Source of the DNA: a virus
Length of the DNA stretch: 56,938 nucleotides
Reading direction: 5' to 3' (one strand)
Virus record (IMG/VR): IMGVR_UViG_3300045988_173917
Span: 1 to 56,938 of that record
The stretch's first letter is position 1, and the number at the start of each line of letters is the position of its first letter. This document shows positions 1 to 56,938 of the stretch, piece by piece. The translations under genes were made by a program, and so were the position numbers. Under the pieces are notes generated by a model, which was not told the DNA's origin, did no database searches, and was given only the letters and a program-made list of their open reading frames with translations.

Positions 1-55
1 CCAGGGCGGGAATCGAACCCGCACGTCTGTTGAGGACACTGGATTTTGAGTCCAG
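1..55 (-). tRNA. Partial tRNA-Leu(CAA), 3' portion only (anticodon stem to acceptor 3' strand); attL copy of the att core
   Basis: The reverse complement reads CTGGA-CTCAAAA-TCCAG (anticodon CAA), then a long variable arm, GCGGG-TTCGATT-CCCGC and CCTGG. Sequence after nt 55 (TTTTGTGATCTCC...) has no D-arm or acceptor 5' strand, so this copy is truncated. Confidence 0.8.
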
Positions 56-106
56 TTTTGTGATCTCCTTCTACAAATTGAAAATTAATGAGTTGTATAT
101 ATTTTT

Positions 107-135
107 AGTAGAAATTTCTACTGGTTTTCTACTGG
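107..135. repeat. Cluster of TTTCTACTGG motifs (one perfect 16-bp palindrome plus two direct copies); candidate integrase/Xis arm-type sites near attL
   Basis: AGTAGAAATTTCTACT palindrome at 107-122. TTTCTACTGG occurs at 115-124 and 126-135. The same motif recurs next to attR. Confidence 0.5.
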
Positions 136-225
136 TTTAACATTTCCGTCTAAGCCGCTACCTGATTCTATTGTTATATTTTCTTTTTCGGTCATTTTGC
201 CTGATTTTTGGCTTATATTTAAGTA

Positions 226-1293
226 TTAGTCATTCAAATAGTTTTTTGCACTTTCAATAATTTCTTTTGAATAATTATATAACTCTTCAAGAGACGTAAT
301 TAGGTATTTTGTTCCTTTTTTATTTTCATCAAATACTTCAAGATATTTATTCGATCGATTAAAATGTAAACGACAGATAGGTTTTCTATTGTTATCATCT
401 AGTAATATGCCAAAATAAGAGATGGTATCTCTATATATAACTCTATTTAAATCAACAATCCCATGTAAAATTGATTTTACAATATAGAATCCTTGCAATT
501 CTTCTTCTGTAGTTACAATTAAATCTTCTCGGCTTTCTTCTTGTATTTGTTGTTCCTGATCTTGAGATTTAATTTCATCAGTTTGTGATTTTATTACCGA
601 TTTAAGTTTGTCGCTTATGTAATCACTGTTATACTGTTGAAAAGCTCTTCTTAACATATCTCTAAATTGTTCAACAATTGGTTTCGTGAGCATTGACGGA
701 TATACTTGTTTTGCAAAGTATTTTACAAATTCATCAGAAGGATCAGCTATTTCTTTAACGATTAGATTTCTTAATTCTGTAGTATATTTTAACTCACTTG
801 CAGTATTTAGAATAGATTCAATATCAAAGTAACTTTTATGAAATTCTTTTAACTTTTCAACTTGAACCTCTTTTAAGTCTTCTATGTTAATCTCAAAAAA
901 TGGTTTGTCATCCATTTTATTTGGCTCTACTAGGTCAGCATAGAACTTATAAATTATGCCGTTTGTGAGTATACCAAATTTAGCTTTAGATACATGATAG
1001 TACCTTAGAAGCTGCCCACTATGTAAATTTAAATCTTGCTTCCAGTGTTTGCATTCGATTAATATAATTGGATCTCCATCTTTACAAATTGTATAATCAA
1101 TTTTTTCACCTTTCTTTGTTCCTATATCACAAACACATTCTGGTATCACTTCTGTTGGATCGAAAATATCATATCCAAGAGATTGTATGAATGGAAGTAT
1201 AATAGCTGTTTTTGTGGCTTCTTCTGTTGCAATACTTTCTTTTAACTTGGATGCACGCTCTCCAAGTATTTTAATTTGATCTTTAAAATCCAT
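226..1293 (-). CDS. PD-(D/E)xK nuclease-fold protein, type I restriction HsdR N-terminal-like domain
   Basis: 355-aa ORF. The segment IDYTICKDGDPIILIECK fits a D...ExK restriction-endonuclease-like core. It is the first gene inside attL, transcribed with the repressor arm (moron position). Confidence 0.6.
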   Translation of the reverse strand: MDFKDQIKILGERASKLKESIATEEATKTAIILPFIQSLGYDIFDPTEVIPECVCDIGTKKGEKIDYTICKDGDPIILIECKHWKQDLNLHSGQLLRYYHVSKAKFGILTNGIIYKFYADLVEPNKMDDKPFFEINIEDLKEVQVEKLKEFHKSYFDIESILNTASELKYTTELRNLIVKEIADPSDEFVKYFAKQVYPSMLTKPIVEQFRDMLRRAFQQYNSDYISDKLKSVIKSQTDEIKSQDQEQQIQEESREDLIVTTEEELQGFYIVKSILHGIVDLNRVIYRDTISYFGILLDDNNRKPICRLHFNRSNKYLEVFDENKKGTKYLITSLEELYNYSKEIIESAKNYLND

Positions 1294-1326
1294 GTATTAT
1301 AATTTTAAATTAGCACACGACTTTTT

Positions 1327-1656
1327 TCAATTTTGTTTTCTCTGATGGCAAAACTCTATAACCTTAGATATTTTCTTATCATCTCCACCTTCCCTGTGAT
1401 CGAATATTTTTTTGAGAAATCCATTTTGATCATTTATTATATCTAATTGTCGATTTATTGCCTGATTATTTAGGCGAGTACTTTCAGCACTATTTTTTTC
1501 TTGATCCTTAATAATACTTAACTGCGCATTCATTGTATCAGTTAGCATTTTTACAACTTCGGTGAAGTCACTCATAATATCTTTTATTAATATTAATACT
1601 TTTTCATCAGTATTAGTTATACGTTCTTCACTAAAATTTGTTTCTTTTTTACTCAT
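1327..1656 (-). CDS. Hypothetical coiled-coil protein
   Basis: Start chosen at MSKKETN (ATG at 1656), which lies 2 nt from the stop of the upstream repressor gene. Heptad-like Q/N/L-rich sequence with no known motif. Confidence 0.5.
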   Translation of the reverse strand: MSKKETNFSEERITNTDEKVLILIKDIMSDFTEVVKMLTDTMNAQLSIIKDQEKNSAESTRLNNQAINRQLDIINDQNGFLKKIFDHREGGDDKKISKVIEFCHQRKQN

Positions 1657-1657
1657 G

Positions 1658-2185
1658 TTAACCAACCTTTTTTTGTCCAGGAATATTATTTTCAGAAATA
1701 AGATCATCTATTTTCTTGCACAACGTTTGAAGATATTTTCCTTGATTATCAAGTGATTTTTGTAAAGATTCAATCTTATTAAACATTTCCTTCTGTTCTT
1801 CAATATGTTTTTGCTCTTTACTATTAGTCACTTGTTTTAATATATTAGCCTGATCACTGATCACAGACAATAAGGACTTAATTGTCTCGGTCTCACTTTT
1901 ATTTGCCTCCGGGACTTCGGGAAGCTGAATGTTATTTTGTGAATCTGATTCGGAAATATTTTTAATCATTTCTCCTTCTCCACCAAGAAGCCATTCAGCA
2001 GATATATTCAATGATTTATCACCAAATATTTTTTCTAAAACATCAGCTCTTGGAGTACTAAGCTTACCTCCAACAATGTCTTTTAAAGTTGGTTGTGGTA
2101 CATTTATTTGTCTTGCAAACGAACTAGTGTTTCCATTAAATAATTCATTCACAATTCTTTTAATTCTATCATTAATTGTACCCAT
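1658..2185 (-). CDS. XRE/CI-type helix-turn-helix repressor candidate
   Basis: The N-terminus INDRIKRIVNELFNGNTSSFARQINVPQPTLKDIVGGK is a typical HTH_3/CI-like motif. It is divergent from the early operon across an AT-rich region that carries palindromes. Confidence 0.7.
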   Translation of the reverse strand: MGTINDRIKRIVNELFNGNTSSFARQINVPQPTLKDIVGGKLSTPRADVLEKIFGDKSLNISAEWLLGGEGEMIKNISESDSQNNIQLPEVPEANKSETETIKSLLSVISDQANILKQVTNSKEQKHIEEQKEMFNKIESLQKSLDNQGKYLQTLCKKIDDLISENNIPGQKKVG

Positions 2186-2352
2186 ATTTGTTATTTATAA
2201 TGTTTATAAATAAATGATATATCATTATTTTTAGCACTATATGTTTTGAATTAATGAAATATCACCATATCTTTGTCCTGTGATTAAAAACAATCACGTT
2301 TCCAAAACGGAAAAACAAACAATAATTTACAAATATAAAAAAACATTTTGAT
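2186..2352. promoter_or_regulatory. Divergent lysis/lysogeny switch region with palindromic operator candidates
   Basis: AATGATATATCATT palindrome at 2213-2226. GTGATT-N6-AATCAC at 2280-2297. Lies between the divergent repressor and Cro-like genes. Confidence 0.5.
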
Positions 2353-2553
2353 ATGAGCCTTTATAAAGCGCGAATTTTATATGAGAAGGGGGTTATCCCT
2401 AAGTTAGCAAAATATTTCGGCGTATCAGAACATACGGTTCGAAATGCATTAAGATTTGTTACAGAGGGGGAGCAGCCCGAAGCAATTCGCAATGAAGCAT
2501 TAAAGAATTACGGATGTGCTTTAGTTAAAAAGCCTTTAACGATTAAAGAGTGA
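2353..2553 (+). CDS. Small HTH protein, Cro-like early regulator candidate
   Basis: 66 aa. KLAKYFGVSEHTVRNALR looks like an HTH. It is the first gene of the plus-strand early operon. Confidence 0.5.
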   Translation: MSLYKARILYEKGVIPKLAKYFGVSEHTVRNALRFVTEGEQPEAIRNEALKNYGCALVKKPLTIKE

Positions 2554-2559
2554 TTCGCC

Positions 2560-2832
2560 ATGAACCTGATCCTCCGAAATACCGATCGTATCGAAATGTC
2601 GATGGCTGAATTTATTGATTTCACCAAGAGCGTTGTCAAGGAAGCCGTTGCCGAAACTTACGGGGAATATATTAGCCGGAATGAAGCAATTAGGCATTTG
2701 GGCAGTCGGAAAAAACTGGAGCAAGCAATCAAAATGAAGTTGATTAATCCTGATAAGGGAAATGGGAATCAGAAATGGCGGGTAAAAACCCGGGAAGTCA
2801 TTGAAGCATATAAAATAATTGATAAACTATGA
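2560..2832 (+). CDS. Hypothetical early protein (possible DNA-binding)
   Basis: 90-aa ORF tightly packed in the early operon. Its stop overlaps the next start. Confidence 0.5.
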   Translation: MNLILRNTDRIEMSMAEFIDFTKSVVKEAVAETYGEYISRNEAIRHLGSRKKLEQAIKMKLINPDKGNGNQKWRVKTREVIEAYKIIDKL

Positions 2833-3017
2833 GAACTTTTTCAATATTAGCCTTTCTTCTTGCCCTTGGAATATTAGGATGCAGTATTTACGGAGGGCAG
2901 TACCATAGTCTTCCTTTCGCAATAATGTCCGGTATTTTGGGTTGGGCGATGTGGCCGGAGAAGAAGCAGGTAAAACCATACCGAAGTTATAGAAGTTGGG
3001 ACACTAAAGATACGTAA
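2829..3017 (+). CDS. Small membrane protein
   Basis: 62 aa with two hydrophobic segments (FSILAFLLALGILGCSIYG and LPFAIMSGILGWAMW). Confidence 0.5.
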   Translation: MRTFSILAFLLALGILGCSIYGGQYHSLPFAIMSGILGWAMWPEKKQVKPYRSYRSWDTKDT

Positions 3018-3018
3018 T

Positions 3019-3184
3019 GGCGGAGGAATTTAGCAAGGTTTGGTCCGGCTTAAACAAAGTAAACCTAACACCGCCCCGGGTGGAAGTAAGGGGCAGATGC
3101 GACACTGTAAAGCCGTGAGTTCTTTGGTCCGGTGACATTCTTTTCTTTACACCACAATATCTCCATTCACACCGGACCTTTTTT
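3019..3184 (+). ncRNA. Candidate structured 3'UTR or small RNA ending in a terminator-like hairpin
   Basis: Nested stems GGCGG(3019-3023)/CCGCC(3071-3075) and AGGTTT(3036-3041)/AAACCT(3061-3066). A 9-bp stem GGTCCGGTG(3126-3134)/CACCGGACC(3170-3178) is followed by TTTTTT. The only ORF here is an implausible antisense one. Confidence 0.3.
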
Positions 3185-3263
3185 AAGTGACATATAAAGT
3201 ACATTGTAGCCCTAGTCCTGTCGGGAGATAGCACGAAAGGCAAAATTTTAAAAGGGAAAAGTT

Positions 3264-3452
3264 ATGAACGACAATGCAAATGTAAATGTAAGTGACAAAA
3301 AGGATAAAGAAATTGAAAACTTAAAAAAGCAGCTCGATGCTGCAAATACATCCTGGAACAGATACTTTCAGGAATGTGAGACACTGAAACAGGAATTATC
3401 GAGATATAAGGAACTTGTAAAGGCTCAGAGTGCTATTATAAACAACAATTAA
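3264..3452 (+). CDS. Small coiled-coil protein
   Basis: 62-aa ORF with charged heptad-like sequence (KEIENLKKQLDAANTSWNRYFQECETLKQELSRYKELVK). Confidence 0.45.
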   Translation: MNDNANVNVSDKKDKEIENLKKQLDAANTSWNRYFQECETLKQELSRYKELVKAQSAIINNN

Positions 3453-3507
3453 TCAGTCCGGGGCAGCCAATTGTAACTGTGGCCATATATAGGTTGCTCC
3501 AGCAAAG

Positions 3508-3578
3508 GGTCGGTTGTCCGAGTGGTCAGGAGCCAGTCCGCAAAACTGGGTACGCGGGTTCGAATCCCGCACCGACCT
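3508..3578 (+). tRNA. tRNA-Cys(GCA), phage-encoded, with atypical C at position 33
   Basis: Acceptor GGTCGGT/ACCGACC. 3-bp D stem with a 13:22 mismatch. Anticodon arm CCAGT-CCGCAAA-ACTGG. T arm GCGGG-TTCGAAT-CCCGC. Discriminator U, which is a Cys identity element. Confidence 0.75.
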
Positions 3579-3606
3579 CAGAATTTAACAACTAAAAATT
3601 GAAAAT

Positions 3607-3756
3607 ATGCAAGGAAATTTTTACAGCAAAAGCAAAAGAGGCAAAGTCGGTAAGGGGAGAAAATTCGCCTTCATACAGCACATCCCTATAGGGAAAGATG
3701 CAAGAGGAAATATAATCTACAAACACATCTTCCATCGAACAGAAAGCATAAAATAA
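3607..3756 (+). CDS. Possible small basic protein (49 aa)
   Basis: ATG at 3607 and TAA at 3754-3756, encoding MQGNFYSKSKRGKVGKGRKFAFIQHIPIGKDARGNIIYKHIFHRTESIK. It lies inside an otherwise non-coding RNA-rich island and could be spurious. Confidence 0.25.
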   Translation: MQGNFYSKSKRGKVGKGRKFAFIQHIPIGKDARGNIIYKHIFHRTESIK

Positions 3757-3841
3757 GTGTTACCGCAAAGCACTATAACATAAGCGGGGTAGGTTTCATT
3801 CAAATATGGGAACACGGGCAACTGCAAGATAAGAAGTGACA

Positions 3842-3857
3842 GTCCGGAAAGACGGGC
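3842..3857 (+). repeat. Conserved GAAAGA-loop hairpin, copy 1, preceding a tRNA-like module
   Basis: GTCCG-GAAAGA-CGGGC. A near-identical hairpin occurs at 4151-4166. The flanking GTGACAG and ATAGAGAT(G/A)CG strings are also repeated, at 4076-4082 and 4092-4102. Confidence 0.5.
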
Positions 3858-3863
3858 AAAAAT

Positions 3864-4006
3864 AGAGATGCGCAGTGGAGTGCTTTTGACTTTCGAAAGG
3901 TGCACATGGTAGAAAGTACGGTACGTGAAATATAAGGAGTAATTAACCTTAGAAATAGCGCAAAAGGGTGAGACCTTTATTGGGTGTTCGAATCGCCCCA
4001 TCTCCA
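3864..4006 (+). ncRNA. tRNA-like module (acceptor-like helix + variable-arm-like hairpin + canonical T arm); not a canonical tRNA
   Basis: T arm GGGTG-TTCGAAT-CGCCC at 3982-3998. 3' strand CATCTCC-A pairs 6/7 with AGAGATG at 3864-3870. Hairpin AAAGG-GTGAGA-CCTTT at 3963-3978. About 100 nt lie between the two strands, and I could not fold a standard D or anticodon arm. Confidence 0.3.
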
Positions 4007-4150
4007 CAACCCTAGTACTTTGGTATGAATGATTGTACAGCTTATGTGACACGGACAGGATACGTTATGCAACCTGTGACAGCCGGAAAGGATAGAGATA
4101 CGACGGCACGGACGGGAATAAGTTCACTAAACGGTCGAGGCAATCTGGCA

Positions 4151-4166
4151 GCCCGGAAAGACGGGC
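4151..4166 (+). repeat. Conserved GAAAGA-loop hairpin, copy 2, immediately 5' of tRNA-Thr
   Basis: GCCCG-GAAAGA-CGGGC followed by CAACCC and then the tRNA-Thr 5' end. The T:G pair in copy 1 corresponds to C:G here. Confidence 0.5.
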
Positions 4167-4171
4167 AACCC

Positions 4172-4244
4172 GCCTACTTAGCTCAGTTGGTAGAGCATCG
4201 GTTTTGTACTCCGAAGGTCATCCGTTCGAACCGGATAGTAGGCT
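4172..4244 (+). tRNA. tRNA-Thr(UGU), phage-encoded
   Basis: Cloverleaf: GCCTACT/AGTAGGC acceptor. GCTC-AGTTGGTA-GAGC D arm. TCGGT-TTTGTAC-TCCGA anticodon arm (31:39 is U:U). ATCCG-TTCGAAC-CGGAT T arm. Total 73 nt. Confidence 0.85.
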
Positions 4245-4417
4245 CAAAAGTAAGGCCGTTTAGTTTGACGACGTGGCGGCCTTACAAAAAACTCTAAGCT
4301 CTTTGACATGTTGACAGACAATAAAAAACACGCAGTTTGTCGCTGCGGGCTGGTGAACTACCGGGCAATACTCCGGTAGTGGCGAAAGTCGCGTGTCAAA
4401 GGCGCATTAAGCCAGCA

Positions 4418-4467
4418 ACGGGTTGTACTGGAGTACTTAGAAAGAGGTTCGATTCCTCTTACCCGTC
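4418..4467 (+). ncRNA. Mini tRNA-like element (acceptor-like helix, GTAC-TGGA-GTAC hairpin, canonical T arm)
   Basis: ACGGGTT at 4418-4424 pairs 6/7 with TACCCGT at 4460-4466. T arm AGAGG-TTCGATT-CCTCT at 4443-4459. There is no anticodon arm. A 7-bp hairpin CTACCGG-N8-CCGGTAG lies upstream at 4358-4379. Confidence 0.3.
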
Positions 4468-4492
4468 ACATTTCAAACAACAAAACAAAAGT

Positions 4493-4999
4493 ATGGAAAA
4501 TAATCAAAAAACACAAGAGCAGCATCTTACCCATTGGAAAAGACTGGTAAATCCTGATTATCTAGGGGTATATTCTTTGGATAACGGGAAGGACATGACA
4601 TTAACTATTGACCGGATCGTCCGGGAAGTAGTAACAAGTACTGGAGGCAAAAAAGAAGAATGTACAGTAGCTTACTTCAAAGAAAAAGTAAAGCCGATGA
4701 TCCTAAACCGTACCAATTCAAAAATGATTCAGAAAATATACAATACCCCTTACATTGAAGAATGGGCAGGGAAAAAAATAACTGTATATGCGTCCGCGAC
4801 AAAACTTGCCGGAGAAGAAGTTGAATGTCTTCGTATCCGTCAGCTGGTTCCACAAAATCCGGTTTTGAAAATAGAGGATAAAGTGAATTTCGATAAATGT
4901 AAATCTGCGCTGCAAAACGGATATACAATCAGTCAGTTACGGACCAAATGGACAATTACTAAAGATGTAGAGCAAGCTTTGACCAATGAAGGAATTTAA
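4493..4999 (+). CDS. Hypothetical early protein
   Basis: The start is moved to ATG 4493 (MENNQKTQEQ) because the upstream part of ORF 4337-4999 overlaps structured tRNA-like RNA. The stop overlaps the start of the exonuclease gene. Confidence 0.6.
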   Translation: MENNQKTQEQHLTHWKRLVNPDYLGVYSLDNGKDMTLTIDRIVREVVTSTGGKKEECTVAYFKEKVKPMILNRTNSKMIQKIYNTPYIEEWAGKKITVYASATKLAGEEVECLRIRQLVPQNPVLKIEDKVNFDKCKSALQNGYTISQLRTKWTITKDVEQALTNEGI

Positions 5000-5669
5000 A
5001 ATCAGATGTTCGCAAATAGGGAAAATAATCGGCACTGGAAAGGGAAATCCGCTAACCAAAACTGCCATGTCTTATTGCAAGACATGGCTAAAAGAACAAC
5101 TATACTGCCGACGTTATGAGTTTCGTAGCAAATATACGGACAAAGGGCATATTGTTGAAGATGAATCAATCGACTTTATCGGCGATCAACTCGGGTTAGG
5201 ATTTTTGATAAAGAATGACAAACAGTTCGAAAATGACTACTTTACCGGAGAGCCGGACATAATACCGCCTAATATTGATTTGGTCATAGATGCTAAAAAT
5301 AGTTGGTCTTGGGAATCATTCCCCATACTTGAAGAAGAAATTCCCACATTGGACTATTATTGGCAATTACAAGGATATATGAGCTTAACAGATAGGCATC
5401 ATGCGAAACTTGTATATGTATTGTCGGATACTCCTCAACATCTTATTGAAAGAGAAGCTCGAAGATACTGTTATGACAACGGTTTTGAAGAACTTGATAT
5501 TGACATATACAACAAGTTCTTAGCAGATATGACGTATACAGATGTTTCAAACAACTTAAAAATAAAAGTATTTGACATTGAGCGTAGTAATGAAGACATT
5601 GTACTTGCCAAAAATAAAGTAATTGAGTGCAGAGAATACATTTCAACCCTATTAAATCAAATAAAATGA
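4986..5669 (+). CDS. YqaJ/lambda-Exo-like PD-(D/E)xK recombination exonuclease
   Basis: GEPD...DLVIDAKNS fits the D...D/ExK core of YqaJ-type viral exonucleases. It lies directly upstream of SSB. Confidence 0.75.
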   Translation: MKEFKIRCSQIGKIIGTGKGNPLTKTAMSYCKTWLKEQLYCRRYEFRSKYTDKGHIVEDESIDFIGDQLGLGFLIKNDKQFENDYFTGEPDIIPPNIDLVIDAKNSWSWESFPILEEEIPTLDYYWQLQGYMSLTDRHHAKLVYVLSDTPQHLIEREARRYCYDNGFEELDIDIYNKFLADMTYTDVSNNLKIKVFDIERSNEDIVLAKNKVIECREYISTLLNQIK

Positions 5670-6061
5670 TAGAACTACAAGCTATAGGTAACATCGGCAA
5701 GGATGCCGAGCAGAAAACAATAGGCGGCAAGTCATACGCCTCATTTTCAATCGGTGTAACAGAAAAAACATCAGACGGGAAAGACAAGACAACATGGCTC
5801 CGGGTAATGAAATACGACAGCGAAGGTAAGTTGACCGCATACCTTACAAAAGGGAAAAAGGTTTGGGTACGTGGCAATCCCTACTTTTCTGCTTATGTCA
5901 GTAAAAACACAGGTGAAGCCATCCCGGACACGACTATATGGGCTGACAAACTCGTGTTCTGTTCTTCAGGAGAAAAGCAGAATGGACAGCAAGACACCGG
6001 ACGGCAACCGCAAGAACAGCAAACAACGGATAACTATTACGACGATCAACTTCCTTTTTAA
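5666..6061 (+). CDS. ssb: Single-stranded DNA-binding protein
   Basis: OB-fold-like N-terminus (LQAIGNIGKDAEQKTIGGKSYASFSIGV...TTWLRV). Q/G-rich linker. Acidic C-terminal tip DDQLPF, typical of SSB. Confidence 0.85.
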   Translation: MIELQAIGNIGKDAEQKTIGGKSYASFSIGVTEKTSDGKDKTTWLRVMKYDSEGKLTAYLTKGKKVWVRGNPYFSAYVSKNTGEAIPDTTIWADKLVFCSSGEKQNGQQDTGRQPQEQQTTDNYYDDQLPF

Positions 6062-6063
6062 TC

Positions 6064-6588
6064 ATGAAAACAAAAATTTGCATTAGATGCGGCATTGAAA
6101 AATCTATATCTGAATTTTACGTTCATCATGAAATGAAAGATGGTCATCTGAATAAATGCAAGATGTGCTGTAAAAAAGATGCTGCTTTTAACTATAAAAA
6201 GAAAAGCAAAAATGTGTGGTTTATCGAAGCGGAAAGAAGAAGAGGTCGAGAGAAATACAAACGATTGAATTATAAAGAAAAATATCCTCCAGATAAATTA
6301 AAATCCAACGCAAAAACAAAAAACCTACACAGATATCTAATATCGGCAGGATATGATATGAATATGAAAGAAGCTCATCACTGGAATTATGACTTACCAA
6401 AACAAGGCTTCATTTTGACGAGAAAATGCCATAAGTTAGTCCATAAATTTTTGACATTTGACGCCAAAACAAGATGTTTTAAATGGGGAGACATAATTTT
6501 GGACAGTCTTGAAAAACATTATGATTTCATAAAACATGTGTTCGATGAAAATAATGTTAATTCTGATATCATTTGCTTTAAGCTATGA
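6064..6588 (+). CDS. Putative HNH endonuclease with N-terminal zinc ribbon
   Basis: CIRCG...CKMCC cysteine pairs, and AHHWNY...CHKLVH resembling an HNH motif. Confidence 0.5.
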   Translation: MKTKICIRCGIEKSISEFYVHHEMKDGHLNKCKMCCKKDAAFNYKKKSKNVWFIEAERRRGREKYKRLNYKEKYPPDKLKSNAKTKNLHRYLISAGYDMNMKEAHHWNYDLPKQGFILTRKCHKLVHKFLTFDAKTRCFKWGDIILDSLEKHYDFIKHVFDENNVNSDIICFKL

Positions 6589-7019
6589 AAATCAAACTCC
6601 TTAACACTTCCGTCGGTCTGAAACCGTTATACGATGAAGATTTAGAGGAAAAGAAAAAGTTGAAAATCGGAGAGGTTTACGAGGCCACTATCAAGCGGCC
6701 TCGAAACCTTTCCTTTCACCGAAAATATTTCGGACTCATTAACCTTGCCTGGGAATATCAGAATGAGATAGCGGTAGAGCATTTCAAGCACAGCATCGAA
6801 CTATTCAGAAAAACGGTAGAAATGGCAGCCGGATGGTGTGAGCCGATATACTCGATTGCCCGGAAAGAGTGGATTGAAGTTCCGAAGTCTATTGCTTTCG
6901 ATAAAATGGACGAAGACGAATTTCAAAACCTATACGAACGTGTAAAGGACGTATTATTTAAATACTTCCTCAAAAACATTTCAGTTGAAGAATTTGAAAA
7001 GAACCTTATTAATTTTTGA
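6585..7019 (+). CDS. Hypothetical phage early protein (DUF1367-like by recollection)
   Basis: RNLSFHRKYFGLINLAWE resembles the conserved FHRK(Y/F)F motif of that family. Overlapping start and stop with both neighbours. Confidence 0.45.
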   Translation: MKIKLLNTSVGLKPLYDEDLEEKKKLKIGEVYEATIKRPRNLSFHRKYFGLINLAWEYQNEIAVEHFKHSIELFRKTVEMAAGWCEPIYSIARKEWIEVPKSIAFDKMDEDEFQNLYERVKDVLFKYFLKNISVEEFEKNLINF

Positions 7020-7321
7020 TGAACTCATACATGACCAGCTCCGGCGAATATGTTCTTAAATCGGTCATAGACCGCCGGATTAGAGCAGCCAAAGAAAAGA
7101 AGATAGCCCAGATGATTGAAAAATATGGCTATCTTTTCTGTGAGGAATGTCATAGAAATGAGGCTGCAGGTATTCCACTTGATTGTTCACACGATATTCC
7201 AGTAAGTGAATGTCAAAAAAGAGGCCAATCGGAATTAGCCTGGGATGTAAATAACATTACAATCAGGTGCCGGGAATGCCACCACAAACATGATCATCAA
7301 TCACAATTTAGTTTTCCATGA
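7016..7321 (+). CDS. HNH endonuclease
   Basis: CEECH...CSHDIPVSE...NNITIRCRECHHKHD fits an HNH/zinc-finger core. Confidence 0.6.
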   Translation: MMNSYMTSSGEYVLKSVIDRRIRAAKEKKIAQMIEKYGYLFCEECHRNEAAGIPLDCSHDIPVSECQKRGQSELAWDVNNITIRCRECHHKHDHQSQFSFP

Positions 7322-7500
7322 AAATCCCATCTACCCTTTCTGCTCAAATCCTTTCCTTTCTATTTAAGGATAAAGCCGGACTAATCAGGCATCTCAAAGA
7401 GATACAAGATAGCCCGGTTTCTTTTTCGGATGTAAAAGGGAGGGAAAGACAAAGGAAGGCGGGGATACTGGTTAAGAAACTTGAAAAATTGAAACATTAA
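7318..7500 (+). CDS. Hypothetical protein
   Basis: 60-aa ORF whose start overlaps the upstream stop. Confidence 0.4.
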   Translation: MKIPSTLSAQILSFLFKDKAGLIRHLKEIQDSPVSFSDVKGRERQRKAGILVKKLEKLKH

Positions 7501-7504
7501 AATT

Positions 7505-7981
7505 ATGACAGCAACCTATTTTGAATCCACAGTAAAATACGAAAAAGTAAATGAGGATGGCAAAGCAAAGAAAGTGACTGAATTATACCTCATAGATGCA
7601 ATGAGCTTTTCGGAAACAGAAGAAAGGAGTTGCAGGCAGTTATCCGAAATAGTTCAGGGGGATTACCTCATTCAATCCCTGAAACGGTCAAAAATAACAG
7701 AATACATTGAATCAAATGACGAAAACGATGACCGACTCTACAAAGCAACAGTTAAAATAACCGATAGCGATAACTTCGGCAAAGAGAAAGAATCCTCAAT
7801 TCATTATCTAGTTGCCGCATCAAACATCAACCGGGCATTGGATAACCTCGAAAAATCACTGTCAACATTTGTAATACCCTATGAGATAGTAAAAATCGAA
7901 GATACGAAGTTTGTAGAAGTGATCCCCTACATACCGGACGACAAAGAACGCATACCGGACAATTTAAAACCACAACAATAA
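7505..7981 (+). CDS. DUF4494-like protein (Bacteroidetes phage-associated)
   Basis: The N-terminus FESTVKYEKVNEDGKAKKVTELYLIDAMSFSETEERS resembles the conserved start of that family as I recall it. Confidence 0.55.
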   Translation: MTATYFESTVKYEKVNEDGKAKKVTELYLIDAMSFSETEERSCRQLSEIVQGDYLIQSLKRSKITEYIESNDENDDRLYKATVKITDSDNFGKEKESSIHYLVAASNINRALDNLEKSLSTFVIPYEIVKIEDTKFVEVIPYIPDDKERIPDNLKPQQ

Positions 7982-7999
7982 CACTAAAACTATAATATC

Positions 8000-8389
8000 A
8001 TGGAAAAAATCACAGACAAAATTAAATCCTTCGAGGATGCTTGCAAGCATCTCAGACTTAACCCTAACGACCTGCCGGTTGTAGATATGCTTCCGGAGAA
8101 AGATAGGAAATCAATTATCGCATTCTACAAGCTTACAATTATTATCAGAGCATTGAATGAAGGTTGGGAACCAGATTGGTCAAATTGGGATGAATGTAAG
8201 TATTACAACTGGTTTTACGTTGAAAAAGGAGAAGACCAGCGTTCCTCCGGTTTTCGTTCCTACGATACGTACTACACGGATACGGACACGTGCACCGGCT
8301 CTCGGCTTTGCTTTAAGAATAGAGAATTAGCCGAATACGCCGCAGAACAATTCAAAAAACTATATCGTGAATATTTACTCATTCTTTAA
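8000..8389 (+). CDS. DGR target protein 1 (small, 129 aa; VR1 near the C-terminus)
   Basis: Contains VR1 at 8239-8311. It is a paralogue of the next gene (shared W.PDWSN...KYY..F...SSGFR.YDT...TGSRLC...AEY...F..LY). No signal peptide is evident. Confidence 0.85.
   Translation: MEKITDKIKSFEDACKHLRLNPNDLPVVDMLPEKDRKSIIAFYKLTIIIRALNEGWEPDWSNWDECKYYNWFYVEKGEDQRSSGFRSYDTYYTDTDTCTGSRLCFKNRELAEYAAEQFKKLYREYLLIL
8239..8311 (+). repeat. DGR variable region VR1
   Basis: 73-nt alignment to the TR shows 10 mismatches, all at TR adenines (TR positions 21, 23, 32, 41, 47, 53, 54, 59, 66, 70). Confidence 0.9.
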
Positions 8390-8399
8390 AAGAAAAAAC

Positions 8400-8876
8400 A
8401 TGAAGAAGACATTAGAGATAACGGAAGAACAAGCAAAGAAACTCTACTTTGAAGCATCCGAAAACTTCAAAGAAGTACTTGAATCGAACTTCGGGAAGAC
8501 AACATTTCTGAAAAACTTTCAAGACGCAGTAAAGACATACTATGATGCTTGTGAAATCATAGGAGAAAAGCCGATTGACGAACAGCATTTAATGGACTGT
8601 GGACTCGGAAAGTCGGAAATCGCATTCATGAAATTGAAAACAATCTTCAAAGCTGCAAATAAAATGAACAACGATTGGAAAGCAGATTACTCCAATTCAA
8701 GCCAGTATAAATATTATCCGTATTTTGTTTGGCGTTCCTCCGGTTTTCGTTACTACGATACGGACTACGCGCGTACGAGCACTTACACCGGCTCTCGGCT
8801 TTGCTGCGGTACATCTGATGATGCAGAATACATCGGAAAAAAATTTGAAGATTTATATAACGATTATTTTGGATAA
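8400..8876 (+). CDS. DGR target protein 2 (158 aa; VR2 near the C-terminus)
   Basis: Start taken at ATG 8400 (MKKTLEIT). Contains VR2 at 8732-8804. Paralogue of target 1. Confidence 0.85.
   Translation: MKKTLEITEEQAKKLYFEASENFKEVLESNFGKTTFLKNFQDAVKTYYDACEIIGEKPIDEQHLMDCGLGKSEIAFMKLKTIFKAANKMNNDWKADYSNSSQYKYYPYFVWRSSGFRYYDTDYARTSTYTGSRLCCGTSDDAEYIGKKFEDLYNDYFG
8732..8804 (+). repeat. DGR variable region VR2
   Basis: 73-nt alignment to the TR shows 11 mismatches. Ten are at TR adenines (23, 32, 38, 41, 42, 48, 53, 59, 66, 70) and one is G-to-T at position 52. Confidence 0.9.
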
Positions 8877-9208
8877 TGGAAAATAATGATGATGGAAGCC
8901 TGGGATTTCTGAATATTCAGCCCGATGAAGACAGGAAATATTTCCATTGTGAAGAGATAACCCAGCAAAAACTTTTAAACAAGTCATTCTGGGTTATCGA
9001 CTTTATCGGCAATCTCAAAACAAGGTATGGAAAGGAAAGATACCTTGTGAAAATCAAATTCGACATAGAAGATTCCGATGATAATGCGCGAAAATTCTTT
9101 ACGAACTCCAGTGAAATAAAATATATCCTCGACAAGATAAGGGAACTAAAGAAATTTCCTCGCAAAGTCACTATGTGTGCAGAAGGCACAAGATATTACT
9201 TCAAGTAA
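8876..9208 (+). CDS. Hypothetical protein between DGR target 2 and the TR (not Avd-like by eye)
   Basis: 110-aa ORF whose start overlaps the stop of target 2. The sequence looks beta-rich (FWVIDFIGNLKTRYGKERYLVKIKFDIED) rather than a four-helix bundle. Confidence 0.6.
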   Translation: MENNDDGSLGFLNIQPDEDRKYFHCEEITQQKLLNKSFWVIDFIGNLKTRYGKERYLVKIKFDIEDSDDNARKFFTNSSEIKYILDKIRELKKFPRKVTMCAEGTRYYFK

Positions 9209-9234
9209 AATTTCTGGGTTGTTTACCTGCGAGG

Positions 9235-9307
9235 GCGTTCCTCCGGTTTTCGTTACAACGATACGAACTACACGAATACGAACACGAACACCAGCTCTCA
9301 GCTATGC
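9235..9307 (+). repeat. DGR template repeat (TR), minimum extent
   Basis: Non-coding copy of the VRs. It reads RSSGFRYNDTNYTNTNTNTSSQLC in the VR frame, with five AAY codons. Weaker similarity to the target genes extends upstream to about 9213. It lies about 100 nt upstream of the RT start. Confidence 0.9.
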
Positions 9308-9410
9308 AGGAAAATAAAAACGGGTAAAGACCTTGCCACTCGGCAAAAAATCACGGAAATGTTTAAGGGTGTTAGTAAGAAATTCCGAACGCTCCCTAAG
9401 AAACCAGCAA

Positions 9411-10400
9411 ATGAAAAGAATAGGAAACCTGTACGAGAAAATTTGCGACATTGAAAATCTTTACCTCGCCGACACAAAAGCAAGCAAAGGAAAATCAATG
9501 ATGCACGGAGTAATAAGGCACCGAAGGAATCGGGATGAAAATCTCAGAAAACTTCATGAACTTCTGCAAAATGGGAACTTCAAAACATCGGAGTACAAAA
9601 CGTTCAAAATATTCGACCCGAAAGAAAGGGAAATATACCAGCTTCCATACTATCCAGACCGGATTGTACATCATGCCATAATGAACATACTGGAACCCAT
9701 ATTCGTATCGGTCCTCACAAAAGACACATATAGTTGCATTAAAGGAAGAGGCATTCATGGAGTAGTAAAAAATATCCGGAAATCACTTTCAGACGTTGAT
9801 AATTCCATTTATTGTCTGAAACTCGACATCAGAAAATTCTATCCATCAATAGACCATAAGATACTAAAAGAAATAATCAGACGGAAAATCAAAGATATAC
9901 GCCTCCTTTCATTGCTTGATAATATTATAGATTCGGCACCTGGCGTACCTATCGGAAACTACCTGTCACAATATTTTGCCAATCTCTACCTCGCTTATTT
10001 CGACCACTGGATAAAAGAGATTTTGAAAGTAAGATATTATTTCAGATATGCAGATGACATTGTCATACTCGATGTTGACAAAACACATCTTCATGACCTC
10101 TATTTTGAAATAAGAAACTATTTGTGGGACAATCTAAATTTAGAAGTAAAAGGGAATTGGCAAGTATTTCCAGTTTGTTCAAGAGGCATAGACTTTGTCG
10201 GATATGTATTCTATCACACTCATACAAAAATGCGCAAGCGGATTAAGAAAAAATTTTGCAAAAAAGCATCCATCCTTTTCAAAAAAGGAATCAAACAAAA
10301 TGAATGTGTACAAATACTTAGTCCGTGGATTGGATGGTCAAAACATTGTAATAGCAGACATCTATTAAAAAAACTAAGATTAAATCGGAATGAGCAATAA
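9411..10400 (+). CDS. DGR-type reverse transcriptase
   Basis: MKRIGNLYEKI... N-terminus. The IGNYLSQYFANLYL motif is the DGR-specific (I/L)GxxxSQ. The YADD catalytic box occurs in FRYADDIVIL. It is adjacent to the TR. The start is moved to ATG 9411 because upstream codons overlap the TR and spacer. Confidence 0.92.
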   Translation: MKRIGNLYEKICDIENLYLADTKASKGKSMMHGVIRHRRNRDENLRKLHELLQNGNFKTSEYKTFKIFDPKEREIYQLPYYPDRIVHHAIMNILEPIFVSVLTKDTYSCIKGRGIHGVVKNIRKSLSDVDNSIYCLKLDIRKFYPSIDHKILKEIIRRKIKDIRLLSLLDNIIDSAPGVPIGNYLSQYFANLYLAYFDHWIKEILKVRYYFRYADDIVILDVDKTHLHDLYFEIRNYLWDNLNLEVKGNWQVFPVCSRGIDFVGYVFYHTHTKMRKRIKKKFCKKASILFKKGIKQNECVQILSPWIGWSKHCNSRHLLKKLRLNRNEQ

Positions 10401-10545
10401 TTTATTCACACCAGAAGACAGCGAGCGCATCGAATTACTCTGTCAGCTTAATCGCTTAGAGGCTCCCGTAGAAAAGTTACGGGAGCTTGTTGTTTATACA
10501 GAAAAATATAACCGCAAAAAGGAAAGGGAAGAGGGAAAGAAATGA
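10390..10545 (+). CDS. Possible small ORF (51 aa) overlapping the RT stop
   Basis: ATG at 10390 overlaps the RT stop, and its TGA overlaps the ATG of the next gene. The only support is this translational-coupling geometry. Confidence 0.35.
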   Translation: MSNNLFTPEDSERIELLCQLNRLEAPVEKLRELVVYTEKYNRKKEREEGKK

Positions 10546-10901
10546 GCAATCAGAATCAAGCCTCTAGAGGCATCGGATTTATAGGATTACTAACAATAGC
10601 ATTTATTGTCCTTAAACTAACTAGTGTAATTGCTTGGTCATGGTGGTGGGTACTTTCTCCAGTATGGATCCCTCCATCTTTAGTCTTATTGGTTATATGG
10701 TTATGTTTTTTAGTGCGGATAATATTTTTATTCTGTACCCGAAAAAAGTATAAGAGATACCAAGAAAACTTGAAAAAAGGAATGAGTGGTTACTCTGCGT
10801 TTCGCGAAGCTTATAAGAAAAATAAGCAATCTGCACCGATAAGGGAAAGTAAATTCCAACAAAGGCTTAAGGAAATACAAAATCGGCAAAAGCACCAATA
10901 A
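10542..10901 (+). CDS. Membrane protein (2 TM segments, basic C-terminal tail)
   Basis: IGFIGLLTIAFIVLKLTSVIAWSWWWVLSPVWIPPSLVLLVIWLCFLVRIIFLF is strongly hydrophobic. Confidence 0.6.
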   Translation: MSNQNQASRGIGFIGLLTIAFIVLKLTSVIAWSWWWVLSPVWIPPSLVLLVIWLCFLVRIIFLFCTRKKYKRYQENLKKGMSGYSAFREAYKKNKQSAPIRESKFQQRLKEIQNRQKHQ

Positions 10902-10969
10902 CCTGCTCCTGTTCTACTTAGCCGTGGTGCGGGGAACTAAAACAAATTTCTATCTAATAAAGAATCAGC

Positions 10970-11152
10970 ATGAAAAATAACTACACAGAAGAACAAAAAG
11001 AAAAGGTATGCGATTTAGTTTATAAATGGATGGTTGAGAATAATTGTCATTCGGCAGAACATGCATCGCAGGATGACGATTGTACGATCAATGCCATCGA
11101 CTTAGTATGTGAATTAGCTGAAATAGTTGGAATACCTTACGATGAAGATTAA
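10970..11152 (+). CDS. Hypothetical protein
   Basis: 60-aa acidic ORF in the early operon. Confidence 0.45.
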   Translation: MKNNYTEEQKEKVCDLVYKWMVENNCHSAEHASQDDDCTINAIDLVCELAEIVGIPYDED

Positions 11153-11155
11153 CCT

Positions 11156-11347
11156 ATGCCCCGCATCCCGAAACCCAAACAACCAAAACCGATCATTTCC
11201 CGGCTTTCAACAAATTATTCCGACTGCCTGAAATGTATCTACTACCAACCGTGGAAATTCGGATTGGTTGATTGCCCGTTTTCGGTGGTGCCGCATGAAA
11301 ACTGCGTGGACAGAAAAATTGAATGTGTAAATTATAAAAAAACATGA
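11156..11347 (+). CDS. Hypothetical Cys-containing small protein
   Basis: 63-aa ORF whose stop overlaps the next start. Confidence 0.45.
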   Translation: MPRIPKPKQPKPIISRLSTNYSDCLKCIYYQPWKFGLVDCPFSVVPHENCVDRKIECVNYKKT

Positions 11348-11649
11348 TTGAAAATACTATTAAAAAAATTGAGCAATGGGTTGTCGACAGAAACCTGCAT
11401 ACCCAGGATCCAAAAGTACAGATGTGTAAAACAGTTGAAGAACTCGGAGAACTGGCCCGGGCAATAAACAAAGGCGATAGGGAAAAACAGACAGACAGCA
11501 TCGGGGATACGGTTGTCACTCTCATCTGTATATCAAAACAACTGGGTATTGATTTCAGTGAATGCGTTGAATATGCATACAACGAAATCAAAGACCGGAA
11601 GGGTAAACTTATCAACGGGATATTTGTAAAAGAGGCGGATTTTGTATAA
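11344..11649 (+). CDS. mazG: MazG-like nucleotide pyrophosphohydrolase
   Basis: KTVEELGELARAINKGDREKQTDSIGDTVVTLI carries the EExxE...D pattern of phage MazG. Confidence 0.8.
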   Translation: MIENTIKKIEQWVVDRNLHTQDPKVQMCKTVEELGELARAINKGDREKQTDSIGDTVVTLICISKQLGIDFSECVEYAYNEIKDRKGKLINGIFVKEADFV

Positions 11650-11667
11650 AAAATTAAATAAAAAATC

Positions 11668-11952
11668 ATGATAGCACTAATTATCACATCCTTATCAGGA
11701 GACTACTCCGGTATTGCTAAAGAAGTAGAAAAACAACTCCAAAACCAAGACAAAAAGCAAGAATCCGATGAAGTTGTAAGTATCCATCAGTTCGACATGC
11801 TTTCCAGGTCCTATGATGCAAAATTTGACGAATGCGAAAAACTCAAAGCCCGAAATCAGGAATTGGAAAAGTCAAACATTAAACTCATGGAGACGGTTAA
11901 CAAGTACCGGTACTTTATCGAGTGCCAACGAAACGAAATAGATAAACTATGA
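11668..11952 (+). CDS. Hypothetical coiled-coil protein
   Basis: 94-aa ORF. Confidence 0.5.
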   Translation: MIALIITSLSGDYSGIAKEVEKQLQNQDKKQESDEVVSIHQFDMLSRSYDAKFDECEKLKARNQELEKSNIKLMETVNKYRYFIECQRNEIDKL

Positions 11953-11962
11953 ATTTTTAAAC

Positions 11963-12211
11963 ATGAAAGCAGAAGATTTAATAACCAGAAATACTTTATC
12001 CAATATTATTTTGGATAAAAATCAACATGTAGTGTTTATTCCAATTGCAATTACTGCTATAAACATGGCTAGGTCCGAAGAACGGAAGAAAGCTATTAAG
12101 GCATTCAAAATTGTAACAGATGGTTATTTGAACTGTGGAGGAACTAGTCGTCAAGCAGAGGTATTAGCACAATTTAAAGAGATACTAGGGTGTTCTAATA
12201 TTAAAATTTGA
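11963..12211 (+). CDS. Hypothetical protein
   Basis: 82-aa ORF. Confidence 0.5.
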   Translation: MKAEDLITRNTLSNIILDKNQHVVFIPIAITAINMARSEERKKAIKAFKIVTDGYLNCGGTSRQAEVLAQFKEILGCSNIKI

Positions 12212-12214
12212 AAC

Positions 12215-12499
12215 ATGGAATACGACGAATTACTCAAAGACCCGCGCTGGCAGCGTAAACGGTTAGAAGCAATGCAAGCGGACAAATTCACATGCCAGAT
12301 GTGTTTTCGTTCAGACAAGCCTTTAAACGTCCATCACAAAAAGTATATCCAAGGCGCTGCTCCATGGGAATACGATACAAGTGATTTAATCACCCTTTGT
12401 GAAAAGTGCCATGCAAAATATCATCGGGATATAGCCAAAACAAAAATAATGATTGACACACTATTAATTATATCAGAACGGTTAAAAGCTGCAATATGA
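12215..12499 (+). CDS. HNH endonuclease
   Basis: CQMCF...NVHHKKY...LITLCEKCHAKYH fits an HNH core. Confidence 0.65.
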   Translation: MEYDELLKDPRWQRKRLEAMQADKFTCQMCFRSDKPLNVHHKKYIQGAAPWEYDTSDLITLCEKCHAKYHRDIAKTKIMIDTLLIISERLKAAI

Positions 12500-12500
12500 C

Positions 12501-13259
12501 ATGGCAAGGCAATTAAAAGAAGGATTGGATTTTTTTTCTTTTGATGTCGATTTTTTTGATGACGAGAAAATAGGTGCAATTTCGGGAGAGTTCGGGATAA
12601 AAGGAGAAATTACGGCAATAAAGCTGCTATGTGCGGTATACAGAAATGGATACTTCATTATGTGGAATGAGCCGTTAAAAATGAAACTTTTAAAATCCCT
12701 TCCTGGAATAAGTTCTGAACTGCTGGAACAAATCGTGAATCGCTTAGTTAGGTGGGGGTTCTTTGACAGCTCCTGCTTTAACTTGGAAAAGATTCTGACA
12801 AGTGAAGGTATTCAGAAGCGATATTTCTCGGCAATAAAAAGAAGAAAACCAAAGGAAGAATATCCTTATCTACTCATTAATGTAGACAATAATCCTATTA
12901 ATGTATTCAACAACGACATTAATGTATACAAAAGTACACAAAGGAAAGGAAAGAAAATAAATAATTCCCCTATAAATCCCCCTTTAGATTTTTCTGGGGA
13001 CGAAATCATGCACATCCATGAACTGAAAAAAAGAATATTTTCTGACGAAACAGCATGGATGGAAACTGTTGCCATGAAAAAACACATCACACCGGACGGC
13101 ATAACAGAGTGGATAAACAATTTCTTTGACGAGCTTGAATGCACCGGAGAAAACATGAAAAGCGTGAAAGACTTCAAATCTCATTTTTTTCGATGGCTTA
13201 AAATCCAACTAAAAGACAGAAAGGAGGAAAACAATGACAGAAGACTTGAAAACTGGTAG
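12501..13259 (+). CDS. DUF4373-like replication-associated protein (replisome organiser or helicase-loader candidate)
   Basis: LDFFSFDVDFFDDEKI...GEFGIKGEITAIKLLCAVYRNGYF resembles the Lin1244/DUF4373 N-terminal domain. It lies directly upstream of and overlaps dnaB. Confidence 0.6.
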   Translation: MARQLKEGLDFFSFDVDFFDDEKIGAISGEFGIKGEITAIKLLCAVYRNGYFIMWNEPLKMKLLKSLPGISSELLEQIVNRLVRWGFFDSSCFNLEKILTSEGIQKRYFSAIKRRKPKEEYPYLLINVDNNPINVFNNDINVYKSTQRKGKKINNSPINPPLDFSGDEIMHIHELKKRIFSDETAWMETVAMKKHITPDGITEWINNFFDELECTGENMKSVKDFKSHFFRWLKIQLKDRKEENNDRRLENW

Positions 13260-14589
13260 ATCAAAATCGACAATTACAGAAAAGGCTGTTTTAGGGGCGA
13301 TGTTAGTGTCCCCTGATATAATTACCGATGTCGTATCGAAATTAAGCGCAGACTCTTTCTTTGATGTCGAAAACAGGATAATTTTTGAAGCCATTCTAAA
13401 ACTGAATGACGATAACACGCCTGTAGACCTGATTTCCGTTGCCGAACAACTGAAACAATCCGGTAAAATCGAAGAAGCAGGAAATTACAGCTATCTGGCA
13501 GAACTTACCAACCAGTCAGGATTAGGAATTGCGCGGATAGAATACTACTGCAAAATACTCTTACAATTACAGGTCGAACGCCTGTTGATAGACATGAGTA
13601 TGGAAATTATCCGTATGTCTGACGGAACAAACGACGTATCAGATACGATTTCATTTGCTGACAGGCAACTACAACGCATCAATGATGTACTTTCCTGCAA
13701 CAACAGAATGGAGCACATTTCAACGGCAATAGAGAAAGCAGCCGATGAATCAATTATCCGGACAAACAATCGAAGGCAGGGCAAAATGACCGGTGTAACA
13801 TCCGGATTAAAAGAACTCGACACGATGACCTCCGGATTCAAGGGTGGAGAATTAATAATCCTTGCCGCCCGTCCGGCGATGGGCAAGACGGCAATGTTGT
13901 TGTATTTCGCAAAAAGTGCTGCAAGACAGGGTATTCCAGTCTGTATATACTCCCTCGAAATGGACAGCATTAGTCTTGCCGACAGGTTGATATTATCAGA
14001 AACGAGTATCGAAGCAGACAAGTACCGGAACGGATACATATCAAACGCAGAGTTTAACGAAATCGCAGGAGCGAAAAAGAGACTTTCAGAACTACCGATT
14101 TACGTAGACGACAATCCTATCGTATCAATGCGGTACATTCGCACACACTCTAAAAAAATGGCTAGGCAAGGGAAATGCGGATTGATACTTGTCGATTATC
14201 TCCAGCTTGCCGATATGAGCGAAAAAGGTAAGAACAGAGAGCAAGAAGTGGCACAGGCGAGCCGGCAGGCAAAGATAATTGCAAAAGAGCTTAATGTGCC
14301 GTTTATCCTCCTTTCTCAGCTTAATCGTGCTTGTGAGGAGCGAATGGATAAGAAACCACAACTTTCCGATCTTCGGGAATCTGGAGCCATTGAACAAGAT
14401 GCTGACAAAGTAATATTTGTTTATAGACCGGAGTATTACAAGCTGGAAGACCAGCATGGAAACCCAATAGTCGGAGAAGGAGCGTTGATAATGGCAAAGC
14501 AGCGTAACGGTGCTGTCGGAGATGTAAAGTTTAGGTATAACGAAAGTCTGACACAGATATATGATTACAATAACGCCAATCCATTTTAA
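13234..14589 (+). CDS. dnaB: Replicative DNA helicase DnaB
   Basis: N-terminal domain EKAVLGAML...FFDVENRIIFEAI. Walker A ARPAMGKT. Walker B LILVDYLQL. SQLNR and ESGAIEQDAD motifs. Confidence 0.92.
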   Translation: MTEDLKTGRSKSTITEKAVLGAMLVSPDIITDVVSKLSADSFFDVENRIIFEAILKLNDDNTPVDLISVAEQLKQSGKIEEAGNYSYLAELTNQSGLGIARIEYYCKILLQLQVERLLIDMSMEIIRMSDGTNDVSDTISFADRQLQRINDVLSCNNRMEHISTAIEKAADESIIRTNNRRQGKMTGVTSGLKELDTMTSGFKGGELIILAARPAMGKTAMLLYFAKSAARQGIPVCIYSLEMDSISLADRLILSETSIEADKYRNGYISNAEFNEIAGAKKRLSELPIYVDDNPIVSMRYIRTHSKKMARQGKCGLILVDYLQLADMSEKGKNREQEVAQASRQAKIIAKELNVPFILLSQLNRACEERMDKKPQLSDLRESGAIEQDADKVIFVYRPEYYKLEDQHGNPIVGEGALIMAKQRNGAVGDVKFRYNESLTQIYDYNNANPF

Positions 14590-14665
14590 TGGTAAATCAC
14601 TAAAGAGATGAAATGCCGCTATATTTACCCCGAGGATGGTAAAAAATACGATAAAAAACATAAGC

Positions 14666-15055
14666 ATGAAAACAAGTAAAAATCAGGCAAACATACTAAG
14701 CAACTTATCTTTCGTATTAGTAGATATTATTGAAAGTTGCTTTATCGAGGCTAATGAAAAGCTAAAAAGTGAGAATTGCGAATTTAAACACGAAGCTAAA
14801 CGCGAGTTCAACCTCCTTTTTCCCCATTGCCGGAACCTGAAAAGATATGTCCGGAATTGCAGCGAAGAAACGCAGGAGTTTTTCGGCAAGGATTCGGATA
14901 TGCTGTATCAGACCTTAAAGCTTATAATCGACAGGTGTGGCACCGATGATGTAAAGCTTTTCAAATTCTTCAATTACATCAAGACATTCCCCTCTCAGCT
15001 GGATATGGATATTGATGATACGGTGTTCAACGGAGTATGTAAAAACATAAATTAA
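14666..15055 (+). CDS. Hypothetical protein
   Basis: ORF with an internal ATG at 14666 chosen as the start; no motif. Confidence 0.5.
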   Translation: MKTSKNQANILSNLSFVLVDIIESCFIEANEKLKSENCEFKHEAKREFNLLFPHCRNLKRYVRNCSEETQEFFGKDSDMLYQTLKLIIDRCGTDDVKLFKFFNYIKTFPSQLDMDIDDTVFNGVCKNIN

Positions 15056-15074
15056 AAAATTATTGGTGTGTGCT

Positions 15075-15266
15075 ATGGACAAATATGGATCGATAGATCA
15101 GAACTGGTATTCTTCCGAAAACCAAAAACATGAAAGGGAGAAAGCGACAGAAGCTTTGAAACAAATGAAAGAACTAGAAAAACAATATGAAAAATCACGT
15201 ACTGTGATTATTGAAAGAACACAGTACAAAGGAGTCAGGAAACGGTATTTAAAAACAAAATCATGA
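15075..15266 (+). CDS. Hypothetical protein
   Basis: Small charged ORF whose stop overlaps the next start. Confidence 0.4.
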   Translation: MDKYGSIDQNWYSSENQKHEREKATEALKQMKELEKQYEKSRTVIIERTQYKGVRKRYLKTKS

Positions 15267-15625
15267 ATAGAGAAATATTATTCAGAGGGAAGCCTATTGA
15301 TAAAAAATTCGGTGAATGGGTTGAAGGATTTTATATGGAGGATTTGGATAATGGCCGGGTAAAATCGTTTATTTTTAATCCCCCTTTACAGATAGAAGTA
15401 GAGCCGGAAACAGTCGGACAGTTTACAGGGTTAACTGACAGAAAAGGGAACAGAATTTATGAAGGTGATATATTCGAAAGTATCTACGTAATAGCAGTCG
15501 TAGAGTGGGATAAAGATGCCAGATTTTTAGGGTTTACATCACAACGAAGAATACTATATGTTGGACGAGAACCTAAGGTAGAGATTATAGGCAATATCCA
15601 CGACAATCCGTCACTATTCAAATAA
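15263..15625 (+). CDS. YopX-family phage protein
   Basis: REILFRGK...WVEGFY...VGQFTGLTDRKGNRIYEGDI is the characteristic YopX pattern. Confidence 0.7.
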   Translation: MNREILFRGKPIDKKFGEWVEGFYMEDLDNGRVKSFIFNPPLQIEVEPETVGQFTGLTDRKGNRIYEGDIFESIYVIAVVEWDKDARFLGFTSQRRILYVGREPKVEIIGNIHDNPSLFK

Positions 15626-15978
15626 CGGCTATCACATACCCATCACATTAGTAATGTCTTGATATTCTGTTGTTTTGGGTAATGAGTATCATTCCTGATT
15701 GTTAATTTATCATATAAAAATGGACGCCACCAAAATGATGACGTCCGCGCCAACTCCACCACAACAGACACCACAAAAAAACGTGTCTGCTTTATCTATT
15801 CTTACCGAGGTAGACCAATACCCTTACAGAAATAAACTCGCAGACACGTATATACGTAGTCCAACGAGCTTAGTATCTGTATTTTTTATTTTGGTCTTTT
15901 CGGTAAGTACTAAACTCAACTACAACAATTACAAAACAATATGCGCAACTCTTTGCGCATGGCAAATATACGAAATAT

Positions 15979-16776
15979 ATGGAAAGACATATAAAACGTA
16001 GCATAGATTTAATTCAAAAATTGGAAAAAGATTCGATTTACAATCTTGGATTTTCAGGGGGAAAAGACAGTATAGTCCTTCTTGATTTAACTAAAAAATC
16101 CGGAGTAAAATTTGAGGCTGTTTATTCCAATACAACGATAGATCCGCCAGGAACAATCCCTTTTATTCGGAACAATTATCCGGAAGTGAAAATAGTAAGT
16201 CCTAAAGAAAGTTTTTTCCAACTTGTAGCAAGAAAAGGATTACCATCACGACAGCGTAGATGGTGTTGCGAGATATTGAAAGAGAATTACGGTGTTGGGA
16301 AAAGGAATCTGGAAGGAATGAGATGGGAAGAATCTTCTGGAAGATCAGGGTATGAACCAGAGCAATGCGATACAAGGAAAAAGATGAAAGGCGCTTGTCA
16401 TGTGCTCCCGTTACTTCATTGGACGGAAGTACAAATATGGGATTACATTCGTGGGAATGATTTGCCATATATGAAATACTACGACCCACCCTATAATTTC
16501 ACCCGGCATGGATGTGTAGGTTGTCCACTTGCTCAAAAGCAACAAATGCAGTTAGAGTTTAAGACATTCCCCAAATATGCCTTTGCGCTTATGAAAGCTA
16601 TCAGAAAATATCAGATGTTAAAACCAGATTCATTTTGGGGTAAAAACTTCTTAAATGAGTACGAAGCGTTTTATTATTATTTGCATGATATGACCTTACA
16701 AGATTTTAAGTTCATGAAAAGTGCATCTCTTTTTGAAAATGATTTTAAAAAAATTATAAAAAAATGGCTAGCATGA
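15979..16776 (+). CDS. PAPS reductase-like / PP-loop ATP pyrophosphatase family protein
   Basis: FSGGKDS PP-loop at the N-terminus. Cysteine motifs CC and CVGCP lie downstream. Confidence 0.8.
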   Translation: MERHIKRSIDLIQKLEKDSIYNLGFSGGKDSIVLLDLTKKSGVKFEAVYSNTTIDPPGTIPFIRNNYPEVKIVSPKESFFQLVARKGLPSRQRRWCCEILKENYGVGKRNLEGMRWEESSGRSGYEPEQCDTRKKMKGACHVLPLLHWTEVQIWDYIRGNDLPYMKYYDPPYNFTRHGCVGCPLAQKQQMQLEFKTFPKYAFALMKAIRKYQMLKPDSFWGKNFLNEYEAFYYYLHDMTLQDFKFMKSASLFENDFKKIIKKWLA

Positions 16777-17291
16777 ATAAAGAACTGCTTAACAAAATCA
16801 TGCCTTATTGCGGGCATAGATTGAAAGTAGCTATTTATGACGAATATGATAAAATGGCACTAAATGATGTTGCTACTATCGTAGGAGTTAAAATTGAGGA
16901 TGGTTACTTCATGGTAAAAAGGTTTATTGACATTTCAATGTCATTTAATATTAATATGAAGGAGAATAGGCCTATTCTATTCCATCCGGACTGCCTTAGC
17001 CGGGAAATAGAAACAGAGTACGGGAAAGAAATTCCGCTTATTGAGATGGCTAAAATAGCCTTCCCTAAAATTAAAGAATGGTGGATTGATACAATTTATG
17101 CGCAATCTAAGAATGTGTATTTTTATTTTAACGGACATGATAGTTTCAATTCAGGTAGTTGTCATGCTTTAGAAATCCAAAATCAATGGGGAGTATTTCA
17201 ATACCTCTATTCCCGCCACATTGCCTTCAACCTCAATCCGGATGACTATGTTAGTGTTGAATCATTAGAGAAGAATCCTTATGCAATTTAA
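16773..17291 (+). CDS. Hypothetical protein
   Basis: ORF overlapping the upstream stop. Confidence 0.5.
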   Translation: MNKELLNKIMPYCGHRLKVAIYDEYDKMALNDVATIVGVKIEDGYFMVKRFIDISMSFNINMKENRPILFHPDCLSREIETEYGKEIPLIEMAKIAFPKIKEWWIDTIYAQSKNVYFYFNGHDSFNSGSCHALEIQNQWGVFQYLYSRHIAFNLNPDDYVSVESLEKNPYAI

Positions 17292-17568
17292 TGAGATTAT
17301 TATAGCAATAAAAGTATGGCTTTTTGCAATAAAAGTAAGAAAAAAAAGGAGAGAGAATATTTGTTTTGCTTGCAGAAGATACTGTGTCGACGATTATGGC
17401 GATTGCATATACGATCATAATTGTGAACTACCTAATTGTGTAGATGTATGCAGTAGTTGCGGGAGAGTTATAGATCTCCGAGACATGAGAATATTTGATA
17501 TCAACTGCATATATTGTAGGAAAGAAAAAGAATATAGAATAAATCATGACAATAACAACAAAAGATAA
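17281..17568 (+). CDS. Hypothetical Cys-rich protein
   Basis: 95 aa with several CxxC-like pairs. Confidence 0.45.
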   Translation: MQFNEIIIAIKVWLFAIKVRKKRRENICFACRRYCVDDYGDCIYDHNCELPNCVDVCSSCGRVIDLRDMRIFDINCIYCRKEKEYRINHDNNNKR

Positions 17569-17821
17569 CAAAGGAAGGACACAACGCTCAGAGATATGGT
17601 TCCATGAGAGCTTTATTGCCATACATTGGCATCTTTTTACAGATAATCCAGAAGTTGCAAAGGGAGCTAACCGAAGCAGGGAAATCTGGGGATGTTATTA
17701 CTGTGCGTTTGAATCCATTCTTCCGAAATGGGCATTTAATGAAATTATCGAATCGAAAGAAGCAGTAGAAGAATTTGTAAAATGGTATAAGAATGAAAAA
17801 AAGAACCCCTATGCAGAATGA
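17546..17821 (+). CDS. Hypothetical protein
   Basis: 91-aa ORF. Confidence 0.45.
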   Translation: MTITTKDNKGRTQRSEIWFHESFIAIHWHLFTDNPEVAKGANRSREIWGCYYCAFESILPKWAFNEIIESKEAVEEFVKWYKNEKKNPYAE

Positions 17822-18055
17822 TTTTGATTTGTCGGAAAAATGCCGTATGTTTGCTTTCGATTCAGACCAAGAATCTTTTAGTGTAATTGAAAGTGCAGCA
17901 TTTTTTTATGCTGTTATGTGATGTATCTTATCTAAAAAAATAAGCTACTCAAATCCCTGCGGATTGCTGTGCTTTACTGTACACAATTGATTCTTGGTCG
18001 AATTAGGGAGGCGAGTAGCTTTCTTTATTTTATTAATTTCAAATTTCATACGCGA

Positions 18056-18403
18056 ATGACCAAGAATCGTGAAAATTTGAAAGCTGCTATCAGTGTAGCA
18101 TCTATTCAACGTCCACCCCGACGAAACGAGGGTAAACTACTGCAATTAGAGCGTGAAATCAAGACGCTTAAATCCGAAAATCAAGAATTAAAAACGGAAC
18201 TGGCTGAACAGAAAAGGCAGAACATTCTGGAAAAGCAGAAGAAAGAGGAAGAAAAACGGTGTAAGAATCGAGCCTATTACTTTATCCTAAGCGATGGTGC
18301 TTTCCAAAGGTTCGCCGAGTTCCATAAAACACACCGGGCAAATCTCGACTATCACGGGGCTTGCCTCGCGCAGCTTTATCTTGATTCATTTACTACAAAA
18401 TAA
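18056..18403 (+). CDS. Hypothetical coiled-coil protein
   Basis: Start moved to ATG 18056 (MTKNRENLK). The upstream part of ORF 17969 lies in a hairpin-rich non-coding region. Confidence 0.5.
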   Translation: MTKNRENLKAAISVASIQRPPRRNEGKLLQLEREIKTLKSENQELKTELAEQKRQNILEKQKKEEEKRCKNRAYYFILSDGAFQRFAEFHKTHRANLDYHGACLAQLYLDSFTTK

Positions 18404-18409
18404 CTTACC

Positions 18410-19180
18410 ATGAAAGAATTAGTTTTATTTGACAAAACTCAAAATAGTATTTTGGGTAATGTCAGATCGGACGGCGACATGCTTAGTCTGACAGATTTAT
18501 GGAAAGCGGCTAATAGCCCAAATAAAAAAGACCCATCTACATGGCAACGCCGTGAATCAACAATTGAACTTATTGATACAGTGTGCAATTTTTTAAATAC
18601 CCCAAAAATGGGGGTTTTGAAATCTAAGCGAGGGAAATCAAATGGAGGAACATGGGCGCATAAAAATTTAGCACTTGCTTATGCAAAATGGTTGGATCCC
18701 AAACTCCATATTCTAATAAACGAGGTTTTCTTCCAGCGTATCGAAGAAGAAAAAAATCCCGACCTTATAGCAGATCGGTACATTAAAGCCTACAAAAAGA
18801 GAGGTAAGGATGAAAAATGGATTCAAGAACGTTTTGAAGGGAAAGTAGTACGTAATACATTTACTTCTACTCTTGCAAAACATGGTGTAAAACATGATGG
18901 TTTCCGGCAATGTACGAATGCGATTTACTCCCCTTTATTTGGCGGTAAAACTGATGTAATCAGACAAAAGAAAAACTTACCGGAGAAAGCTAATATCCGT
19001 GATAATCTTTCCCGGCTTGAACTTATGTCAGTGAAATTTGCTGAAGAATTGGCTTCGGAAAATATTAAGAACAATAATCTACAAGGCAACAATGAATGTG
19101 CAAAAGCAAGTTTTATTGCTTCAAACGCGGTAAAAGATTGTGTTTTAAAAAGCAGACAGAAAATAAATCAAACAATATAA
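18410..19180 (+). CDS. KilA-N domain protein (anti-repressor or regulator class)
   Basis: LSLTDLWKAANSP...GGTWAHKNLALAYAKWLDPKLHILINEVF is a typical KilA-N core. Confidence 0.7.
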   Translation: MKELVLFDKTQNSILGNVRSDGDMLSLTDLWKAANSPNKKDPSTWQRRESTIELIDTVCNFLNTPKMGVLKSKRGKSNGGTWAHKNLALAYAKWLDPKLHILINEVFFQRIEEEKNPDLIADRYIKAYKKRGKDEKWIQERFEGKVVRNTFTSTLAKHGVKHDGFRQCTNAIYSPLFGGKTDVIRQKKNLPEKANIRDNLSRLELMSVKFAEELASENIKNNNLQGNNECAKASFIASNAVKDCVLKSRQKINQTI

Positions 19181-19182
19181 AT

Positions 19183-19341
19183 ATGGGTAAAATTTCAATT
19201 ACATACAATGGGGAAAGTATCCTGATTGAATCAGGGAAAAAGAATTTAACAATAACAGCAGAACAAGCATATTATTTAAAGGAAATGTTATCTGATATTG
19301 ATAGTAAATATAATCTAAGACCACAAATCCAAAACAAATAG
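19183..19341 (+). CDS. Possible small protein (52 aa)
   Basis: ATG at 19183, right after the upstream stop. Confidence 0.35.
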   Translation: MGKISITYNGESILIESGKKNLTITAEQAYYLKEMLSDIDSKYNLRPQIQNK

Positions 19342-19406
19342 AATATAATAGCAATTCAATAACTCAACCTAGAGGGGTGTAATGTCCCTCTCTAAAATTA
19401 ATATGT

Positions 19407-20012
19407 ATGAAAAAGATAAATTTCTCAGATAGATATCGGCTTACGCAAGCCGTATTGGAAGGTAGGAAGACCATGACAAGAAGAATTATAACTTGCCCCA
19501 GGGAGTTCAAGGGCAAATGGGTGGCAGGTTTTTATGTTTATAAGCGCATGTCTGATAATGCGATAATCGACTGGCCTTGTATGTATGATGATAACGAGAT
19601 TGCATTTGATGAAGGCGAGATACTTCCAAAATACAAGATTGGCGAAGTCGTTGCCATTGCGCAGAGATATTCTGAAATAGGGATAGATCCTTTCCCGTTT
19701 TGCGAAGCCGGTTGGAACAACAAAATGTTCGTTCGCTCCGACCTCATGCCCCACCACATCCGCATTACCGACGTCCGCGTAGAGCGATTGCAAGACATTT
19801 CCGATGAAGATTGCTTGAAAGAAGGTGTTGTGCAAAAGTTCGATGCGGATGGAACGCCGAGATACCGTGTTCCTTGGGAGAAACATACTTGGGCATACGC
19901 CACAGACAGCGCAAAGGACGCATATCATTTTCTCATCGATAAAGTCTACGGCAAAGCTACATGGGAATCCAACCCCTATGTATTTGTTTATGAATTTGAA
20001 TTAGTAGATTAA
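19407..20012 (+). CDS. ASCH-like domain protein
   Basis: AVLEGRKTMTRRI near the N-terminus resembles the ASCH G.KT.T.R signature. Confidence 0.5.
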   Translation: MKKINFSDRYRLTQAVLEGRKTMTRRIITCPREFKGKWVAGFYVYKRMSDNAIIDWPCMYDDNEIAFDEGEILPKYKIGEVVAIAQRYSEIGIDPFPFCEAGWNNKMFVRSDLMPHHIRITDVRVERLQDISDEDCLKEGVVQKFDADGTPRYRVPWEKHTWAYATDSAKDAYHFLIDKVYGKATWESNPYVFVYEFELVD

Positions 20013-20013
20013 C

Positions 20014-20277
20014 ATGATACCCTACAAAACCAGCAAAGACTACAAACGGCTCAAGGAGCTGCTTGATAAAGGAGAAAAAATAACTGTATTTTTCTTGCAT
20101 AAATCAGGGTATGGAACTGAGCATAAAATACGCAAAACAGCAGAAAAGAAATATAAAGAAATGACACACTGTGACGGATATTTTATAGGCCCAATGACCA
20201 TATACCCTTTCAGTCAAAAACCTTTTGAATACTACTGTGAAAAATACAATGTTGAATTTATAGAGCCAAATTTATGA
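20014..20277 (+). CDS. Hypothetical protein
   Basis: 87-aa ORF. Confidence 0.5.
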   Translation: MIPYKTSKDYKRLKELLDKGEKITVFFLHKSGYGTEHKIRKTAEKKYKEMTHCDGYFIGPMTIYPFSQKPFEYYCEKYNVEFIEPNL

Positions 20278-20301
20278 AAGACCAATCTTTATTTCATAGA
20301 C

Positions 20302-20730
20302 ATGAAAATTTATATAATTCTAATCCACGAGATCCCTTTTGTTCATGATATTATGGACAAAGTGGACCTTACAGAAAGAGGGAGTAAAGTGTATGTCAAA
20401 TTCAGGACGATTAAAATGGAATCACATGATGAAAGTGAAGATAATTTCAAGAAAATAGTAGAACATATATGTTTTAAGCAGCATAAAGAACTTCAAAATC
20501 CGGATGGGATAGGTAAACCTGTATTTGTATATGCTGTCTCAAACAAATCTCATCGTATTGTTTATTTCAGGAAAGGCATAAATCAGATCTCAGACGGTGA
20601 AAAGATATATATGTTTGATGATGTGATTTCTCATTTCTTATCTGTTCAGACAGATAACATGAGAAGAGTTATGAATGTCGGGAATGAAATTAATGGAAAA
20701 TTTTGTCCGATAAAATGCTATAAATACTAA
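20302..20730 (+). CDS. Hypothetical protein
   Basis: 142-aa ORF. Confidence 0.5.
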   Translation: MKIYIILIHEIPFVHDIMDKVDLTERGSKVYVKFRTIKMESHDESEDNFKKIVEHICFKQHKELQNPDGIGKPVFVYAVSNKSHRIVYFRKGINQISDGEKIYMFDDVISHFLSVQTDNMRRVMNVGNEINGKFCPIKCYKY

Positions 20731-20896
20731 TACTTAAAGATGAGAAAAATGACTAGTATAAATCTATGTAGATGCCCTTATCGTGGATCTTGCCACTACG
20801 AAGCAGTGAATTTTATATCCGCATCTAGTTGTTACTAGATTGATCGATGGAGGCTGTTTTGGTATGACTATAGTTTAAATATTTAAATAAAAAGCT

Positions 20897-21235
20897 ATGA
20901 CACAGGAAGAAAAAGATATCTTATTAAAAGATTTAAGTACAAGACTTCCATATGGAGTTAAGGTTCAACTTAGTACAAACGAGGTTGGTATACTGCATCA
21001 GGTAGCAAAAAGAACTTGTACTGTATTTATAAAAAACAGGATTACTCCTCCTGATTTTTTCGATGTACGTATAAATGATATTAAGCCGTATTTATTCCCA
21101 TTGTCTTCTTTGACGGAAGAGCAGAAAGAGAAACTTGCAGATATGGAAATAGTATCTGAAGAATTTCTCGGTGTAAAGGCAGTTGGTTTATGGCAACAGA
21201 TCGCAGTGGAGGAAGACATGTTGGTACACAAATAG
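20897..21235 (+). CDS. Hypothetical protein
   Basis: 112-aa ORF. Confidence 0.5.
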   Translation: MTQEEKDILLKDLSTRLPYGVKVQLSTNEVGILHQVAKRTCTVFIKNRITPPDFFDVRINDIKPYLFPLSSLTEEQKEKLADMEIVSEEFLGVKAVGLWQQIAVEEDMLVHK

Positions 21236-21345
21236 AACCTCTATACTGTCATAAAGCCGCAGTAGAAGAACTTATAGAACATTTTGGTGGTGACATTAAT
21301 GTCGGGAGCAAATAAAATAATCCTTTAATAGAAACATTTTCGAAT

Positions 21346-21678
21346 ATGAGAAAAGCAAAAATAATAAAAGGATACCTATATCATATCCTGTGTGATGATG
21401 ACGAAGTATATGTACATTCCATCTGCCCGGAAAATGGTAAGGCTATAGTAGAAATTTCTGACGGAAGATTATTTAATGTAGATGCTGAAGATATACAATT
21501 TAAAGATCCTCCTGAACCAGATAGAGGCATAATTCTTCAATCTTACTCTGTCTGTCCTGTTTGCCATGGGACCGGCAAGGTTACTCCTGGTTTTTATACA
21601 TCTGGTACCATAGGACAAAATTCAGATTGGTCTAACACTTGCCGGACATGTCACGGACGTGGAGTTTTAAAAAATTAA
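21346..21678 (+). CDS. Hypothetical protein with DnaJ-type CxxCxGxG zinc-finger repeats
   Basis: CPVCHGTGKV and CRTCHGRGVL. Confidence 0.5.
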   Translation: MRKAKIIKGYLYHILCDDDEVYVHSICPENGKAIVEISDGRLFNVDAEDIQFKDPPEPDRGIILQSYSVCPVCHGTGKVTPGFYTSGTIGQNSDWSNTCRTCHGRGVLKN

Positions 21679-21684
21679 AGACCT

Positions 21685-21927
21685 ATGAAAAGTAAGAAAG
21701 CAGAAGAATACATAAACAAGGAAAAGCATGAGGATTATCCGGGTGGATATTTATGCTATCAATTATCCGATGAAAAAGCTAAAAAGGCTGTGGAAATCGC
21801 CGAGGAAGAAATGAGGGAGAAGGCTACCGATTCATTTTGCAAAACAGTATGCGGAGGAAGAGAAAAATTTGGCAGTTGCGAATCCTGTACATTGATAAAA
21901 ACATTTGAAAACGAATATGATAACTAA
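21685..21927 (+). CDS. Hypothetical protein
   Basis: 80-aa ORF. Confidence 0.45.
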   Translation: MKSKKAEEYINKEKHEDYPGGYLCYQLSDEKAKKAVEIAEEEMREKATDSFCKTVCGGREKFGSCESCTLIKTFENEYDN

Positions 21928-21956
21928 TATTTGTCGGATATTAAAAAATTGGAAGT

Positions 21957-22124
21957 ATGAAAAAATCACTGACTCAACTTCTTGAAAAATGGATCTGTAA
22001 ACATGAATGGGTAACATACCAGAAATGCGATGTTTACGATGAATTTAGCAGGGAAATCCCTTCACATTTAGAATTTATACTTATATGCAAGAAATGTGGG
22101 AAAATAAAGAAAATAAGATTATAG
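21957..22124 (+). CDS. Possible small Cys protein (55 aa); last gene of the plus-strand arm
   Basis: ATG at 21957 and TAG at 22122-22124. Contains CKHEW...CKKCG. Confidence 0.35.
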   Translation: MKKSLTQLLEKWICKHEWVTYQKCDVYDEFSREIPSHLEFILICKKCGKIKKIRL

Positions 22125-22140
22125 CGAGGTTATACCTCGC
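22124..22140. terminator. Hairpin at the convergence point of the plus and minus arms
   Basis: GCGAGGT-TAT-ACCTCGC overlaps both converging stop codons. There is no clear U-run on either side. Confidence 0.45.
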
Positions 22141-22493
22141 TATTCTTCCAAAAATTTTGACAAACTTTCCATGTCATCAAATTCTTTTATTTCAGAATCA
22201 TCTTTTATACGTACTCTTCTATTTTCCCTGCCTTTTTTTACAGCTTCTATCATCGTCTTGACTATTTCAGACATATTGGCCATATCTATTGTTATATTTT
22301 TACAATGCTCTACTATTGAGCATAATTCATCCGTAAAAGATCTTGATACAAAAGATACACCGGAAAAATCAAGGATAACCTTGTCTGATATACCATCTAT
22401 CGCGCTCCTTATTATTTCCGCATTAGAACGGGAACGCACATCGCTGCTGATCAATGCTGATATTTTTATTATCTCCTTCTTCATGATTCCCAT
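22140..22493 (-). CDS. STAS-like (DUF4325-type) small protein
   Basis: VILDFSGVSFVSRSFTDEL resembles the STAS/anti-sigma-antagonist-like DUF4325 core. It lies 8 nt downstream of the GHKL ATPase gene. Confidence 0.6.
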   Translation of the reverse strand: MGIMKKEIIKISALISSDVRSRSNAEIIRSAIDGISDKVILDFSGVSFVSRSFTDELCSIVEHCKNITIDMANMSEIVKTMIEAVKKGRENRRVRIKDDSEIKEFDDMESLSKFLEE

Positions 22494-22500
22494 TTTTTAA

Positions 22501-23406
22501 TTATTGTATATATTTTTCGTATTTAAAGTCCGCTGGAACATCTATCGGTATTCTCATTAGAATAATTGTTCCGTTCCAGCTTATTGAATCCGGCAATTTA
22601 ATAAAATAACTCTTATGGTCGGAGTGTCTATGAAAACCGCCTCCTGACAACATAAAGAAGGCTCCACCCAATCCATCTACAAGCATATTCTTAGAGGATG
22701 ATATTCCATAACCTCGATTCTCTGTTTCAGGCAAATCTTTGGTTGAATAACCTTCATTTGCCATTTTAAGGGCTATAGCGTCATCATCCCCGATTATATC
22801 TAAATATTTGCACGTATTTATATAACTACCCAGCACTGTTATCCCTGAATCTGCTATACATATATCAATACATCTCTCCTGGTGTATATACTGTGAATAT
22901 ATGTACCCAAATTTACTTTTGGAATGCTGGCTTATATTGCATATTAGTTCCCCCAAAAAGTAAGACAAAGGCGTTGTTATTCTTTTATCCGCCCCAATCT
23001 GTGTTTCAATAATATTTTGTATTGTGGTTTGCAATCCGTCGATATTACTGCCGCATAAATCAAACTTACATATTGGTATATAGGTTTTTTGTATGTAATC
23101 ATTTAAGATTTCTTCAATATCCACATCTTTATCAATGCATAATAAATCATCAAAATAAATTAAGTTGAAATAAGCCCTAAGGTATGGCGGTATATTTATA
23201 CATATTATTTTCTTTTCACAATTACTTCTGTATAAAGCAAGAGGGAATAAGAAAAATGGATGGAAAAAAGAGCAATCTTTAAAATCCCAAATAATATCAT
23301 TGCTATTAATAGCTTCTACCTGATGTATCACCCGAAATAAGTAATTGAAAGCACTTCCGATTCTTTCATCTCTGGTCACATTCGGTATGTTAATGATATT
23401 ACTCAT
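22501..23406 (-). CDS. GHKL (histidine-kinase/SpoIIAB-like) ATPase-fold protein
   Basis: ELICNISQHS (N-box-like), ICIADSGITV (G1-like DxG) and NRGYGISSSKNML...GG (G2-like) appear in the order expected for an HATPase_c fold. Confidence 0.6.
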   Translation of the reverse strand: MSNIINIPNVTRDERIGSAFNYLFRVIHQVEAINSNDIIWDFKDCSFFHPFFLFPLALYRSNCEKKIICINIPPYLRAYFNLIYFDDLLCIDKDVDIEEILNDYIQKTYIPICKFDLCGSNIDGLQTTIQNIIETQIGADKRITTPLSYFLGELICNISQHSKSKFGYIYSQYIHQERCIDICIADSGITVLGSYINTCKYLDIIGDDDAIALKMANEGYSTKDLPETENRGYGISSSKNMLVDGLGGAFFMLSGGGFHRHSDHKSYFIKLPDSISWNGTIILMRIPIDVPADFKYEKYIQ

Positions 23407-23506
23407 TTATAGACATTTAATATAAATCTCAACTATACAAAGGTCGTAAAACTATCTAATAAAAACAATTACCGCCATAGTTTTTTAATAAAAATTAATC
23501 ACAAAA

Positions 23507-23528
23507 AGAGGGGACACAACTCCCCTCT
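23507..23528 (-). terminator. Rho-independent terminator ending the late operon
   Basis: AGAGGGGA-N6-TCCCCTCT, followed on the minus strand by TTTTT. Confidence 0.7.
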
Positions 23529-23672
23529 CACACCTTCCGATATGTTCACGACTAAATATTTACGCGGCCTTACAGGCATCTTAAAGCAAACAGGGCTATT
23601 TCGCTGATATAGCTGCTTGCTGCGTTGTCGGCTAAGTTTACAAGTATGTCAAACTTTTCGGTCATGGTGTGT

Positions 23673-23837
23673 TTAATTCTTTTCGTTTGCCAGGATCTTT
23701 TTTATCTTTTCATCATTAAATCCGAACATTGCTGCAAATTTCTTAAATGCATCCCGTTGTCCGGCAGGAATTAAAGCATACAGACTATTTATTGGTGTAT
23801 TGCTTTTCAATGCTTTTTTCAGCTGTTTATTCTTCAT
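23673..23837 (-). CDS. Hypothetical small protein
   Basis: Start taken at ATG 23837, which forms an ATGA overlap with the upstream stop. Confidence 0.45.
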   Translation of the reverse strand: MKNKQLKKALKSNTPINSLYALIPAGQRDAFKKFAAMFGFNDEKIKKILANEKN

Positions 23838-24268
23838 TTTAATAATTCTTTTTTCTTTTTCTTGCAACAATGACACTCACAAAGGAAGTTCTTTGCTATG
23901 TCCCATGTCGCTTCCACAATGTCCTGTCCTAGGTATTGTATTTCTTCTCCGTATGGCGTAATATCAAAAGCCTGACAAATATGTGTAGCAAGATGTCCGC
24001 ACTCATGCCGCCATGATTTTTCAAACTCTTTTGCGGAAGAAGTAATAGCTATTACCATTACAGTCTGACGGGTTGCATAGTTTGAATAGGTCAGTCCGGT
24101 ATCGAGTTGCCCGGCAGTAAGGTTATTATATGCAGTACGGATATTTTCGTCACGGCATCCGATACTGAATAGCCTGTCCATAATCTCGTTTACATAATAA
24201 GTATCTACCGCATAATAGACAAATACTTCCCAATCATGTTTACCTAGTTCAAACCTCTGCCGGATCAT
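23834..24268 (-). CDS. Putative zinc metallopeptidase-like protein
   Basis: The HECGH (HExxH) motif is the only support. Confidence 0.4.
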   Translation of the reverse strand: MIRQRFELGKHDWEVFVYYAVDTYYVNEIMDRLFSIGCRDENIRTAYNNLTAGQLDTGLTYSNYATRQTVMVIAITSSAKEFEKSWRHECGHLATHICQAFDITPYGEEIQYLGQDIVEATWDIAKNFLCECHCCKKKKKELLK

Positions 24269-24269
24269 A

Positions 24270-24743
24270 TTATATCATTTCCTCCCATTCTACCGGTTCA
24301 CCCTTAGCGACACAATCTGCATACCATTTCCTGAACACATTGCCGCCTTCATTGTCAGGATCATCAATAACGTCTTTCACATAAAGAGCTAAATGCTGCT
24401 CGTCCGGGATGCTTGATTTTAAATAGTCCGCCCGCCCCATATTGCATACGTAGACAAAATTATATCCTACATTATGTTCGAGTTTAACTCCATTTTTAGA
24501 AAGTAATTCTTCTACCTGTTCCTTGGTCATGGGTTCAATTCGTTCTTTCTTCCCCGTTGCAGGATTTATCTTTTTCATACCATGTACAGCCAGATCACAA
24601 GCTTTTTTGTTAAAATTCCATCCGTTATGTCTGAGATATGATCTCATCTCAGCAGGGATTTCATCGTATGAATCAAGTGGTTGTTTGTGCATATCTTTTA
24701 TTTTTGAAAGAGGGCGGAATAATCCGCACCTCTTATTAAACAT
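24270..24743 (-). CDS. Hypothetical protein
   Basis: 157-aa ORF tightly packed with neighbours. Confidence 0.5.
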   Translation of the reverse strand: MFNKRCGLFRPLSKIKDMHKQPLDSYDEIPAEMRSYLRHNGWNFNKKACDLAVHGMKKINPATGKKERIEPMTKEQVEELLSKNGVKLEHNVGYNFVYVCNMGRADYLKSSIPDEQHLALYVKDVIDDPDNEGGNVFRKWYADCVAKGEPVEWEEMI

Positions 24744-25024
24744 TAACGATAACGGGAGTATCTTCCGGTACCTCTTACACCGCGTCTTTGGTTCATTCCA
24801 CCGGGATAACCTCCACGGTTTCCGTATCCACCACGGCCATACCCGCCGCGTTCACCCATTTCATCATCGTCGTAATCATCTTCGTCGTACTCGCGTTGCC
24901 CCATGCTTTCCCCTTCAGAAAGTTCCTCCAGGCATTGCATCAGTTTGCCACCATAGCGAAGCATCTTTTCTGCATAGTCGGACATCTTCTCGACTTTGTT
25001 TTCAGATATTTCTACCATATACAT
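24743..25024 (-). CDS. Hypothetical protein with acidic stretch and RGG/YG-rich C-terminal tail
   Basis: EYDEDDYDDDEMGERGGYGRGGYGNRGGYPGG...RYSRYR. Confidence 0.5.
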   Translation of the reverse strand: MYMVEISENKVEKMSDYAEKMLRYGGKLMQCLEELSEGESMGQREYDEDDYDDDEMGERGGYGRGGYGNRGGYPGGMNQRRGVRGTGRYSRYR

Positions 25025-25027
25025 AGC

Positions 25028-25561
25028 TTATTGTTTTTTAGAATTGTTACTACCAGATGCCTTTTCGGAAGACTTAAAGAAATCAGCCATCATTGCTTTC
25101 AGTTCACTCAACTCTTGTCTTAGGGCTTTATTCTCTGCATCCTGACGTTGGCGCTCTGCAAATTCCGGATTAAGAATTTGAAGCATCTTGTCGCAAGACT
25201 CCAGAACTGAACGGTGATGGTCTACGCTGCCTAATATCTCCGATGAACGGTTTCTCATTGCAGCAACTTCCGCGTTCATAGATTCCCGTGAACCGGATAT
25301 CACCATATTCCCACCACCGGGAAAGTTCGCATCAGCAATGTCTGACATTGCCGGTATTTTCTGGAAAGTGACAGTCTGCTCCCCGACCTTGATTGTTATG
25401 TCGACCACCATTCTCGGAGGTTGTCCATAAGGAATAGGTTGTTGCATAAACTCCGGTACGGGATTGGAAACCCCGGTTACGGAACCGACTTCAATATATG
25501 GAGTGCCGTCCTTATGAAGGACAAAGAACTCGCTGTTTATTCTTAAATTCTGAAAAGGCAT
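25028..25561 (-). CDS. Hypothetical protein
   Basis: 177-aa ORF with a C-terminal coiled coil. Confidence 0.55.
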   Translation of the reverse strand: MPFQNLRINSEFFVLHKDGTPYIEVGSVTGVSNPVPEFMQQPIPYGQPPRMVVDITIKVGEQTVTFQKIPAMSDIADANFPGGGNMVISGSRESMNAEVAAMRNRSSEILGSVDHHRSVLESCDKMLQILNPEFAERQRQDAENKALRQELSELKAMMADFFKSSEKASGSNNSKKQ

Positions 25562-25580
25562 AATTAATTAACTCTTTAAT

Positions 25581-25600
25581 GGACGGGATTTCTCCCGTCC
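25581..25600 (-). terminator. Hairpin between late accessory genes
   Basis: GGACGGGA-TTTC-TCCCGTCC. Confidence 0.5.
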
Positions 25601-25609
25601 TTAGTTGTT

Positions 25610-25969
25610 TTAAACCACTCCGGTCATAATCTGCAACGTGTTGGTTGCACGGTCAAACCAGAACTCATACACACCAGTACCGGGAATGTCTGCCACAGTC
25701 AGCGTTCCCCCGTTATATTTAGTGATCGCCTGGGTAGCCCCATTGGTCTCGAACAGAATGGGAAGTGTGCCGGTTGTCCCGGTAGGTATCGTCTGGGCAA
25801 TGTTAATGTATATCGTCCCTCTGTACCATGCGTTCACAAAAGCATGATTGGGGAAGGAAAACACCACATTAGCAGTATTGACCGTTACGCCCGAGGTCGA
25901 TATAGCCGCAGAGCCCCTACGGTTTACGAATTGAAAAGGATATACTGCCATAATAGCCTCCTTTCTCAA
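25610..25969 (-). CDS. Hypothetical beta-rich protein
   Basis: 119-aa ORF (alternative start MAVYPF at 25951). T/G/V-rich, with no motif. Confidence 0.5.
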   Translation of the reverse strand: MRKEAIMAVYPFQFVNRRGSAAISTSGVTVNTANVVFSFPNHAFVNAWYRGTIYINIAQTIPTGTTGTLPILFETNGATQAITKYNGGTLTVADIPGTGVYEFWFDRATNTLQIMTGVV

Positions 25970-27004
25970 TTAACCCCAAAAGCCATTACCGGCAGCATAA
26001 GGATTAAAACCACCATACAAGCCGTATTGGTATGCCACACAGTTGGGAACTGCCGCAATAGGACTGTAAGGCACAGTCACAGTTTCCGGCTGCTTGCATT
26101 CAATCTTGGCAAGGCGTGCGCTTAAATCTGTCAAAGCGGCTCCAAGAGGTGCGGTAGCCTGGCCTACAATTTGAGAAGTCATAGCTGAACTCTTGTAAGT
26201 GCTGTTTTCTTCACGGAGCTTGTCAATTTTGTTCTGCATCTCACGCATTTCGGCAGCACGTTGGCCGGCAATAATCTGCTGTGTGCTTTCCTTGATGGAA
26301 TTTTGCAAGTCACAGGTCTGACGTTGTGTCTCATAGGCCACGGATGCAAATCCTCTTTCCTGCCCGGTTGCAACACCATTAATTGCATTTTGCAGGGTGT
26401 TTGTCTGCTGACAGATAGCCAGACGGTTCTCACAGCAGCATGATGCAATCTGTTGTGCAATCTGACAGTTACCGGATTGAATAGCGTTAATAATCTGCAT
26501 AGAACTCTGCCCTACCTGATTTCCCACCTGTTGAATCTGTGACATTACACCATTGATAGCCTGCTGAACCTGACCGATTGAACAGTTCAGATTTGTTGCC
26601 AGATTGTTGATAGCCTGACCGTTCCCTTGAATGGCACTCATTAGTAACTCCCTCCCTGTGTCGTTGTTAATCAGATTGGGGATTCCTGCTGCTCCATTGC
26701 CACCGCCAAAGCCACCATTTCCCCATCCGTTGTTACCCCAACCCATGAGGAAGAATAAGAAAATAACCCAAATAAACCATCCGCCTTCTCCACCGAATCC
26801 GTTATTATTACGGCCTTGCATAGCTACAAGTAGGTTCGGATCGATCCCTTTTTGCTGAAGCAAAGGAGCCAACATGGCTAACATTCCACTTCCGCCTCCG
26901 TTCCCGCTTTCCGGGAAAACAAAAGTTTTTGATTCGCTCATTTTTATCGAATTTTGAATTACCCCGGCAACATTGCCGGACATTTCAAAATTCGACATAA
27001 ACAA
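25970..27004 (-). CDS. Gly/Asn/Gln-rich membrane-associated protein with Cys-containing Q-rich repeats
   Basis: Hydrophobic WFIWVIFLFFLMGW flanked by G-rich runs. A long Q/N/I-rich region contains CCC and single Cys residues. C-terminal coiled coil. Confidence 0.55.
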   Translation of the reverse strand: MFMSNFEMSGNVAGVIQNSIKMSESKTFVFPESGNGGGSGMLAMLAPLLQQKGIDPNLLVAMQGRNNNGFGGEGGWFIWVIFLFFLMGWGNNGWGNGGFGGGNGAAGIPNLINNDTGRELLMSAIQGNGQAINNLATNLNCSIGQVQQAINGVMSQIQQVGNQVGQSSMQIINAIQSGNCQIAQQIASCCCENRLAICQQTNTLQNAINGVATGQERGFASVAYETQRQTCDLQNSIKESTQQIIAGQRAAEMREMQNKIDKLREENSTYKSSAMTSQIVGQATAPLGAALTDLSARLAKIECKQPETVTVPYSPIAAVPNCVAYQYGLYGGFNPYAAGNGFWG

Positions 27005-27134
27005 CTGTTTTGTAAAAAGTTACATTCCTATGTAATAGAAGTTTAAGGACTTTAGACAGAATAAATTTCCAATAAAAAAGAAAGTTTGATATGAATCAGT
27101 CCGCACAATAATAAATCTTTGCCCACGGACTAAA

Positions 27135-27167
27135 CAAAAAAAACTCCTTCCGGAGAATCAGAAGGAG
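27135..27167 (-). terminator. Rho-independent terminator after the moron cluster
   Basis: CTCCTTC-N10-GAAGGAG, followed on the minus strand by a run of 9 U. Confidence 0.7.
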
Positions 27168-27185
27168 TGTATTGAGTAGTTGCGC

Positions 27186-27560
27186 TTATTCTTTTTCCAT
27201 TTCTATTTCAACATAATTTCTATCATATTTGCAAGCATTCCCTGTGCCCAAATCTATAGCCCAAGCAATTATATTTAAAAGATTAATACAAGAAACACCG
27301 TTAAATCTTGTGTTTAGAAAGAACGGTTCATTTTTATATCCTTCTTTTTTAGCCATCATATTCACTGATGATAGCTCTTTACCGATCTTTGTTGTAAATG
27401 TCCCATCATTTTTAGTTTCCCCTAATTTTACTCCATCTTTATAAATACCTACTTCTGGCATTTTTGCGTCAAAAGTTATGGCTTGTCGGGATCCGGTAAA
27501 TAAGGTCGCACAGCTTGAAAACAACAAACAAGCACAACAAATGGATATAATCTTTTTCAT
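27186..27560 (-). CDS. Prophage lipoprotein
   Basis: Start at MKKIISICCACLLFSSC (signal peptide plus lipobox-like Cys). The upstream extension of the tracked ORF overlaps the preceding gene. Confidence 0.6.
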   Translation of the reverse strand: MKKIISICCACLLFSSCATLFTGSRQAITFDAKMPEVGIYKDGVKLGETKNDGTFTTKIGKELSSVNMMAKKEGYKNEPFFLNTRFNGVSCINLLNIIAWAIDLGTGNACKYDRNYVEIEMEKE

Positions 27561-27690
27561 ACTAAATAAATTTTGATTGTTAATTGCCGCAAATATAATC
27601 AAAAAATACCCCACCCTATTTGTTAAAACATATAAAATAATTGGGATTACATTTAATTTAGATTCATTCTGATTTAAATCAAGGAAAATA

Positions 27691-28170
27691 TTATTTATGT
27701 GAAAGGTTTTCAATGCTTGAACGTATAGCATCTACTTGTTTTTTATGCCTTCTCCTTGCAATAATATGTATATATATGTCCCGGTCTGCGTATGCCGTTA
27801 TGGTAGTATCTACAATATCTTTCAATGATTTTGCTTTTACATATCTTATGAACATTGCAGAAAAAAGGTCACTTCTGAATTTTTGAGGTGTTATTTCCAT
27901 GTCCCTGCGCTTTACATCATGTACATCATCGCAATAAAAATATAGCATTGCATTCTCATTGTCAAGAAGCACCCCGGCAATGAACGTGGATATTTTTGAC
28001 AATATGCCAGAATTTGTATATTGTTCGCCGGATATTCGCTCAAGAGTAATGTCCAATATTTTAATATTGCCCAACTCTTTCATTATCTCATCAGGCAAAT
28101 TTTGACAATCTTCTATACGGATAAGATATTCATTCCCGAAATTGTCACTTATTGGATAAGTTATTATCAT
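27691..28170 (-). CDS. Hypothetical protein
   Basis: 159-aa ORF. Confidence 0.5.
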   Translation of the reverse strand: MIITYPISDNFGNEYLIRIEDCQNLPDEIMKELGNIKILDITLERISGEQYTNSGILSKISTFIAGVLLDNENAMLYFYCDDVHDVKRRDMEITPQKFRSDLFSAMFIRYVKAKSLKDIVDTTITAYADRDIYIHIIARRRHKKQVDAIRSSIENLSHK

Positions 28171-28325
28171 TTCGAAGTAGAAGCAGGGAAATAGATATCT
28201 TTTTTGCTACGCAATTCTTCAATTTTAGACATTTTATGATCACGTAGTTTGTTGAAAAAATCAACAAGGGCTGTCGATGTATTTTTTACAACGAATGTTT
28301 GCGAATATGATTTTTTCTCTTTCAT
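28167..28325 (-). CDS. Hypothetical small protein
   Basis: Start taken at MKEKKSYS. The stop overlaps the next start. Confidence 0.4.
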   Translation of the reverse strand: MKEKKSYSQTFVVKNTSTALVDFFNKLRDHKMSKIEELRSKKDIYFPASTSK

Positions 28326-28431
28326 TTGGATATCTGTTTGATGATACAAATGTATAAATTCTAATCCACATAAATAGTCAACACATCTACATTTTTGCAA
28401 ATAATTCTCAATTTAGAATCATTCCAAAACA

Positions 28432-28659
28432 TCATTCTGTTTTTTCCCTATGATTTAATATGTCAGCAATCGTTTTGTGACACAGCCCGGTCTGTTCCTT
28501 TATTTTATCGTATATGAAAGAGCGTGGAAGCAAATGGAAAAAATCTGAATATTTTTCTGAGTTTTTTAATTCTTCATATATGCTGATAACTTGTTTGTTA
28601 CGCACCATCGTACTCGGCCTTTGTAATTTTTTCATAAATTTTTTCTCAAAAAAGTGCAA
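28432..28659 (-). CDS. Hypothetical small protein (possible HTH)
   Basis: 75-aa ORF with TGLCHKTIADILN. Confidence 0.4.
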   Translation of the reverse strand: MHFFEKKFMKKLQRPSTMVRNKQVISIYEELKNSEKYSDFFHLLPRSFIYDKIKEQTGLCHKTIADILNHREKTE

Positions 28660-28752
28660 CCAATAAAAATCCTGTCCGTAAAACTCCCCGAAAGAAGTCT
28701 TACAGACAGGATGTAGTGGTGGTACGCTATATTTTTGAAGTGGGGCTTCTTT

Positions 28753-29268
28753 TTATATTTTGCCCCGGATAAACCGGATAATCTTTAATACTGACGGTAT
28801 ACTGAATGCTGCCAGTAAAATGATAAGCCACCACATAATGCTTGGTACTTTGTTTTTTACAACTTCAACTGGGTAGGGGACTTCTTTTGTATTTCGTTTT
28901 TCAGCAAAAAGAGCCTCATATCTTAATTGTAACTCTTCATATTTAGTCTTTAGTTCGCGATATTCTGATTCTTTACGTTCATACTCCTTGCTTCGATATA
29001 TTTCTTTTGTGTGAAAACGTTCTTCTTTTATCACATTCCCTTGTTCGTTAACAACTATTACGGAAGAATCCCGCATAATTGTAGAATCGCTTTTTTCCGT
29101 TTTTTCTGATATGTTAGAAGAATCTTTTTTGTCTGTTTTTATTTGGGTTATGACGGAGTCTCTTGCATGGATAGAATCATTTTCTATTTCAGTTGTCTCT
29201 ACCGGCACGTACTGAATACTCCGGCAGGAGAATATAGAAAGGGCTATCAGTATAATTATTATCCTCAT
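28753..29268 (-). CDS. Candidate unimolecular spanin (N-terminal lipoprotein signal, C-terminal TM)
   Basis: MRIIIILIALSIFSC at the N-terminus and VPSIMWWLIILLAAFSIPSVL at the C-terminus, with a coiled-coil middle. It lies immediately downstream of the holin with an overlap. Confidence 0.45.
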   Translation of the reverse strand: MRIIIILIALSIFSCRSIQYVPVETTEIENDSIHARDSVITQIKTDKKDSSNISEKTEKSDSTIMRDSSVIVVNEQGNVIKEERFHTKEIYRSKEYERKESEYRELKTKYEELQLRYEALFAEKRNTKEVPYPVEVVKNKVPSIMWWLIILLAAFSIPSVLKIIRFIRGKI

Positions 29269-29699
29269 TTTTCTGTTTTTTCTTCTATGTCAATAATATC
29301 AGACTTCCGCCTGAAAAATTTAAAAATATCGACCTTTACATGCCGACCGTGAGCTTCAAAGTAATTCCCATAACAAGAATTTATTTCAAAACCATATATA
29401 ACCAATAAAACAATCGAAGGAAGTAACGGAATATCAAAAGGTATCCCAAATGCTTTTCCAATAGCCCCGGCAAGAAGAATCCAACATAAGTAATCTACCA
29501 TCTTATTAATAGTCCTTCTCCCTGCCCGTGAAAACCGGATCTTTTCACCTCTTTTCTTAGCTGCTGCTATTCCAAACCTAAGGTCTACAACAATTAATAT
29601 CAATGCAAGCAGCATAAACCATTTTAAAGGCTCAATAAAATCCATAAAACCACTCATGAATACTGATACCATTGCCGAAATTGTGTTTCTTTCACTCAT
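29265..29699 (-). CDS. Holin
   Basis: 144 aa with 3-4 hydrophobic segments. VVDLRFGIAAAKKRGEKIRFSRAGRRTINKMVDYL resembles TcdE/phage holin-4-like families. It is adjacent to the lysin. Confidence 0.65.
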   Translation of the reverse strand: MSERNTISAMVSVFMSGFMDFIEPLKWFMLLALILIVVDLRFGIAAAKKRGEKIRFSRAGRRTINKMVDYLCWILLAGAIGKAFGIPFDIPLLPSIVLLVIYGFEINSCYGNYFEAHGRHVKVDIFKFFRRKSDIIDIEEKTEK

Positions 29700-29744
29700 A
29701 ATTTTAATTTAAATGTGGTACTTCTATCCCCTCCCGAAACATTG

Positions 29745-30203
29745 TTATAAACAATATCTTTTATAGTTCTCAACAAACTCCTTAACGGTCCCTCTGCCTA
29801 ATGGCGTATTGTAATATTGTTTCCAGTATTCACCCATAGCCCAAACATCCTTATTCGAAGGTAATGCCTCCTTTACACGCAAATAATGTATGCGGGTCAT
29901 ACAGATCATCAGCTTTTTGTTATCTACAAGCATTTCAGGCTCCAAAGTTACAACACTGGATGCTTTCATTACTTTCCCCATTAGTTCCGGTTTATGCCGG
30001 AGAAAATTAACCACAATATCATTGAAGGTTTTCGGCTCCATCTGCCCATATCCTAAAGCCGGACCACCGCCAATTTGCCGGGTGTACTTAAAATTGCTTT
30101 CCTGAGCAAACGTCCCCATGATAAGATCTCTTGCATTGTCAGAGTACAAGCCTGTTTCTTTCAGTGTTTCGGTTATTAACCTTCTCCATTCCTCTTTGTT
30201 CAT
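29745..30203 (-). CDS. Endolysin candidate (lytic transglycosylase-like)
   Basis: GTFAQESNFKY...GYGQM resembles the SLT catalytic E-S region. It lies upstream of the holin. Confidence 0.55.
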   Translation of the reverse strand: MNKEEWRRLITETLKETGLYSDNARDLIMGTFAQESNFKYTRQIGGGPALGYGQMEPKTFNDIVVNFLRHKPELMGKVMKASSVVTLEPEMLVDNKKLMICMTRIHYLRVKEALPSNKDVWAMGEYWKQYYNTPLGRGTVKEFVENYKRYCL

Positions 30204-30325
30204 ATTGTTTTATATTTCTAAATTATTCTTTTGTATTCTCAAAAAAACTTTGTAAACTTGCAATATAAGATTGGCTTGGGGTTGCTTGGGAAATATTTAT
30301 AGAGGTCGCGAGGGCGGACTCTTTT

Positions 30326-30640
30326 TTATAAATCCCTTATCTTTTTACAAAGAGAAAGAATCCTGACTGTAATTTCCCCCCGTTCATCCAGCTCCTTGTA
30401 TCTGTTTTTAAGGAATTCTATTTCTGCCGGATCAAGCTCAAATTCTTCACCGTTATCAATAGATCTATCCCAGTCGATATTACCTGTTTTAGTATTATCT
30501 TTTATTGAATATTTGGCGATATCTTTTACTGTTATCTTGGTTTTGTTGCGAATACTTTGCATCGTTATAATTTGCAACATCGTCCCGTGGTCCGGTAAAA
30601 TTTCTTCTAGTATAAACCTTTCGTAAATGGTCAGTTTCAT
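30326..30640 (-). CDS. Hypothetical protein
   Basis: 104-aa ORF that overlaps the upstream stop. Confidence 0.5.
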   Translation of the reverse strand: MKLTIYERFILEEILPDHGTMLQIITMQSIRNKTKITVKDIAKYSIKDNTKTGNIDWDRSIDNGEEFELDPAEIEFLKNRYKELDERGEITVRILSLCKKIRDL

Positions 30641-30933
30641 AGGCTATATTTTTGTGATTCAGTGATTTTTGAATAAAATTCCGTAATTAGCGGAACAATT
30701 TCCTGAATAATGCCCAAGTCAACATTTGCTCCGTTAATCGAATTGAAATCCTCGGACTTAGGATTGTATTTAAGGGTTGCATTCATGAATTTCTTCCCGT
30801 CGTCCAAGTATCCGTTTGCTACTACGGAGATAACTTCCGGTGCTTGCTCTTTTTGGTACTCTGCACTCAGCGATACATTTATATTCTGTACCGTTGACGT
30901 TGCTTTTGCTGAAATAAAATAGTTAATTTCCAT
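30637..30933 (-). CDS. Hypothetical protein
   Basis: 98-aa ORF downstream of the fibre gene. Confidence 0.5.
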   Translation of the reverse strand: MEINYFISAKATSTVQNINVSLSAEYQKEQAPEVISVVANGYLDDGKKFMNATLKYNPKSEDFNSINGANVDLGIIQEIVPLITEFYSKITESQKYSL

Positions 30934-30954
30934 GTTTTCTTAATTTTATTTGTT

Positions 30955-33900
30955 TTAGTAATTCCCTCCTATGAAATTTGATGTCCAATATGATCCACTC
31001 CAAATTAAAACTTGCATCGCCCCTTTTTTAATAACATCTGAATTTGTTGTCGTATCTGCCTCTACCCTTATTGTCCCGCGCAATGTTATATTTCCCGTTC
31101 CACATTTCCGGATCCAATACATTTTACCTTTTTTTGCAGCAGGCCTGTTACTTGGTAAAGTTATTGTTATATCAGATGATGCAGTGGTTATTATTATATC
31201 ATCTTTATTTGTTAATGTAGTCGAGGAACTAACGACCCTTACGTTTAATCCAAATCCATTGATTATAGAATCGTTGATCATTCTGATATGGCCGTTTTCA
31301 ATGTCCAGGGCGATGTTTTTACCCACATCACTATAGACTTCCGGGCATCCTGTTGCTTTTACATAAATGCCAATATTATCTGTAACATCAGTATTTGATT
31401 TTATTTCATTATTTTCAAATCTTGCACATCCTCTTAAAGCAGTAGTAGGGGCTGGTATACTGGCGCCAATTGCAGCAAGGTAACGACCTGATCTGAATTT
31501 CATAAAATTATTGTATAATGAAAGACCATTGTAAGACATATTACTGTCAGCAACGCCAATCATGTTACTCCCTATTTTAAATCCTCCAATTATACCGCTA
31601 GTCGCTGTAATTTTTCCTGTAAACTCTCCGTTAACTGCAATAAGTTTTCCATCTGTTGTAATCTGAACATTCCCGTTTGCACTAATAGCTCCATTAAGAT
31701 TAATCCTACTTGCATCAATTGTAACGCCTCCTCCGCCAACATTAATAGATTCAATAACTTCTTGCCCTAATGCATTTTTATTTGAAGAAAAAATTGTAAC
31801 GAAATTACTTTGTGTTACAACACCAGATATTTCTTGGGTACCATTTATAATTTTAGATACTGTAGAAGAAATTTGGTTGTAACTAACTTGTAAATTGCTA
31901 ATATCTGATTTTATTAATTGATCATTTGCATTATAGACATCTAGAGATACTTTATTTTCGATCAATCCTTTTGTTATATTTATTTCAGCATTAAGTTCTT
32001 CCTTTGTTGCATTCGTAAGAACAGGCCTGATTACCGAAGCACTAGGAGCAACAGATGACCCATCTAGAGCCGTATAACGACTATCGTGTACTACTGCTAC
32101 ACAATTGTTCCCGATTTTAAATATGTACCTACCACCTCCACGAAGATAAATAAGTTCTTCGCTGCTACTGGCTAGTTGCCCAATACTGCCGGCAGGGAGT
32201 ATATATTGCACTGGGGTAGTATCGGGTATTTCCTTGGTAAATTTACATTCGAAAATCTCAATTATTCTATTAATAACATTTGCCCCCCATCCACTCCCGT
32301 TACTACGCCATACACAGTTCATTGAAAAACCTAATTCATGCGTTGACCATTTTGGTATTCCAAAATCACTATTAAGTGGCGAAACAACTTCTATCCTTGT
32401 TTCTGAGTTTGATAATTTAATAGTTACCGGATAATATGTGTCCTGATCCCACTTTTCAGCCCTTAAGTCGATATCTGTTTCACGATATGTTTGAATAGTT
32501 GTGTATTCTTTTGCTTCATCAATTGCCTCTTGTTTAGCCTCTTCCACTCTCTCAGAAACTTCGTTAACCCTTAAACTTATTTCTCCGTTTTCGGCTTTAA
32601 TTTCGGTCAGGGTTTTCGTTATCGTTTTTATTTCTGCTTGCTGCTCGGAGAAAGAAGGAGTCCATACGGAAGCAGGCAGAAAACCTTCGACTAGCATTAC
32701 TTCGGTGAACCGGACCGAATTCCCTTCGGTATGCGCGGCTTCTCCGGCGTAACAAAGTAAATACCCTTCCTGAGCTTCAAAATCGCTTCTGGTAATTATA
32801 ATACCACCGTTTTTGTCATAAAGGTGATGGTAAGTAGTTGTTAGATAAGATTTAATAGATTTATCAAATAAAATGAAATCACACTTGCTAATATTGCCTG
32901 ATAAGAATTCTATATTTTGGGCATTCACATAATAAACTGTATTCGGCTTGATTACAGGCATATACAGAGCTTTATATGCATAATCATTTGTTTCTCCTTC
33001 AACCGTAAACGGCCCTTTTGTACCATCCGCCAAATTAACGTTATTAGCTCCGATCTGGTCTTCTGCTGCTACTGGAAAGCCTTGCAGGGGTTTATTGCCT
33101 TCGATTAGGGAGATGTTGTAAATTTTTGGATTATTAAATGATCCGATATAAAAACAAATTTTTTCAACCGTTTTGCCTAATGTTGATACTAAATCTATTC
33201 TTCCAAAACTTATGCTTAATCCGTGAATACTTCTGCTTCCATCTGTATAGTAAAAGAATATATCTCCACTTCTTGCCACAGATTTCGATTCAATACTAAT
33301 TACATATTGTGTGTTTGTCTTGTATTTTATTTTATTCTCAAAAATATCAACATATTGACCATTATAAGTACCGGTTGCAATACCAGATGATGTCATTAGT
33401 GCTAAATCCCATATCAAGTACACCCCGTCTTCATCCTGCCCCCAGACCGCAATATTCTTGTTCTTCTCATTCCACTTCAACATCATTTTTTTGGATATAA
33501 GGTTCTGGGAACCGATCTGTATCCCATCCACAACCTTTCCCGCTTCATCTATTGCAATCTGCTTCTGATCGTTTATGGAGGGGGTCCACAATAGCGAAGT
33601 TTTATTGCCTAATACTAGTTTTACCCACTCTATTTCAGATTCAACGGATACACTATTAGGCATTGGATATATCCGAATAAATGTATTATCAATAGCAGGC
33701 GTTAACGTCCATTTAAAAGTTTTCAAAGCAATATAATCTGTATCGGGACCACCAGGATAAAAACTAGCCAATACAACATTCCCTCCAGAATTGTAAACAG
33801 CCCAGTTTGTTTTATTCGCCCCTAATTTGCCTTTAATAACAATTGTACATTCTTCTCCCTGCTTAGGTTTGTAGTCTCCTAAGTAAATGGTCGCTATTGG

Positions 33901-36183
33901 ATAACCAGTATTCTTCCATCCCTTGTTACTATTGTCAAGAAGGTTGGTTTCTCCTACTTGTAGGTTGTCCAGGTTACTCTGCACGTCTCCGATGGACTCT
34001 TCCACCGTTTTGCCGGACATCAGTCTGAACACCCCTTTCATGTAAACGTTCTGACAATACAATCCGAATCCTGTCAACTGCCCGAAATCTTCATCCACTA
34101 TGCCATTCAAATTACCCGTCCGCATCGGTTCTTTCCCTTCAAAAGAATAGGAGTTTATCCCAGCATAGAAAGCAATGTAAGGCGAATTGTTGTCATGCGC
34201 CGAAATCATTATCGCGGATTGGCGGTTTATGTCTGTCCGGTTTCCTAATAATACTATTTCTTCATCAGCCTCCGGGATACCGCTATTCGCCTCACAATCC
34301 GTTTTTGACAAGACAAAGTAATCCGCGCCTACCTCCGTGACAAGACGCCAATATCTCTTCATTTTCTGCCCGTCAAAAACTTGATGAAAAGCTTGGTCGC
34401 CCACTACGAAAGGATTTATTATCGTCCCGCTGTCAGTATTGAAAAAGCACTTGTACCCATTCTCTGTCTCCTCTACACTTCCCGTCTTTATAGCTGCCGG
34501 AGAGACACAGAACTTCCCGCCGATTGCCTTTACCTGCTGTATCAGAAACTCAAACACGCTGAACTGACCCCTTACCGTCAGATTCTGAAACTCAGCATTC
34601 CCGTCTTTTATTCTGTGTCCGCTACCAAGCGCTCCGGAGGTGAAATTCTTGGATGAGAAATTGTCGGATTGGACTAATTCAGCCGCTTTCACAGAATTAA
34701 ATTCAACGTCCGCGTCTTTATGTAACTTTTGATTGAACCACTTCGGATACCACGCATTGATAAGGTTATAGAAGAGCCTTTTTATATCATCTATATTGAT
34801 AAGCTGCTTTAAGGTGAATTGTATCTGCTCTATTGTATTATTTACCTTAGTGTCGTAGGTATAAAGCATCTGGTCGCCCAATTCAACCCTTATATCATCG
34901 CTTGTTTCAGTAGTACCGATAATTCTTGTCGTGATATTCCGCCTGCCTATTTTTACGGTAATTCCATCACCGATATTCAGTGATATTCCTTTCTTCTTGA
35001 TATAGTGTTTTTGAACTGATAGAGACGGGGCGTATTGCGGTTCACACTTTTTGTTCAGCTCATTTTGTGTTGCCTCCCTCAATTCCTGTGTTGCTTCATC
35101 TATGTAAGATTGCGGCATATTGATGTTAAGGAGGACAAACACGTCTCCGACACGTGGCTGTCTGTTTGCATTCGGAAGATAATACCCGTCTTCTTCCTCT
35201 TTTACGATAATTGAAAGCGTCTTGTCGGTATTGTTCCAGCTGTTTTCCACTATCTCAAAGTTCAACCCGGTCAAATCCCCCGTCTGAAACTTGACTACCG
35301 GGATTTCATTCTCCGCATAGTATTCAGACAGATTGAAAGGAATATCAAGTTTTATCTTCCAACTTCCGGCTTCCTCTATGTTTTCCGGAACGGTCACGCC
35401 TAACACCGTCTTATTAATCAAGCGAGGGTAGATGTTTTCATTCACATACACCCCGGTAATCTTTCCGTACTTTTCTACGTTCTTTTCAATGACTTCATCA
35501 CCCAAATTCAACCTTTTGGGGCTGTCCGGAGAATCATAGTCGGCCGGAAGATTCAGAGTGCCGCCTTTCCCTATCATTCGAGTGGTTACGGAAGCATTAG
35601 CGACCTTTGCGAGTTTCACGGAGTAGCTTCCTTTGTTTTTCCCATATTCAAACACATAGTCGGTTTCTTCTCCGATTCTCCTCTTGACGGTTATCACGGT
35701 TCCCGTAATGTCCCACTCCATTTCGGCATTCTCGCATACCGTTTGGAGTGCTGCCATGCAATTACTATTGTCAAAGCTCAAATCAAGGATACTTCCGTTC
35801 TGAATGGTTCCAAGGGTAAATTCCGGATAGTCCTCGTTCAAGGAATCAATCAGCAATGTCATGAAGTCGCTGACCTCTCCATGGTAGGCAAATGTTGTCG
35901 CTCCTTCGTCCGTTATGATTGAATTGTTCAGCTTATATCCTTGAAAATAGAACGTAAGCGGATAGGTAAACACTCCGTTACTTTCCTCTATATCAATAGG
36001 CCCGAAAATCTCGTACTTTTCATTCCCGACTAAAACATAGTCGCCTATCTTTAAGTCAAGATCATTCTTTGACGAAATAGTGAACGAAACATATTTATTT
36101 CCGCTTAATGACTTCGAGATGGTATCATCAACGACAAATTCGTAAATAACGGTATTATCTCTATATATGCTATATCCTTTCAT
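30955..36183 (-). CDS. Tail tip/Tal-like protein fused to a long fibre/receptor-binding region (1742 aa)
   Basis: Called from position (TMP, Dit, then this gene) and size. No TR-like sequence occurs inside it. Confidence 0.75.
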   Translation of the reverse strand: MKGYSIYRDNTVIYEFVVDDTISKSLSGNKYVSFTISSKNDLDLKIGDYVLVGNEKYEIFGPIDIEESNGVFTYPLTFYFQGYKLNNSIITDEGATTFAYHGEVSDFMTLLIDSLNEDYPEFTLGTIQNGSILDLSFDNSNCMAALQTVCENAEMEWDITGTVITVKRRIGEETDYVFEYGKNKGSYSVKLAKVANASVTTRMIGKGGTLNLPADYDSPDSPKRLNLGDEVIEKNVEKYGKITGVYVNENIYPRLINKTVLGVTVPENIEEAGSWKIKLDIPFNLSEYYAENEIPVVKFQTGDLTGLNFEIVENSWNNTDKTLSIIVKEEEDGYYLPNANRQPRVGDVFVLLNINMPQSYIDEATQELREATQNELNKKCEPQYAPSLSVQKHYIKKKGISLNIGDGITVKIGRRNITTRIIGTTETSDDIRVELGDQMLYTYDTKVNNTIEQIQFTLKQLINIDDIKRLFYNLINAWYPKWFNQKLHKDADVEFNSVKAAELVQSDNFSSKNFTSGALGSGHRIKDGNAEFQNLTVRGQFSVFEFLIQQVKAIGGKFCVSPAAIKTGSVEETENGYKCFFNTDSGTIINPFVVGDQAFHQVFDGQKMKRYWRLVTEVGADYFVLSKTDCEANSGIPEADEEIVLLGNRTDINRQSAIMISAHDNNSPYIAFYAGINSYSFEGKEPMRTGNLNGIVDEDFGQLTGFGLYCQNVYMKGVFRLMSGKTVEESIGDVQSNLDNLQVGETNLLDNSNKGWKNTGYPIATIYLGDYKPKQGEECTIVIKGKLGANKTNWAVYNSGGNVVLASFYPGGPDTDYIALKTFKWTLTPAIDNTFIRIYPMPNSVSVESEIEWVKLVLGNKTSLLWTPSINDQKQIAIDEAGKVVDGIQIGSQNLISKKMMLKWNEKNKNIAVWGQDEDGVYLIWDLALMTSSGIATGTYNGQYVDIFENKIKYKTNTQYVISIESKSVARSGDIFFYYTDGSRSIHGLSISFGRIDLVSTLGKTVEKICFYIGSFNNPKIYNISLIEGNKPLQGFPVAAEDQIGANNVNLADGTKGPFTVEGETNDYAYKALYMPVIKPNTVYYVNAQNIEFLSGNISKCDFILFDKSIKSYLTTTYHHLYDKNGGIIITRSDFEAQEGYLLCYAGEAAHTEGNSVRFTEVMLVEGFLPASVWTPSFSEQQAEIKTITKTLTEIKAENGEISLRVNEVSERVEEAKQEAIDEAKEYTTIQTYRETDIDLRAEKWDQDTYYPVTIKLSNSETRIEVVSPLNSDFGIPKWSTHELGFSMNCVWRSNGSGWGANVINRIIEIFECKFTKEIPDTTPVQYILPAGSIGQLASSSEELIYLRGGGRYIFKIGNNCVAVVHDSRYTALDGSSVAPSASVIRPVLTNATKEELNAEINITKGLIENKVSLDVYNANDQLIKSDISNLQVSYNQISSTVSKIINGTQEISGVVTQSNFVTIFSSNKNALGQEVIESINVGGGGVTIDASRINLNGAISANGNVQITTDGKLIAVNGEFTGKITATSGIIGGFKIGSNMIGVADSNMSYNGLSLYNNFMKFRSGRYLAAIGASIPAPTTALRGCARFENNEIKSNTDVTDNIGIYVKATGCPEVYSDVGKNIALDIENGHIRMINDSIINGFGLNVRVVSSSTTLTNKDDIIITTASSDITITLPSNRPAAKKGKMYWIRKCGTGNITLRGTIRVEADTTTNSDVIKKGAMQVLIWSGSYWTSNFIGGNY

Positions 36184-36979
36184 TCGATATTACGATTAAT
36201 TTGCAACTGAAATCAGCGTATACTTTCCCGATAGAAAAAACGTTTTGTACAGAAAATCCATTCGTGCAAAAACATTTAATCTCTCTTTCTCTGTAATTGA
36301 TAGTTCTTATTCCGGCTTTCCCAAATAGGGCATATAATGATTTGATTCTCTCCTTGAATTGCTCTGTATTTTCAGCTATTATCATACCGGAAACGGTTAT
36401 CTCCGTCTTCTCTTGCCCTCCTTTTGAATAAAGTGAATAAGACGGATTTTGGGTTGTGCTCAACGATTTTGGCGCACCGATTCCCTGATAGTTTGATATT
36501 TCTTTCAGATATAATCCGAAAGAAGTCCATTTGTATCCGTCAATCTCCCCGTTTTCGGTGGGAGAGGGGAGTGTCCCAGATAAATTAACAAGAGGTTCTA
36601 TGAATTTAATCGTTATTTTGCAAGCCGATTTTGTAAAGGTTTCGATGGTCGTACTTTTGCATTTTACACTCCAGCTTCCCCATTTGCATGACAACGTAAA
36701 TAACTCCGGCAACTCGTTCATGAAATCATTTATTAAAGGAAGAGAAGAGTCAGAATCAGACACGATATTTCCTGTTATTGAAATATCCCGGCTGTCAAAA
36801 TCCATATCTTCACTCTCCACATAAGGCTCCACGCTGTTGTCTGTAACCCAATCGTAGTAAGTAGTCCCTTTTCTTTTCGGAAGATTGAAGCATCCAGAAA
36901 TGGCAATATTGCCATTTGATTTTGTTGGAATTATCCCGAATTGGGAAATAGGAGTATTATTAATATAATATTCTGCCAT
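36170..36979 (-). CDS. Distal tail protein (Dit)
   Basis: 269 aa, directly after the tape measure gene and overlapping the Tal gene. Confidence 0.65.
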   Translation of the reverse strand: MAEYYINNTPISQFGIIPTKSNGNIAISGCFNLPKRKGTTYYDWVTDNSVEPYVESEDMDFDSRDISITGNIVSDSDSSLPLINDFMNELPELFTLSCKWGSWSVKCKSTTIETFTKSACKITIKFIEPLVNLSGTLPSPTENGEIDGYKWTSFGLYLKEISNYQGIGAPKSLSTTQNPSYSLYSKGGQEKTEITVSGMIIAENTEQFKERIKSLYALFGKAGIRTINYREREIKCFCTNGFSVQNVFSIGKVYADFSCKLIVISNERI

Positions 36980-37062
36980 GCCGTCCGGTGTTGGGTGGTA
37001 TGTGTCATCACATACTGATGCAAATATAATTATTATTTAGAATTATTCAAAATAAAAATCCG

Positions 37063-40000
37063 TCATCTTGCGTATCTTTTACTTGATTCACTTTCAATTG
37101 TTCGTAGTCTTCCGTCCATGTTTTTCAATGTGTTGTGCATATCAGACAAGACGGAAGTATTATTCGCCGTTTCTCCGGTATTCCTCGCTATCGTGTTCAG
37201 TATGGAGTTGCATGTGGCCATTGTAGACTTGTATGTTTCATGAAATATCGTTGTCTGCTGGCTGATAGCCTTTAATGTATCGTAGGAACCTCTCCATATT
37301 CCCATTGATTCATTTGCAGTTTTCTCCGTAATTGTTTCGGATATGGTGCCGGTTTGGCGTTTTAATTCTTCCGGAGAACTTTCCCAATTAAAAGTTTTAG
37401 CCAAATTATCCCGGTCTTTAATCATATCTTGGATTATATCTTGATAATCATCCCTCAATTTTTCTGCCTCTTTTGCAGTAATCTTATTTTCGCTTTCTGC
37501 TGCTTCTGTCCAACTTTTATACAGATTTTCTATTCTTCCCTTGTACTGACTTGCGATTAGACCGGCTATAATCGATTTTCGCAAATATCCTTCAAAGTCA
37601 TCACACATATCTTCAAAGGAAGCATCCATATCCGAAAGTGAATCAATAAATCCATTATAAAAACTATCGAAGGATATGCCAGTTAGTGCTTCTTGCAATG
37701 TATTCGCAAGTTCCTTGGCTTCATCGTTGCAGTCAATGATTGCATCTAAATTTTCAGTTATTTCAGAAGGTATTTTACTCCACGCTTCGGGGAAATCTCT
37801 TCGTATAATCTCTAACTGTTCCCCAGATAATTCATACATTTGTTGTACACTGGAAATATTTTGTCCTATAGACTTTGAAATATCATTCCATGATTTCTTA
37901 AGCCTTTCGTTGGCCCGGTAAGCATAACTATGTGAGCCTGCACTTGATCCTGCTTTACCTCCTACTTCCGCTAATCTTCTATAATTTTCTATTTGCTTTT
38001 CTAGCGCTTCGTTAGCTTCTTTCGCTGCCTCTACCGATGCAAATCCACCTCCAAATACAATTTTTTCCTTTGATTTATCAATGATTTTTTTGTATAGATC
38101 ATTTATAGCCTCTAGTTGTTCTCTTAACGCCTTATATTGTGCTACTCCGTTATCTGATCCTAACCCGAATATACTGCCAATCGTTTTTGTAACGCCTGCT
38201 AATGTATGAATTACACCAGTTACAGCACTCATTGGCTTGGTTATATCAATTTCTGCTAATCCATCCACTACCTGTCCCAATCCGCTTAATGCTCCAGAAA
38301 TAGATTCAGGGATTTCAATGCCTAAATTAGTAAGCATATTTACAAGATCATTCCCGGCAGAAATTACTTGCTGACCCTGTTGTCCTATTGCATTAACGGA
38401 TTGTGTTATTTTACTAAGGGATTCAGCTCTTTTCTTCTCAGCAGCGGAAAGATTTTTTACAGCTCTTTCTTTTGCCTCTGGATTGTCAGCTTTATCCATC
38501 TCTTTTTTTGCCTTTGTAACCTCCTCTACTGCTTTTCTGTAATCTCTATATCCGCTTACTAATTCTTCAAGGGGCTCTCTGTTTGTAATAGTTGCGTCAA
38601 GGTTTTCAAAGGCATCAACAACAGTTTTAAAATCTTCTTTACTAATAGAATCATCTACCGTAGAAAGGTATTCCTTTATTTTGTCCCGGAGTTTTTTTAA
38701 AGCATCAGTAGATAATTTGTCAAGATTACCGAATACAGATGACCAGTCGATTTCTTTTTGAAATTGTTCAAGGTCAAGTCCGGATAATTCGGTTTTCTTT
38801 TTTTCTTTTGCTACCCGGATGGATTCTTCAAGCCTGTTTCTTTCGCTTTCTTCTGTTGTTTTTGCAAGTTCTTCTTGTAGCTTTTCAATATCTTTATTAT
38901 ATTTTCTTTCTATATCAAGGCGTTGTTGCTGGTATGACTGATATTGTTTTAAAAGTTCGTTTAATTCATCGGTCTGTTTTTTGTACACATCAGATTCGTC
39001 TTGTTCTCTTTTTCGCTTTACAGTAGAATAAGACGTAGAAATTTGCACTGTTTGCTCAGTCGTGAGTGTTCCGCCTTGTTTTGCCGCCCAATCGTCAGCA
39101 AGTTTTTTAATTTCAGCAATCTTTTCCTGATAGTCTAACCGGATTTGTGCAAGTTCTTTTTCTGTACCTTCCTGCATAAGGTCGATTTGGGCTTGCTGGT
39201 TTTGCTTACGGAGAAAGAGAAGTTCTTCATCAATTTGCTTGATTGTTTTGATTCTTTCTTCCTCTGCTTTTTGGGTAGCTTTAGAAGCTCTGGTTATAGT
39301 TTCTTTTTCTTTTGTAAGCTGGTCTATCTGTTTTTGATAGTCATTGAATTGTTTATTTGTTGTTGATGTTTCCTGAGCTTCTTTGAGGGTTTTTATTTGT
39401 TCTTCATACCATTTTACGGTTTTTTCTACAGATTTTGCATGTGCTTCCGCTTCTTCTTTTGCCCGGCGTTCGGCGTCTTCCTGGGCTTTTATATCAGAAT
39501 TTACTTTATTCAATATAGAATGCTGTCCGGCCAACTTGTCTTGTAATTCTTGAAGTTGCTTATTGGCTCTGATTAATCTTTCACCACGCCCCTGTACGGC
39601 ATTTTTATTTAGAAAGTCAATTTGCTGCTTAATTGAATTAATACTTTTTTCTGTTTCTTTTATACTTTCTTCAGATTGTGCTTTTGATCGTTCTCTGGTC
39701 GCTTTTGCAAGTTGATTATTTAATTCTGTCAGATTTATCACCTTTAAAGCCTCCAAATTCATGTTATCAAAATAACCTGGATACATTTTTCTTAAACTAT
39801 CTAATGCAAGTTGTCGCGCAGCAATGGATTGGTTCTCGTCCCTTGTAATAGTTATAAATGTAGCTGTATCATCTGCATTTTTTTTACTTTCTTCATTGAA
39901 TTTCTTTAGAGCATCAGTTGCAGCATCTGTTTTCTTTGTGAACTGATATAAGGCTGTACCAACACCAATTAGGACTGTAGCCAATAAAACGTAAGGATTT

Positions 40001-40998
40001 GCCTTTGTAGCAAGATTGAAAGCAATCTGGGCATCTTTTGCCGTCCGGATCGCTTTAGCAAGGGAAATCCATGCAGAGATATTTTGAATCGTAACGGATA
40101 CACGTTGCGCAGCAGCTACGGCTATCAATGAGGCTTTGTATGTTCCGTAGGTAGCAACAAGTACCTTTAATATACTTAATACTTTTTCGTAATTTTCAAC
40201 AAGATATGAAGCTCCAGAAATTGCATCGGAAATAATACCTTCATTCGCCTGTCCGATTTCGTTAAACATCATATCTATCGCATCACCAAGATTTGATATT
40301 TGACCTATGATTGTTTTTGATTGACCCTCCATCAAGGCATAGAATTTACCCCCCTCGTTTGTCATTCCCTCAAATACTTTTTTAATGTCATCAAACCCAA
40401 TTTTTCCGGCCGTCACCATGTCATTTATTTCGCTTGTAGTCTTTCCATACATCTTGGAAAGCTCTTGAAGGACAGGTATACCAGACGACTGGAATTGTAA
40501 CATATCTTTTGCATACAATCGACCTTGTACAGCCGTTGTTCCATATAGGAATGTTAAACGTTCAAGCGGCAATCCAAGACCGGCAGCTACATTTCCTAAT
40601 CTTATAAGAGTATCGTTTATTTCATCAGCAGCAAATCCGTATGCAAGCAACTGCCTTGCACCGTCTGCTACTCTTTTTAAATCAAAAGGTGTTGTAGCGG
40701 CTGTTTCGACTAATTGATTCATAAGGTTTAGGGCGGGTTCTTCTGCTCCTAAAAGAGTTTTAAATGCAACTTCCAATTGCTGAAACTCGCCACGCGTCAT
40801 AGCTATTCTTTTTACTATGTCCATTCCAAGATATGCCGTAGCAGCTTGTTTCATTCGCATCCATGCCGTGCTGATAACATTTCCGGATTCATCGGTTATC
40901 ACACCCATCTTTGTTACTTCTTTCCGGTATTCTTCCGCCTTGCGCCTCATGTCGTTCAAATCAACATTGACACGTATATTCATTTGTCCGTCTGCCAT
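37063..40998 (-). CDS. Tail tape measure protein
   Basis: 1311 aa. Long coiled-coil and TM-like segments. It lies downstream of the frameshifted chaperone pair. Confidence 0.9.
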   Translation of the reverse strand: MADGQMNIRVNVDLNDMRRKAEEYRKEVTKMGVITDESGNVISTAWMRMKQAATAYLGMDIVKRIAMTRGEFQQLEVAFKTLLGAEEPALNLMNQLVETAATTPFDLKRVADGARQLLAYGFAADEINDTLIRLGNVAAGLGLPLERLTFLYGTTAVQGRLYAKDMLQFQSSGIPVLQELSKMYGKTTSEINDMVTAGKIGFDDIKKVFEGMTNEGGKFYALMEGQSKTIIGQISNLGDAIDMMFNEIGQANEGIISDAISGASYLVENYEKVLSILKVLVATYGTYKASLIAVAAAQRVSVTIQNISAWISLAKAIRTAKDAQIAFNLATKANPYVLLATVLIGVGTALYQFTKKTDAATDALKKFNEESKKNADDTATFITITRDENQSIAARQLALDSLRKMYPGYFDNMNLEALKVINLTELNNQLAKATRERSKAQSEESIKETEKSINSIKQQIDFLNKNAVQGRGERLIRANKQLQELQDKLAGQHSILNKVNSDIKAQEDAERRAKEEAEAHAKSVEKTVKWYEEQIKTLKEAQETSTTNKQFNDYQKQIDQLTKEKETITRASKATQKAEEERIKTIKQIDEELLFLRKQNQQAQIDLMQEGTEKELAQIRLDYQEKIAEIKKLADDWAAKQGGTLTTEQTVQISTSYSTVKRKREQDESDVYKKQTDELNELLKQYQSYQQQRLDIERKYNKDIEKLQEELAKTTEESERNRLEESIRVAKEKKKTELSGLDLEQFQKEIDWSSVFGNLDKLSTDALKKLRDKIKEYLSTVDDSISKEDFKTVVDAFENLDATITNREPLEELVSGYRDYRKAVEEVTKAKKEMDKADNPEAKERAVKNLSAAEKKRAESLSKITQSVNAIGQQGQQVISAGNDLVNMLTNLGIEIPESISGALSGLGQVVDGLAEIDITKPMSAVTGVIHTLAGVTKTIGSIFGLGSDNGVAQYKALREQLEAINDLYKKIIDKSKEKIVFGGGFASVEAAKEANEALEKQIENYRRLAEVGGKAGSSAGSHSYAYRANERLKKSWNDISKSIGQNISSVQQMYELSGEQLEIIRRDFPEAWSKIPSEITENLDAIIDCNDEAKELANTLQEALTGISFDSFYNGFIDSLSDMDASFEDMCDDFEGYLRKSIIAGLIASQYKGRIENLYKSWTEAAESENKITAKEAEKLRDDYQDIIQDMIKDRDNLAKTFNWESSPEELKRQTGTISETITEKTANESMGIWRGSYDTLKAISQQTTIFHETYKSTMATCNSILNTIARNTGETANNTSVLSDMHNTLKNMDGRLRTIESESSKRYAR

Positions 40999-41001
40999 AA
41001 T

Positions 41002-41582
41002 TTAAAATATTTGACTTGCGTGTACTTGTTTCGGTTTGTCTTTATCGGTGGAGTAGGAGGGTTGGCACTTTAATAACATTTGGATATTTAGCCAGCTTAT
41101 TTCATGCAACACTTCATGATAGCTTAACCCTAGGCCTTTCATGGCGCCGAATATTATTGCCCAAGGACTGTCGTTTTTGTCTTCTTCGTCAGATTCAAAC
41201 CTTGAAGGAAAATTATATTGGTCAAAAAAAAAGGAGAGTTCAGGCGTTCTACATACAACTCCTGCAATTCGGTCATTGCCTTTTCATCGAGATTGTTACG
41301 GATAAACTTCTTGTTCTCTATCCTGTCCTCTTCATTTCTATATAATACGATAAGGGCGATGTTCAATTGCACTTCGAGATCGTCAAGGTGGTCTAACATT
41401 ACCGTCAGCACGTCCTTCCCTTGGTCTTCCTCCGAAATGCCTTTTAGCTCTGCTATCTCCGCTGATATATCAATAATCTGACCGAGTGTGAGCGGTTTTA
41501 CTTTCAGTTCCTCGCCTCCAATATGTATTACCGTGTCCTTTTCATTTATTTCTTTTGCTACTTGTTGCTCTAATGTTTCCAT
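41002..41582 (-). CDS. Tail assembly chaperone -1 frameshift product (GT-like)
   Basis: Nine consecutive T on the coding strand (plus-strand A-run 41224-41232). The -1 frame is then open for 74 codons and stops at 41004-41002, 3 nt before the TMP ATG at 40998. Confidence 0.7.
41154..41582 (-). CDS. Tail assembly chaperone (G-like, frame 0 product)
   Basis: 142 aa, between the major tail gene and the TMP gene. Contains a U9 slippery run near its 3' end. Confidence 0.75.
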   Translation of the reverse strand: METLEQQVAKEINEKDTVIHIGGEELKVKPLTLGQIIDISAEIAELKGISEEDQGKDVLTVMLDHLDDLEVQLNIALIVLYRNEEDRIENKKFIRNNLDEKAMTELQELYVERLNSPFFLTNIIFLQGLNLTKKTKTTVLGQ

Positions 41583-41595
41583 GTCTATAAAATTA

Positions 41596-41617
41596 GAGGG
41601 GGATTTATTTCCCCCTC
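41596..41617 (-). terminator. Hairpin after the major tail protein gene (attenuating terminator candidate)
   Basis: GAGGGGGA-N6-TCCCCCTC. Confidence 0.5.
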
Positions 41618-41625
41618 ATTAGTAA

Positions 41626-42204
41626 TTAGGCGGAAACCACCTGTTTTCTTCTCGAACCCGGAATCTGCTTGTTGTCTTTATTGAAATTCGCCATGATGGT
41701 ACAGGTCAATTCGAGGTTAGACAACCCGGATTTTCCCACAACACCGGTTTCTTTTACAACGACTTCAACTTTTGCCCACTGCCGGATAATACCGGGATAT
41801 TTATCGGCTGGCATGGTTTCCAATTCCACAGCCTGCGGAGGTAACATGAAAGAAACCGGCTCAACTTCCCAGTCTTTGTTCGGGTCACTTTCTCCTGTCG
41901 GCTTTTGCCACCCAAGGAAATATTTAAATGCCTCTTCCGACATATCATTCGTAGACACCGTAAATGAGCGTGTGCCTTTTCGCGTCTGTATGCTCATAGC
42001 AATGTCTTCCACCTCTTCCCATTCAACATCCAATTTTTCCGGATCTTCCTGATTCATGTTGAATGAATCGGGAACAATCATTTTCATGTCGTATAACGAT
42101 GCTGATGCCTCGGAAAAGTCCGGAAAAGAACCGGCATTTTCTCCGGTTATAACTGCCGGCATAAACTTTAGGCTTTTAATGCCATATACAACTCTATCTG
42201 CCAT
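41626..42204 (-). CDS. Major tail protein
   Basis: 192 aa, immediately upstream of the chaperone pair. Confidence 0.7.
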   Translation of the reverse strand: MADRVVYGIKSLKFMPAVITGENAGSFPDFSEASASLYDMKMIVPDSFNMNQEDPEKLDVEWEEVEDIAMSIQTRKGTRSFTVSTNDMSEEAFKYFLGWQKPTGESDPNKDWEVEPVSFMLPPQAVELETMPADKYPGIIRQWAKVEVVVKETGVVGKSGLSNLELTCTIMANFNKDNKQIPGSRRKQVVSA

Positions 42205-42206
42205 AA

Positions 42207-42599
42207 TTATAGATTTAAATAAGTTACTTTTACTCTTAAATTTCTGAAATGCGTACCGTTGTCTTCCTTGTAATCCTTGCTTGACACAATGGAAAACTGG
42301 AATCCACTGTAATTCGTGTAATACTGACCTGTCGCGTCTTTATTTCTTCGGAATATCGGCCTTATCTCGTTGTAAGCACTATCAAGCCGTTTGGAGTTCT
42401 TTATGCCTTGTACATCGGGGATATGGATATTGACGTTTACGATAGAAGAATTGAACAATCTTTCTTCGCCAAATTCAAGCGGAAGGATTTCGATGTATTC
42501 TCCCCTATAATTAGGGTCGCGTGTATCTTCCTTAAAAACTCTTAAATTAGAGTTTTTCAGAAGATTATATACTTCCGTTTCCAACTCGCTCTTTTTCAT
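42207..42599 (-). CDS. Tail terminator / tail completion protein
   Basis: Called from synteny, between the gp10-like and major tail genes. Confidence 0.55.
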   Translation of the reverse strand: MKKSELETEVYNLLKNSNLRVFKEDTRDPNYRGEYIEILPLEFGEERLFNSSIVNVNIHIPDVQGIKNSKRLDSAYNEIRPIFRRNKDATGQYYTNYSGFQFSIVSSKDYKEDNGTHFRNLRVKVTYLNL

Positions 42600-43075
42600 T
42601 TCTTGAATCCTGCTTGTTTTAATATCCTGTCGATAACGTCATTTATCTGGCTTACTAAATACGATTCGGTTTCAGTCAAGACATTATATCCCTTTGCTTC
42701 GACATACTCTGCGTAATTCATTCCGGCAACGATGATAAGTGTGTATCCTGAGCCGGAAGACTTTCCAAGCTCTTCCGCGTATTTTTTCCCCTCACTTATA
42801 CCTTCTCCATTGTTTCCCTCCGGACCTGAAATAGATTCAAATCCTCCTACATCAATAATATCACCGTCTTTTGCCAGCACATAACCGATTGAACTGCGCA
42901 AATTACCTGTCCGGTCTGTGAAATTTCCGTATGATTTCGCATGAGCTACAGCCTTTCCCCCGACAACGGTTTTCAATGTGAATTTTATTGCCTCTTCCAC
43001 ACGGCCAATTGATTCATCAAGTATGCCAAGAACTTGATTAAACTCGTTTTTACTATATGATAATCCGCTTTTCAT
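42596..43075 (-). CDS. HK97 gp10-like head-tail joining protein
   Basis: TDRTGNLRSSIGY resembles the gp10-family motif; synteny also supports it. Confidence 0.6.
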   Translation of the reverse strand: MKSGLSYSKNEFNQVLGILDESIGRVEEAIKFTLKTVVGGKAVAHAKSYGNFTDRTGNLRSSIGYVLAKDGDIIDVGGFESISGPEGNNGEGISEGKKYAEELGKSSGSGYTLIIVAGMNYAEYVEAKGYNVLTETESYLVSQINDVIDRILKQAGFKK

Positions 43076-43440
43076 GTCTTTATCACGTAGTTAAATTTTG
43101 TCGATCGGCTATCGATTACTGTAGCCTCCACTCCGTTCACGGTCTTATCTTTCTTTGTCAATCTTATTGTTGCCCCTTTTTTAGGCAGCTTTCCAGCATC
43201 AAAAGATTTAGGCAAGTAGACATTGAAAGAATAGATGTAAGTCCCGCTAAGCGAATATGAGTTGTTCTCCTCAATGCGGCAATCGGACAAAAATTCAAAC
43301 CCTCCACCGCCTTCTTCTCCTCCACTGTCTCCACCTCCGAATATCGGGTCTCCGTTTCCGTCATAGTCAATCGAACCAGATGTTCCTCCTCCTGCGCTTG
43401 ACGTTGATAACTCTATTTTGTCCGGATAATTGTACATCAA
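43072..43440 (-). CDS. Head closure / head-tail adaptor protein
   Basis: Called from synteny; overlapping starts and stops with neighbours. Confidence 0.5.
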   Translation of the reverse strand: MMYNYPDKIELSTSSAGGGTSGSIDYDGNGDPIFGGGDSGGEEGGGGFEFLSDCRIEENNSYSLSGTYIYSFNVYLPKSFDAGKLPKKGATIRLTKKDKTVNGVEATVIDSRSTKFNYVIKT

Positions 43441-43745
43441 TAATACGCTGAATAGTCCTTAATCGTGTTATCTTCCTTTGTCATGTCCGGTTCTCCGAGT
43501 TCAGACGCTAACAAGGAATACCATAACAAAAAACTCTTCATGTTCCATGTTGTGGATGCTCCCCCCTCGCTCATATTCGCTACCGGAAGGATTTGTGAAA
43601 ACTCCTTGTACATCGCCATTTTGGCAATCTTAGGGTCTACATCTTCATCCGGCGTAATATTCTGATTCAGCATTATTACATCAATCTCTTCCGGAGATAT
43701 GTAGAATTTTGATAATGTTGTGGTTATGTATTCCTTGTAGGTCAT
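43437..43745 (-). CDS. Head-tail connector protein
   Basis: Called from synteny. Confidence 0.5.
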   Translation of the reverse strand: MTYKEYITTTLSKFYISPEEIDVIMLNQNITPDEDVDPKIAKMAMYKEFSQILPVANMSEGGASTTWNMKSFLLWYSLLASELGEPDMTKEDNTIKDYSAYY

Positions 43746-43756
43746 ATTACATCAAA

Positions 43757-43960
43757 TTAAATGTCCTTGGCTTTTCTTCCTCTTGCCGGAGATTCTTCCT
43801 TATCTTCGATTTCTTCCTCCTTCTCCCTTAATGGTTCAGCCAAACCAAGCTTTACAAGTTCCTTCGCCCGTTCGTTCTGGAACTTTACAACATCCCCGGC
43901 TTTGTATAACCGGGAATAGTCGTATTTGTCTCTGAAATCCGATAAAATCCTTATTTTCAT
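43757..43960 (-). CDS. Hypothetical small protein
   Basis: 67 aa, downstream of the capsid gene. Confidence 0.45.
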   Translation of the reverse strand: MKIRILSDFRDKYDYSRLYKAGDVVKFQNERAKELVKLGLAEPLREKEEEIEDKEESPARGRKAKDI

Positions 43961-45045
43961 GCCTGTACAGTTGTGGTGTCCATTGTATAGATTCTATCAA
44001 CGTTCGCGATTACCGGAACGACACGAGCCTGCGAGGTGGTATATTCACGCAGAGAAGGACGATTTTCCCGGTACTTAGAAACAAGCAAATACTGGTCTAC
44101 CGTCTGATAGTTCACTCCCTGTACTGGGTGATTCATTTCTGCGAGACGCGACCATACCAAGGAACCTAGCTGACGGTCGCAGACAAATACAATCGTTCCC
44201 TTCTTCCACGGTGTGTTGTTTGTCTGTACTCCGTTCTTTTCTGTCTTGATAGTACGGTCAATCTTGGTGACAGAGAAGTTGAATCTGCTTGACATCACAC
44301 GGTTTGCCTGTGTATTGTCAAGTACGGGAATACTCGTGCCGACAAATCCCTGCAAGAATGCGAACTGCTGGCGTACTTGGTCAGATGCGTTGAAGTTGTC
44401 AAACCACGCTTGGTCGGCATAAGCTCCGATGATAACATTGCCGTCTTCCCGTGCCTTATTGACAACTTTCTGGATGTCATCAATAGGCTTTGATGTGGAC
44501 GTATTCCCTTCCCAAACGACTTTGACGCCGAATTTATTTGCGGTAAGGTATCCGTAATCCACACGTACACCGGTGCCTACATTGTCTGTATCTGCCAATG
44601 CCACACCGGTAGACAGGCCTTGCAAGAACATCAATTCGATACGCTCCCAGATACCGGCAATCACGCGCGGAGTGTCCTCGAAGATTTTGGCGATGATGGT
44701 TTTTTCATCAAATCCCTGTGCGAGTAACGTATCAATGTCCGTCATCTGCTTTTCGTTAAGGAACAATTCCATGCCCATCTTTGGAAGTTCTCCGCTTGCT
44801 TTCTCCAACGAATCACGCTTTTTCAACGGAAGCGGTGAATCCATTGCAACCACATCGGCGGCAACCCGCGTATATTGTCCCGTAAGGGATGCCCAACGGC
44901 CATCTACTGAATAATCCGTTTTAAGCAACTGCTTGAACATATAAGACAGCTGCGTCTGATTCTTGTCGTTCAGTTTTTCCACAATAGCCAAAATCAGCTT
45001 CGGGAAGTTTTTCTGAATCAAATCAAAGTAAAGTGATTTTTCCAT
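43957..45045 (-). CDS. Major capsid protein
   Basis: 362 aa. It follows the scaffold and decoration-like genes. Confidence 0.8.
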   Translation of the reverse strand: MEKSLYFDLIQKNFPKLILAIVEKLNDKNQTQLSYMFKQLLKTDYSVDGRWASLTGQYTRVAADVVAMDSPLPLKKRDSLEKASGELPKMGMELFLNEKQMTDIDTLLAQGFDEKTIIAKIFEDTPRVIAGIWERIELMFLQGLSTGVALADTDNVGTGVRVDYGYLTANKFGVKVVWEGNTSTSKPIDDIQKVVNKAREDGNVIIGAYADQAWFDNFNASDQVRQQFAFLQGFVGTSIPVLDNTQANRVMSSRFNFSVTKIDRTIKTEKNGVQTNNTPWKKGTIVFVCDRQLGSLVWSRLAEMNHPVQGVNYQTVDQYLLVSKYRENRPSLREYTTSQARVVPVIANVDRIYTMDTTTVQA

Positions 45046-45048
45046 GTC

Positions 45049-45447
45049 TTAGTCCTCCTGATAATCGATTAACGGTAATGCGGTCTTCAATGCGGTGATA
45101 AGATCGGCACTCATGGTGTATGGTGCTGCTTTTGGGTTGATGGTGCCTCGCGTCATGATAGCGGCAAACGGTTTGCTTGCCGGGATGGTTGCTACGAGAA
45201 CCCCACAATACTTCGACGTTGATTCACCGTCAAGTGGGGTATATGCTGCCTCGCTGACAGGCAGAGGCTGAATCTTGCCGTCTGACGTTTCAATAAGAAT
45301 GTGTCCGGCTTTTACAAATTTCTCCGTGTATCCTGTCAAGTCAAGCGAGCGACCGCCACGGATGCCGTCAAAGTAATTCACGATAACGATATTGTCGTTA
45401 CCGGTAATGACTCCTTGTGGCTCATTCACTAAATTTACTACTGTCAT
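45049..45447 (-). CDS. Head decoration-like protein
   Basis: 132 aa, between the scaffold and capsid genes (a lambda gpD-like position). Confidence 0.5.
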   Translation of the reverse strand: MTVVNLVNEPQGVITGNDNIVIVNYFDGIRGGRSLDLTGYTEKFVKAGHILIETSDGKIQPLPVSEAAYTPLDGESTSKYCGVLVATIPASKPFAAIMTRGTINPKAAPYTMSADLITALKTALPLIDYQED

Positions 45448-45459
45448 TTCCTTCTGATT

Positions 45460-46068
45460 TTAGATTAATAAACTATCCGCAATTTCCTTGGCTTGCTCTT
45501 GAGTGATTTCGCCTTTGTTTTGCGGAAAACCACCTCTTTCCGGAATGCCTTTGTCTACCATGTGCTGTTTATAGGCGGTTAGATGTGACGTAATCCCAGC
45601 GTTATCAAGTTCTGCCGGCACGTTGAGATACTTCAAGTCTGATTCGTCGATACCCAGCCTTTTGGCTTCGGAAGAGATAAAAGTGTTCCGGTCGGTATCT
45701 GCCTTGTCTTTTTCGTAAGATTGGATTTTCTCTTGAAAAGGCTTGACCGCTTCGGCAACTGCCGCCGCAACCATGGCTTTAATGTCGTCCGGTTTGGGTT
45801 CATCTTTCTTGCCAAGATCGCCCTTCTTGTCCTGTTTGGCTTTCAGTTCGTCGTACTGCTTTTGAAGTTCGGATTTCTCCGTCCTTACCTTGTCTACATC
45901 GCCCTGGAATGCTTTCAGCAAGGGTTCAACCCCTGCGATTGCTGCCTCGATTTGTGATTCTTCTGTGACGGTTTTAGATAAGTAATCAGCCACCCCGTCA
46001 AAAGCTTTTTCGCCAAACCCTAAGTTGGAATACTTAGTTTTCAGTTGAGATAAGATTTTTGTTTTCAT
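45460..46068 (-). CDS. Scaffolding protein
   Basis: Start at MKTKILSQLK. Helical and charged, upstream of the capsid genes. Confidence 0.65.
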   Translation of the reverse strand: MKTKILSQLKTKYSNLGFGEKAFDGVADYLSKTVTEESQIEAAIAGVEPLLKAFQGDVDKVRTEKSELQKQYDELKAKQDKKGDLGKKDEPKPDDIKAMVAAAVAEAVKPFQEKIQSYEKDKADTDRNTFISSEAKRLGIDESDLKYLNVPAELDNAGITSHLTAYKQHMVDKGIPERGGFPQNKGEITQEQAKEIADSLLI

Positions 46069-46231
46069 TCGTGATGAATAAAAAAAGGCAAACGTCCGAT
46101 AGTATAAATACAACTATCAGGCGCTTGCCTTTTCTGTTAGTAATTCCGTTATTTTAATGGGCAGTGTACATCATCATACACCTGATAGTATTGCAAATGT
46201 ACACATTATTTTTATTTAATCCAAATAAAAA

Positions 46232-47347
46232 TTACAAATCTTTGAACACCTTTGGATAAATGAAATACTTTTCCGCATATTTAGGATTATTTGTGACGTA
46301 GTAGGGTAGGGCACTCCATCCCGATATTTGTTTTTTATGAGTTTGTGACCATTTGATGAACTTATCTGGTATGTCGGTTATCATCTTTGGTTTTACCGTT
46401 GTCGGTTCTTTGCCGTCTAATATCGCTTGCGTCATAGCGGCAATGTCTTCTTGTGTAGCGAATATCGGCGTCATGATACATCGGCAATGCGGATGCCATC
46501 CGTACCATACGAAATCTTTTGGGTACCTGCCTTGTGCATAGTCGCATATATCAATAAATGGCTCCGGCTTTCCTGTTTTCGGGTTCTTTAGCGTGTGGTT
46601 GTTCGATAATCTGATTTGAAAGCCTACAATTACTGGATTGTTTTGATAACTTTCCCATTCAGCCATCCGGTAAGAATTGTTTATTTCTGTTGCTGCAAGT
46701 CTTCTTGCGTTCATGTAGGAAGACCGATATACGCCTTGCCCGGGGTGATATTGCTTCGCCGCTTTGCTTAGCTTCAATTCTCCGGTTTCCTTGTCCCTTA
46801 TTCGGCGGAATAGTTTTTTCGGTTCTTGTAGATATTCCCTTAAATCCTTGCTTAGTTTTTGCGCCGATTCTCCGTTTGACACGGCAAGTTGTACGGATTC
46901 TTCAATTTGTGCCTTTATCCCGTCTTTCCATACCCTTGTGGATATGTCAAATTTATCTTTATTGAATTTAAAGGCATCCATCGCCTTATTCCGGTGCTTA
47001 AACAATCCGGATTTCCGCAAATTATCGGCTAATTCTGTAGAAATCTTGCTTAATACAAGCGTTTCCGTGACTTTTTCACCAATTCTCCATGCAGTTTCTT
47101 GGGCCGACGTGACAATAGAGTATATTTCATCGATAAGTTTGTCTATTTTCCCGTCGATGCCTTTTATTCCGTTAATATCAGAGAAAGATTTCAACTTTTT
47201 ACCGGATAGATACGATTTAACACCCGGAATATTCGCTATTGCCTTTGAAAATTCGGAATAAAGACGCTTCAAACGTGCTGCAGTCTGTGCGTTTAATTCA
47301 AGCAACAGGTTATATAACTGCTCGGGTGTTAAATCGTCTGTCTTCAT
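46232..47347 (-). CDS. Head morphogenesis protein (SPP1 gp7 / Mu F-like)
   Basis: The WHPHCRCIMTPI motif, and its position after the portal gene. Confidence 0.8.
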   Translation of the reverse strand: MKTDDLTPEQLYNLLLELNAQTAARLKRLYSEFSKAIANIPGVKSYLSGKKLKSFSDINGIKGIDGKIDKLIDEIYSIVTSAQETAWRIGEKVTETLVLSKISTELADNLRKSGLFKHRNKAMDAFKFNKDKFDISTRVWKDGIKAQIEESVQLAVSNGESAQKLSKDLREYLQEPKKLFRRIRDKETGELKLSKAAKQYHPGQGVYRSSYMNARRLAATEINNSYRMAEWESYQNNPVIVGFQIRLSNNHTLKNPKTGKPEPFIDICDYAQGRYPKDFVWYGWHPHCRCIMTPIFATQEDIAAMTQAILDGKEPTTVKPKMITDIPDKFIKWSQTHKKQISGWSALPYYVTNNPKYAEKYFIYPKVFKDL

Positions 47348-47449
47348 CTTTTCTTTCTTCTTTCTCTTCTCTTTGTTTTGCCATCCGGATATTCTTCAAG
47401 ATACGAATTTCTGAACACGGAGAGGACATGAAGCCAAAATCGGTATAAA

Positions 47450-48928
47450 TTATTCCTCTTCTTCATTTTCTTGGTCCCGTTGAAATTCCCCTAATAAGGA
47501 GCCTTGCGCCTCAATCTGTTGTTCCTGCCTTTCCTTTATCTCCTTCAGAATCTTGTCAAGCTCGACACTCGGGTCATTGATATAGTCGATTAACGTAAGT
47601 GCGGTTTCCCGGCTTATCAATTCAGAGCTATAAAGATTTATAATGTCTGCTATCTTTTCGCTTACATCGTCCTGAAATGGTTCGGCAAGCTGGCATGAAA
47701 CCGAAAGATTTTCAACTTCTGACTTTAAAGATACGTCAAGCACATTCCCGATAATCGCCTTTATAATGCTTGCTTCTCGCTCATGTGCAATGTAGTATAT
47801 CTCCATATTCTTCGCCCTCTTCATGTAGCCTAATGCCATAGCCCTTTTTAACGCCCTGCCTGTCGGTGCGCCTGCTGCTACAAGTGCGTCAAATGATAAG
47901 TCCGGCGTCATAGATAGCATATAGATACACTTTTCGAGGTCTTTAATCTCTTCTCTTTTCAAATCGACAGCCGTATCTACGGAAAGATAGTCAAATTTGC
48001 TGTCTTTGCTCGGTACGCCGACCACTTTACCGCCTCCTGCTTTTTCAGTGTCCGGCAATCCTGCCGTGTCTTTTTTGCTCTTTAAAGATTCGGCAACGTC
48101 AGCAGACATAACTAGTATCGGGTCGGCAACATAATCGTTTACATCGGAAACACGCGAACGGAGAGCCTCAATTCTATCTATTAAAGGCTGAATGCCGTAC
48201 CAAGCCTTGTTTTGTGTGACATATATAACAGGGATTTTCCCTATATCGTTTTTTTCTGCTACAACTTCCCAAGCTCCATTTGTTTTTTTGCATCGGTAAA
48301 TAATAGTCGGGTAGTATATATCGAAGTGGTAAACCGTTTTTACACCCTCCAACAGGTAATATCCATGCCCGAAAGAAAGCATGTTGTCGTATTGGTCGAA
48401 GAGCGGCCTTAATTCATCCCCTTTGCTTTTTGCGAGGACTTTAACACCAACCTTTTTCTCTCCAGCATCATTTTTGTAAACATAGTACAATTTTGCCGCC
48501 TCTGTTTCCGCGCCGGCTAATCTCTTAAACTCCCTCTGTGTGGTGTTCCATCGCGTGTTTTTCAGTACATCGGAATAAACTTGGAAAGCTCTATCCGCTC
48601 CGTCTGAATCCTGCTGCCATGTCGGAGGGTTCCCATACATGAATGTCAGTTCTATTTCATTGATGATTTGCTGATAGGGAGCTGATAGTTTTGCGAGGAC
48701 TTTAGGAGGTCTCCCGATTCTAATTTTGTCTTGTTTACGCATAATCTTATGCGTATCCGGATTGTACTCTAAAATAGCCTCGTTTACCTCTTCGTCCCTG
48801 TTTTGTAACAAAGAAATGACCTTTGAAATGTCCCTATCCCGGATCAATTCTTCAACAGTCCGATTAATCCCTATAGCATTCTGAATAGTGTTTGATGCCG
48901 AATTGAAAAAAGTAGATAATAAATTCAT
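47450..48928 (-). CDS. Portal protein
   Basis: 492 aa with an acidic C-terminus, directly after the large terminase gene. Confidence 0.85.
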   Translation of the reverse strand: MNLLSTFFNSASNTIQNAIGINRTVEELIRDRDISKVISLLQNRDEEVNEAILEYNPDTHKIMRKQDKIRIGRPPKVLAKLSAPYQQIINEIELTFMYGNPPTWQQDSDGADRAFQVYSDVLKNTRWNTTQREFKRLAGAETEAAKLYYVYKNDAGEKKVGVKVLAKSKGDELRPLFDQYDNMLSFGHGYYLLEGVKTVYHFDIYYPTIIYRCKKTNGAWEVVAEKNDIGKIPVIYVTQNKAWYGIQPLIDRIEALRSRVSDVNDYVADPILVMSADVAESLKSKKDTAGLPDTEKAGGGKVVGVPSKDSKFDYLSVDTAVDLKREEIKDLEKCIYMLSMTPDLSFDALVAAGAPTGRALKRAMALGYMKRAKNMEIYYIAHEREASIIKAIIGNVLDVSLKSEVENLSVSCQLAEPFQDDVSEKIADIINLYSSELISRETALTLIDYINDPSVELDKILKEIKERQEQQIEAQGSLLGEFQRDQENEEEE

Positions 48929-48993
48929 GGCTCGCCGTTCTGTTTTGGGTGCCTTGTAACATCACAAGACAATGCAAATATAGTGATTTTCAG

Positions 48994-50217
48994 TTATAAT
49001 ATATCAATATCAAACTCATCTTTGTCGTAAAATACTTTCCGGTCGTAAATATGTCCTAATATTTCAGCAAGCACCCAATATCTTACTGCGTCAATGGCAT
49101 GGTTGAACTTGTCAATCGGTTCATTTAGCCATTTTCCAGCCTTGTCTTGCAAGTAGGTATAATTATTAAACTCCTTTATTACATTCGAACTTCTGCGAGT
49201 AATACATATCTCGTATTCTTGCATTTTTTGAATGCCGGCCATCACACTACCTTTGAACTTCTCAACAGGGTAGATGTTTATTCCAGCATTATATATTTCT
49301 TGAATCAGTCGAGGATCTGCACTTTCGGAAATAACTCTCATCTTCGGCACGCCTTTGAACTCTTCTATTATGTCGCCGGCTAACATGTGCGTCTTATAGC
49401 ATATTTCATCTATGTATAGCTTATTGTCAAGCAAACCAACATCCACTATAGCTGTAGGGTCATGAGTATATCCGAAGTCGTTAGCGTATCCGCGCTTCTT
49501 GCAATAATCTGGTATTGAATCAACTAACGTGTATTTGGGGAAAACAAGCCCCTCTACTTGGCATTGCAATCCAAGCCCGTAAACCCTCCATAGGGATTCA
49601 TTCTTATATTGTAAGCTCTCTATTTCATCGATGATTGTTTGTTCTAGAAATGGGTTATCCTTGTATGTAGTGATGAAATGGTAGGTGCGCGGGTCTCTAT
49701 TTATTTCACAAAGCCAATGGTCGTCAGAGAAAGATGGATTATAGTCAATGATGGCAAACTTTGTCGTTCTCATTTTAAGCTGCTGCCATTCAATAAATGA
49801 TATTTCGTTAGCCTCATTCACGAATAATATGTCGCGCTTACGCCCTCTTATCTTCTGCTCATCATCAGTAGAGAAAAAATCAATCCATGATCCGTTGGGA
49901 AATGTATAGATGAAGTCTGTTTTGTTCATACATCCTCTCTCATCATATATTCCCATATTCCGCATTATCTCCTTGAAATCAACAAATACGGTAGCCTTTA
50001 ATGCCGGAAGTGTCTTTCTGACGATAGATAATCTTAAACCGGGATTCTGTAATAAATAGGTGATAAGTCTTATAAGGATGTTGTATGTCTTACTCGAACG
50101 ACTGGAGCCTTGCGCCGATATCGTGGTATATTTGCGCTTTTTTTGTCCGTCTACAATATCAAACTGATTAATAGCATTATCAACAATGGAGAATATTTTA
50201 GTAGTTTGTATCTTCAT
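48994..50217 (-). CDS. terL: Terminase large subunit
   Basis: Walker A-like AQGSSRSSKT. Walker B-like ILFVNEANE. C-terminal nuclease region. Confidence 0.88.
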   Translation of the reverse strand: MKIQTTKIFSIVDNAINQFDIVDGQKKRKYTTISAQGSSRSSKTYNILIRLITYLLQNPGLRLSIVRKTLPALKATVFVDFKEIMRNMGIYDERGCMNKTDFIYTFPNGSWIDFFSTDDEQKIRGRKRDILFVNEANEISFIEWQQLKMRTTKFAIIDYNPSFSDDHWLCEINRDPRTYHFITTYKDNPFLEQTIIDEIESLQYKNESLWRVYGLGLQCQVEGLVFPKYTLVDSIPDYCKKRGYANDFGYTHDPTAIVDVGLLDNKLYIDEICYKTHMLAGDIIEEFKGVPKMRVISESADPRLIQEIYNAGINIYPVEKFKGSVMAGIQKMQEYEICITRRSSNVIKEFNNYTYLQDKAGKWLNEPIDKFNHAIDAVRYWVLAEILGHIYDRKVFYDKDEFDIDIL

Positions 50218-50620
50218 GTTCTACATCCTCCCTTTTGTCAATAATCTCGATGTCGATTTTGGGGATTAAGTCTTTCCCGTCCTTTCCTGTTATCTCTGTT
50301 GTGTTTGGAATTTTTCCAAATATGCGTTCTGTGATGTCGTTTAAGGTTTTGACCTCTCCACGTCCAGAATCTTTATACAATGCCCGGCACACGTTTACAA
50401 TCCAAATCGGCGTGTTTTCATCTTCTGCGATGCTATTTATCTCTTTCTTGGTGCATTGCATCAGATAGGCAATAACATCTTTATATTCCTCGTGGGATAT
50501 GTTGTATTTCTTTTTGGCGATGGTGTATAGCTTGGGTTTTCTGCCACGATTTACAGGCTGATTGTCACTTGTAAAAAGTGTTTTATATCCTTTTTTATTT
50601 CCTTTCTCAAATTTTGCCAT
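50198..50620 (-). CDS. terS: Terminase small subunit
   Basis: Basic N-terminus with an HTH-like region. It overlaps terL. The start is taken at MAKFEKG. Confidence 0.6.
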   Translation of the reverse strand: MAKFEKGNKKGYKTLFTSDNQPVNRGRKPKLYTIAKKKYNISHEEYKDVIAYLMQCTKKEINSIAEDENTPIWIVNVCRALYKDSGRGEVKTLNDITERIFGKIPNTTEITGKDGKDLIPKIDIEIIDKREDVEHEDTNY

Positions 50621-50758
50621 TTTTCGCCGTTTTTTCGCCGTTTTCAATAATTATTCATCTAGAAGCACGGGTCGGGATGTCCTTGTTGGACAGTAATTGT
50701 GTTATTGTGCTATCGGTGAGGGCTCTAGATATCTTTGCCGTAGTTTATTTCTTTATTG

Positions 50759-51115
50759 TCATCTCTTTGCTTTTTTATATATCTTAATATCCATTCCTAC
50801 TGACCTTGCAACAGCAACGGGACGACTACTTAAAAAAGATATATTATTTTTTAAGTCGTAGTATCCAATATCAACAGGCTTTGAATGAGGATAATATACC
50901 TTTCCGTACAGTCTTTTTTTGTCGTTTTTTTCCCATAATTTCCATTCTATAGTACCAACAGGTTTACCATGAATGTCTATATGAAGTTCTGGGACCTCAA
51001 TAATTCCATCTTTTGTATTATATGTTTTAAATCCTTCCCTTTGTTTTATTGTTTTCCCTCTGCTACTTGATGAACTACTACTTCTAACTTCTCCGCTTGT
51101 TTTAGCCATTTTCAC
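50759..51115 (-). CDS. Hypothetical protein
   Basis: 118-aa ORF that overlaps the upstream stop. Confidence 0.5.
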   Translation of the reverse strand: MKMAKTSGEVRSSSSSSSRGKTIKQREGFKTYNTKDGIIEVPELHIDIHGKPVGTIEWKLWEKNDKKRLYGKVYYPHSKPVDIGYYDLKNNISFLSSRPVAVARSVGMDIKIYKKAKR

Positions 51116-52197
51116 CTCCTTTTTTTAACTCTGTTAGCCATAAACTGCTCCACATACAGCACATTATTCTGTATGCAAAGCTCTTTTATCTTATCTCCTC
51201 CGCCGTAAACCATCATGTTAGGATTATCTTTCCCTGATATTTCACGGGTGATTTGGATTTCTTCTTTCAAATATTCTTGTCTGTCGGCATATCCTCGTGT
51301 GAAGAATGCGTTATATCCGTTAGGGATGCCGAGACGGTTGTACTTCTGAAATTTCCTCGATACGTTCAGGTCGACATAAATATTGGCTCCGCATTCTTGC
51401 CAATATCTGGCAATCCACCTCTTTTTATATATTTGTTGTAAACCGTAGGCGATAGGGGTTGTATCGAATAGAGACAAGTTGGGCTCTACCAAATCCGTAC
51501 ATCCGCTATTCAGTACCTCGTTAGGATTCTTCCATATCGCTTCAAACCGATAATCTTCCACATAAAAATGATAGGTGGATATGCCTTTCTTCGCTCTTTT
51601 ATCACTTCCCCATCCAGAGAAAGGCAAAAGAAGACCGCTTTTGGGCTGTCCGTCAATCTTTAGGTTGGGTATGTCAAATTCATTATTGCTGTCATAAATC
51701 CGATCGCCCAACATCATCGCATAGTAATCGGCATTTTCATCCTCTTCTTCCTCATCCTTTTTCGGATCTTTGCTTTTTTTCTTCGGCTCTTGCCATACAT
51801 CAAAGCCCCAATCGTCCAACTCTTCGCTATCCCATTCGTTGGCGATAATGTTCCAATCTGTTTCACCGAATGAGTTATTATCCTGTATGACTATTGCGCG
51901 GAGTTTCTCCTTTGGCATATTCTCCGGTAAGATACATACAGGCACTTTCTTCCATCCTAATTCAACGTAAGCGTTCAGGCGCATATTGCCACCTAAAGCA
52001 ATGTATTTCCCATCAAGAGGATATACAATGATTTCACGAGCTTCTGTCAGTTCGGGGAGTGACTGAATGGATTTGCACAGCTTTATGAATTTCTCCTTGT
52101 TTATGAGGCGTGGATTTTGAGGTACACCATTAATCTGCCCCTCGTTGGGAAGGACTAACGAAATATCAATCTTATCATGACAAACTTTTGCTTTCAT
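51112..52197 (-). CDS. ParB-like nuclease N-terminal domain protein with a DUF4417-like C-terminal region
   Basis: IIVYPLDGKYIALGGNMRLNAY resembles the ParB/Srx GG.R box. It is the first gene of the late arm. Confidence 0.6.
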   Translation of the reverse strand: MKAKVCHDKIDISLVLPNEGQINGVPQNPRLINKEKFIKLCKSIQSLPELTEAREIIVYPLDGKYIALGGNMRLNAYVELGWKKVPVCILPENMPKEKLRAIVIQDNNSFGETDWNIIANEWDSEELDDWGFDVWQEPKKKSKDPKKDEEEEDENADYYAMMLGDRIYDSNNEFDIPNLKIDGQPKSGLLLPFSGWGSDKRAKKGISTYHFYVEDYRFEAIWKNPNEVLNSGCTDLVEPNLSLFDTTPIAYGLQQIYKKRWIARYWQECGANIYVDLNVSRKFQKYNRLGIPNGYNAFFTRGYADRQEYLKEEIQITREISGKDNPNMMVYGGGDKIKELCIQNNVLYVEQFMANRVKKRR

Positions 52198-52306
52198 GCC
52201 CGCCGTTCAAATTAATGTGTGTTGCTACATAACAACAAAACAAAAATAGCGATTATTTATAATAAATCCAAATAACGCATTCAGAGAATATTTTTGAAAG
52301 AACACA

Positions 52307-52483
52307 GTGGCGCACTTCCTAGAGCTAGCCATAAAAATCAACCAAGACTACGTTAATGTCGATCTCGACTTAATAAATAGAGTAAAAGACATTAAGAACA
52401 AGAGCAGATTCTTCAATGCTTCCATTCGGGAAAAGTTGGAGCGGATAGAGACATTTATAAAAGAGGCAAACGAAATAGAATAA
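52307..52483 (+). pseudogene. Possible remnant or short ribbon-helix-helix-like ORF (GTG start, 58 aa)
   Basis: The only possible start is GTG, directly after an in-frame TGA. The C-terminal SRFFNASIREKLERIE looks RHH/antitoxin-like. Confidence 0.2.
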
Positions 52484-52498
52484 CGAGGTTGATCCCCG

Positions 52499-52741
52499 TT
52501 ATCCTACTTTTAAAGTTACAGACTTCCCGCAATGCGGACAGGTAATACGGATACTACTACTTTCTTCTTTAAATAACTCAGGAACCGGTACATCTAAAGC
52601 CTTAGCTATTTCGTATAACTTTTGTAATGTAAGATTCCGGTTCAGCAGCATAGATAAACCAGGCTGTGTTATTCCCATCCGTTTGGCTAACACCTGCATG
52701 GTTATTCCTTTCTCCTTTGCAATCTCTTTTACTCTTAGCAT
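52499..52741 (-). CDS. XRE-family HTH regulator with a C-terminal zinc ribbon
   Basis: LRVKEIAKEKGITMQVLAKRMGITQPGLSMLL followed by CPHCGK. Confidence 0.7.
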   Translation of the reverse strand: MLRVKEIAKEKGITMQVLAKRMGITQPGLSMLLNRNLTLQKLYEIAKALDVPVPELFKEESSSIRITCPHCGKSVTLKVG

Positions 52742-52913
52742 ATATGTTATATTTAATATTATCGACAAAGATAGATAAATAATGTATATCCGGAAAGAAT
52801 TTTATATTTTTCAATACATAAGTGAAAAATATTTTTGTTTTTTCTTGTGTAATATTAATATATGTGTTATATTTGTATCGAAATAATAATACATGATTTT
52901 AAAAAATAAGGCT

Positions 52914-53279
52914 ATGAAAATTTATAACTACAAAACAGGTAAGGCAGTTTTCGTAAACAACGAAAAAATAGAAATTAGTAATAAGGTTGCTGAAATTTTG
53001 GAAAACTACACTATGTTTCCTGAAAACATGTATCAGGATTTGGGTATTGAAAAACGCCCGTTTGTACAGGATAAGGATGGAGACGTATTAAAAATGGCAG
53101 AATCTACCGAAGTGGAAAATTTCGAAAGTAATGGAGAAAATAACTTTAATGTTACTTTTATGCTCTACAAAGGGGTTGTATTTGGAGTTTACGGTGAATA
53201 TGAGGGACAGGATGCAAGCTGTTTAAGACAGTTTGATCTGAATCAGGTTTATAATGAATTTAAAAACACAAACAAATAA
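52914..53279 (+). CDS. Hypothetical acidic protein
   Basis: ORF divergent from the XRE gene. Confidence 0.5.
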   Translation: MKIYNYKTGKAVFVNNEKIEISNKVAEILENYTMFPENMYQDLGIEKRPFVQDKDGDVLKMAESTEVENFESNGENNFNVTFMLYKGVVFGVYGEYEGQDASCLRQFDLNQVYNEFKNTNK

Positions 53280-53282
53280 ACT

Positions 53283-53840
53283 ATGGATTTAATCGTACTG
53301 AAAAGAAATGAAGAAGATAATATAATGTATATTATCGAAGAAAATAAGTTTGAAACGACTCGCCTATCGGAGTGCTATGACAAGTTTGGACAAAAGATCG
53401 GCAAAGAAAATGCCGAGGATTATTGCTTAGAGAATAGTTATTGCACTGAATTACGGGAAAGATTTTTAAATGACCTGCAGACGGCCGGTTTTGAGGTAGA
53501 AAATAAATCTTGGGAAGATTTTGTTGAGAGCGATGACAACTCCATCAAGGAGTTTGTCGAAAACTGGCGTGATGAAAACGAGGCTTACACAGAAGCCTTA
53601 GCCTACAATTACTGGGATGGAAATAACTGGAGGTCTGTAATTTTAGACGATGACGCTAATGGTTATAGCGTTAACTACGAAAAGGTAGAGCAAGAACTTG
53701 CTGAGCAAGTTCTTACAGCGTACAAAAATGTAACTTTCCCTGATTACAAATTTGGGAAGAGTGAAGTAGAGTCGGATGGTTTTGTGTTCTTAAAGACTCA
53801 GTATCCAGGTGATCCATTCCTGACTACTGTTGAACTCTAA
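53283..53840 (+). CDS. Hypothetical highly acidic protein
   Basis: 185 aa, rich in D and E. Confidence 0.55.
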   Translation: MDLIVLKRNEEDNIMYIIEENKFETTRLSECYDKFGQKIGKENAEDYCLENSYCTELRERFLNDLQTAGFEVENKSWEDFVESDDNSIKEFVENWRDENEAYTEALAYNYWDGNNWRSVILDDDANGYSVNYEKVEQELAEQVLTAYKNVTFPDYKFGKSEVESDGFVFLKTQYPGDPFLTTVEL

Positions 53841-53984
53841 AATAAAGGAATTTGCCTGCTTAGGGTTTAGGTGCCTGAGCATATGTTAATCTAAAAACTT
53901 ATGTCAGGCAGTTTGTTAGCATAAGTTTTTGAGGCATAAAAATAATTTATTTTACCTTTATTGGTGTATTTTCTTCCAATTTTA

Positions 53985-53992
53985 TATATTTG
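53985..53992 (+). promoter_or_regulatory. Bacteroides-type -7 promoter box TATATTTG upstream of RNA unit A
   Basis: Matches TAnnTTTG. An aTTG lies 21 nt upstream. The box ends 5 nt before the unit A stem. Confidence 0.45.
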
Positions 53993-53996
53993 TGGT

Positions 53997-54080
53997 GTCC
54001 ACTGTAACCGGAATTGAAATTTGTTTTTTAAGAGGTAAAGTGTCCCTTTTAAAAATTTTAATTGAACCGTAACAGTGGAC
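53997..54080 (+). ncRNA. Structured RNA unit A (long closing stem + GGAATTGAAAT motif)
   Basis: GTCCACTGTAAC (53997-54008) pairs with GTAACAGTGGAC (54069-54080) with 1 mismatch. GGAATTGAAAT lies at 54010-54020. The inner helices CGG:CCG and AATT:AATT are conserved. A T-rich tract follows. Confidence 0.6.
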
Positions 54081-54120
54081 ATTTTTATTTCAACACTACT
54101 TACAATTCCAAATAATAATG

Positions 54121-54128
54121 TATATTTG
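54121..54128 (+). promoter_or_regulatory. Second TATATTTG -7 box, upstream of RNA unit B
   Basis: The same octamer occurs 1 nt before the unit B stem. Confidence 0.4.
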
Positions 54129-54129
54129 T

Positions 54130-54205
54130 AATCCCTTCTGCATTGGAATTGAAATATGTATGTGGCTGTTTTATTATGCCTTGAATTGTACCAGCAGAAG
54201 GGATT
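54130..54205 (+). ncRNA. Structured RNA unit B
   Basis: AATCCCTTCTGC (54130-54141) pairs perfectly with GCAGAAGGGATT (54194-54205). GGAATTGAAAT lies at 54145-54155. Inner helices TGG:CCA and AATT:AATT. A T-run follows. Confidence 0.6.
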
Positions 54206-54211
54206 TTTAAA

Positions 54212-54293
54212 AGAACATTACTGTAATGGAATTGAAATATATATAGGGTTGATTGCCTTTAATTGTCTTAAATCGAACCAACAGTAATGTTCT
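54212..54293 (+). ncRNA. Structured RNA unit C
   Basis: AGAACATTACTGT (54212-54224) pairs perfectly with ACAGTAATGTTCT (54281-54293). GGAATTGAAAT lies at 54228-54238. Inner TGG:CCA helix. TCTG and T9 follow. Confidence 0.6.
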
Positions 54294-54317
54294 TCTGTTT
54301 TTTTTAAATTTAAAACG

Positions 54318-54608
54318 ATGGTAACTGAAGAAAAAATTGTCGACCTGTTAGGGGATTATGTTTCATGTATATCCCTAACCGAAGAACAGAAAGAATTAAC
54401 ACCTGAACAGAAAGAGTTTTATCAGGCTGCGGATGTTTGCCTTGAAATCCTGAAAAGGACAAGGTTAATATCCGGAATAGTAATAAAGCGGCCGGATGAA
54501 TTTAAAGAGGCATGGGAAGAAGATAAGCCTGAGTTTGATTTTATGTCTAAATACGCTATTTCTACCTGCGAAATAGCTGATGAAGTCATGAAAAAAATCC
54601 GGGAATGA
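54318..54608 (+). CDS. Hypothetical acidic helical protein, translationally coupled to the Cas6-like gene
   Basis: 96 aa, with an ATGA stop/start overlap at 54605-54608. Confidence 0.55.
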   Translation: MVTEEKIVDLLGDYVSCISLTEEQKELTPEQKEFYQAADVCLEILKRTRLISGIVIKRPDEFKEAWEEDKPEFDFMSKYAISTCEIADEVMKKIRE

Positions 54609-55366
54609 GAATAAAAGTAATCCTAAATGCTGATCCCGGAGATTTTATTGATATTAATTATCAATATAGCTTAGCAGCCTGGATTTATCGCGTTATGGAT
54701 AAATCGAATTCGGGATCGGCAGAATTTTGGCATAATTCCGGGTTATCATTTTCTGAAACAGACAATCGGCGTTATAAATTTTTTACATTTTCTAATCTGT
54801 ATATTCCGAAGTTCAGGCTGGAAGGAAGGAGAATGTATATTTTGTCGGATTATATTTCATTTATTTTCTCTACATATATAGATGAAATTGGATGTGATTT
54901 TATCGGGGGATTATCTGAAAACCCCGGATTTTATGTTGGTAAATATCTTAAAGTAAAAGAAATACAGGTATTAAGAGAAGATGATATTAAATCAGGCGTA
55001 ATACTAAAGGCCAAATCTCCTATTTACGTTCAGTCGGATAGTCTGCATTTAAATCCGATAGAACATAAAGATATTTACTCTGCTGCAATACACAAAAATT
55101 TAGCTTCTAAATATAACGTATTTTATAAGTCTGACCGCCACGATTTTATTCAGACCTCTGTAACGATTGTGTCTGGAATTAGACAAAAACTGATTACTAT
55201 AAAAGAAGGGAAGGATTCAGAGACTAAAATTAAAGGATTTCTCTATACATTTAAAGTCGAAGGTGATCCGGACCTGATCGAAATAGGTTATAAATGCGGA
55301 TTTGGGCAAGGGAATGCGATGGGGTTCGGTTTTGTCGATGTGATAGAACAAAAGGATGGAATATAA
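54605..55366 (+). CDS. cas6: Cas6-family CRISPR-type endoribonuclease (orphan; no other cas genes in the window)
   Basis: MRIKVIL...IDINYQYSLAAWIYRVM N-terminus and YKFFTFSNLY. The C-terminal G-rich loop IGYKCGFGQGNAMGFGFVDV closely parallels the Pyrococcus Cas6 VGYEVGFGEKNSLGFGMVKV as I recall it. Length is 253 aa. Confidence 0.85.
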   Translation: MRIKVILNADPGDFIDINYQYSLAAWIYRVMDKSNSGSAEFWHNSGLSFSETDNRRYKFFTFSNLYIPKFRLEGRRMYILSDYISFIFSTYIDEIGCDFIGGLSENPGFYVGKYLKVKEIQVLREDDIKSGVILKAKSPIYVQSDSLHLNPIEHKDIYSAAIHKNLASKYNVFYKSDRHDFIQTSVTIVSGIRQKLITIKEGKDSETKIKGFLYTFKVEGDPDLIEIGYKCGFGQGNAMGFGFVDVIEQKDGI

Positions 55367-55395
55367 TTCTATAGATAGTTAAAAAAGGACCGGGA

Positions 55396-56652
55396 CTATT
55401 CCCCGGTCTTTTCATACAATACATAGTCTATTACTTTTCTATTTGCTTCGTCTACTTGTGTGTAGTCATATTCACGGTATTTCTCAATCATTAATCCAGT
55501 AACTGAATGCATTAATCCTTTGTCTATTGTGGAATCCGGTATTCTTAATTGTCCTGCAATTGTTGCCCATGAATGTCTGGCATAGGTAAAACTAAAATGA
55601 GGGATTTTATCTTTTTCATTTTTAATATTCCTATTCATTTCTTCTATGTCCGATTTTATCCTGTCATCGATAAAGTGTGTTAGCTGTTTGTGGTTTTTGT
55701 ATTTAGTTTTAATCATTCTTATTTTATTTGGATCAGCATACTTTTTAATTATTTCTAATATTTCAGGTTGCAATTTTAACTTTAGACGTACCTCTCTTGC
55801 TGTACGTGCTGTTTTTAGACGACTAATATCTATATAATTTTCAAAGTAAGGTAAATAGAAAATATCCTTCATATTCATTCCACATAGAAAGAAGGATAAA
55901 AAGAAGAAATCACGTCCAATCCCAGGGCGTTGATAGAATTTTCGTAAGACTTCTATGTCAAGTTTTCTTATCTTTGCTTTATAATCCGATGGAATTGAAA
56001 TGGCATCAAATGGGTAAAGATCCCGGCTTATTACCTTTTGTCCAATTGCCACCTTAAAAACTCTTCGGATACAACGGAGATATTTTGTAAACGACACTTC
56101 TTTCTTATTTGTTCCTTTAAGAAAGAATTTTTTTAATTCTATAAGAGTATAGCTATCTATGTTCTGAAAGTAAATTTTATCAGTTTTAAAGAACTTTATT
56201 AATAAATTTTTGGTCCATCTGAATGTATCTGCGTAAGCCTTTCTTTTCATTTCTTCAGTAACCTCTTCGGATTCAAGGTCAAATATAATTTTATCAATGG
56301 TTCTTATAAAATCTGTTGATTGTTCGACTGGTTTCCCTAAATTCAATCTTATTCTGTCATAAGACATGAAAATTTGTTTTAAGGTCATGACTGACATATC
56401 CTTAACGGATTCTCCCAATTCTTTATAATAATCCTGATATCTGCCTTTTTGAGCAAATAAATCTGAGTTCCATTTCGCTGCCTCTGGAAATTCTTTCTTT
56501 ATAATTCCATTCCCCTGATCAAAAAAACTGGGCTCAATATAGTAGTTAGTCGGAATAAAAGTAGGATTTTTCCCTTTTTTCTTAATCTTAATTTTAATGT
56601 TTCCTTTTCCTGTCTTTCCTGAAACATCCCTTAGCACGACACTTAATTCCAT
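55396..56652 (-). CDS. int: Tyrosine recombinase / phage integrase
   Basis: 418 aa. FTYARHSWAT (HxxR region) and a C-terminal H...Y region (LMHSVTGLMIEKYREYDY). Adjacent to attR and the tRNA. Confidence 0.88.
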   Translation of the reverse strand: MELSVVLRDVSGKTGKGNIKIKIKKKGKNPTFIPTNYYIEPSFFDQGNGIIKKEFPEAAKWNSDLFAQKGRYQDYYKELGESVKDMSVMTLKQIFMSYDRIRLNLGKPVEQSTDFIRTIDKIIFDLESEEVTEEMKRKAYADTFRWTKNLLIKFFKTDKIYFQNIDSYTLIELKKFFLKGTNKKEVSFTKYLRCIRRVFKVAIGQKVISRDLYPFDAISIPSDYKAKIRKLDIEVLRKFYQRPGIGRDFFFLSFFLCGMNMKDIFYLPYFENYIDISRLKTARTAREVRLKLKLQPEILEIIKKYADPNKIRMIKTKYKNHKQLTHFIDDRIKSDIEEMNRNIKNEKDKIPHFSFTYARHSWATIAGQLRIPDSTIDKGLMHSVTGLMIEKYREYDYTQVDEANRKVIDYVLYEKTGE

Positions 56653-56751
56653 GATTTTTATATTTTTTTAACTATAAAATGAGCTAAAAATAGCTCTAAA
56701 ACTCAATTTTGAACGTCATTTTTTATGAATTGTTTCAAAAACACTGAAAAA

Positions 56752-56772
56752 TTTCTACTAGATTTCTACTGG
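56752..56772. repeat. Two TTTCTACT(A/G)G motifs near attR (arm-type site candidates)
   Basis: TTTCTACTAG at 56752-61 and TTTCTACTGG at 56763-72. The same motif occurs at 107-135. Confidence 0.5.
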
Positions 56773-56881
56773 AATAACCCCTTTTTTAGCACAAAAGTGT
56801 GTTTTTTGTTACTTTTTACTTCGGATGTAAGGAACAAAAAAAGGAGTCAGATTATATCTAACTCCTTGATTTTCAATTTGT

Positions 56882-56938
56882 ACCCAGGGCGGGAATCGAA
56901 CCCGCACGTCTGTTGAGGACACTGGATTTTGAGTCCAG
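56882..56938 (-). tRNA. 3' part of tRNA-Leu(CAA) (attR); the gene probably continues beyond the window edge
   Basis: Identical to 1-55, plus acceptor nt and discriminator (..CCTGGGTA on the minus strand). The 5' half would lie at coordinates above 56938. Confidence 0.8.

Follow-up and report, generated by a model that had tools for sequence, protein, structure and literature searches.

A diversity-generating retroelement with two small target genes in the early-gene module of a Bacteroidota-type prophage

Organization of the locus

The window analyzed here, by which we mean the whole stretch of 56,938 nucleotides (positions 1 to 56,938 of IMG/VR record IMGVR_UViG_3300045988_173917), comes from a siphovirus-like, Bacteroidota-type prophage and carries the cassette of a diversity-generating retroelement (DGR). 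Two paralogous target genes, T1 and T2, each with an internal variable repeat (VR1 and VR2), are followed by a small gene denoted X110, an intergenic template repeat (TR), a spacer and the gene for a reverse transcriptase (RT) (Table 1). The start of T2 was corrected to position 8400, which gives a protein of the same length as its homologues. The ATG of X110 overlaps the stop codon of T2 by one base, and the gene fills the position between VR2/T2 and the TR that is usually taken by avd. The stem-loop beyond the RT gene may act as the terminator of the cassette transcript, judging from its sequence.

Table 1. Features of the DGR cassette and the adjoining DUF4494 gene (window coordinates).
Feature	Position	Strand	Evidence or remark
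DUF4494 protein, 158 aa, pI 4.8 (4.76)	7505..7981	+	Pfam DUF4494, 4e-38; directly upstream of T1
Target gene 1 (T1), 129-aa acidic protein, pI 5.3	8000..8389	+	phrog_11581 match
VR1	8239..8311	+	T1 residues 80–104; variable residues 87–99; ends 26 codons before stop
IMH-like 3' end of VR1 (CCGGCTCTCGGCTTTGC)	8295..8311	+	Same in all VRs; three fixed differences from TR
Target gene 2 (T2), 158-aa paralogue of T1	8400..8876	+	phrog_11581 match; homologues 158 aa
VR2	8732..8804	+	Ends 24 codons before stop; varies among relatives
IMH-like 3' end of VR2 (CCGGCTCTCGGCTTTGC)	8788..8804	+	Same in all VRs; three fixed differences from TR
X110, candidate accessory gene, 110 aa, pI 8.5 (mildly basic)	8876..9208	+	phrog_19665
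TR	9235..9307	+	Identical in L001–L005, whose VRs differ
IMH*-like 3' end of TR (CCAGCTCTCAGCTATGC)	9291..9307	+	VR/TR difference kept across the RT clade
TR–RT spacer with conserved RNA structure	9308..9410	+	Covariation
DGR reverse transcriptase, 329 aa	9411..10400	+	bRT match, RVT_1, phrog_1423, motifs
12-bp stem-loop	10460..10488	+	60 nt past RT stop; terminator-like scan match

The cassette is surrounded by genes for an exonuclease, SSB, NinB, a replisome organizer and DnaB, and thus sits in a recombination/replication module, while the genes for the tape measure and the fibre-like proteins lie at least 20 kb away on the opposite strand. A homologue of the DUF4494 protein (30–35% identity) also lies upstream of T-type targets in seven other loci (L032, L033, L036, L042, L053, L054 and L059); the protein recurs beside such cassettes and may be functionally linked to them.

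T1 matches phrog_11581 at 3.6e-30, and T2 shares 39% identity with T1 (BLASTP, E 2e-23), to which it adds an N-terminal helical extension. Neither protein matched a Pfam family, and T1 matched no NCBIfam family. The target family comprises 3740 clusters at 50% identity, all small phage proteins without a known fold. All five members whose context was examined are located among early or DNA-metabolism genes, and relatives of T1 in other phages are found among genes for AAA_23, SSB, methylases and DNA polymerase A. Some prophages, L089 for instance, have a T1 homologue with no RT nearby. The predicted structure of T1 has a pLDDT of 72, falling below 50 in the VR loop; T2 had no model. With its low-confidence VR loop, the T1 model gave no structural match in the PDB using Foldseek, and in BFVD it matched only uncharacterized phage proteins. 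When T1, X110 and the DUF4494 protein were searched against the PDB by profile and by sequence, nothing significant was returned, the best sequence match to T1 being an unrelated monobody (E 0.059). A C-type lectin fold was not detected in T1, either by sequence searches or in the model, in which the loop concerned has a pLDDT below 50. Unlike the known variable proteins of DGRs with that fold, T1 has a conserved 25-residue helix after the VR.

The repeats and their variation between genomes

The repeat that occurs in three copies in the window is 73–74 nt long. Its first 20 nt are found exactly three times, compared to an expectation of 0.02 by chance, and searches of the window with the head of the TR and with the IMH yielded no further copy of either. 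The positions that the first-pass annotation had given for the TR and the two VRs were confirmed by an ungapped alignment, as were its mismatch counts: all ten differences in VR1 fall on adenines of the TR, while VR2 has eleven, ten of them on TR adenines and one a G-to-T change at TR position 52. Taken together, 20 of the 21 mismatches in the window fall on adenines, which make up 21 of the 73 nt of the TR (binomial P = 2.3e-10 for at least 20 of 21). Eighteen of these adenines lie in the mutagenized zone, positions 21–56. The zone had previously been placed at about 21–54; its start holds, but relatives with the same TR vary as far as position 56. Read in the frame of the VRs, the TR contains the five AAY codons that had been noted (RSSGFRYNDTNYTNTNTNTSSQLC), and no exchange of any of the 18 adenines in the zone can create a stop codon. 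The TR can thereby encode 6.9e10 DNA variants and 5.0e10 protein variants.

Differences of another kind are found at the 3' end of the repeat. At TR positions 59, 66 and 70, both VRs have G, G and T where the TR has A, A and A, as the first-pass annotation had reported. One of the three changes is synonymous (CTA to CTT). All three were fixed in nine of nine VRs, and the same VR/TR difference at this end recurs, fixed, throughout the ≈70 related DGR loci of the RT clade. In some of these loci (L018, L040 and L049) the fixed differences include G-to-T and C-to-T changes; since these lie off adenines, mutagenic copying cannot be their source. The pattern of sequence fits the boundary of the IMH/IMH* type that had been proposed. 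No GC-rich hairpin or stem-loop (cruciform) like that of Bordetella phage BPP-1 was found after the VRs. For the 110 nt that follow each VR, the DNA fold was no better than in shuffled sequences (z = −1.0 and −0.8), and VR1 and VR2 share no inverted repeat. Without such a hairpin, the mechanism may differ in detail from that of the model system.

Five public viral contigs (L001–L005) share the RT and the TR of the window but differ in their VRs. Outside the VRs, a flank of ≈3.5 kb (positions 7000–10540) was compared. Between the window and these genomes there are 19–21 differences in 146 VR positions, against 2–3 in ≈3400 flanking positions, and six genomes that differ at 9–15 VR positions each have an identical TR. 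The expectation that variation between genomes would be confined to positions of TR adenines was borne out for 105 of 106 differences among nine distinct VRs. An unchanged TR and near-identical flanks combined with differing VRs indicate that the element was recently active, as seen in assembled genomes from different samples rather than in read-level population data; the small number of flanking differences relative to those in the VRs places the VR changes much later than the ordinary divergence of these genomes. In a more distant relative (L006), whose RT is 83% identical, substitutions in the TR are mirrored in both VRs, which counts for a flow of information from TR to VR.

The same signature is seen in the target proteins. 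Among 2320 homologues of T1, the entropy peaks at residues 87–99, and in 61 full-length homologues the peaks fall exactly on the residues that TR adenines encode. For the four residues that were checked (87, 90, 92 and 93), the substitutions are those permitted by the codons, except for two single sequences at residue 87. Residue 89 also shows T among the homologues, which the present TR cannot yield there; these sequences may come from homologues with another TR.

The reverse transcriptase, X110 and the spacer RNA

The 329-aa protein had been assigned to the DGR reverse transcriptases on the basis of its motifs, and both PIGNYLSQ and RYADDIV are present in its reading frame. A search of solved structures, the clade check that had been suggested, agreed: the best relative by far is the RT of the Bordetella phage (bRT; PDB 8ub7, E 1.7e-50, residues 2–318), followed by group II intron and retron RTs at ≈1e-12. 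The protein also matches Pfam RVT_1 (2e-14) and phrog_1423 (2.6e-119). Its DGR class is assigned by similarity to solved structures and by the motifs IGxxxSQ and YADD.

The accessory protein Avd is found in ≈74% of DGRs and is not strictly defining for them. No ORF of the cassette and none of 41 other small ORFs in the window matched an Avd-family Pfam model. X110 itself had no match in Pfam or the PDB, including the Avd chains there. Whereas Avd is a basic helical bundle of ≈128 aa, the 110 residues of X110 were modeled by AF2 (pLDDT 87) as five strands and one main helix in the order β1-β2-β3-helix-β4-β5. The top Foldseek matches were Teb1 OB-A, human SSB, PRD1 SSB, RPA70N and the B subunits of AB5 toxins, all of them non-significant (E at least 0.19, TM at most 0.37); together with the topology, they suggest that X110 may be an OB-like β-barrel. 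Of 80 related loci, 49 have a homologue of X110 next to the RT gene. It occurs there in two gene orders, preceding the TR or following the RT, and beside two unrelated types of target. When loci were retrieved with X110 itself, the homologue was again found beside an RVT_1 gene. A literature search for OB-fold accessory proteins of DGRs gave nothing relevant.

The spacer that separates the TR from the RT gene contains two conserved helical elements. In hairpin 1, positions 9333–9337 pair with 9342–9346, followed by a run of A; in helix 2, positions 9367–9373 pair with 9388–9396 and enclose a small hairpin. Across 28 aligned loci, 90% of the cells were paired, compared to 34–53% when the partners were slid, compensatory changes were found in 11 of 12 pairs, and the covariation score was 0.60 (controls, at most 0.23). 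When the TR and spacer were folded as a single sequence, the result was no better than for shuffled sequences (z = −0.17). The structure emerged only from the comparison across loci.

Proposed mechanism, relatives and possible function of the targets

These data can be weighed against two readings in which the locus is not a working DGR. If VR1, VR2 and the TR were ordinary paralogous repeats that point mutation or gene conversion had driven apart next to an RT of retron or group II intron origin, the best named NCBIfam model for the RT, a group II intron RT/maturase, would be in keeping with this origin; however, it scores 110 bits, far under the family cut-off of 300. The differences fall on the adenines of one copy only, the one-directional pattern is repeated in the ≈70 related loci, bRT is the closest solved relative by a wide margin, and Rfam finds only tRNAs in the window, with no intron or retron RNA. 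The chance that this reading is correct is negligible, and retrons, group II introns and ordinary paralogous repeats were ruled out by the adenine bias, the related loci and the bRT match. Alternatively, the element could be a relic in which the VR differences are old and retrohoming has ceased. Activity is known only through the comparison of genomes, and several samples (L001, L002 and L005) share a single VR2 sequence. However, the RT has an uninterrupted reading frame and keeps its catalytic motifs, and the six genomes with one TR combine many VR differences with almost unchanged flanks, making a relic most improbable. From its sequence, the locus is very probably an active DGR that works by mutagenic retrohoming.

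The cassette resembles that of BPP-1 (mtd-avd-TR-brt) in its order of target, small accessory gene, TR, spacer and RT, in the adenine-specific differences between TR and VR, in the 3' boundary of the IMH/IMH* type, in its AAY-rich, stop-proof TR, and in an RT that is homologous over its full length. It differs in having a tandem pair of small targets where BPP-1 has one tail-fibre gene, a VR of 73 nt instead of 134 nt (PMC6199706) that lies inside the gene and not at its end, no detected C-type lectin fold, no GC-rich hairpin after the VR, a predicted β-barrel protein at the place of Avd, and a position in the early-gene module.

We infer the order of the molecular steps from BPP-1. The cassette from T1 to the RT gene is nearly gapless and runs along a single strand, and it is probably expressed as one transcript. 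The RT would copy the TR RNA into cDNA with misincorporation opposite template adenines, with X110 and the folded spacer RNA as its probable partners in place of Avd, and the cDNA would replace the homologous stretch in VR1 or VR2. The conserved 17-nt IMH at the 3' end of the VRs would mark the targets and escape overwriting, and the TR with its IMH* would stay unchanged. The outcome would be that residues 87–99 of T1 and the corresponding loop of T2 are chosen anew from ≈5e10 sequences, without stops.

DGRs are well known, and Avd-less lineages from Bacteroides have been catalogued; under-described features of this member are the small paralogous targets in the early module, the X110 companion and the covarying spacer RNA. 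Wu et al. (2018; PMC5758913) described DGRs of "Lineage 3/3A", restricted to Bacteroides and without avd, in which some VRs are internal to small targets without recognizable motifs and a small acidic gene, CH1 (160–169 aa, pI 4.7), flanks the element. The present cassette likewise lacks avd and has internal VRs and an acidic neighbour, the DUF4494 protein; from this comparison of descriptions, lineage 3A is a candidate placement for the cassette, and DUF4494 a candidate equivalent of CH1. A 110-aa β-barrel companion of the RT is not described in the text of that survey. The Quimbyvirus DGR, also from a Bacteroides phage, has one target outside the structural module that was proposed to act in phage–host conflict (Benler et al. 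2021, PMC8008677). That target has a C-type lectin domain and is encoded at a great distance from the RT, and the tail module contains a second one, whereas both targets here are small, RT-adjacent and without a recognized fold, and the window contains no tail target.

A further comparison is with sister DGRs of the same RT clade that have targets of ≈440–600 aa (IMG/VR loci L007, L010, L031, L035 and others). Their RTs are 60–67% identical to that of the window, and they share the spacer RNA structure, the IMH/IMH* pair and a VR ending in GSRLCF. Many contain a homologue of X110 (65–67% identity in L007 and L010, 43% in L035), although none was detected in L031. In contrast to T1 and T2, these elements have a single VR of ≈113–120 nt that encodes the very C-terminal end of a large protein, and at least one of the large target genes follows the tape measure gene. 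The VR of T1 and T2 corresponds to only the last two-thirds of the sister VR, placed on an unrelated small scaffold. The sister targets of ≈450 aa have no Pfam family, and their profile matched the Mtd VR weakly (E 0.51).

By eye, without use of a predictor, no signal peptide was visible in T1 or T2. Because of this lack of visible export signals and the position of the genes, we tentatively suggest, at somewhat less than even odds, that T1 and T2 are diversified binders working within the infected cell or lysogen, for instance against host or rival-phage factors that vary, and not receptor-binding parts of the tail. A less probable alternative within a genuine DGR is that the two proteins serve the virion as adhesins or receptor-binding add-ons. 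Produced early or constitutively, they would be mounted on its tail or head, and the DGR would switch host range or mucus adherence, as in BPP-1 or as proposed for Hankyphage. The VR segment of T1 shares homology with the VR found in the ≈450-aa sister targets (hhalign probability 89%), one of which is encoded directly after a tape measure gene, and the majority of characterized targets of phage DGRs are tail proteins (PMC8144416). However, T1 and T2 lie within the recombination/replication module, and the tail genes are remote and on the opposite strand; the T1 relatives in other phages are also among early genes, and the targets from tail modules have no similarity to T1 beyond the VR. Possibly, T1 and T2 are instead small proteins that decorate the virion. 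The intracellular role could extend further: it is conceivable, if doubtful, that a large, uncharacterized class of phage DGRs diversifies small cytoplasmic early proteins as programmable binders for conflict between phage and host or between phages, with an OB-like β-barrel and a spacer RNA in place of Avd.

If the targets do act inside the cell, the role of DGRs would reach beyond host-range switching. The pairing of this RT clade with a putative β-barrel instead of Avd bears on the question, raised by the 2018 survey, of how Avd-less DGRs work (PMC5758913). As a DGR of textbook quality with natural evidence of activity, the locus is a candidate for a clean reference example. A megablast search with the cassette found no match among phage GenBank records, where the relatives are distant and recognizable only at the protein level: LoVEphage, crAss-like phages and BT-TP2.

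Template repeat, variable repeats and their recent diversification

A sequence of 73–74 nt is present in the window in three in-register copies, starting at 8239, 8732 and 9235, and its 20-nt head, which lacks adenine, is found exactly three times where chance alone would give 0.02 occurrences. With the copy at 9235–9307 used as the template repeat (TR), the variable repeat VR1, held by target gene 1 (T1), has 10 mismatches, 10/10 at template adenines, while VR2, held by target gene 2 (T2), has 11, ten at adenines and the remaining one G to T. For a TR with 21 A in 73 nt, at least 20 of 21 mismatches would fall on A with P = 2.3e-10. The first-pass annotation had described one TR aligned to two VRs with adenine-specific mismatches, which is borne out, as are its VR reading frame, the five AAY codons in the TR and the three 3′ differences common to both VRs. 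None of the TR adenine changes can yield a stop codon, and the repertoire per VR is ≈6.9e10 DNA and ≈5.0e10 protein variants. Searches with the repeat head and with the IMH (the 3′ boundary segment in the VR; IMH* in the TR) revealed no further VR or IMH copy in the window, and thus no tail gene there is targeted.

A scan of IMG/VR with the reverse transcriptase (RT) yielded 515 relatives, 80 of which were retrieved as loci. Five contigs from other samples (L001–L005) matched the window exactly in RT and TR, and had VRs that differed among themselves and from those of the window. Over nine distinct VRs, 105 of 106 TR–VR differences, spanning positions 21–56, were at TR adenines, the A-position variation that the annotation had anticipated in related genomes. 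The window differed from each of the five contigs at 19–21 of 146 VR bases, compared to just 2–3 of the other ≈3400 bases of 7000–10540. In a locus with 83% RT identity (L006), TR substitutions recurred in both VRs, indicating that information flows from TR to VR. Among 61 full-length T1 homologues, entropy was maximal at residues 87–99, exactly the codons holding TR adenines. At residues 87, 90, 92 and 93, the observed residues were those reachable by A-only codon changes, except for two single sequences at residue 87. T was also seen at residue 89, beyond the reach of the window TR, and may stem from homologues whose TR differs. Sequence variation of this kind points to recent activity of the diversity-generating retroelement (DGR).

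At positions 59, 66 and 70, all nine VRs had G, G and T, where the TR has A, A and A. The third of these differences is synonymous (CTA/CTT), so that protein-level selection does not explain its fixation. The same contrast was seen in about 70 related DGR loci (VR ...TCGGCTCYCGSCTTTGC, TR ...TCAGCTCYCASCTATGC), and in three of the loci (L018, L040 and L049) the fixed VR/TR differences included G to T or C to T, which lie beyond adenine mutagenesis and argue that the 3′ segment is not overwritten by cDNA. Fixed, recurrent and partly non-adenine, these differences uphold the IMH/IMH*-type 3′ boundary proposed previously, and the segment appears to behave as IMH/IMH*. Unlike in BPP-1, the Bordetella phage with the model DGR, where a GC-rich hairpin follows the VR, no such hairpin was found after the window VRs.

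Reverse transcriptase, spacer and candidate accessory proteins

The 329-aa RT contains the IGNYLSQ and YADD motifs, as annotated, and has matches in Pfam (RVT_1) and among phage RT families (phrog_1423); NCBIfam gave no model above threshold, only group II, Drt and retron ones below it. The closest solved structure is the BPP-1 RT (8ub7; residues 2–318, E 1.7e-50), followed by group II intron and retron RTs at E about 1e-12, in agreement with the earlier assignment. Judged by sequence, the RT is of the DGR type. On all defining features tested the cassette belongs to the DGR family; the identification was correct and the first interpretation is supported. This kind of element is known, and has probably been catalogued before.

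A conserved structure, including a hairpin and a second helix, is present in the 103-nt spacer that separates the TR from the RT start. In 28 loci, 90% of cells were paired, compared to 34–53% with slid partners, compensatory changes were present in 11 of 12 pairs, and the observed covariation was reached by 0 of 500 shuffles. This structure probably serves as RNA scaffold and priming region, an analogy drawn from the spacer of BPP-1. The stem-loop after the RT may terminate the DGR transcript.

Avd, the usual DGR accessory protein, was found neither in the cassette ORFs nor in 41 other small ORFs of the window. X110, a mildly basic 110-aa protein, occupies the avd position. Its model (pLDDT 87) has a predicted strand-strand-strand-helix-strand-strand order, as in the OB fold, and its Foldseek matches were rich in OB-fold proteins, none of them significant. 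X110 homologues adjoin the RT in 49 of 80 related loci; some precede the TR and others follow the RT, and they accompany both types of target. Two homologues from an independent look-up are likewise flanked by a large target and an RVT_1 gene. Because X110 accompanies the RT in both gene orders and with both target types, it moves with TR–RT as a unit, as would be expected of an accessory factor, the role that we infer for it. Avd is lacking from 26% of DGRs and altogether absent from the Bacteroides-restricted lineage 3/3A (Wu et al., PMC5758913). The same survey describes motif-less targets whose VRs are internal, as well as CH1, a flanking gene that is small and acidic. The DUF4494 gene recurs upstream of T1/T2-type targets in distant loci, and its product in the window fits the published description of CH1, an equivalence offered as a lead.

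Target proteins

T1 (129 aa) and T2 (158 aa) are acidic paralogues (39% identity) that belong to phrog_11581, a family of unknown function, and to no Pfam or NCBIfam family; neither signal peptide nor membrane segment was seen when the sequences were judged by eye. The VR is internal in both genes, and a conserved helix of ≈25 residues comes after it. The AlphaFold model of T1 (pLDDT 72 overall, below 50 in the VR loop) predicts three N-terminal helices, a hairpin, the loop and a C-terminal helix; it had no match in the PDB, and matched only uncharacterised phage proteins in BFVD. The T1/T2 family comprises 3740 clusters at 50% identity (E up to 1e-3), and many of its members (P0251–P0260 and others) are 250–305 aa proteins with two tandem domain copies. 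Most of the top ten have a GSRLC/GSRLV-type motif in each copy; the tandem proteins are single-gene equivalents of the T2–T1 pair.

The neighbours of the family members examined are early or DNA-metabolism genes. One member (L089), a T1 homologue, has no RT (RVT_1) gene within 9 kb; it may be targeted remotely by a distant DGR, or be a family member that undergoes no diversification. Its gene follows that of an AAA_23 ATPase in the early part of another prophage. The T2 homologue of LoVEphage, with no RT annotated nearby in the 8.4-kb stretch examined, has a longer loop (LVLWGGDANYGAGCGLASASSYSAWSISSAGVGSRL), like the full-length VR of large tail-module targets.

In sister DGRs from the same RT clade, a single ≈115-nt VR is found at the extreme end of a 440–600 aa protein, whereas the VRs of T1 and T2 lie inside small proteins; one sister large-target gene directly follows a tape-measure gene. 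In a profile comparison, only the VR segment of T1 aligned, with the last two-thirds of the sister VR (probability 89%), and the T1/T2 variable loop therefore looks like a shortened form of the VR typical of the clade, borne by a small, unrelated scaffold. The match of the larger-target profile to the VR of Mtd, the BPP-1 target, was weak (E 0.51). A non-structural phage DGR target is known from Quimbyvirus (Benler et al., PMC8008677), and viral DGR targets include one class of unknown function, with unrecognised C-type lectin variants expected (Roux et al., PMC8144416). No description of the biology of the small targets or of X110, their beta-barrel companion, was found in the literature examined. 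A further reading, with diversified binders that act inside the cell and an RNP that works independently of Avd, is considered less likely than not.

Prophage context

The window is a siphovirus-like prophage, and the integrase beside an end-cut tRNA suggests integration at the tRNA. The minus strand encodes terminase, portal, major head, tape measure and a 1742-aa fibre-like protein. The DGR is located in the plus-strand early block, flanked on one side by exonuclease, SSB and NinB genes and on the other by those for the replisome organiser and DnaB.

Coordinates of features in the window and of two target homologues
Feature	Position	Strand	Remarks
HSDR_N-type endonuclease	226–1293	-	window's left end
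tRNA-Cys(GCA), tRNA-Thr(TGT)	3508–3579, 4172–4245	+	
23-nt direct repeat	3837–3859, 4146–4168		91% identical; between and before tRNA genes
DUF4494 protein	7505–7981	+	just upstream of T1; 158 aa, pI 4.76
5-bp hairpin	9333–9346		spacer; A-run follows
Second helix	9367–9373 with 9388–9396		spacer; encloses small hairpin
12-bp stem-loop	10460–10488	+	60 nt after RT stop, inside small ORF 10390–10545
Head-morphogenesis-like protein	46232–47347	-	
34-nt repeat, two copies	54138–54171, 54221–54254		79% identical, spaced 83 nt; just upstream of Cas6
Cas6-like protein, 253 aa	54605–55366	+	in prophage, adjoins integrase
Tyrosine integrase	55396–56652	-	Phage_int_SAM_5 + Arm-DNA-bind_5
tRNA gene	56881–56938	-	cut by window's right end; adjoins integrase
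T1 homologue, 66% identity	L089 9001–9408		GCA_031553765.1, contig JAVBKY010000003.1
T2 homologue, LoVEphage	L081 3869–4453		Bacteroides phage LoVEphage MW660583.1, 33613–34197

The head-morphogenesis-like protein also matches phrog_16625 (‘Bxa ADP-ribosyl transferase’) over residues 181–359 (1.1e-59). No other Cas family was detected near the Cas6-like protein in the scanned ORFs, which left out ORF 54318–54608. The protein itself matches the Pfam Cas6 C-terminal (4e-22) and Cas6_I-A N-terminal (4e-12) families, and together with the two 34-nt repeats it may represent a solitary phage Cas6 accompanied by a mini array.

Follow-up and report, generated by a model that had tools for sequence, protein, structure and literature searches.

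The window, by which we mean the whole stretch of 56,938 nucleotides that was analysed, comes from a gut phage and carries a complete Avd-less DGR, made up of a TR, a reverse transcriptase (RT), a basic accessory protein and two tandem paralogous targets, T1 and T2 (Table 1).

Table 1. Positions of the DGR components and of the genes that surround them in the window.
Feature	Position	Strand	Remarks
Exonuclease	4986-5669	+	Recombination/replication arm
SSB	5627-6061	+	Recombination/replication arm
NinB/Orf recombination mediator	6585-7019	+	Upstream context of T1
Two small ORFs	Between NinB/Orf and DUF4494 genes	+	
DUF4494 protein	7505-7981	+	Upstream context of T1
T1	8000-8389	+	129 aa; ORF, profile match; short form of phrog_11581 family
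VR1	8239-8311	+	Inside T1
VR1 mutable core	8258-8296		T1 residues 87-99, SYDTYYTDTDTCT
Candidate IMH of VR1	8297-8311	+	
T2	8400-8876	+	158 aa from ATG; ORF opens at GTG 8367; long form
VR2	8732-8804	+	Inside T2
VR2 mutable core	8751-8789		T2 residues 118-130, YYDTDYARTSTYT
Candidate IMH of VR2	8790-8804	+	
Accessory gene	8876-9208	+	110 aa, pI 8.5; phrog_19665, E 7.8e-34
TR	9235-9307	+	Non-coding, 73 nt; upstream of RT, between accessory gene and RT
Candidate IMH*	9293-9307	+	3' end of TR
TR-RT spacer	9308-9410	+	From its position only, presumed to form the 3' portion of the DGR RNA
DGR reverse transcriptase	9411-10400	+	329 aa from ATG 9411; ORF open from TTG 9333
Replisome organizer	12501-13259	+	
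DnaB	13234-14589	+	
Structural arm (TerL, portal, MCP, TMP, fibre)	22-50 kb	-	
1742-aa fibre gene	30955-36183	-	Structural arm

The RT matches Pfam RVT_1 (E 2.4e-14) and phrog_1423 (E 2e-121), and it bears the DGR hallmark IGNYLSQ at residues 181-187 (nt 9951-9971) as well as a YADD motif at residues 213-216 (nt 10047-10058). It is 46-59% identical to the DGR RTs of crAss-like phages and of phage Versailles, the best matches being those of crAss-like phages. The mutable core of the TR (9254-9292) contains 18 adenines. VR1 differs from the TR at 10 positions, all 10 of them TR adenines, and VR2 at 11 positions, 10 of which are TR adenines. Downstream of the core, TR residues A9293, A9300 and A9304 are replaced by G, G and T in both VRs, and likewise in nearly all VRs of the relatives; these three fixed differences would be compatible with an IMH/IMH* arrangement. 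The search for a hairpin or cruciform 3' of the VRs revealed nothing significant (z = -0.6 and +0.35), and a small hairpin is predicted in the TR-RT spacer (z = -1.8). An earlier note on this DNA had reported no TR-like sequence elsewhere, and window-wide searches, carried out with an A-to-N pattern tolerating 5 further substitutions and with a relaxed blastn-short, agreed in returning just the TR, VR1 and VR2; in the fibre gene, nothing beyond 11-nt chance matches to the TR was found. Nothing similar to Avd was detected among the cassette ORFs of the window.

T1 and T2 lie between the NinB-type gene and the replisome-organizer and DnaB genes, on the strand opposite to that of the structural arm. 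The gene map of the window bears out the recombination/replication position previously assigned to both VR-containing genes and, together with the repeat search, the statement that neither the fibre nor any other gene of the structural arm is a target. A megablast search of GenBank phages with the cassette region gave zero matches. The DUF4494 gene was considered as a part of the cassette and rejected, as it adjoins the cassette only in the window's own clade.

The product of the accessory gene belongs to a conserved family of basic proteins of ~100 aa (median pI 9.0) that accompanies this RT clade, and in 65 other loci the ORF located just 3' of the RT encodes a member of this same family. 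No match was obtained for the accessory protein in Pfam, NCBIfam or the PDB, nor did the profile of its family retrieve anything credible from the PDB. The CH1 protein of Wu et al. was examined as an equivalent and discarded, since it is 160-169 aa long and acidic, as opposed to ~100 aa and basic (PMC5758913). Through this family, a new and conserved type of accessory protein is defined for DGRs without Avd.

In 37 related contigs, VR1 and VR2 vary at the TR-adenine positions, with the remaining positions almost constant, and relatives L003, L004, L006, L007 and L033 have the same TR as the window. Among 59 close homologues of T1, entropy peaks only at residues 87-99, where the amino-acid sets are mostly those permitted by A-to-N mutagenesis. 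This is the pattern that mutagenic retrohoming in natural populations would be expected to leave, and on comparative grounds we take the DGR element to be a working one. The RT was found in 6 of the 37 related loci, the other 31 lacking it in the stretch examined; T1 and T2 are still full-length in the alignment in most of these RT-less relatives, suggesting that both proteins matter without ongoing mutagenesis. The loss of the RT in most close relatives, accompanied by that of the TR and the accessory gene as judged by synteny, and the drift at non-adenine positions in VR1 of relatives L022-L026 might also be taken to mean that the VRs are relics of past retrohoming into dispensable genes, with no current function. 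We regard this explanation as highly improbable, given that the window keeps the RT, TR and accessory gene intact, that the scaffolds are strongly conserved phylum-wide with intact ORFs, and that variation tracks TR adenines and stays mostly within the allowed amino-acid sets.

The description of the targets as two small paralogues was confirmed by the comparison of T1 with T2 (39% identity, E 2e-23), and both match phrog_11581 over its full length (E 3.6e-30 for T1 and 3.8e-26 for T2), T2 being distinguished by an additional N-terminal helical segment. T1 has 2320 homologues. The target proteins are acidic (pI ~5.3-5.5), and analysis of their Kyte-Doolittle hydropathy revealed no hydrophobic segment of the signal-peptide or TM type, as the earlier note had stated. 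The maximum 19-residue mean was 0.89 for T1 and 0.54 for T2, with a family median of 0.90, and the hydropathy peak of the family corresponds to a conserved amphipathic helix. From the position of the genes and the lack of hydrophobic segments, we infer that T1 and T2 are expressed early and located in the cytoplasm.

The phrog_11581 family is large and unannotated, with 2,802 clusters at 50% identity. Its linkage to DGRs, a point raised for the window proteins on first inspection, was substantiated by profile searches, which identified the family as a recurrent target across Bacteroidota phages and prophages. Loci were searched for with a 12-sequence alignment of the family. A-biased TR-VR pairs were found inside family genes in 33 of 43 divergent viral loci and, Bacteroidota-wide, in 56 of 77 loci from GTDB genomes. 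The usual order consists of 2-3 tandem targets, TR, RT and then the gene of the basic ~100-aa accessory protein, Avd being absent; the T-T-RT-accessory layout accounted for 52 loci, and T-T-T-RT-accessory for 9. In the surveyed loci, the genes flanking the cassette are nearly all co-oriented with it, and most cassettes include no tail gene among their targets. Distant members, present in Versailles, LoVEphage and a Bacteroidales prophage, are placed among recombination/replication or DNA-modification genes. No Pfam domains were found as fusion partners in longer family members; an HTH-like tail was observed in a single case (P0172). Taken jointly, the anatomy of the DGR, the family membership of its targets and their non-structural location can be regarded as firmly established.

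Recurrent genes in the family loci encode an S24 repressor, an AAA_22 ATPase and an MBL-fold hydrolase, and many of these loci are prophages that carry the S24 repressor along with integrase or transposition-type genes. Such a context, together with a link of cellular DGRs to anti-phage sensing that is cited in PMC12629997, would fit a role of the family as a prophage exclusion or defence sensor, in which the hypervariable binder recognises proteins of competing phages and blocks superinfection. We consider this role improbable: neither an effector domain nor a PADLOC match was found, the genes occupy a lytic early operon and not a lysogeny-expressed moron position, and family members are carried by crAss-like phages too.

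AlphaFold models of T1 (pLDDT 86.9, pTM 0.81) and T2 (pLDDT 90.6, with pTM of 0.80-0.81 across both models) consist mostly of helices, with almost no beta-sheet and an irregular region that bears the VR, this being the part of lowest confidence (pLDDT 52-71). The conserved helix previously noticed 3' of the VR is present in both models (T1 108-126, T2 139-157); 25 residues follow the VR in T1 and 23 in T2, so that the VR does not lie at the extreme C-terminus. The ELAEYAGKQF..LY motif of this helix is kept family-wide, and W.PDW.N...KYYPWF and GSRLCFK are likewise conserved. Foldseek searches of the PDB with both models returned best E values of 3.9-4.6 at probabilities of 0.09 or less, with no lectin-type match, and structural neighbours in BFVD were uncharacterised gut-phage proteins only. 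At E<=1, zero Pfam matches to CLec, FGE-sulfatase, Mtd or DUF1566 were obtained for T1, T2 and 66 family members; the family profile found no credible relative among PDB sequences, and searches of Pfam, NCBIfam and PADLOC with T1, T2 and the accessory protein yielded noise-level matches only, with no similarity of the targets to known defence or anti-defence proteins.

On the other hand, the VR segment (~25 aa) is of the canonical Mtd/CLec1 type, ..G.GF....[IV]G[FS]RLC, and it ends in the CLec1-type pattern ..[IV]G[FAS]R[LGV]C. The suggestion of an unusual target fold is supported for the scaffold, with no detectable CLec domain and no PDB neighbour, but not for the VR, which is ordinary. Comparison by hhalign showed that the family resembles the tail-protein target of Versailles, in which the VR is C-terminal, over the VR only. 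The profile of that tail-target family also gave no match to solved CLec proteins, which makes it unsuitable as a positive control when lectin domains are sought.

The models indicate that the scaffold is probably non-canonical. Nevertheless, it might be a miniaturised or permuted CLec domain, that is, an ordinary variable protein without its N-terminal domain, in which case the fold would not be new. CLec1 targets have the same type of VR, with the same G[FS]RLC motif at its end, and a weak profile-profile alignment of 84 columns with the tail-target family reaches upstream of the VR. In the literature, Wu et al. assigned undetectable cases to CLec1 'category c' by VR similarity alone (PMC5758913), and Roux et al. 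hold that VR domains left without an assignment are likely to be novel variants of CLec (PMC8144416). We find this possibility doubtful, since two confident models have no Foldseek match in a PDB that contains solved DGR variable proteins, helices dominate the secondary structure, the VR occupies an internal position ahead of a conserved helix pair and is not C-terminal as in CLec proteins, no CLec-type Pfam match appears in the 66 members, and the probability of the hhalign alignment is just 18.6%. A strongly reduced CLec-like substructure, minimal or permuted, may still be present in the modelled VR region.

In Versailles, LoVEphage and the crAss-like phage cr60_1, a single TR templates both the VR of a tail protein and that of a member of the phrog_11581 family. 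Mismatches of the remote family VR fall at TR adenines in 15 of 16 cases in Versailles, 19 of 19 in LoVEphage and 14 of 16 in cr60_1. The Versailles protein (WAK79127.1) is related to the family with an hhalign probability of 99.5%, and its gene follows NinB closely, a single small ORF separating the two; in LoVEphage, a DNA methyltransferase gene precedes the gene of the family member (CAJ1878432.1) by ~1.7 kb. With a VR of the Mtd/CLec1 type, and a TR that in these phages also serves a tail protein, the variable module is not new; what is new is only the scaffold and its genomic setting.

A TR common to a tail protein and a family member could mean a common class of surface-glycan ligands. 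Along with the Mtd/CLec1 type of the VR, found in tail receptor-binding proteins, and with the label 'tail protein' given by the depositors to the Versailles homologue, it would suit T1 and T2 as extracellular or virion-associated binders of glycans or receptors encoded outside the structural module, with the DGR serving host range as in BPP-1. Under this proposal, the proteins could decorate the virion, act as adaptors at the fibre tip or, freed at lysis in soluble form, mask receptors. The Versailles label, though, is accounted for by the shared VR alone, as BLASTP similarity between the small protein and the tail protein is limited to the 38 TR-templated residues. Furthermore, the DGR of the window and most other cassettes target no tail gene, the genes of the window, Versailles and LoVEphage alike belong to the recombination/replication or DNA-modification arm (in the window, opposite to the structural strand), and T1 and T2 have no segment resembling a signal peptide or TM helix by hydropathy. 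We consider extracellular or virion-associated binding unlikely.

The overall reading that we prefer, with a probability of roughly 55%, is that an Avd-less DGR diversifies hypervariable intracellular binders encoded with replication genes. The TR RNA would be reverse-transcribed into cDNA with adenine-specific errors, and the mutated cDNA would replace VR1 or VR2, randomising 13 consecutive codons per protein (T1 87-99, T2 118-130). Fully variable positions derived from AAY are interleaved with T/A/S/P positions, so that each VR could encode ~5e10 different peptides, and the variable stretch SGFGF...VGSRLC would be held on a mostly helical scaffold with the conserved helix pair behind it. T1 and T2 would be made inside the infected cell together with the replication genes and would bind an intracellular partner that is polymorphic, with host defence or host-takeover targets as the most plausible candidates, and two or three independently diversified copies would widen the repertoire. 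The functional component of this reading, namely intracellular counter-defence or host-factor binding by T1 and T2, is put forward tentatively. Its broadest form is more speculative still: Bacteroidota phages would hypermutate an intracellular antibody-like binder, early and built on a non-lectin helical scaffold in 2-3 copies, that neutralises polymorphic host immunity or host factors. If true, counter-defence driven by a DGR would be seen here for the first time, and a second natural scaffold tolerating massive VR variation would be known.

Host-range switching, along with tail and receptor-binding proteins, has so far been the focus of work on phage DGRs. The present data describe a phylum-wide, self-contained DGR cassette whose sole targets are small replication-arm proteins without export signals, and, in gut phages of high prevalence that include LoVEphage and crAss-like phages, tail-protein DGRs have the same family as their remote second target. 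This raises the question of how a phage benefits from hypermutating an early, probably intracellular, protein. The family, of ~125-160 aa, would have an arms-race function that is unexplored and probably intracellular. Cultivable carriers exist (Versailles, which grows on B. caecimuris, LoVEphage prophages and BT-TP2), full cassettes are present in prophages of Elizabethkingia, Chryseobacterium and Dyadobacter, and T1-type proteins constitute a compact (~125 aa) natural display scaffold with a 13-residue randomised patch.

The system of the window shares with the BPP-1 DGR (brt/TR/avd/mtd) the IGxxxSQ motif of the RT, a non-coding TR with AAC-rich codons, adenine-specific differences, and a VR with a conserved ..G.R..C end followed by fixed differences resembling a candidate IMH. 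The BPP-1 target is a tail-fibre tip protein, whereas those of the window are two small replication-arm proteins with no detectable CLec domain; besides, the window has a different, basic ~100-aa accessory protein instead of Avd, its TR is just 73 nt long, and its VR is internal, with ~25 aa of conserved helix behind it. Lineage 3 DGRs, found in Bacteroides phages and crAss-like phages, also occur without avd (PMC5758913, PMC7290462), and those of crAssphage LMMB, cr56_1 and cr60_1 have the closest RTs (47-59% identity) and the same target-TR-RT order. Frequent loss of the RT or TR is common to lineage 3, where 80 genomes have a VR and only 30 a TR (PMC7290462), and to the clade of the window, with the RT in 6 of 37 loci. 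In lineage 3, the cassette closes the structural module and its targets are Mtd-like proteins of the tail or tail-collar fibre, whereas the targets in the window are small non-structural proteins only and an extra conserved accessory gene is present.

Regarding the target proteins, the three uncharacterised cases of 'category c' described by Wu et al. in 2018 likewise combine a CLec1-type VR with no lectin domain detectable by domain databases or fold prediction (PMC5758913). Tentaclins, which are phage DGR targets of ~570-580 aa with C-lec and then Ig domains, interpreted as receptor-binding proteins, resemble the system in having a VR that is not C-terminal and one TR that co-targets a second gene, but they are unrelated to T1 and T2 in sequence and setting (PMC10743442). 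Finally, distal second VRs adjoining counter-defence genes have been described in gut Bacteroidota prophages, the protein family of the targets being left undefined (PMC12629997). In Versailles, LoVEphage and cr60_1, the remote VR lies in genes of the phrog_11581 family, and the distal targets of the prophages probably belong to the same family. In such distal-VR systems, a tail-protein DGR has the family as a remote, secondary target and the VR is longer, at about 38 aa, whereas in the window the family is the sole target, present as a tandem duplicate that adjoins its own TR and RT.

Analysis of the window revealed a complete lineage-3-like diversity-generating retroelement (DGR), made up of two neighbouring target genes (T1 and T2), each containing a variable repeat (VR1 and VR2), followed by an accessory ORF, the template repeat (TR) and the reverse transcriptase (RT). 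An earlier note had placed both VRs in 129-aa and 158-aa paralogues, and the same coordinates were recovered here, with the mismatches almost all at TR adenines. The two target proteins share 39% identity (E 2e-23). The RT (RVT_1; phrog_1423, E 2e-121), whose start is probably the ATG at 9411 (MKRIGNLYEKI...), carries the DGR hallmarks IGNYLSQ and YADD. Translation of the TR gives RSSGFR-YNDTNYTNTNTNT-SSQLC, and its core holds five AAY codons with single-adenine codons between them, corresponding to 15^5 x 4^8, or about 5e10, peptides per VR. Three 3'-terminal differences between TR and VR (A to G, A to G and A to T) were fixed in nearly all VRs and probably mark the IMH and IMH* sites at the VR and TR 3' ends, respectively; no significant hairpin was found 3' of the VRs. 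A pattern search that allowed any base at the TR adenines and tolerated as many as five other substitutions, together with a relaxed blastn-short search, retrieved only TR, VR1 and VR2 from the window, and the fibre gene gave just 11-nt chance matches, in line with the note. By its RT motifs, its adenine-biased TR-VR pairs and the population variation described below, the element is a DGR; the usual accessory protein Avd is absent from the cassette and is dispensable in lineage 3 DGRs (PMC5758913).

Coordinates of the DGR and of other annotated features in the window
Feature	Position	Strand	Description
HSDR_N-domain protein	226-1293	-	type I restriction R-subunit N-terminal
Exonuclease	4986-5669	+
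SSB	5627-6061	+
HNH-type endonuclease		+	listed between SSB and NinB/Orf
NinB/Orf	6585-7019	+
DUF4494	7505-7981	+
T1	8000-8389	+	ORF, 129 aa
VR1	8239-8311	+	in T1; 10/10 differences from TR at TR adenines
T2	8400-8876	+	ORF, 158 aa from ATG
VR2	8732-8804	+	in T2; 10/11 differences from TR at TR adenines
Accessory ORF	8876-9208		110 aa
TR	9235-9307	+	73 nt, copies inside T1 and T2
RT	9411-10400	+	3' of TR
Replisome organizer	12501-13259	+	3' of RT
DnaB	13234-14589	+
PAPS-reductase-like protein	15979-16776	+
TerL, portal, major head protein, tape measure, fibre	22-50 kb	-	structural arm
Fibre gene	30955-36183	-	1742 aa
Head-morphogenesis (minor head) protein	46232-47347	-	also phrog_16625 (Bxa ADP-ribosyltransferase), E 1e-59
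ParB-like nuclease	51112-52197	-

Both target proteins matched phrog_11581, a family of unannotated function, and had no match in Pfam or NCBIfam. The family is large, with 2,320 matches in a database clustered at 90% and, at the 50% identity level, 2,802 representatives; members are mostly of 120-170 aa. Its conserved features are an N-terminal helix (IKtFEDACk.LG), the end of a long helix (ALNEGW), an aromatic segment (.PDW.N...KYYPWF), the VR (sG.GF, 13 variable residues, vGSRLCFK) and a C-terminal helix pair (ELAEYAGKQF..LY), so that the conserved helix noticed earlier after each VR is a family-wide trait. Two cysteines (residues 15 and 104 of T1) recur in the family alignments A2 and A4, that of FEDAC in the N-terminal helix being nearly invariant and that of GSRLC at the base of the VR being the consensus in most members and replaced in some; they may link parts of the structure or coordinate a metal. 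A single 206-aa member (P0172) carries a C-terminal helix-turn-helix-like extension (…GISTPTLSRVLKKH…), which could be a true fusion or a gene-call read-through.

Linkage of this family to DGRs, a check proposed in the earlier note, was extensive. Among 43 divergent viral loci (46-68% identity), the RT lay directly downstream in 34, and A-biased TR-VR pairs were present within family genes in 33. In GTDB assemblies, sampled at one genome per species, the corresponding values were 53 and 56 of 77 loci, the hosts being Bacteroidales, Chitinophagales, Flavobacteriales (Elizabethkingia, Chryseobacterium, Apibacter), Sphingobacteriales and Cytophagales, plus a few Ignavibacteria and Clostridia MAGs. 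These data indicate that DGRs repeatedly use this family as a dedicated target, and that T1 and T2 belong to a phylum-wide group. The targets normally stand two, or at times three, in tandem and are followed by TR, RT and an ORF of about 100 aa (TTRa in 52 loci, TTTRa in nine). This accessory family is conserved and basic (median pI 9.0), occurs beside this RT clade in 73 loci and has no relative in Pfam, NCBIfam or PDB. It normally lies directly 3' of the RT (e.g. L097:9540-9836 and L124:9551-9844, two family loci), but the member in the window, on the + strand, lies upstream of the TR. In DGRs that lack Avd, the accessory protein is a candidate to take over its function.

When 37 IMG/VR contigs with close T1 relatives (75-99% protein identity) were compared, VR1 and VR2 varied almost exclusively at TR-adenine positions. 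Among 59 close protein homologues, entropy was near zero over most of the T1-type protein, with the clear exception of residues 87-99, where most residues observed fit the A-to-N outcomes of each TR codon (TAC: Y/C/F/S; ACG: T/A/S). These results demonstrate that, in both T1 and T2, 13 residues are diversified in an adenine-directed manner and, as far as can be judged from sequence, that the DGR is active in nature; that the VRs are a relic is very improbable. The RT was kept in six of the 37 relatives and missing from the stretch analysed for the other 31. In most RT-less relatives, synteny revealed deletion or replacement of the accessory-TR-RT block (recurrent junctions for window 8877-10543 against these contigs: 8876|10366, 8883|10370, 8940|foreign DNA and 8644|11653), with T1 and T2 usually full-length but left with no local TR that could renew their VR alleles. 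The retention of both genes after this loss suggests that they matter even as frozen alleles. Genomes with a VR but no TR have likewise been reported for crAssphage (PMC7290462). It has to be noted that a VR1/VR2 crossover (junction 8312|8732) left one chimeric target gene in L031, L032 and L034, and that in L001 (2211-2616) the place of the TR is taken by a VR1-like copy followed by the T1 3' end and the T2 start; both rearrangements are recombination between repeats.

AlphaFold models of T1 (pLDDT 86.9, pTM 0.81) and T2 (pLDDT 90.6, pTM 0.80) were mainly helical with very scant beta structure, the VR being the low-confidence exception in both (pLDDT 52-71). No ordinary CLec (C-type lectin) or Mtd-like fold was apparent; Foldseek found no neighbour of either model in PDB, and its BFVD matches all came from gut sipho-, podo- and crAss-like phages and were uncharacterised. 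The unusual fold suspected earlier is partly supported: the scaffold is probably non-canonical, and the VR itself is of the canonical Mtd type. A miniature or permuted CLec, which would be compatible with the function proposed below, is somewhat unlikely: of the properties of CLec variable proteins that were tested, only the VR sequence type was found; no CLec domain was detected, no structural similarity was seen and the VR does not lie at the C-terminus. The alternation of fully variable and T/A/S/P positions suggests that the variable patch is a strand or hairpin exposing a single face. Both proteins are acidic (pI 5.3). Apart from a conserved amphipathic helix, neither T1 and T2 nor 124 family members showed a stretch hydrophobic enough for a signal peptide or a TM segment, which agrees with the previous reading and indicates that export signals are absent.

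The window resembles a siphovirus-type genome of roughly 57 kb. The gene order of its + strand arm places T1 and T2 between recombination and replication-initiation genes, with NinB upstream, the replisome organizer and DnaB downstream and the structural genes on the - strand; their position is non-structural, in the replication arm, as had been proposed. T1 and T2 would be co-expressed with replication genes, would be cytoplasmic and would bind a ligand through the variable patch. We speculate, with a probability of roughly one in three, that this ligand is a polymorphic host defence or takeover target. Binding of glycans by virion-associated or extracellular T1 and T2, a reading that gene position and the lack of export signals both speak against, is unlikely. 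Cassette flanks vary between loci, and nearly all flanking genes share the cassette strand; an S24 repressor, an AAA_22 ATPase and an MBL-fold hydrolase recur, and an AAA_23 ATPase and SSB were found in one prophage locus. The cassette has the appearance of an independent module that has been inserted in the early operons of various phages. A role of T1 and T2 as a prophage exclusion sensor is quite improbable. Elsewhere in the window, the head-morphogenesis protein may carry a virion-delivered toxin-like domain, and DNA-modification or anti-restriction functions are possible for the HSDR_N, PAPS-reductase-like and ParB-like proteins.

The nearest RTs are those of crAss-like phages and of Bacteroides phage Versailles (46-59% identity), and their cassettes adjoin Mtd-like tail proteins. 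Distant full-length family members were found in Versailles, LoVEphage and several crAss-like phages. The Versailles member WAK79127.1 (L196:4863-5444 = ON453897 10181-10762; hhalign probability to the family 99.5%) lies just 3' of NinB, with one small ORF between, in a recombination/replication module, as do the family genes downstream of NinB in the window. Its remote VR aligned with the Versailles TR over 112 nt, with 15 of 16 mismatches at adenines. The LoVEphage member (L197:5869-6453 = OY731433 54812-55396), about 1.7 kb 3' of a DNA methyltransferase gene, aligned with its TR over 113 nt (19/19 at adenines), and that of cr60_1 (L200:3986-4393 = NC_055891 14118-14525) over 63 nt (14/16). 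These alignments indicate that the three members are remote second targets of tail-protein DGRs, and we infer that the distal second VRs noted beside counter-defence genes in gut Bacteroidota prophages (PMC12629997) lie in members of the same family. The window lacks the tail target, and its only targets are T1 and T2. In cr60_1, the tail VR (L201:2135-2225) and the remote VR (L200:4213-4276) agree at 15 of 20 TR-adenine positions, 11 of the 15 being mutated to the same base; this exceeds what we would expect for independent mutagenesis, which suggests that one cDNA seeded both sites or that gene conversion occurred between VRs.

The likeness of WAK79127.1 to the Versailles tail protein is limited to 38 TR-templated residues (71% identity), and this shared VR alone is apparently why the gene is labelled 'tail protein'. 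Profile comparison of the family with the tail target aligned essentially the VR only, apart from one weak 84-column alignment to the tail-target family (probability 18.6%). Because the likeness is essentially confined to the VR, T1 and T2 combine a variable module of the canonical Mtd type with a scaffold that is otherwise unrelated.

In the literature we found no description of phrog_11581-type targets, their dedicated cassette or its accessory; large DGR catalogues (PMC8144416, PMC8241571) list many unannotated targets and may contain the family. A widespread phage DGR serving non-structural proteins would be surprising to specialists, and the role of such hypermutated proteins is directly testable in cultivable phages. 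Among known systems, T1 and T2 resemble the 'category c' targets of Wu et al., which were poorly defined there.

Follow-up and report, generated by a model that had tools for sequence, protein, structure and literature searches.

The window analysed in this work (positions 1 to 56,938 of IMG/VR virus record IMGVR_UViG_3300045988_173917) belongs to a prophage whose end carries an integrase gene and a tRNA. Three tandem hairpin units (unit A, 53997-54080; unit B, 54130-54205; unit C, 54211-54294; all on the plus strand) are followed by ORF96 (54318-54608, plus strand), encoding an acidic 96-aa protein, and by a cas6 gene of the Cas6b type (54605-55366, plus strand; 253 aa), an orphan located beside the integrase gene, with neither a cas operon nor an adjoining array. 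The hairpin units, ORF96 and cas6 were all found where the original prediction had placed them, and the stop of ORF96 overlaps the start of cas6 by 4 nt (ATGA), in line with the translational coupling it proposed. A GC-rich hairpin with T-runs on both strands (55386-55412) separates cas6 (plus strand) from the integrase gene (minus strand), and is likely a bidirectional terminator. The same locus is present on more than 11 IMG/VR contigs.

The locus lies outside any CRISPR-Cas locus. As had been claimed, no other cas gene was detected in the window by tblastn with the Cas proteins of a complete type I-B locus (L284), and there was no CRISPR array: TRF found nothing in 53900-54320, and two or more direct full repeats with spacers, as in an array or mini-array, were absent from the locus. 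An Rfam search of the window returned tRNAs only.

The box TATATTTG, described beforehand as a Bacteroidetes-type -7 promoter box, precedes unit A (53985-53992, plus strand) and unit B (54121-54128, plus strand), where it would act as a promoter. The TAnnTTTG box also recurs upstream of unit clusters in independent loci (8-11 nt before the first arm), but was not enriched across the window (64 found vs. 66.7 expected), and the weight of the motif lies only in that recurrent position. A sigma-70/terminator scanner run on the window was uninformative for Bacteroidetes. The strand of the units was assigned from the promoter boxes, the T-runs and the sense of the repeat; counts of G.U vs. A.C pairs were dropped as a strand test, because the scan used to gather units accepted G.U and stopped at A.C, which biased them.

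The Cas6 identity of the 253-aa protein was supported by all profile and structural comparisons: Pfam (PF01881, 4e-22; PF21350, 4e-12), TIGR01877 (109.2 bits vs. a cutoff of 58.65), PADLOC Cas6b (PDLC01782, 1.2e-53, residues 1-247), and an AF2 model (pLDDT 90.3) which matched 5yi6 (E 1e-20) and 3i4h/3pkm (TM 0.79-0.88) in Foldseek. The model shows a double ferredoxin/RRM fold and a C-terminal glycine-rich loop, with the glycine-rich motif GFGQGNAMGFGF at residues 232-243. Y19/Y21/Y28, H43 and K58 are invariant across the phage and chromosomal homologues, and the candidate catalytic Tyr/His/Lys align with the corresponding region of Pfu Cas6. By profile and predicted fold, the phage protein is a type I-B Cas6b in which the putative catalytic Tyr/His/Lys are conserved. 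Its identity to the host-type Cas6 of L284 is 31.7%, and its clade shares 28-36% identity with chromosomal Cas6 proteins and 41-64% within itself. The identical protein is WP_118108131.1, named for Odoribacter splanchnicus/Bacteroidales, and was found on 391 contigs. The retained candidate catalytic residues, together with the cognate-looking substrates alongside, suggest an enzymatic role rather than a dominant-negative one.

ORF96 (pI 4.6) is 67-75% identical where the accompanying Cas6 is only 41-44% identical. No match was found in Pfam, PHROG, NCBIfam, PADLOC or PDB, and the AF2 model was poor (pLDDT 51), too weak for a fold search. Two candidate assignments were discarded: a relative of the small ORF encoded in host type I-B loci (similarity was absent), and a CasPR.

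Units A, B and C each fold into a long hairpin (MFE z-scores of -5.8, -3.2 and -4.2 respectively, with none of 200 shuffles as good), with outer stems of 12-14 bp and T-runs 3' of each unit. Unit A comprises a 5' arm (53997-54008), a bulged C54009, a first box (box1, GGAATTGAAAT, 54010-54020), a loop (54021-54059), a second box (box2, AATTGAACC, 54060-54068) and a 3' arm (54069-54080) followed by a T-rich tract; its outer stem consists of 9+2 bp flanking an A.A mismatch. The corresponding elements are located at 54130-54141, 54145-54155, 54156-54183, 54184-54192 (box2, AATTGTACC) and 54194-54205 in unit B, which is followed by a T-run, and at 54211-54224, 54228-54238, 54239-54270, 54271-54279 (box2, AATCGAACC) and 54281-54294 in unit C, which is followed by T8 at 54299-54306. 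The second box, 3' of each loop (AATTGAACC, AATTGTACC and AATCGAACC), had been overlooked in the original prediction. The predicted Cas6 cut (GGA/ATTGAAAT) falls within box1, the first A of ATTGAAAT being A54013, A54148 and A54231 in units A, B and C respectively. The box1 string GGAATTGAAAT occurs exactly four times in the window, three of them in the units; the fourth (55991) was considered as a further unit element and treated as a chance occurrence, since it falls within the integrase gene and only one other locus (L007) shares it.

The sequence common to the three units is limited to the 11-nt and 9-nt boxes, and the outer stems are unrelated to each other but complementary within each unit, as originally described; folding and pairing statistics confirmed this description. 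In the unit alignment, 92.7% of paired cells were complementary vs. 73.5% in shuffles (0/500 as high), both-sided changes were found at 8 of 14 pairs, slid-register controls were only 15-43% paired, and arms from non-cognate units paired over 0.76 bp on average. Pairs were counted on one alignment (A5); the MAFFT alignment of all 19 units (A4) was unusable for this purpose because junction lengths shift the register. These pairing statistics are partly selected, because units were gathered by a scan that demanded complementary arms, an effect mitigated by two controls: 12 chance matches to the box pattern in IMG/VR had stems of only 1-7 bp, and a covariance model trained on distant loci only recovered all three window units with E values of about 2e-5 (unit A, 53999-54078, 2.5e-5; unit B, 54135-54200, 1.8e-5; unit C, 54218-54287, 1.5e-5). 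The CGG:CCG/TGG:CCA covariation reported beforehand proved to be real: among phages 98-100% identical, 54008 C>T was accompanied by a compensating 54069 G>A.

Most unit loops in the loci gathered are short (16-22 nt) and carry apical hairpins, and those of the window measure 28-39 nt. Loops are better conserved than arms between orthologous units. The loop of unit A, or guide, lies partly within an apical hairpin kept by compensatory changes. Such a partial sequestration is unusual for a guide; the chromosomal RNA of L298 described below also has a hairpin, 3' of position ~14.

The two boxes correspond to the 3' (box1) and 5' (box2) halves of host-type I-B repeats, and both are present in every unit. 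The canonical Bacteroidales I-B repeat reads N5-AATYGNAC(C/T)-N5-(G/A)GAATTGAAA(T/C), that is, box2-N5-box1, an order also seen in the Prevotella I-B repeat (PMC6784885). In the units the order is the opposite, box1-loop-box2 between complementary arms, with the two halves 28-39 nt apart and no contiguous repeat. Each unit is therefore a circularly permuted repeat, consisting of a 3' half, a guide-like loop and a 5' half, in which the covarying outer stem stands in for the 5-nt linker. Position 1 of box1 and position 9 of box2 covary between G:C and A:U in canonical repeats, and the same covariation was seen in one unit (L012, 5272-5208). The presence of both repeat halves in every unit supports, at the level of sequence, the proposal that units A-C are Cas6 substrates yielding crRNA-like RNAs with a AUUGAAAU tag.

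The permuted design, together with the orphan cas6, is kept in diverged phage loci (Cas6 41-64% identical), and despite this divergence neither the 8-nt handle nor the two boxes have departed from the host repeat sequence. One Cas6-less viral family also has a unit, and in Phaeodactylibacter chromosomal type I loci (L178 and L181) show the same architecture beside an additional cas6. Alignment-based scans of IMG/VR and JGI metagenomes added few further diverged loci, and no relatives of the locus were found among 50,697 GenBank phage records.

Three complete type I-B loci (L160, L284 and L298) carry repeats matching the unit boxes, and all the cognate loci found were type I-B; the type III option raised beforehand is not supported for unit A. 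This I-B system targets the phage. An array with the same repeat as L298 (L252) has two spacers that are 100% identical to the window (10934-10970 and 25179-25214) and also carries cas6-derived sequence; a spacer of L298 itself matches 29 of 31 nt of the window (32497-32527).

Positions 54011-54041 of the window (plus strand), spanning the 5'-handle region and guide nucleotides 1-21 of unit A, are identical (31/31 nt) to the minus strand of L298 (10927-10897), where the counterpart is a CreR/CreA-like RNA encoded between cas6 and cas8b. The guide is 21/21 identical to the psi-spacer of this RNA (TTGTTTTTTAAGAGGTAAAGT, 54021-54041 in the window, plus strand). The same guide matches L298 at 11095-11082 with a TCA PAM and 12 pairing positions, positions 6 and 12 being the sole mismatches; of 300 shuffled guides, one reached a comparable site. 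This site is in the promoter of the operon formed by a small ORF and cas8b, 15 nt upstream of a -7 box (11110-11117) and 48 nt from the ATG of the small ORF. The same psi-spacer/promoter logic was found in L284 and L160: the RNA guides of the three loci match the adjacent promoter with a YCA PAM, those of L298 and L284 being mismatched at positions 6 and 12, and a conserved small ORF of 69-74 aa between cas6 and cas8b directly follows the targeted promoter in all three. A CreA-like regulatory guide had been one of the options considered beforehand, and for unit A it is the option that these matches support; a loop identical to the guide of a host regulator argues against unit A acting only as a decoy. 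The loop of another unit (L018c) is also identical to the L160 guide at 14 of 17 positions.

The loop search suggested beforehand succeeded for unit A but not for units B and C. Across ~1.3 Mb of host-type loci, neither host counterparts nor targets of units B and C were found. When 21-24 loops were compared by prefix and seed with I-B loci, with the window and with other loci (L298 excluded), matches stayed at background level, and one 15-nt hit, between the L281c loop and sequence upstream of a gene in L180/L192, was dropped, as it looked like shared promoter sequence. Protospacers of loops A and C in the 50,697 GenBank phage records reached chance level only (E at least 0.3), and there were none for unit loops in the gathered loci.

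We consider it reasonably probable that the locus is a prophage anti-CRISPR module made from CRISPR parts, the unit RNAs being loaded in the host type I-B Cascade and unit A silencing the host effector genes. Unit A would most likely be a viral "Cracr"-type RNA, steering the host Cascade to silence the host's own genes. It copies the guide by which the host would throttle its own CRISPR genes, and the locus therefore most likely lowers host immunity.

From the arrangement of these elements we infer transcription, Cas6 cleavage, Cascade loading and repression, as well as why the phage carries a Cas6 and what ORF96 does, along the following lines. Each unit would be a self-contained crRNA-like RNA (crlRNA) derived from one permuted type I-B repeat. 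Transcription would begin in the 5' arm, cross the 3' half of the repeat (GGAATTGAAAT, with the Cas6 cut site and the 8-nt handle AUUGAAAU), a short guide and the 5' half of the repeat (AATYGNACC), and end in the 3' arm paired with the 5' arm, the stem and the T-run acting as terminator. As the arm-arm stem replaces the 5-nt linker of the repeat, the two repeat halves would be juxtaposed as in a normal repeat, and one cut by Cas6 (the phage's own, possibly the host's too) would give a handle-guide-3' handle product able to enter the host type I-B Cascade. The guide of unit A, with its 12-14-nt PAM-proximal match, would bring Cascade to the -33 region of the promoter, where it would bind without cleavage. 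This promoter would drive the small ORF and cas8b-cas7-cas5-cas3-cas4-cas1-cas2, so that guide over-supply may silence the effector genes and compete with antiviral crRNAs, protecting a phage targeted by spacers of that very I-B system. For units B and C the presumed role is that of guides matched to other host variants or promoters, and ORF96 is possibly a cooperating Acr.

Against this explanation stand the partial sequestration of the unit A guide noted above, the finding of a host counterpart for unit A only, and the linear form of the host RNA (psi-repeat plus guide), which host Cas6 can process, whereas the phage uses a permuted format and its own Cas6. A more tentative extension, to which we give well under an even chance, is that repeat permutation is a general and overlooked route to a one-cut, self-terminating mini-crRNA, with the phage Cas6b lineage and ORF96 specialised for the split-repeat topology and loading the products into the host Cascade. 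If true, the phage would have its own biogenesis arm for reprogramming host immunity, and the Phaeodactylibacter loci would make the permuted unit a native regulatory format, beyond a viral trick.

Among the alternatives, an unlikely one, though the best placed of them, is that the targeted promoter mainly controls a toxin, the 69-74-aa small ORF, within a CRISPR-guarding addiction module; unit A would mimic the antitoxin (a CreA-type Cracr) and keep the toxin silent while another factor, such as ORF96 as an Acr, disables interference. The promoter lies directly before the small ORF in the three host loci, CreTA modules adjoining Cas effector genes have been described for type I-B, as have viral Cracrs that pair CreT suppression with a co-encoded Acr (bioRxiv 10.1101/2024.10.29.618823), and ORF96 is small, acidic and more conserved than Cas6. 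However, toxin features were not detectable in the small ORF, which seems to share the orientation of cas8b and to be contiguous with it, so that its promoter probably drives the effector genes too (CreR-like), and neither the searches nor the model of ORF96 gave a function.

Slightly less likely still is that the units are pure decoys, soaking up Cas6, Cas5 and Cas7 in dead-end complexes, with loops that matter only by their structure. Racrs are known to be processed by Cas6f and to form aberrant complexes (PMC10651486), several units have their own promoter boxes, suggesting a dosage effect, and the prevalence of short loops with apical hairpins, as well as the lack of targets for B, C and most other loops, would fit. 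Decoys indifferent to sequence would not be expected to show the 21-nt identity of unit A to a host regulator guide or the similarity of the L018c loop to the L160 guide, nor loops more conserved than arms in orthologous units.

Inter-virus competition or superinfection exclusion, in which the units would be minimal arrays and the loops true spacers against rival phages or plasmids, appears very improbable: viral mini-arrays with such a role are known (PMC11656645) and the window loops approach spacer length, but protospacers did not exceed chance in the GenBank phage records and were absent from the gathered loci, the loops are structured (and short in most relatives), and the match of unit A to the host promoter is only partial, indicating a non-cleaving design. 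We give as little credence to a self-contained phage system, in which Cas6 would process its own sRNAs for phage gene regulation or RNA stability without host CRISPR-Cas and the likeness to repeats would be ancestry only, since, old and divergent as the phage Cas6 clade is and constantly as units accompany it, the handle and boxes remain identical to host repeats, the guide of unit A equals that of a host RNA, the host I-B system targets the phage, and a Cas6-less viral family also has a unit.

The favoured explanation, a Cascade-directed anti-CRISPR module, would widen the range of RNA anti-CRISPRs hijacking the autoregulation of host Cas genes so as to include Bacteroidota, in a prophage common in the human gut, and predicts how Odoribacter phages keep lysogeny in hosts with matching spacers. 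An orphan viral cas6 would also gain a concrete and testable role, lying as it does beside its expected substrates. Should the permuted substrate be accepted by Cas6, the units would be useful in multiplexed type I tools as compact guide cassettes that need a single cut and include their own terminator and end protection.

The original prediction knew of no described system with this architecture; viral crlRNAs (Cracrs) and orphan viral cas genes had already been described. A previous work covers the CreR/CreA RNAs of hosts and the Cracr RNAs of viruses, among them cases with short spacers, arrays and co-encoded Acrs (bioRxiv 10.1101/2024.10.29.618823). Like the units, viral Cracrs are virus-encoded outside CRISPR-Cas loci, with repeat-derived handles and several per virus, and often adjoin protein Acrs; their short guide copies the host CreR/CreA psi-spacer, with a PAM-proximal match to the cas/creT promoter, and unit A fits this description, including the at least 9 PAM-proximal matches to such a promoter. 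In contrast, the Cracrs described, which BLAST searches with CreA/CreR queries recovered from Pseudomonadota, Bacillota and Actinomycetota, have the linear psi-repeat-spacer-psi-repeat layout of a mini-array, whereas in the units the repeat is split, permuted and stem-clamped, leaving no more than half a repeat on either side of the guide. Here the host belongs to Bacteroidota and the phage brings a Cas6. Of the host RNAs (L298, L284 and L160), that of L298 has the same handle and guide as unit A, but these RNAs are chromosomal and linear (a full psi-repeat, a guide, and a degenerate second repeat or terminator) and lack the outer stem.

Racrs are solitary repeat units (Camara-Wilpert et al. 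2023, PMC10651486) and, as the units appear to be, phage small RNAs that mimic host repeats; they have promoters of their own, undergo processing by Cas6 and disturb Cascade function. A Racr is a whole solitary repeat without a target-matching guide and acts by sequestration, whereas the units hold no contiguous repeat but only its halves, swapped, and at least unit A has a guide with a defined host promoter target. The split, permuted and stem-clamped topology would escape repeat-similarity searches for solitary repeats or mini-arrays.

Cas6 enzymes of the Pfu type recognise the repeat by its 5' part and cleave it 8 nt before the 3' end. Pfu-type Cas6 (PDB 3PKM), on which the phage Cas6 model superposes, has two separated recognition elements that correspond to box2 and box1; in the units they are in reverse order and would be brought together by a helix. 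Orphan viral cas genes are known as anti-CRISPRs (AcrIB3/Cas5-like, AcrIB4/Cas8b-like and AcrVIA2/Cas3-like; Katz et al., bioRxiv 10.1101/2023.06.24.545427), each a lone cas homologue in a phage accessory region, as here, and Table S3 of the same work already contains the cas6 from this family of phages (IMGVR_UViG_3300030320_000339; host predicted as Odoribacter). That listing is bioinformatic only, with no viral Cas6 characterised and no associated RNA noted, whereas in the window this cas6 lies beside the three permuted repeat units.

The region at 53985-55366 carried three hairpin units (A, 53997-54080; B, 54130-54205; C, 54211-54294), then ORF96, a 96-aa ORF (54318-54608) whose stop overlapped the ATG of a 253-aa ORF (54605-55366). 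The units folded far better than shuffles (z-scores -5.8, -3.2 and -4.2 for A, B and C respectively). The 253-aa protein was a Cas6, as originally predicted, and profile searches and structure comparison agreed on this: it matched Pfam PF01881 and PF21350, TIGR01877 (109 bits, cutoff 58.65), PADLOC Cas6b (1e-53, full length) and the PDB profiles 5yi6 (1e-27) and 3pkm (2e-19), and its AF2 model (pLDDT 90.3) gave Foldseek TM scores of 0.76-0.88 against Cas6 structures. Tyr19/21/28, His43 and Lys58 were invariant. The identical protein was encoded on 391 contigs and is deposited as WP_118108131.1, named for Odoribacter splanchnicus / Bacteroidales. ORF96 was acidic and more conserved than Cas6, and it matched nothing in Pfam, PHROG, NCBIfam, PADLOC or the PDB. 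No further cas gene or CRISPR array was found in the window, again as predicted. The region is the accessory end of the prophage, since downstream of cas6 come a tyrosine integrase gene and a truncated tRNA. This tRNA (56881-56938, minus strand), which adjoins the integrase gene and is cut by the window end, is likely the attachment site; two complete tRNA genes lay near the left end (3508-3578 and 4172-4244, plus strand). The cas6 of this phage family was already catalogued as an orphan viral cas gene, without an RNA partner (Katz et al., Table S3; bioRxiv 10.1101/2023.06.24.545427).

The units were present as first described, but a second conserved box had been overlooked. Box1 was GGAATTGAAAT in every unit, and box2, located 3' of the loop, was AATTGAACC in A, AATTGTACC in B and AATCGAACC in C. 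The canonical 30-nt Bacteroidales type I-B repeat is N5-AATYGNAC(C/T)-N5-(G/A)GAATTGAAA(T/C), with GGTTTAATCGTACCTTTATGGAATTGAAAT as a Prevotella example (PMC6784885); repeats of this type occurred on viral contigs (GTTTTAATTGTACCATTATGGAATTGAAAT, CTTTTAATCGAACCATAGAGGAATTGAAAT), and another (CTATTAATTGAACCATAGTAGAATTGAAAT) adjoined a complete cas6-cas8b-cas7-cas5-cas3-cas4-cas1 operon of an uncultured Odoribacter. Each unit ran arm, repeat 3' half, loop, repeat 5' half, complementary arm; because this box order is swapped with respect to the canonical repeat, the unit amounts to a single repeat that has been circularly permuted; judging from the sequence, the arm-arm helix takes the place of the 5-nt linker. 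A fourth exact GGAATTGAAAT (55991-56001, plus strand), inside the minus-strand integrase gene, is probably due to chance, since it lacked box2 and arms and was common only to the window and one comparison locus (L007).

Cas6 homologues of 41-64% identity were encoded in the same small-ORF and cas6 operon, flanked by two to five units (L012, L015, L016, L018, L019, L251, L281 and L282). In most of these diverged loci the units lay on the strand opposite to cas6, in the order promoter box, unit, unit, T-run. The boxes were constant among units, and the arms were unrelated in sequence (27% identity) yet complementary. Pairing statistics, partly selected because the unit scan demanded complementary arms, were 159 Watson-Crick and 8 G.U of 169 arm positions, against a mean of 0.76 bp for non-cognate arm combinations; when nine units were aligned in perfect register, 92.7% of cells were paired (73.5 +/- 2.5% in shuffles, 0/500 as high; 15-43% in slid registers) and both sides had changed in 8 of 14 pairs. 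Two controls were run: 12 unrelated IMG/VR sequences that fitted the two-box pattern had stems of 1-7 bp only, and a covariance model trained on the distant loci alone recovered all three window units (36-37 bits, E ~2e-5, 1.4 Mb). In one unit, box1 position 1 and box2 position 9 formed A:U in place of G:C, a switch also seen among canonical repeats. Among phages 98-100% identical, unit A showed a compensatory C:G>U:A change, and its apical hairpin also carried compensated changes. The covarying stem of the original prediction was thus borne out by both diverged and near-identical relatives.

Other forms of the unit and of cas6 were observed. In two Phaeodactylibacter MAGs, chromosomal permuted units (L178 5420-5500 and L181 ~5795-5875; 11-12-bp compensated stems) lay between a second type I locus (cas6-cas3-cas8-cas7) and an extra cas6 accompanied by two uncharacterised ORFs; the 5' 16 nt of their loops were conserved (ATGTTYGTAATTWTTC) and the 3' parts diverged, a seed-like pattern, and no loop targets were found within those loci. 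One IMG/VR contig family carried a single unit with a 10-bp stem (L081 10522-10593, with a -7 box upstream; L118; L135 9992-10059); over the stretch fetched, these contigs encoded neither Cas6 nor ORF96 homologues. Host Cas6 may also be enough for such RNAs to function. Locus L019 (2790-2610, minus strand) held three box1-loop-box2 modules, only the middle one with its own stem, and L281 (1890-2130, plus strand) two box1 copies and one box2 inside one outer stem; there may be a gradation between the permuted format and linear mini-arrays whose long linkers are complementary to one another. A 399-aa protein (L283 2443-3642), encoded on an element that shares its integrase gene pair with L016, had Pfam hits to LPD29, to the Cas6 C-terminal domain and, faintly, to DnaJ; the 1.5 kb upstream of it showed no unit. 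In the Odoribacteraceae Butyricimonas, Gabonibacter and Sanguibacteroides (L174, L180, L192), cas8b did not follow the best Cas6 relative; the stretch downstream of cas6 (~10770) reads like a structured-RNA gene in L174 and like coding sequence in the other two, and these cas6 genes may be solitary or at an operon end.

Host-type I-B arrays with a matching repeat were found, carrying spacers against this prophage, which bears on the earlier question of a host CRISPR connection. The 1284-bp gut metagenome contig L252 was an I-B array over its whole length (repeat CTTTTAATTGAACTAAGGTAGAATTGAAAC), and two of its spacers matched window 10934-10970 and 25179-25214 at 100% identity; one ~385-nt “spacer” read as the 5' region of the phage cas6 in reverse complement (54597-54981) and probably arose when the assembly was joined across two spacers derived from cas6. 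The same repeat occurred in a complete locus, L298 (= L299 = L300), one spacer of which matched window 32497-32527 at 29/31 positions.

Between cas6 and cas8b of L298, on the opposite strand, lay a crRNA-like RNA (crlRNA) gene. It comprised, in order, a full-length degenerate repeat (TTTTAATTGACCTAAAT-AGAATTGAAAT), the sequence TTGTTTTTTAAGAGGTAAAGT... and a terminator hairpin. Window 54011-54041 (handle and first 21 nt of the unit A loop) was identical to this crlRNA over 31 nt. On its own strand, ~170 nt upstream, this guide matched a site (L298 11095-11082, PAM TCA) at positions 1-5, 7-11 and 13-14, with mismatches exactly at 6 and 12, the positions left unread in type I R-loops; of 300 shuffled guides, only 1 reached a comparable site when the whole locus was considered. 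The site lay 15 nt upstream of a TATATTTG -7 box (11110-11117), followed by a 74-aa ORF (ATG 11143) and cas8b-cas7-cas5-cas3-cas4-cas1-cas2. Two other complete I-B loci, L284 and L160, showed the same arrangement with other guides (PAMs TCA and CCA); in L284 14 pairing positions matched, with mismatches again at 6 and 12, and the loop of a phage unit (L018c) was identical to the L160 guide at 14/17 positions. Among the fetched loci, units B and C had no counterpart or target; the loop comparison suggested earlier gave a match for unit A but not for B and C.

The conserved acidic 69-74-aa ORF between cas6 and cas8b (L298 11143-11367, L284 11025-11237, L160 11113-11322, all plus strand) sat directly behind the promoter targeted by the host crlRNA and could be a CreT-like toxin; no similarity to phage ORF96 was found. 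A second mini-array-like element (L298 11437-11520, plus strand), between the small ORF and cas8b, consisted of ATAGAATTGAAAT, a 35-nt spacer (AACCCGCCGATGTCCATCGGGATACCGTAGGTACT) and a degenerate repeat (TATTTTAATTGACCTAAGTAGATTTTT); no partial target of the spacer was found within the locus.

Cleavage by type I-B Cas6b falls 8 nt before the end of the repeat, leaving AUUGAAAC as the tag, with U as its last base in one C. thermocellum locus (PMC3479195). With such a cut, a single cleavage at GGA/AUUGAAAU would yield handle, loop and 3' half, and we infer that the units are transcribed, cleaved, loaded and used for repression. According to a review, viruses had apparently not made broad use of Cas proteins as inhibitors, in contrast to repeat RNAs. 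The phage's own Cas6 might serve permuted-topology specificity, dosage or delivery to Cascade.

CreR/CreA are crRNA-like RNAs of cas loci that, being only partly complementary to a cas or toxin promoter, direct the effector to bind it without cleavage; Cracrs are viral copies exploiting this circuit, with short spacers, often arrayed to cover host variants and often found with protein Acrs, and were reported for V-A, I-F, I-E, I-C and I-B systems in three other phyla (bioRxiv 10.1101/2024.10.29.618823). The crlRNAs of the host-type loci fit the CreR/CreA description, and unit A is best read as a viral Cracr-type copy directed against the very I-B system by which this phage is targeted, which supports the original prediction and sharpens its CreA-like guide option into a hijack for this unit. 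Relative to these known regulators, the permuted, stem-clamped repeat format, the co-encoded Cas6b with apparently intact catalytic residues and the occurrence in Bacteroidota are new.
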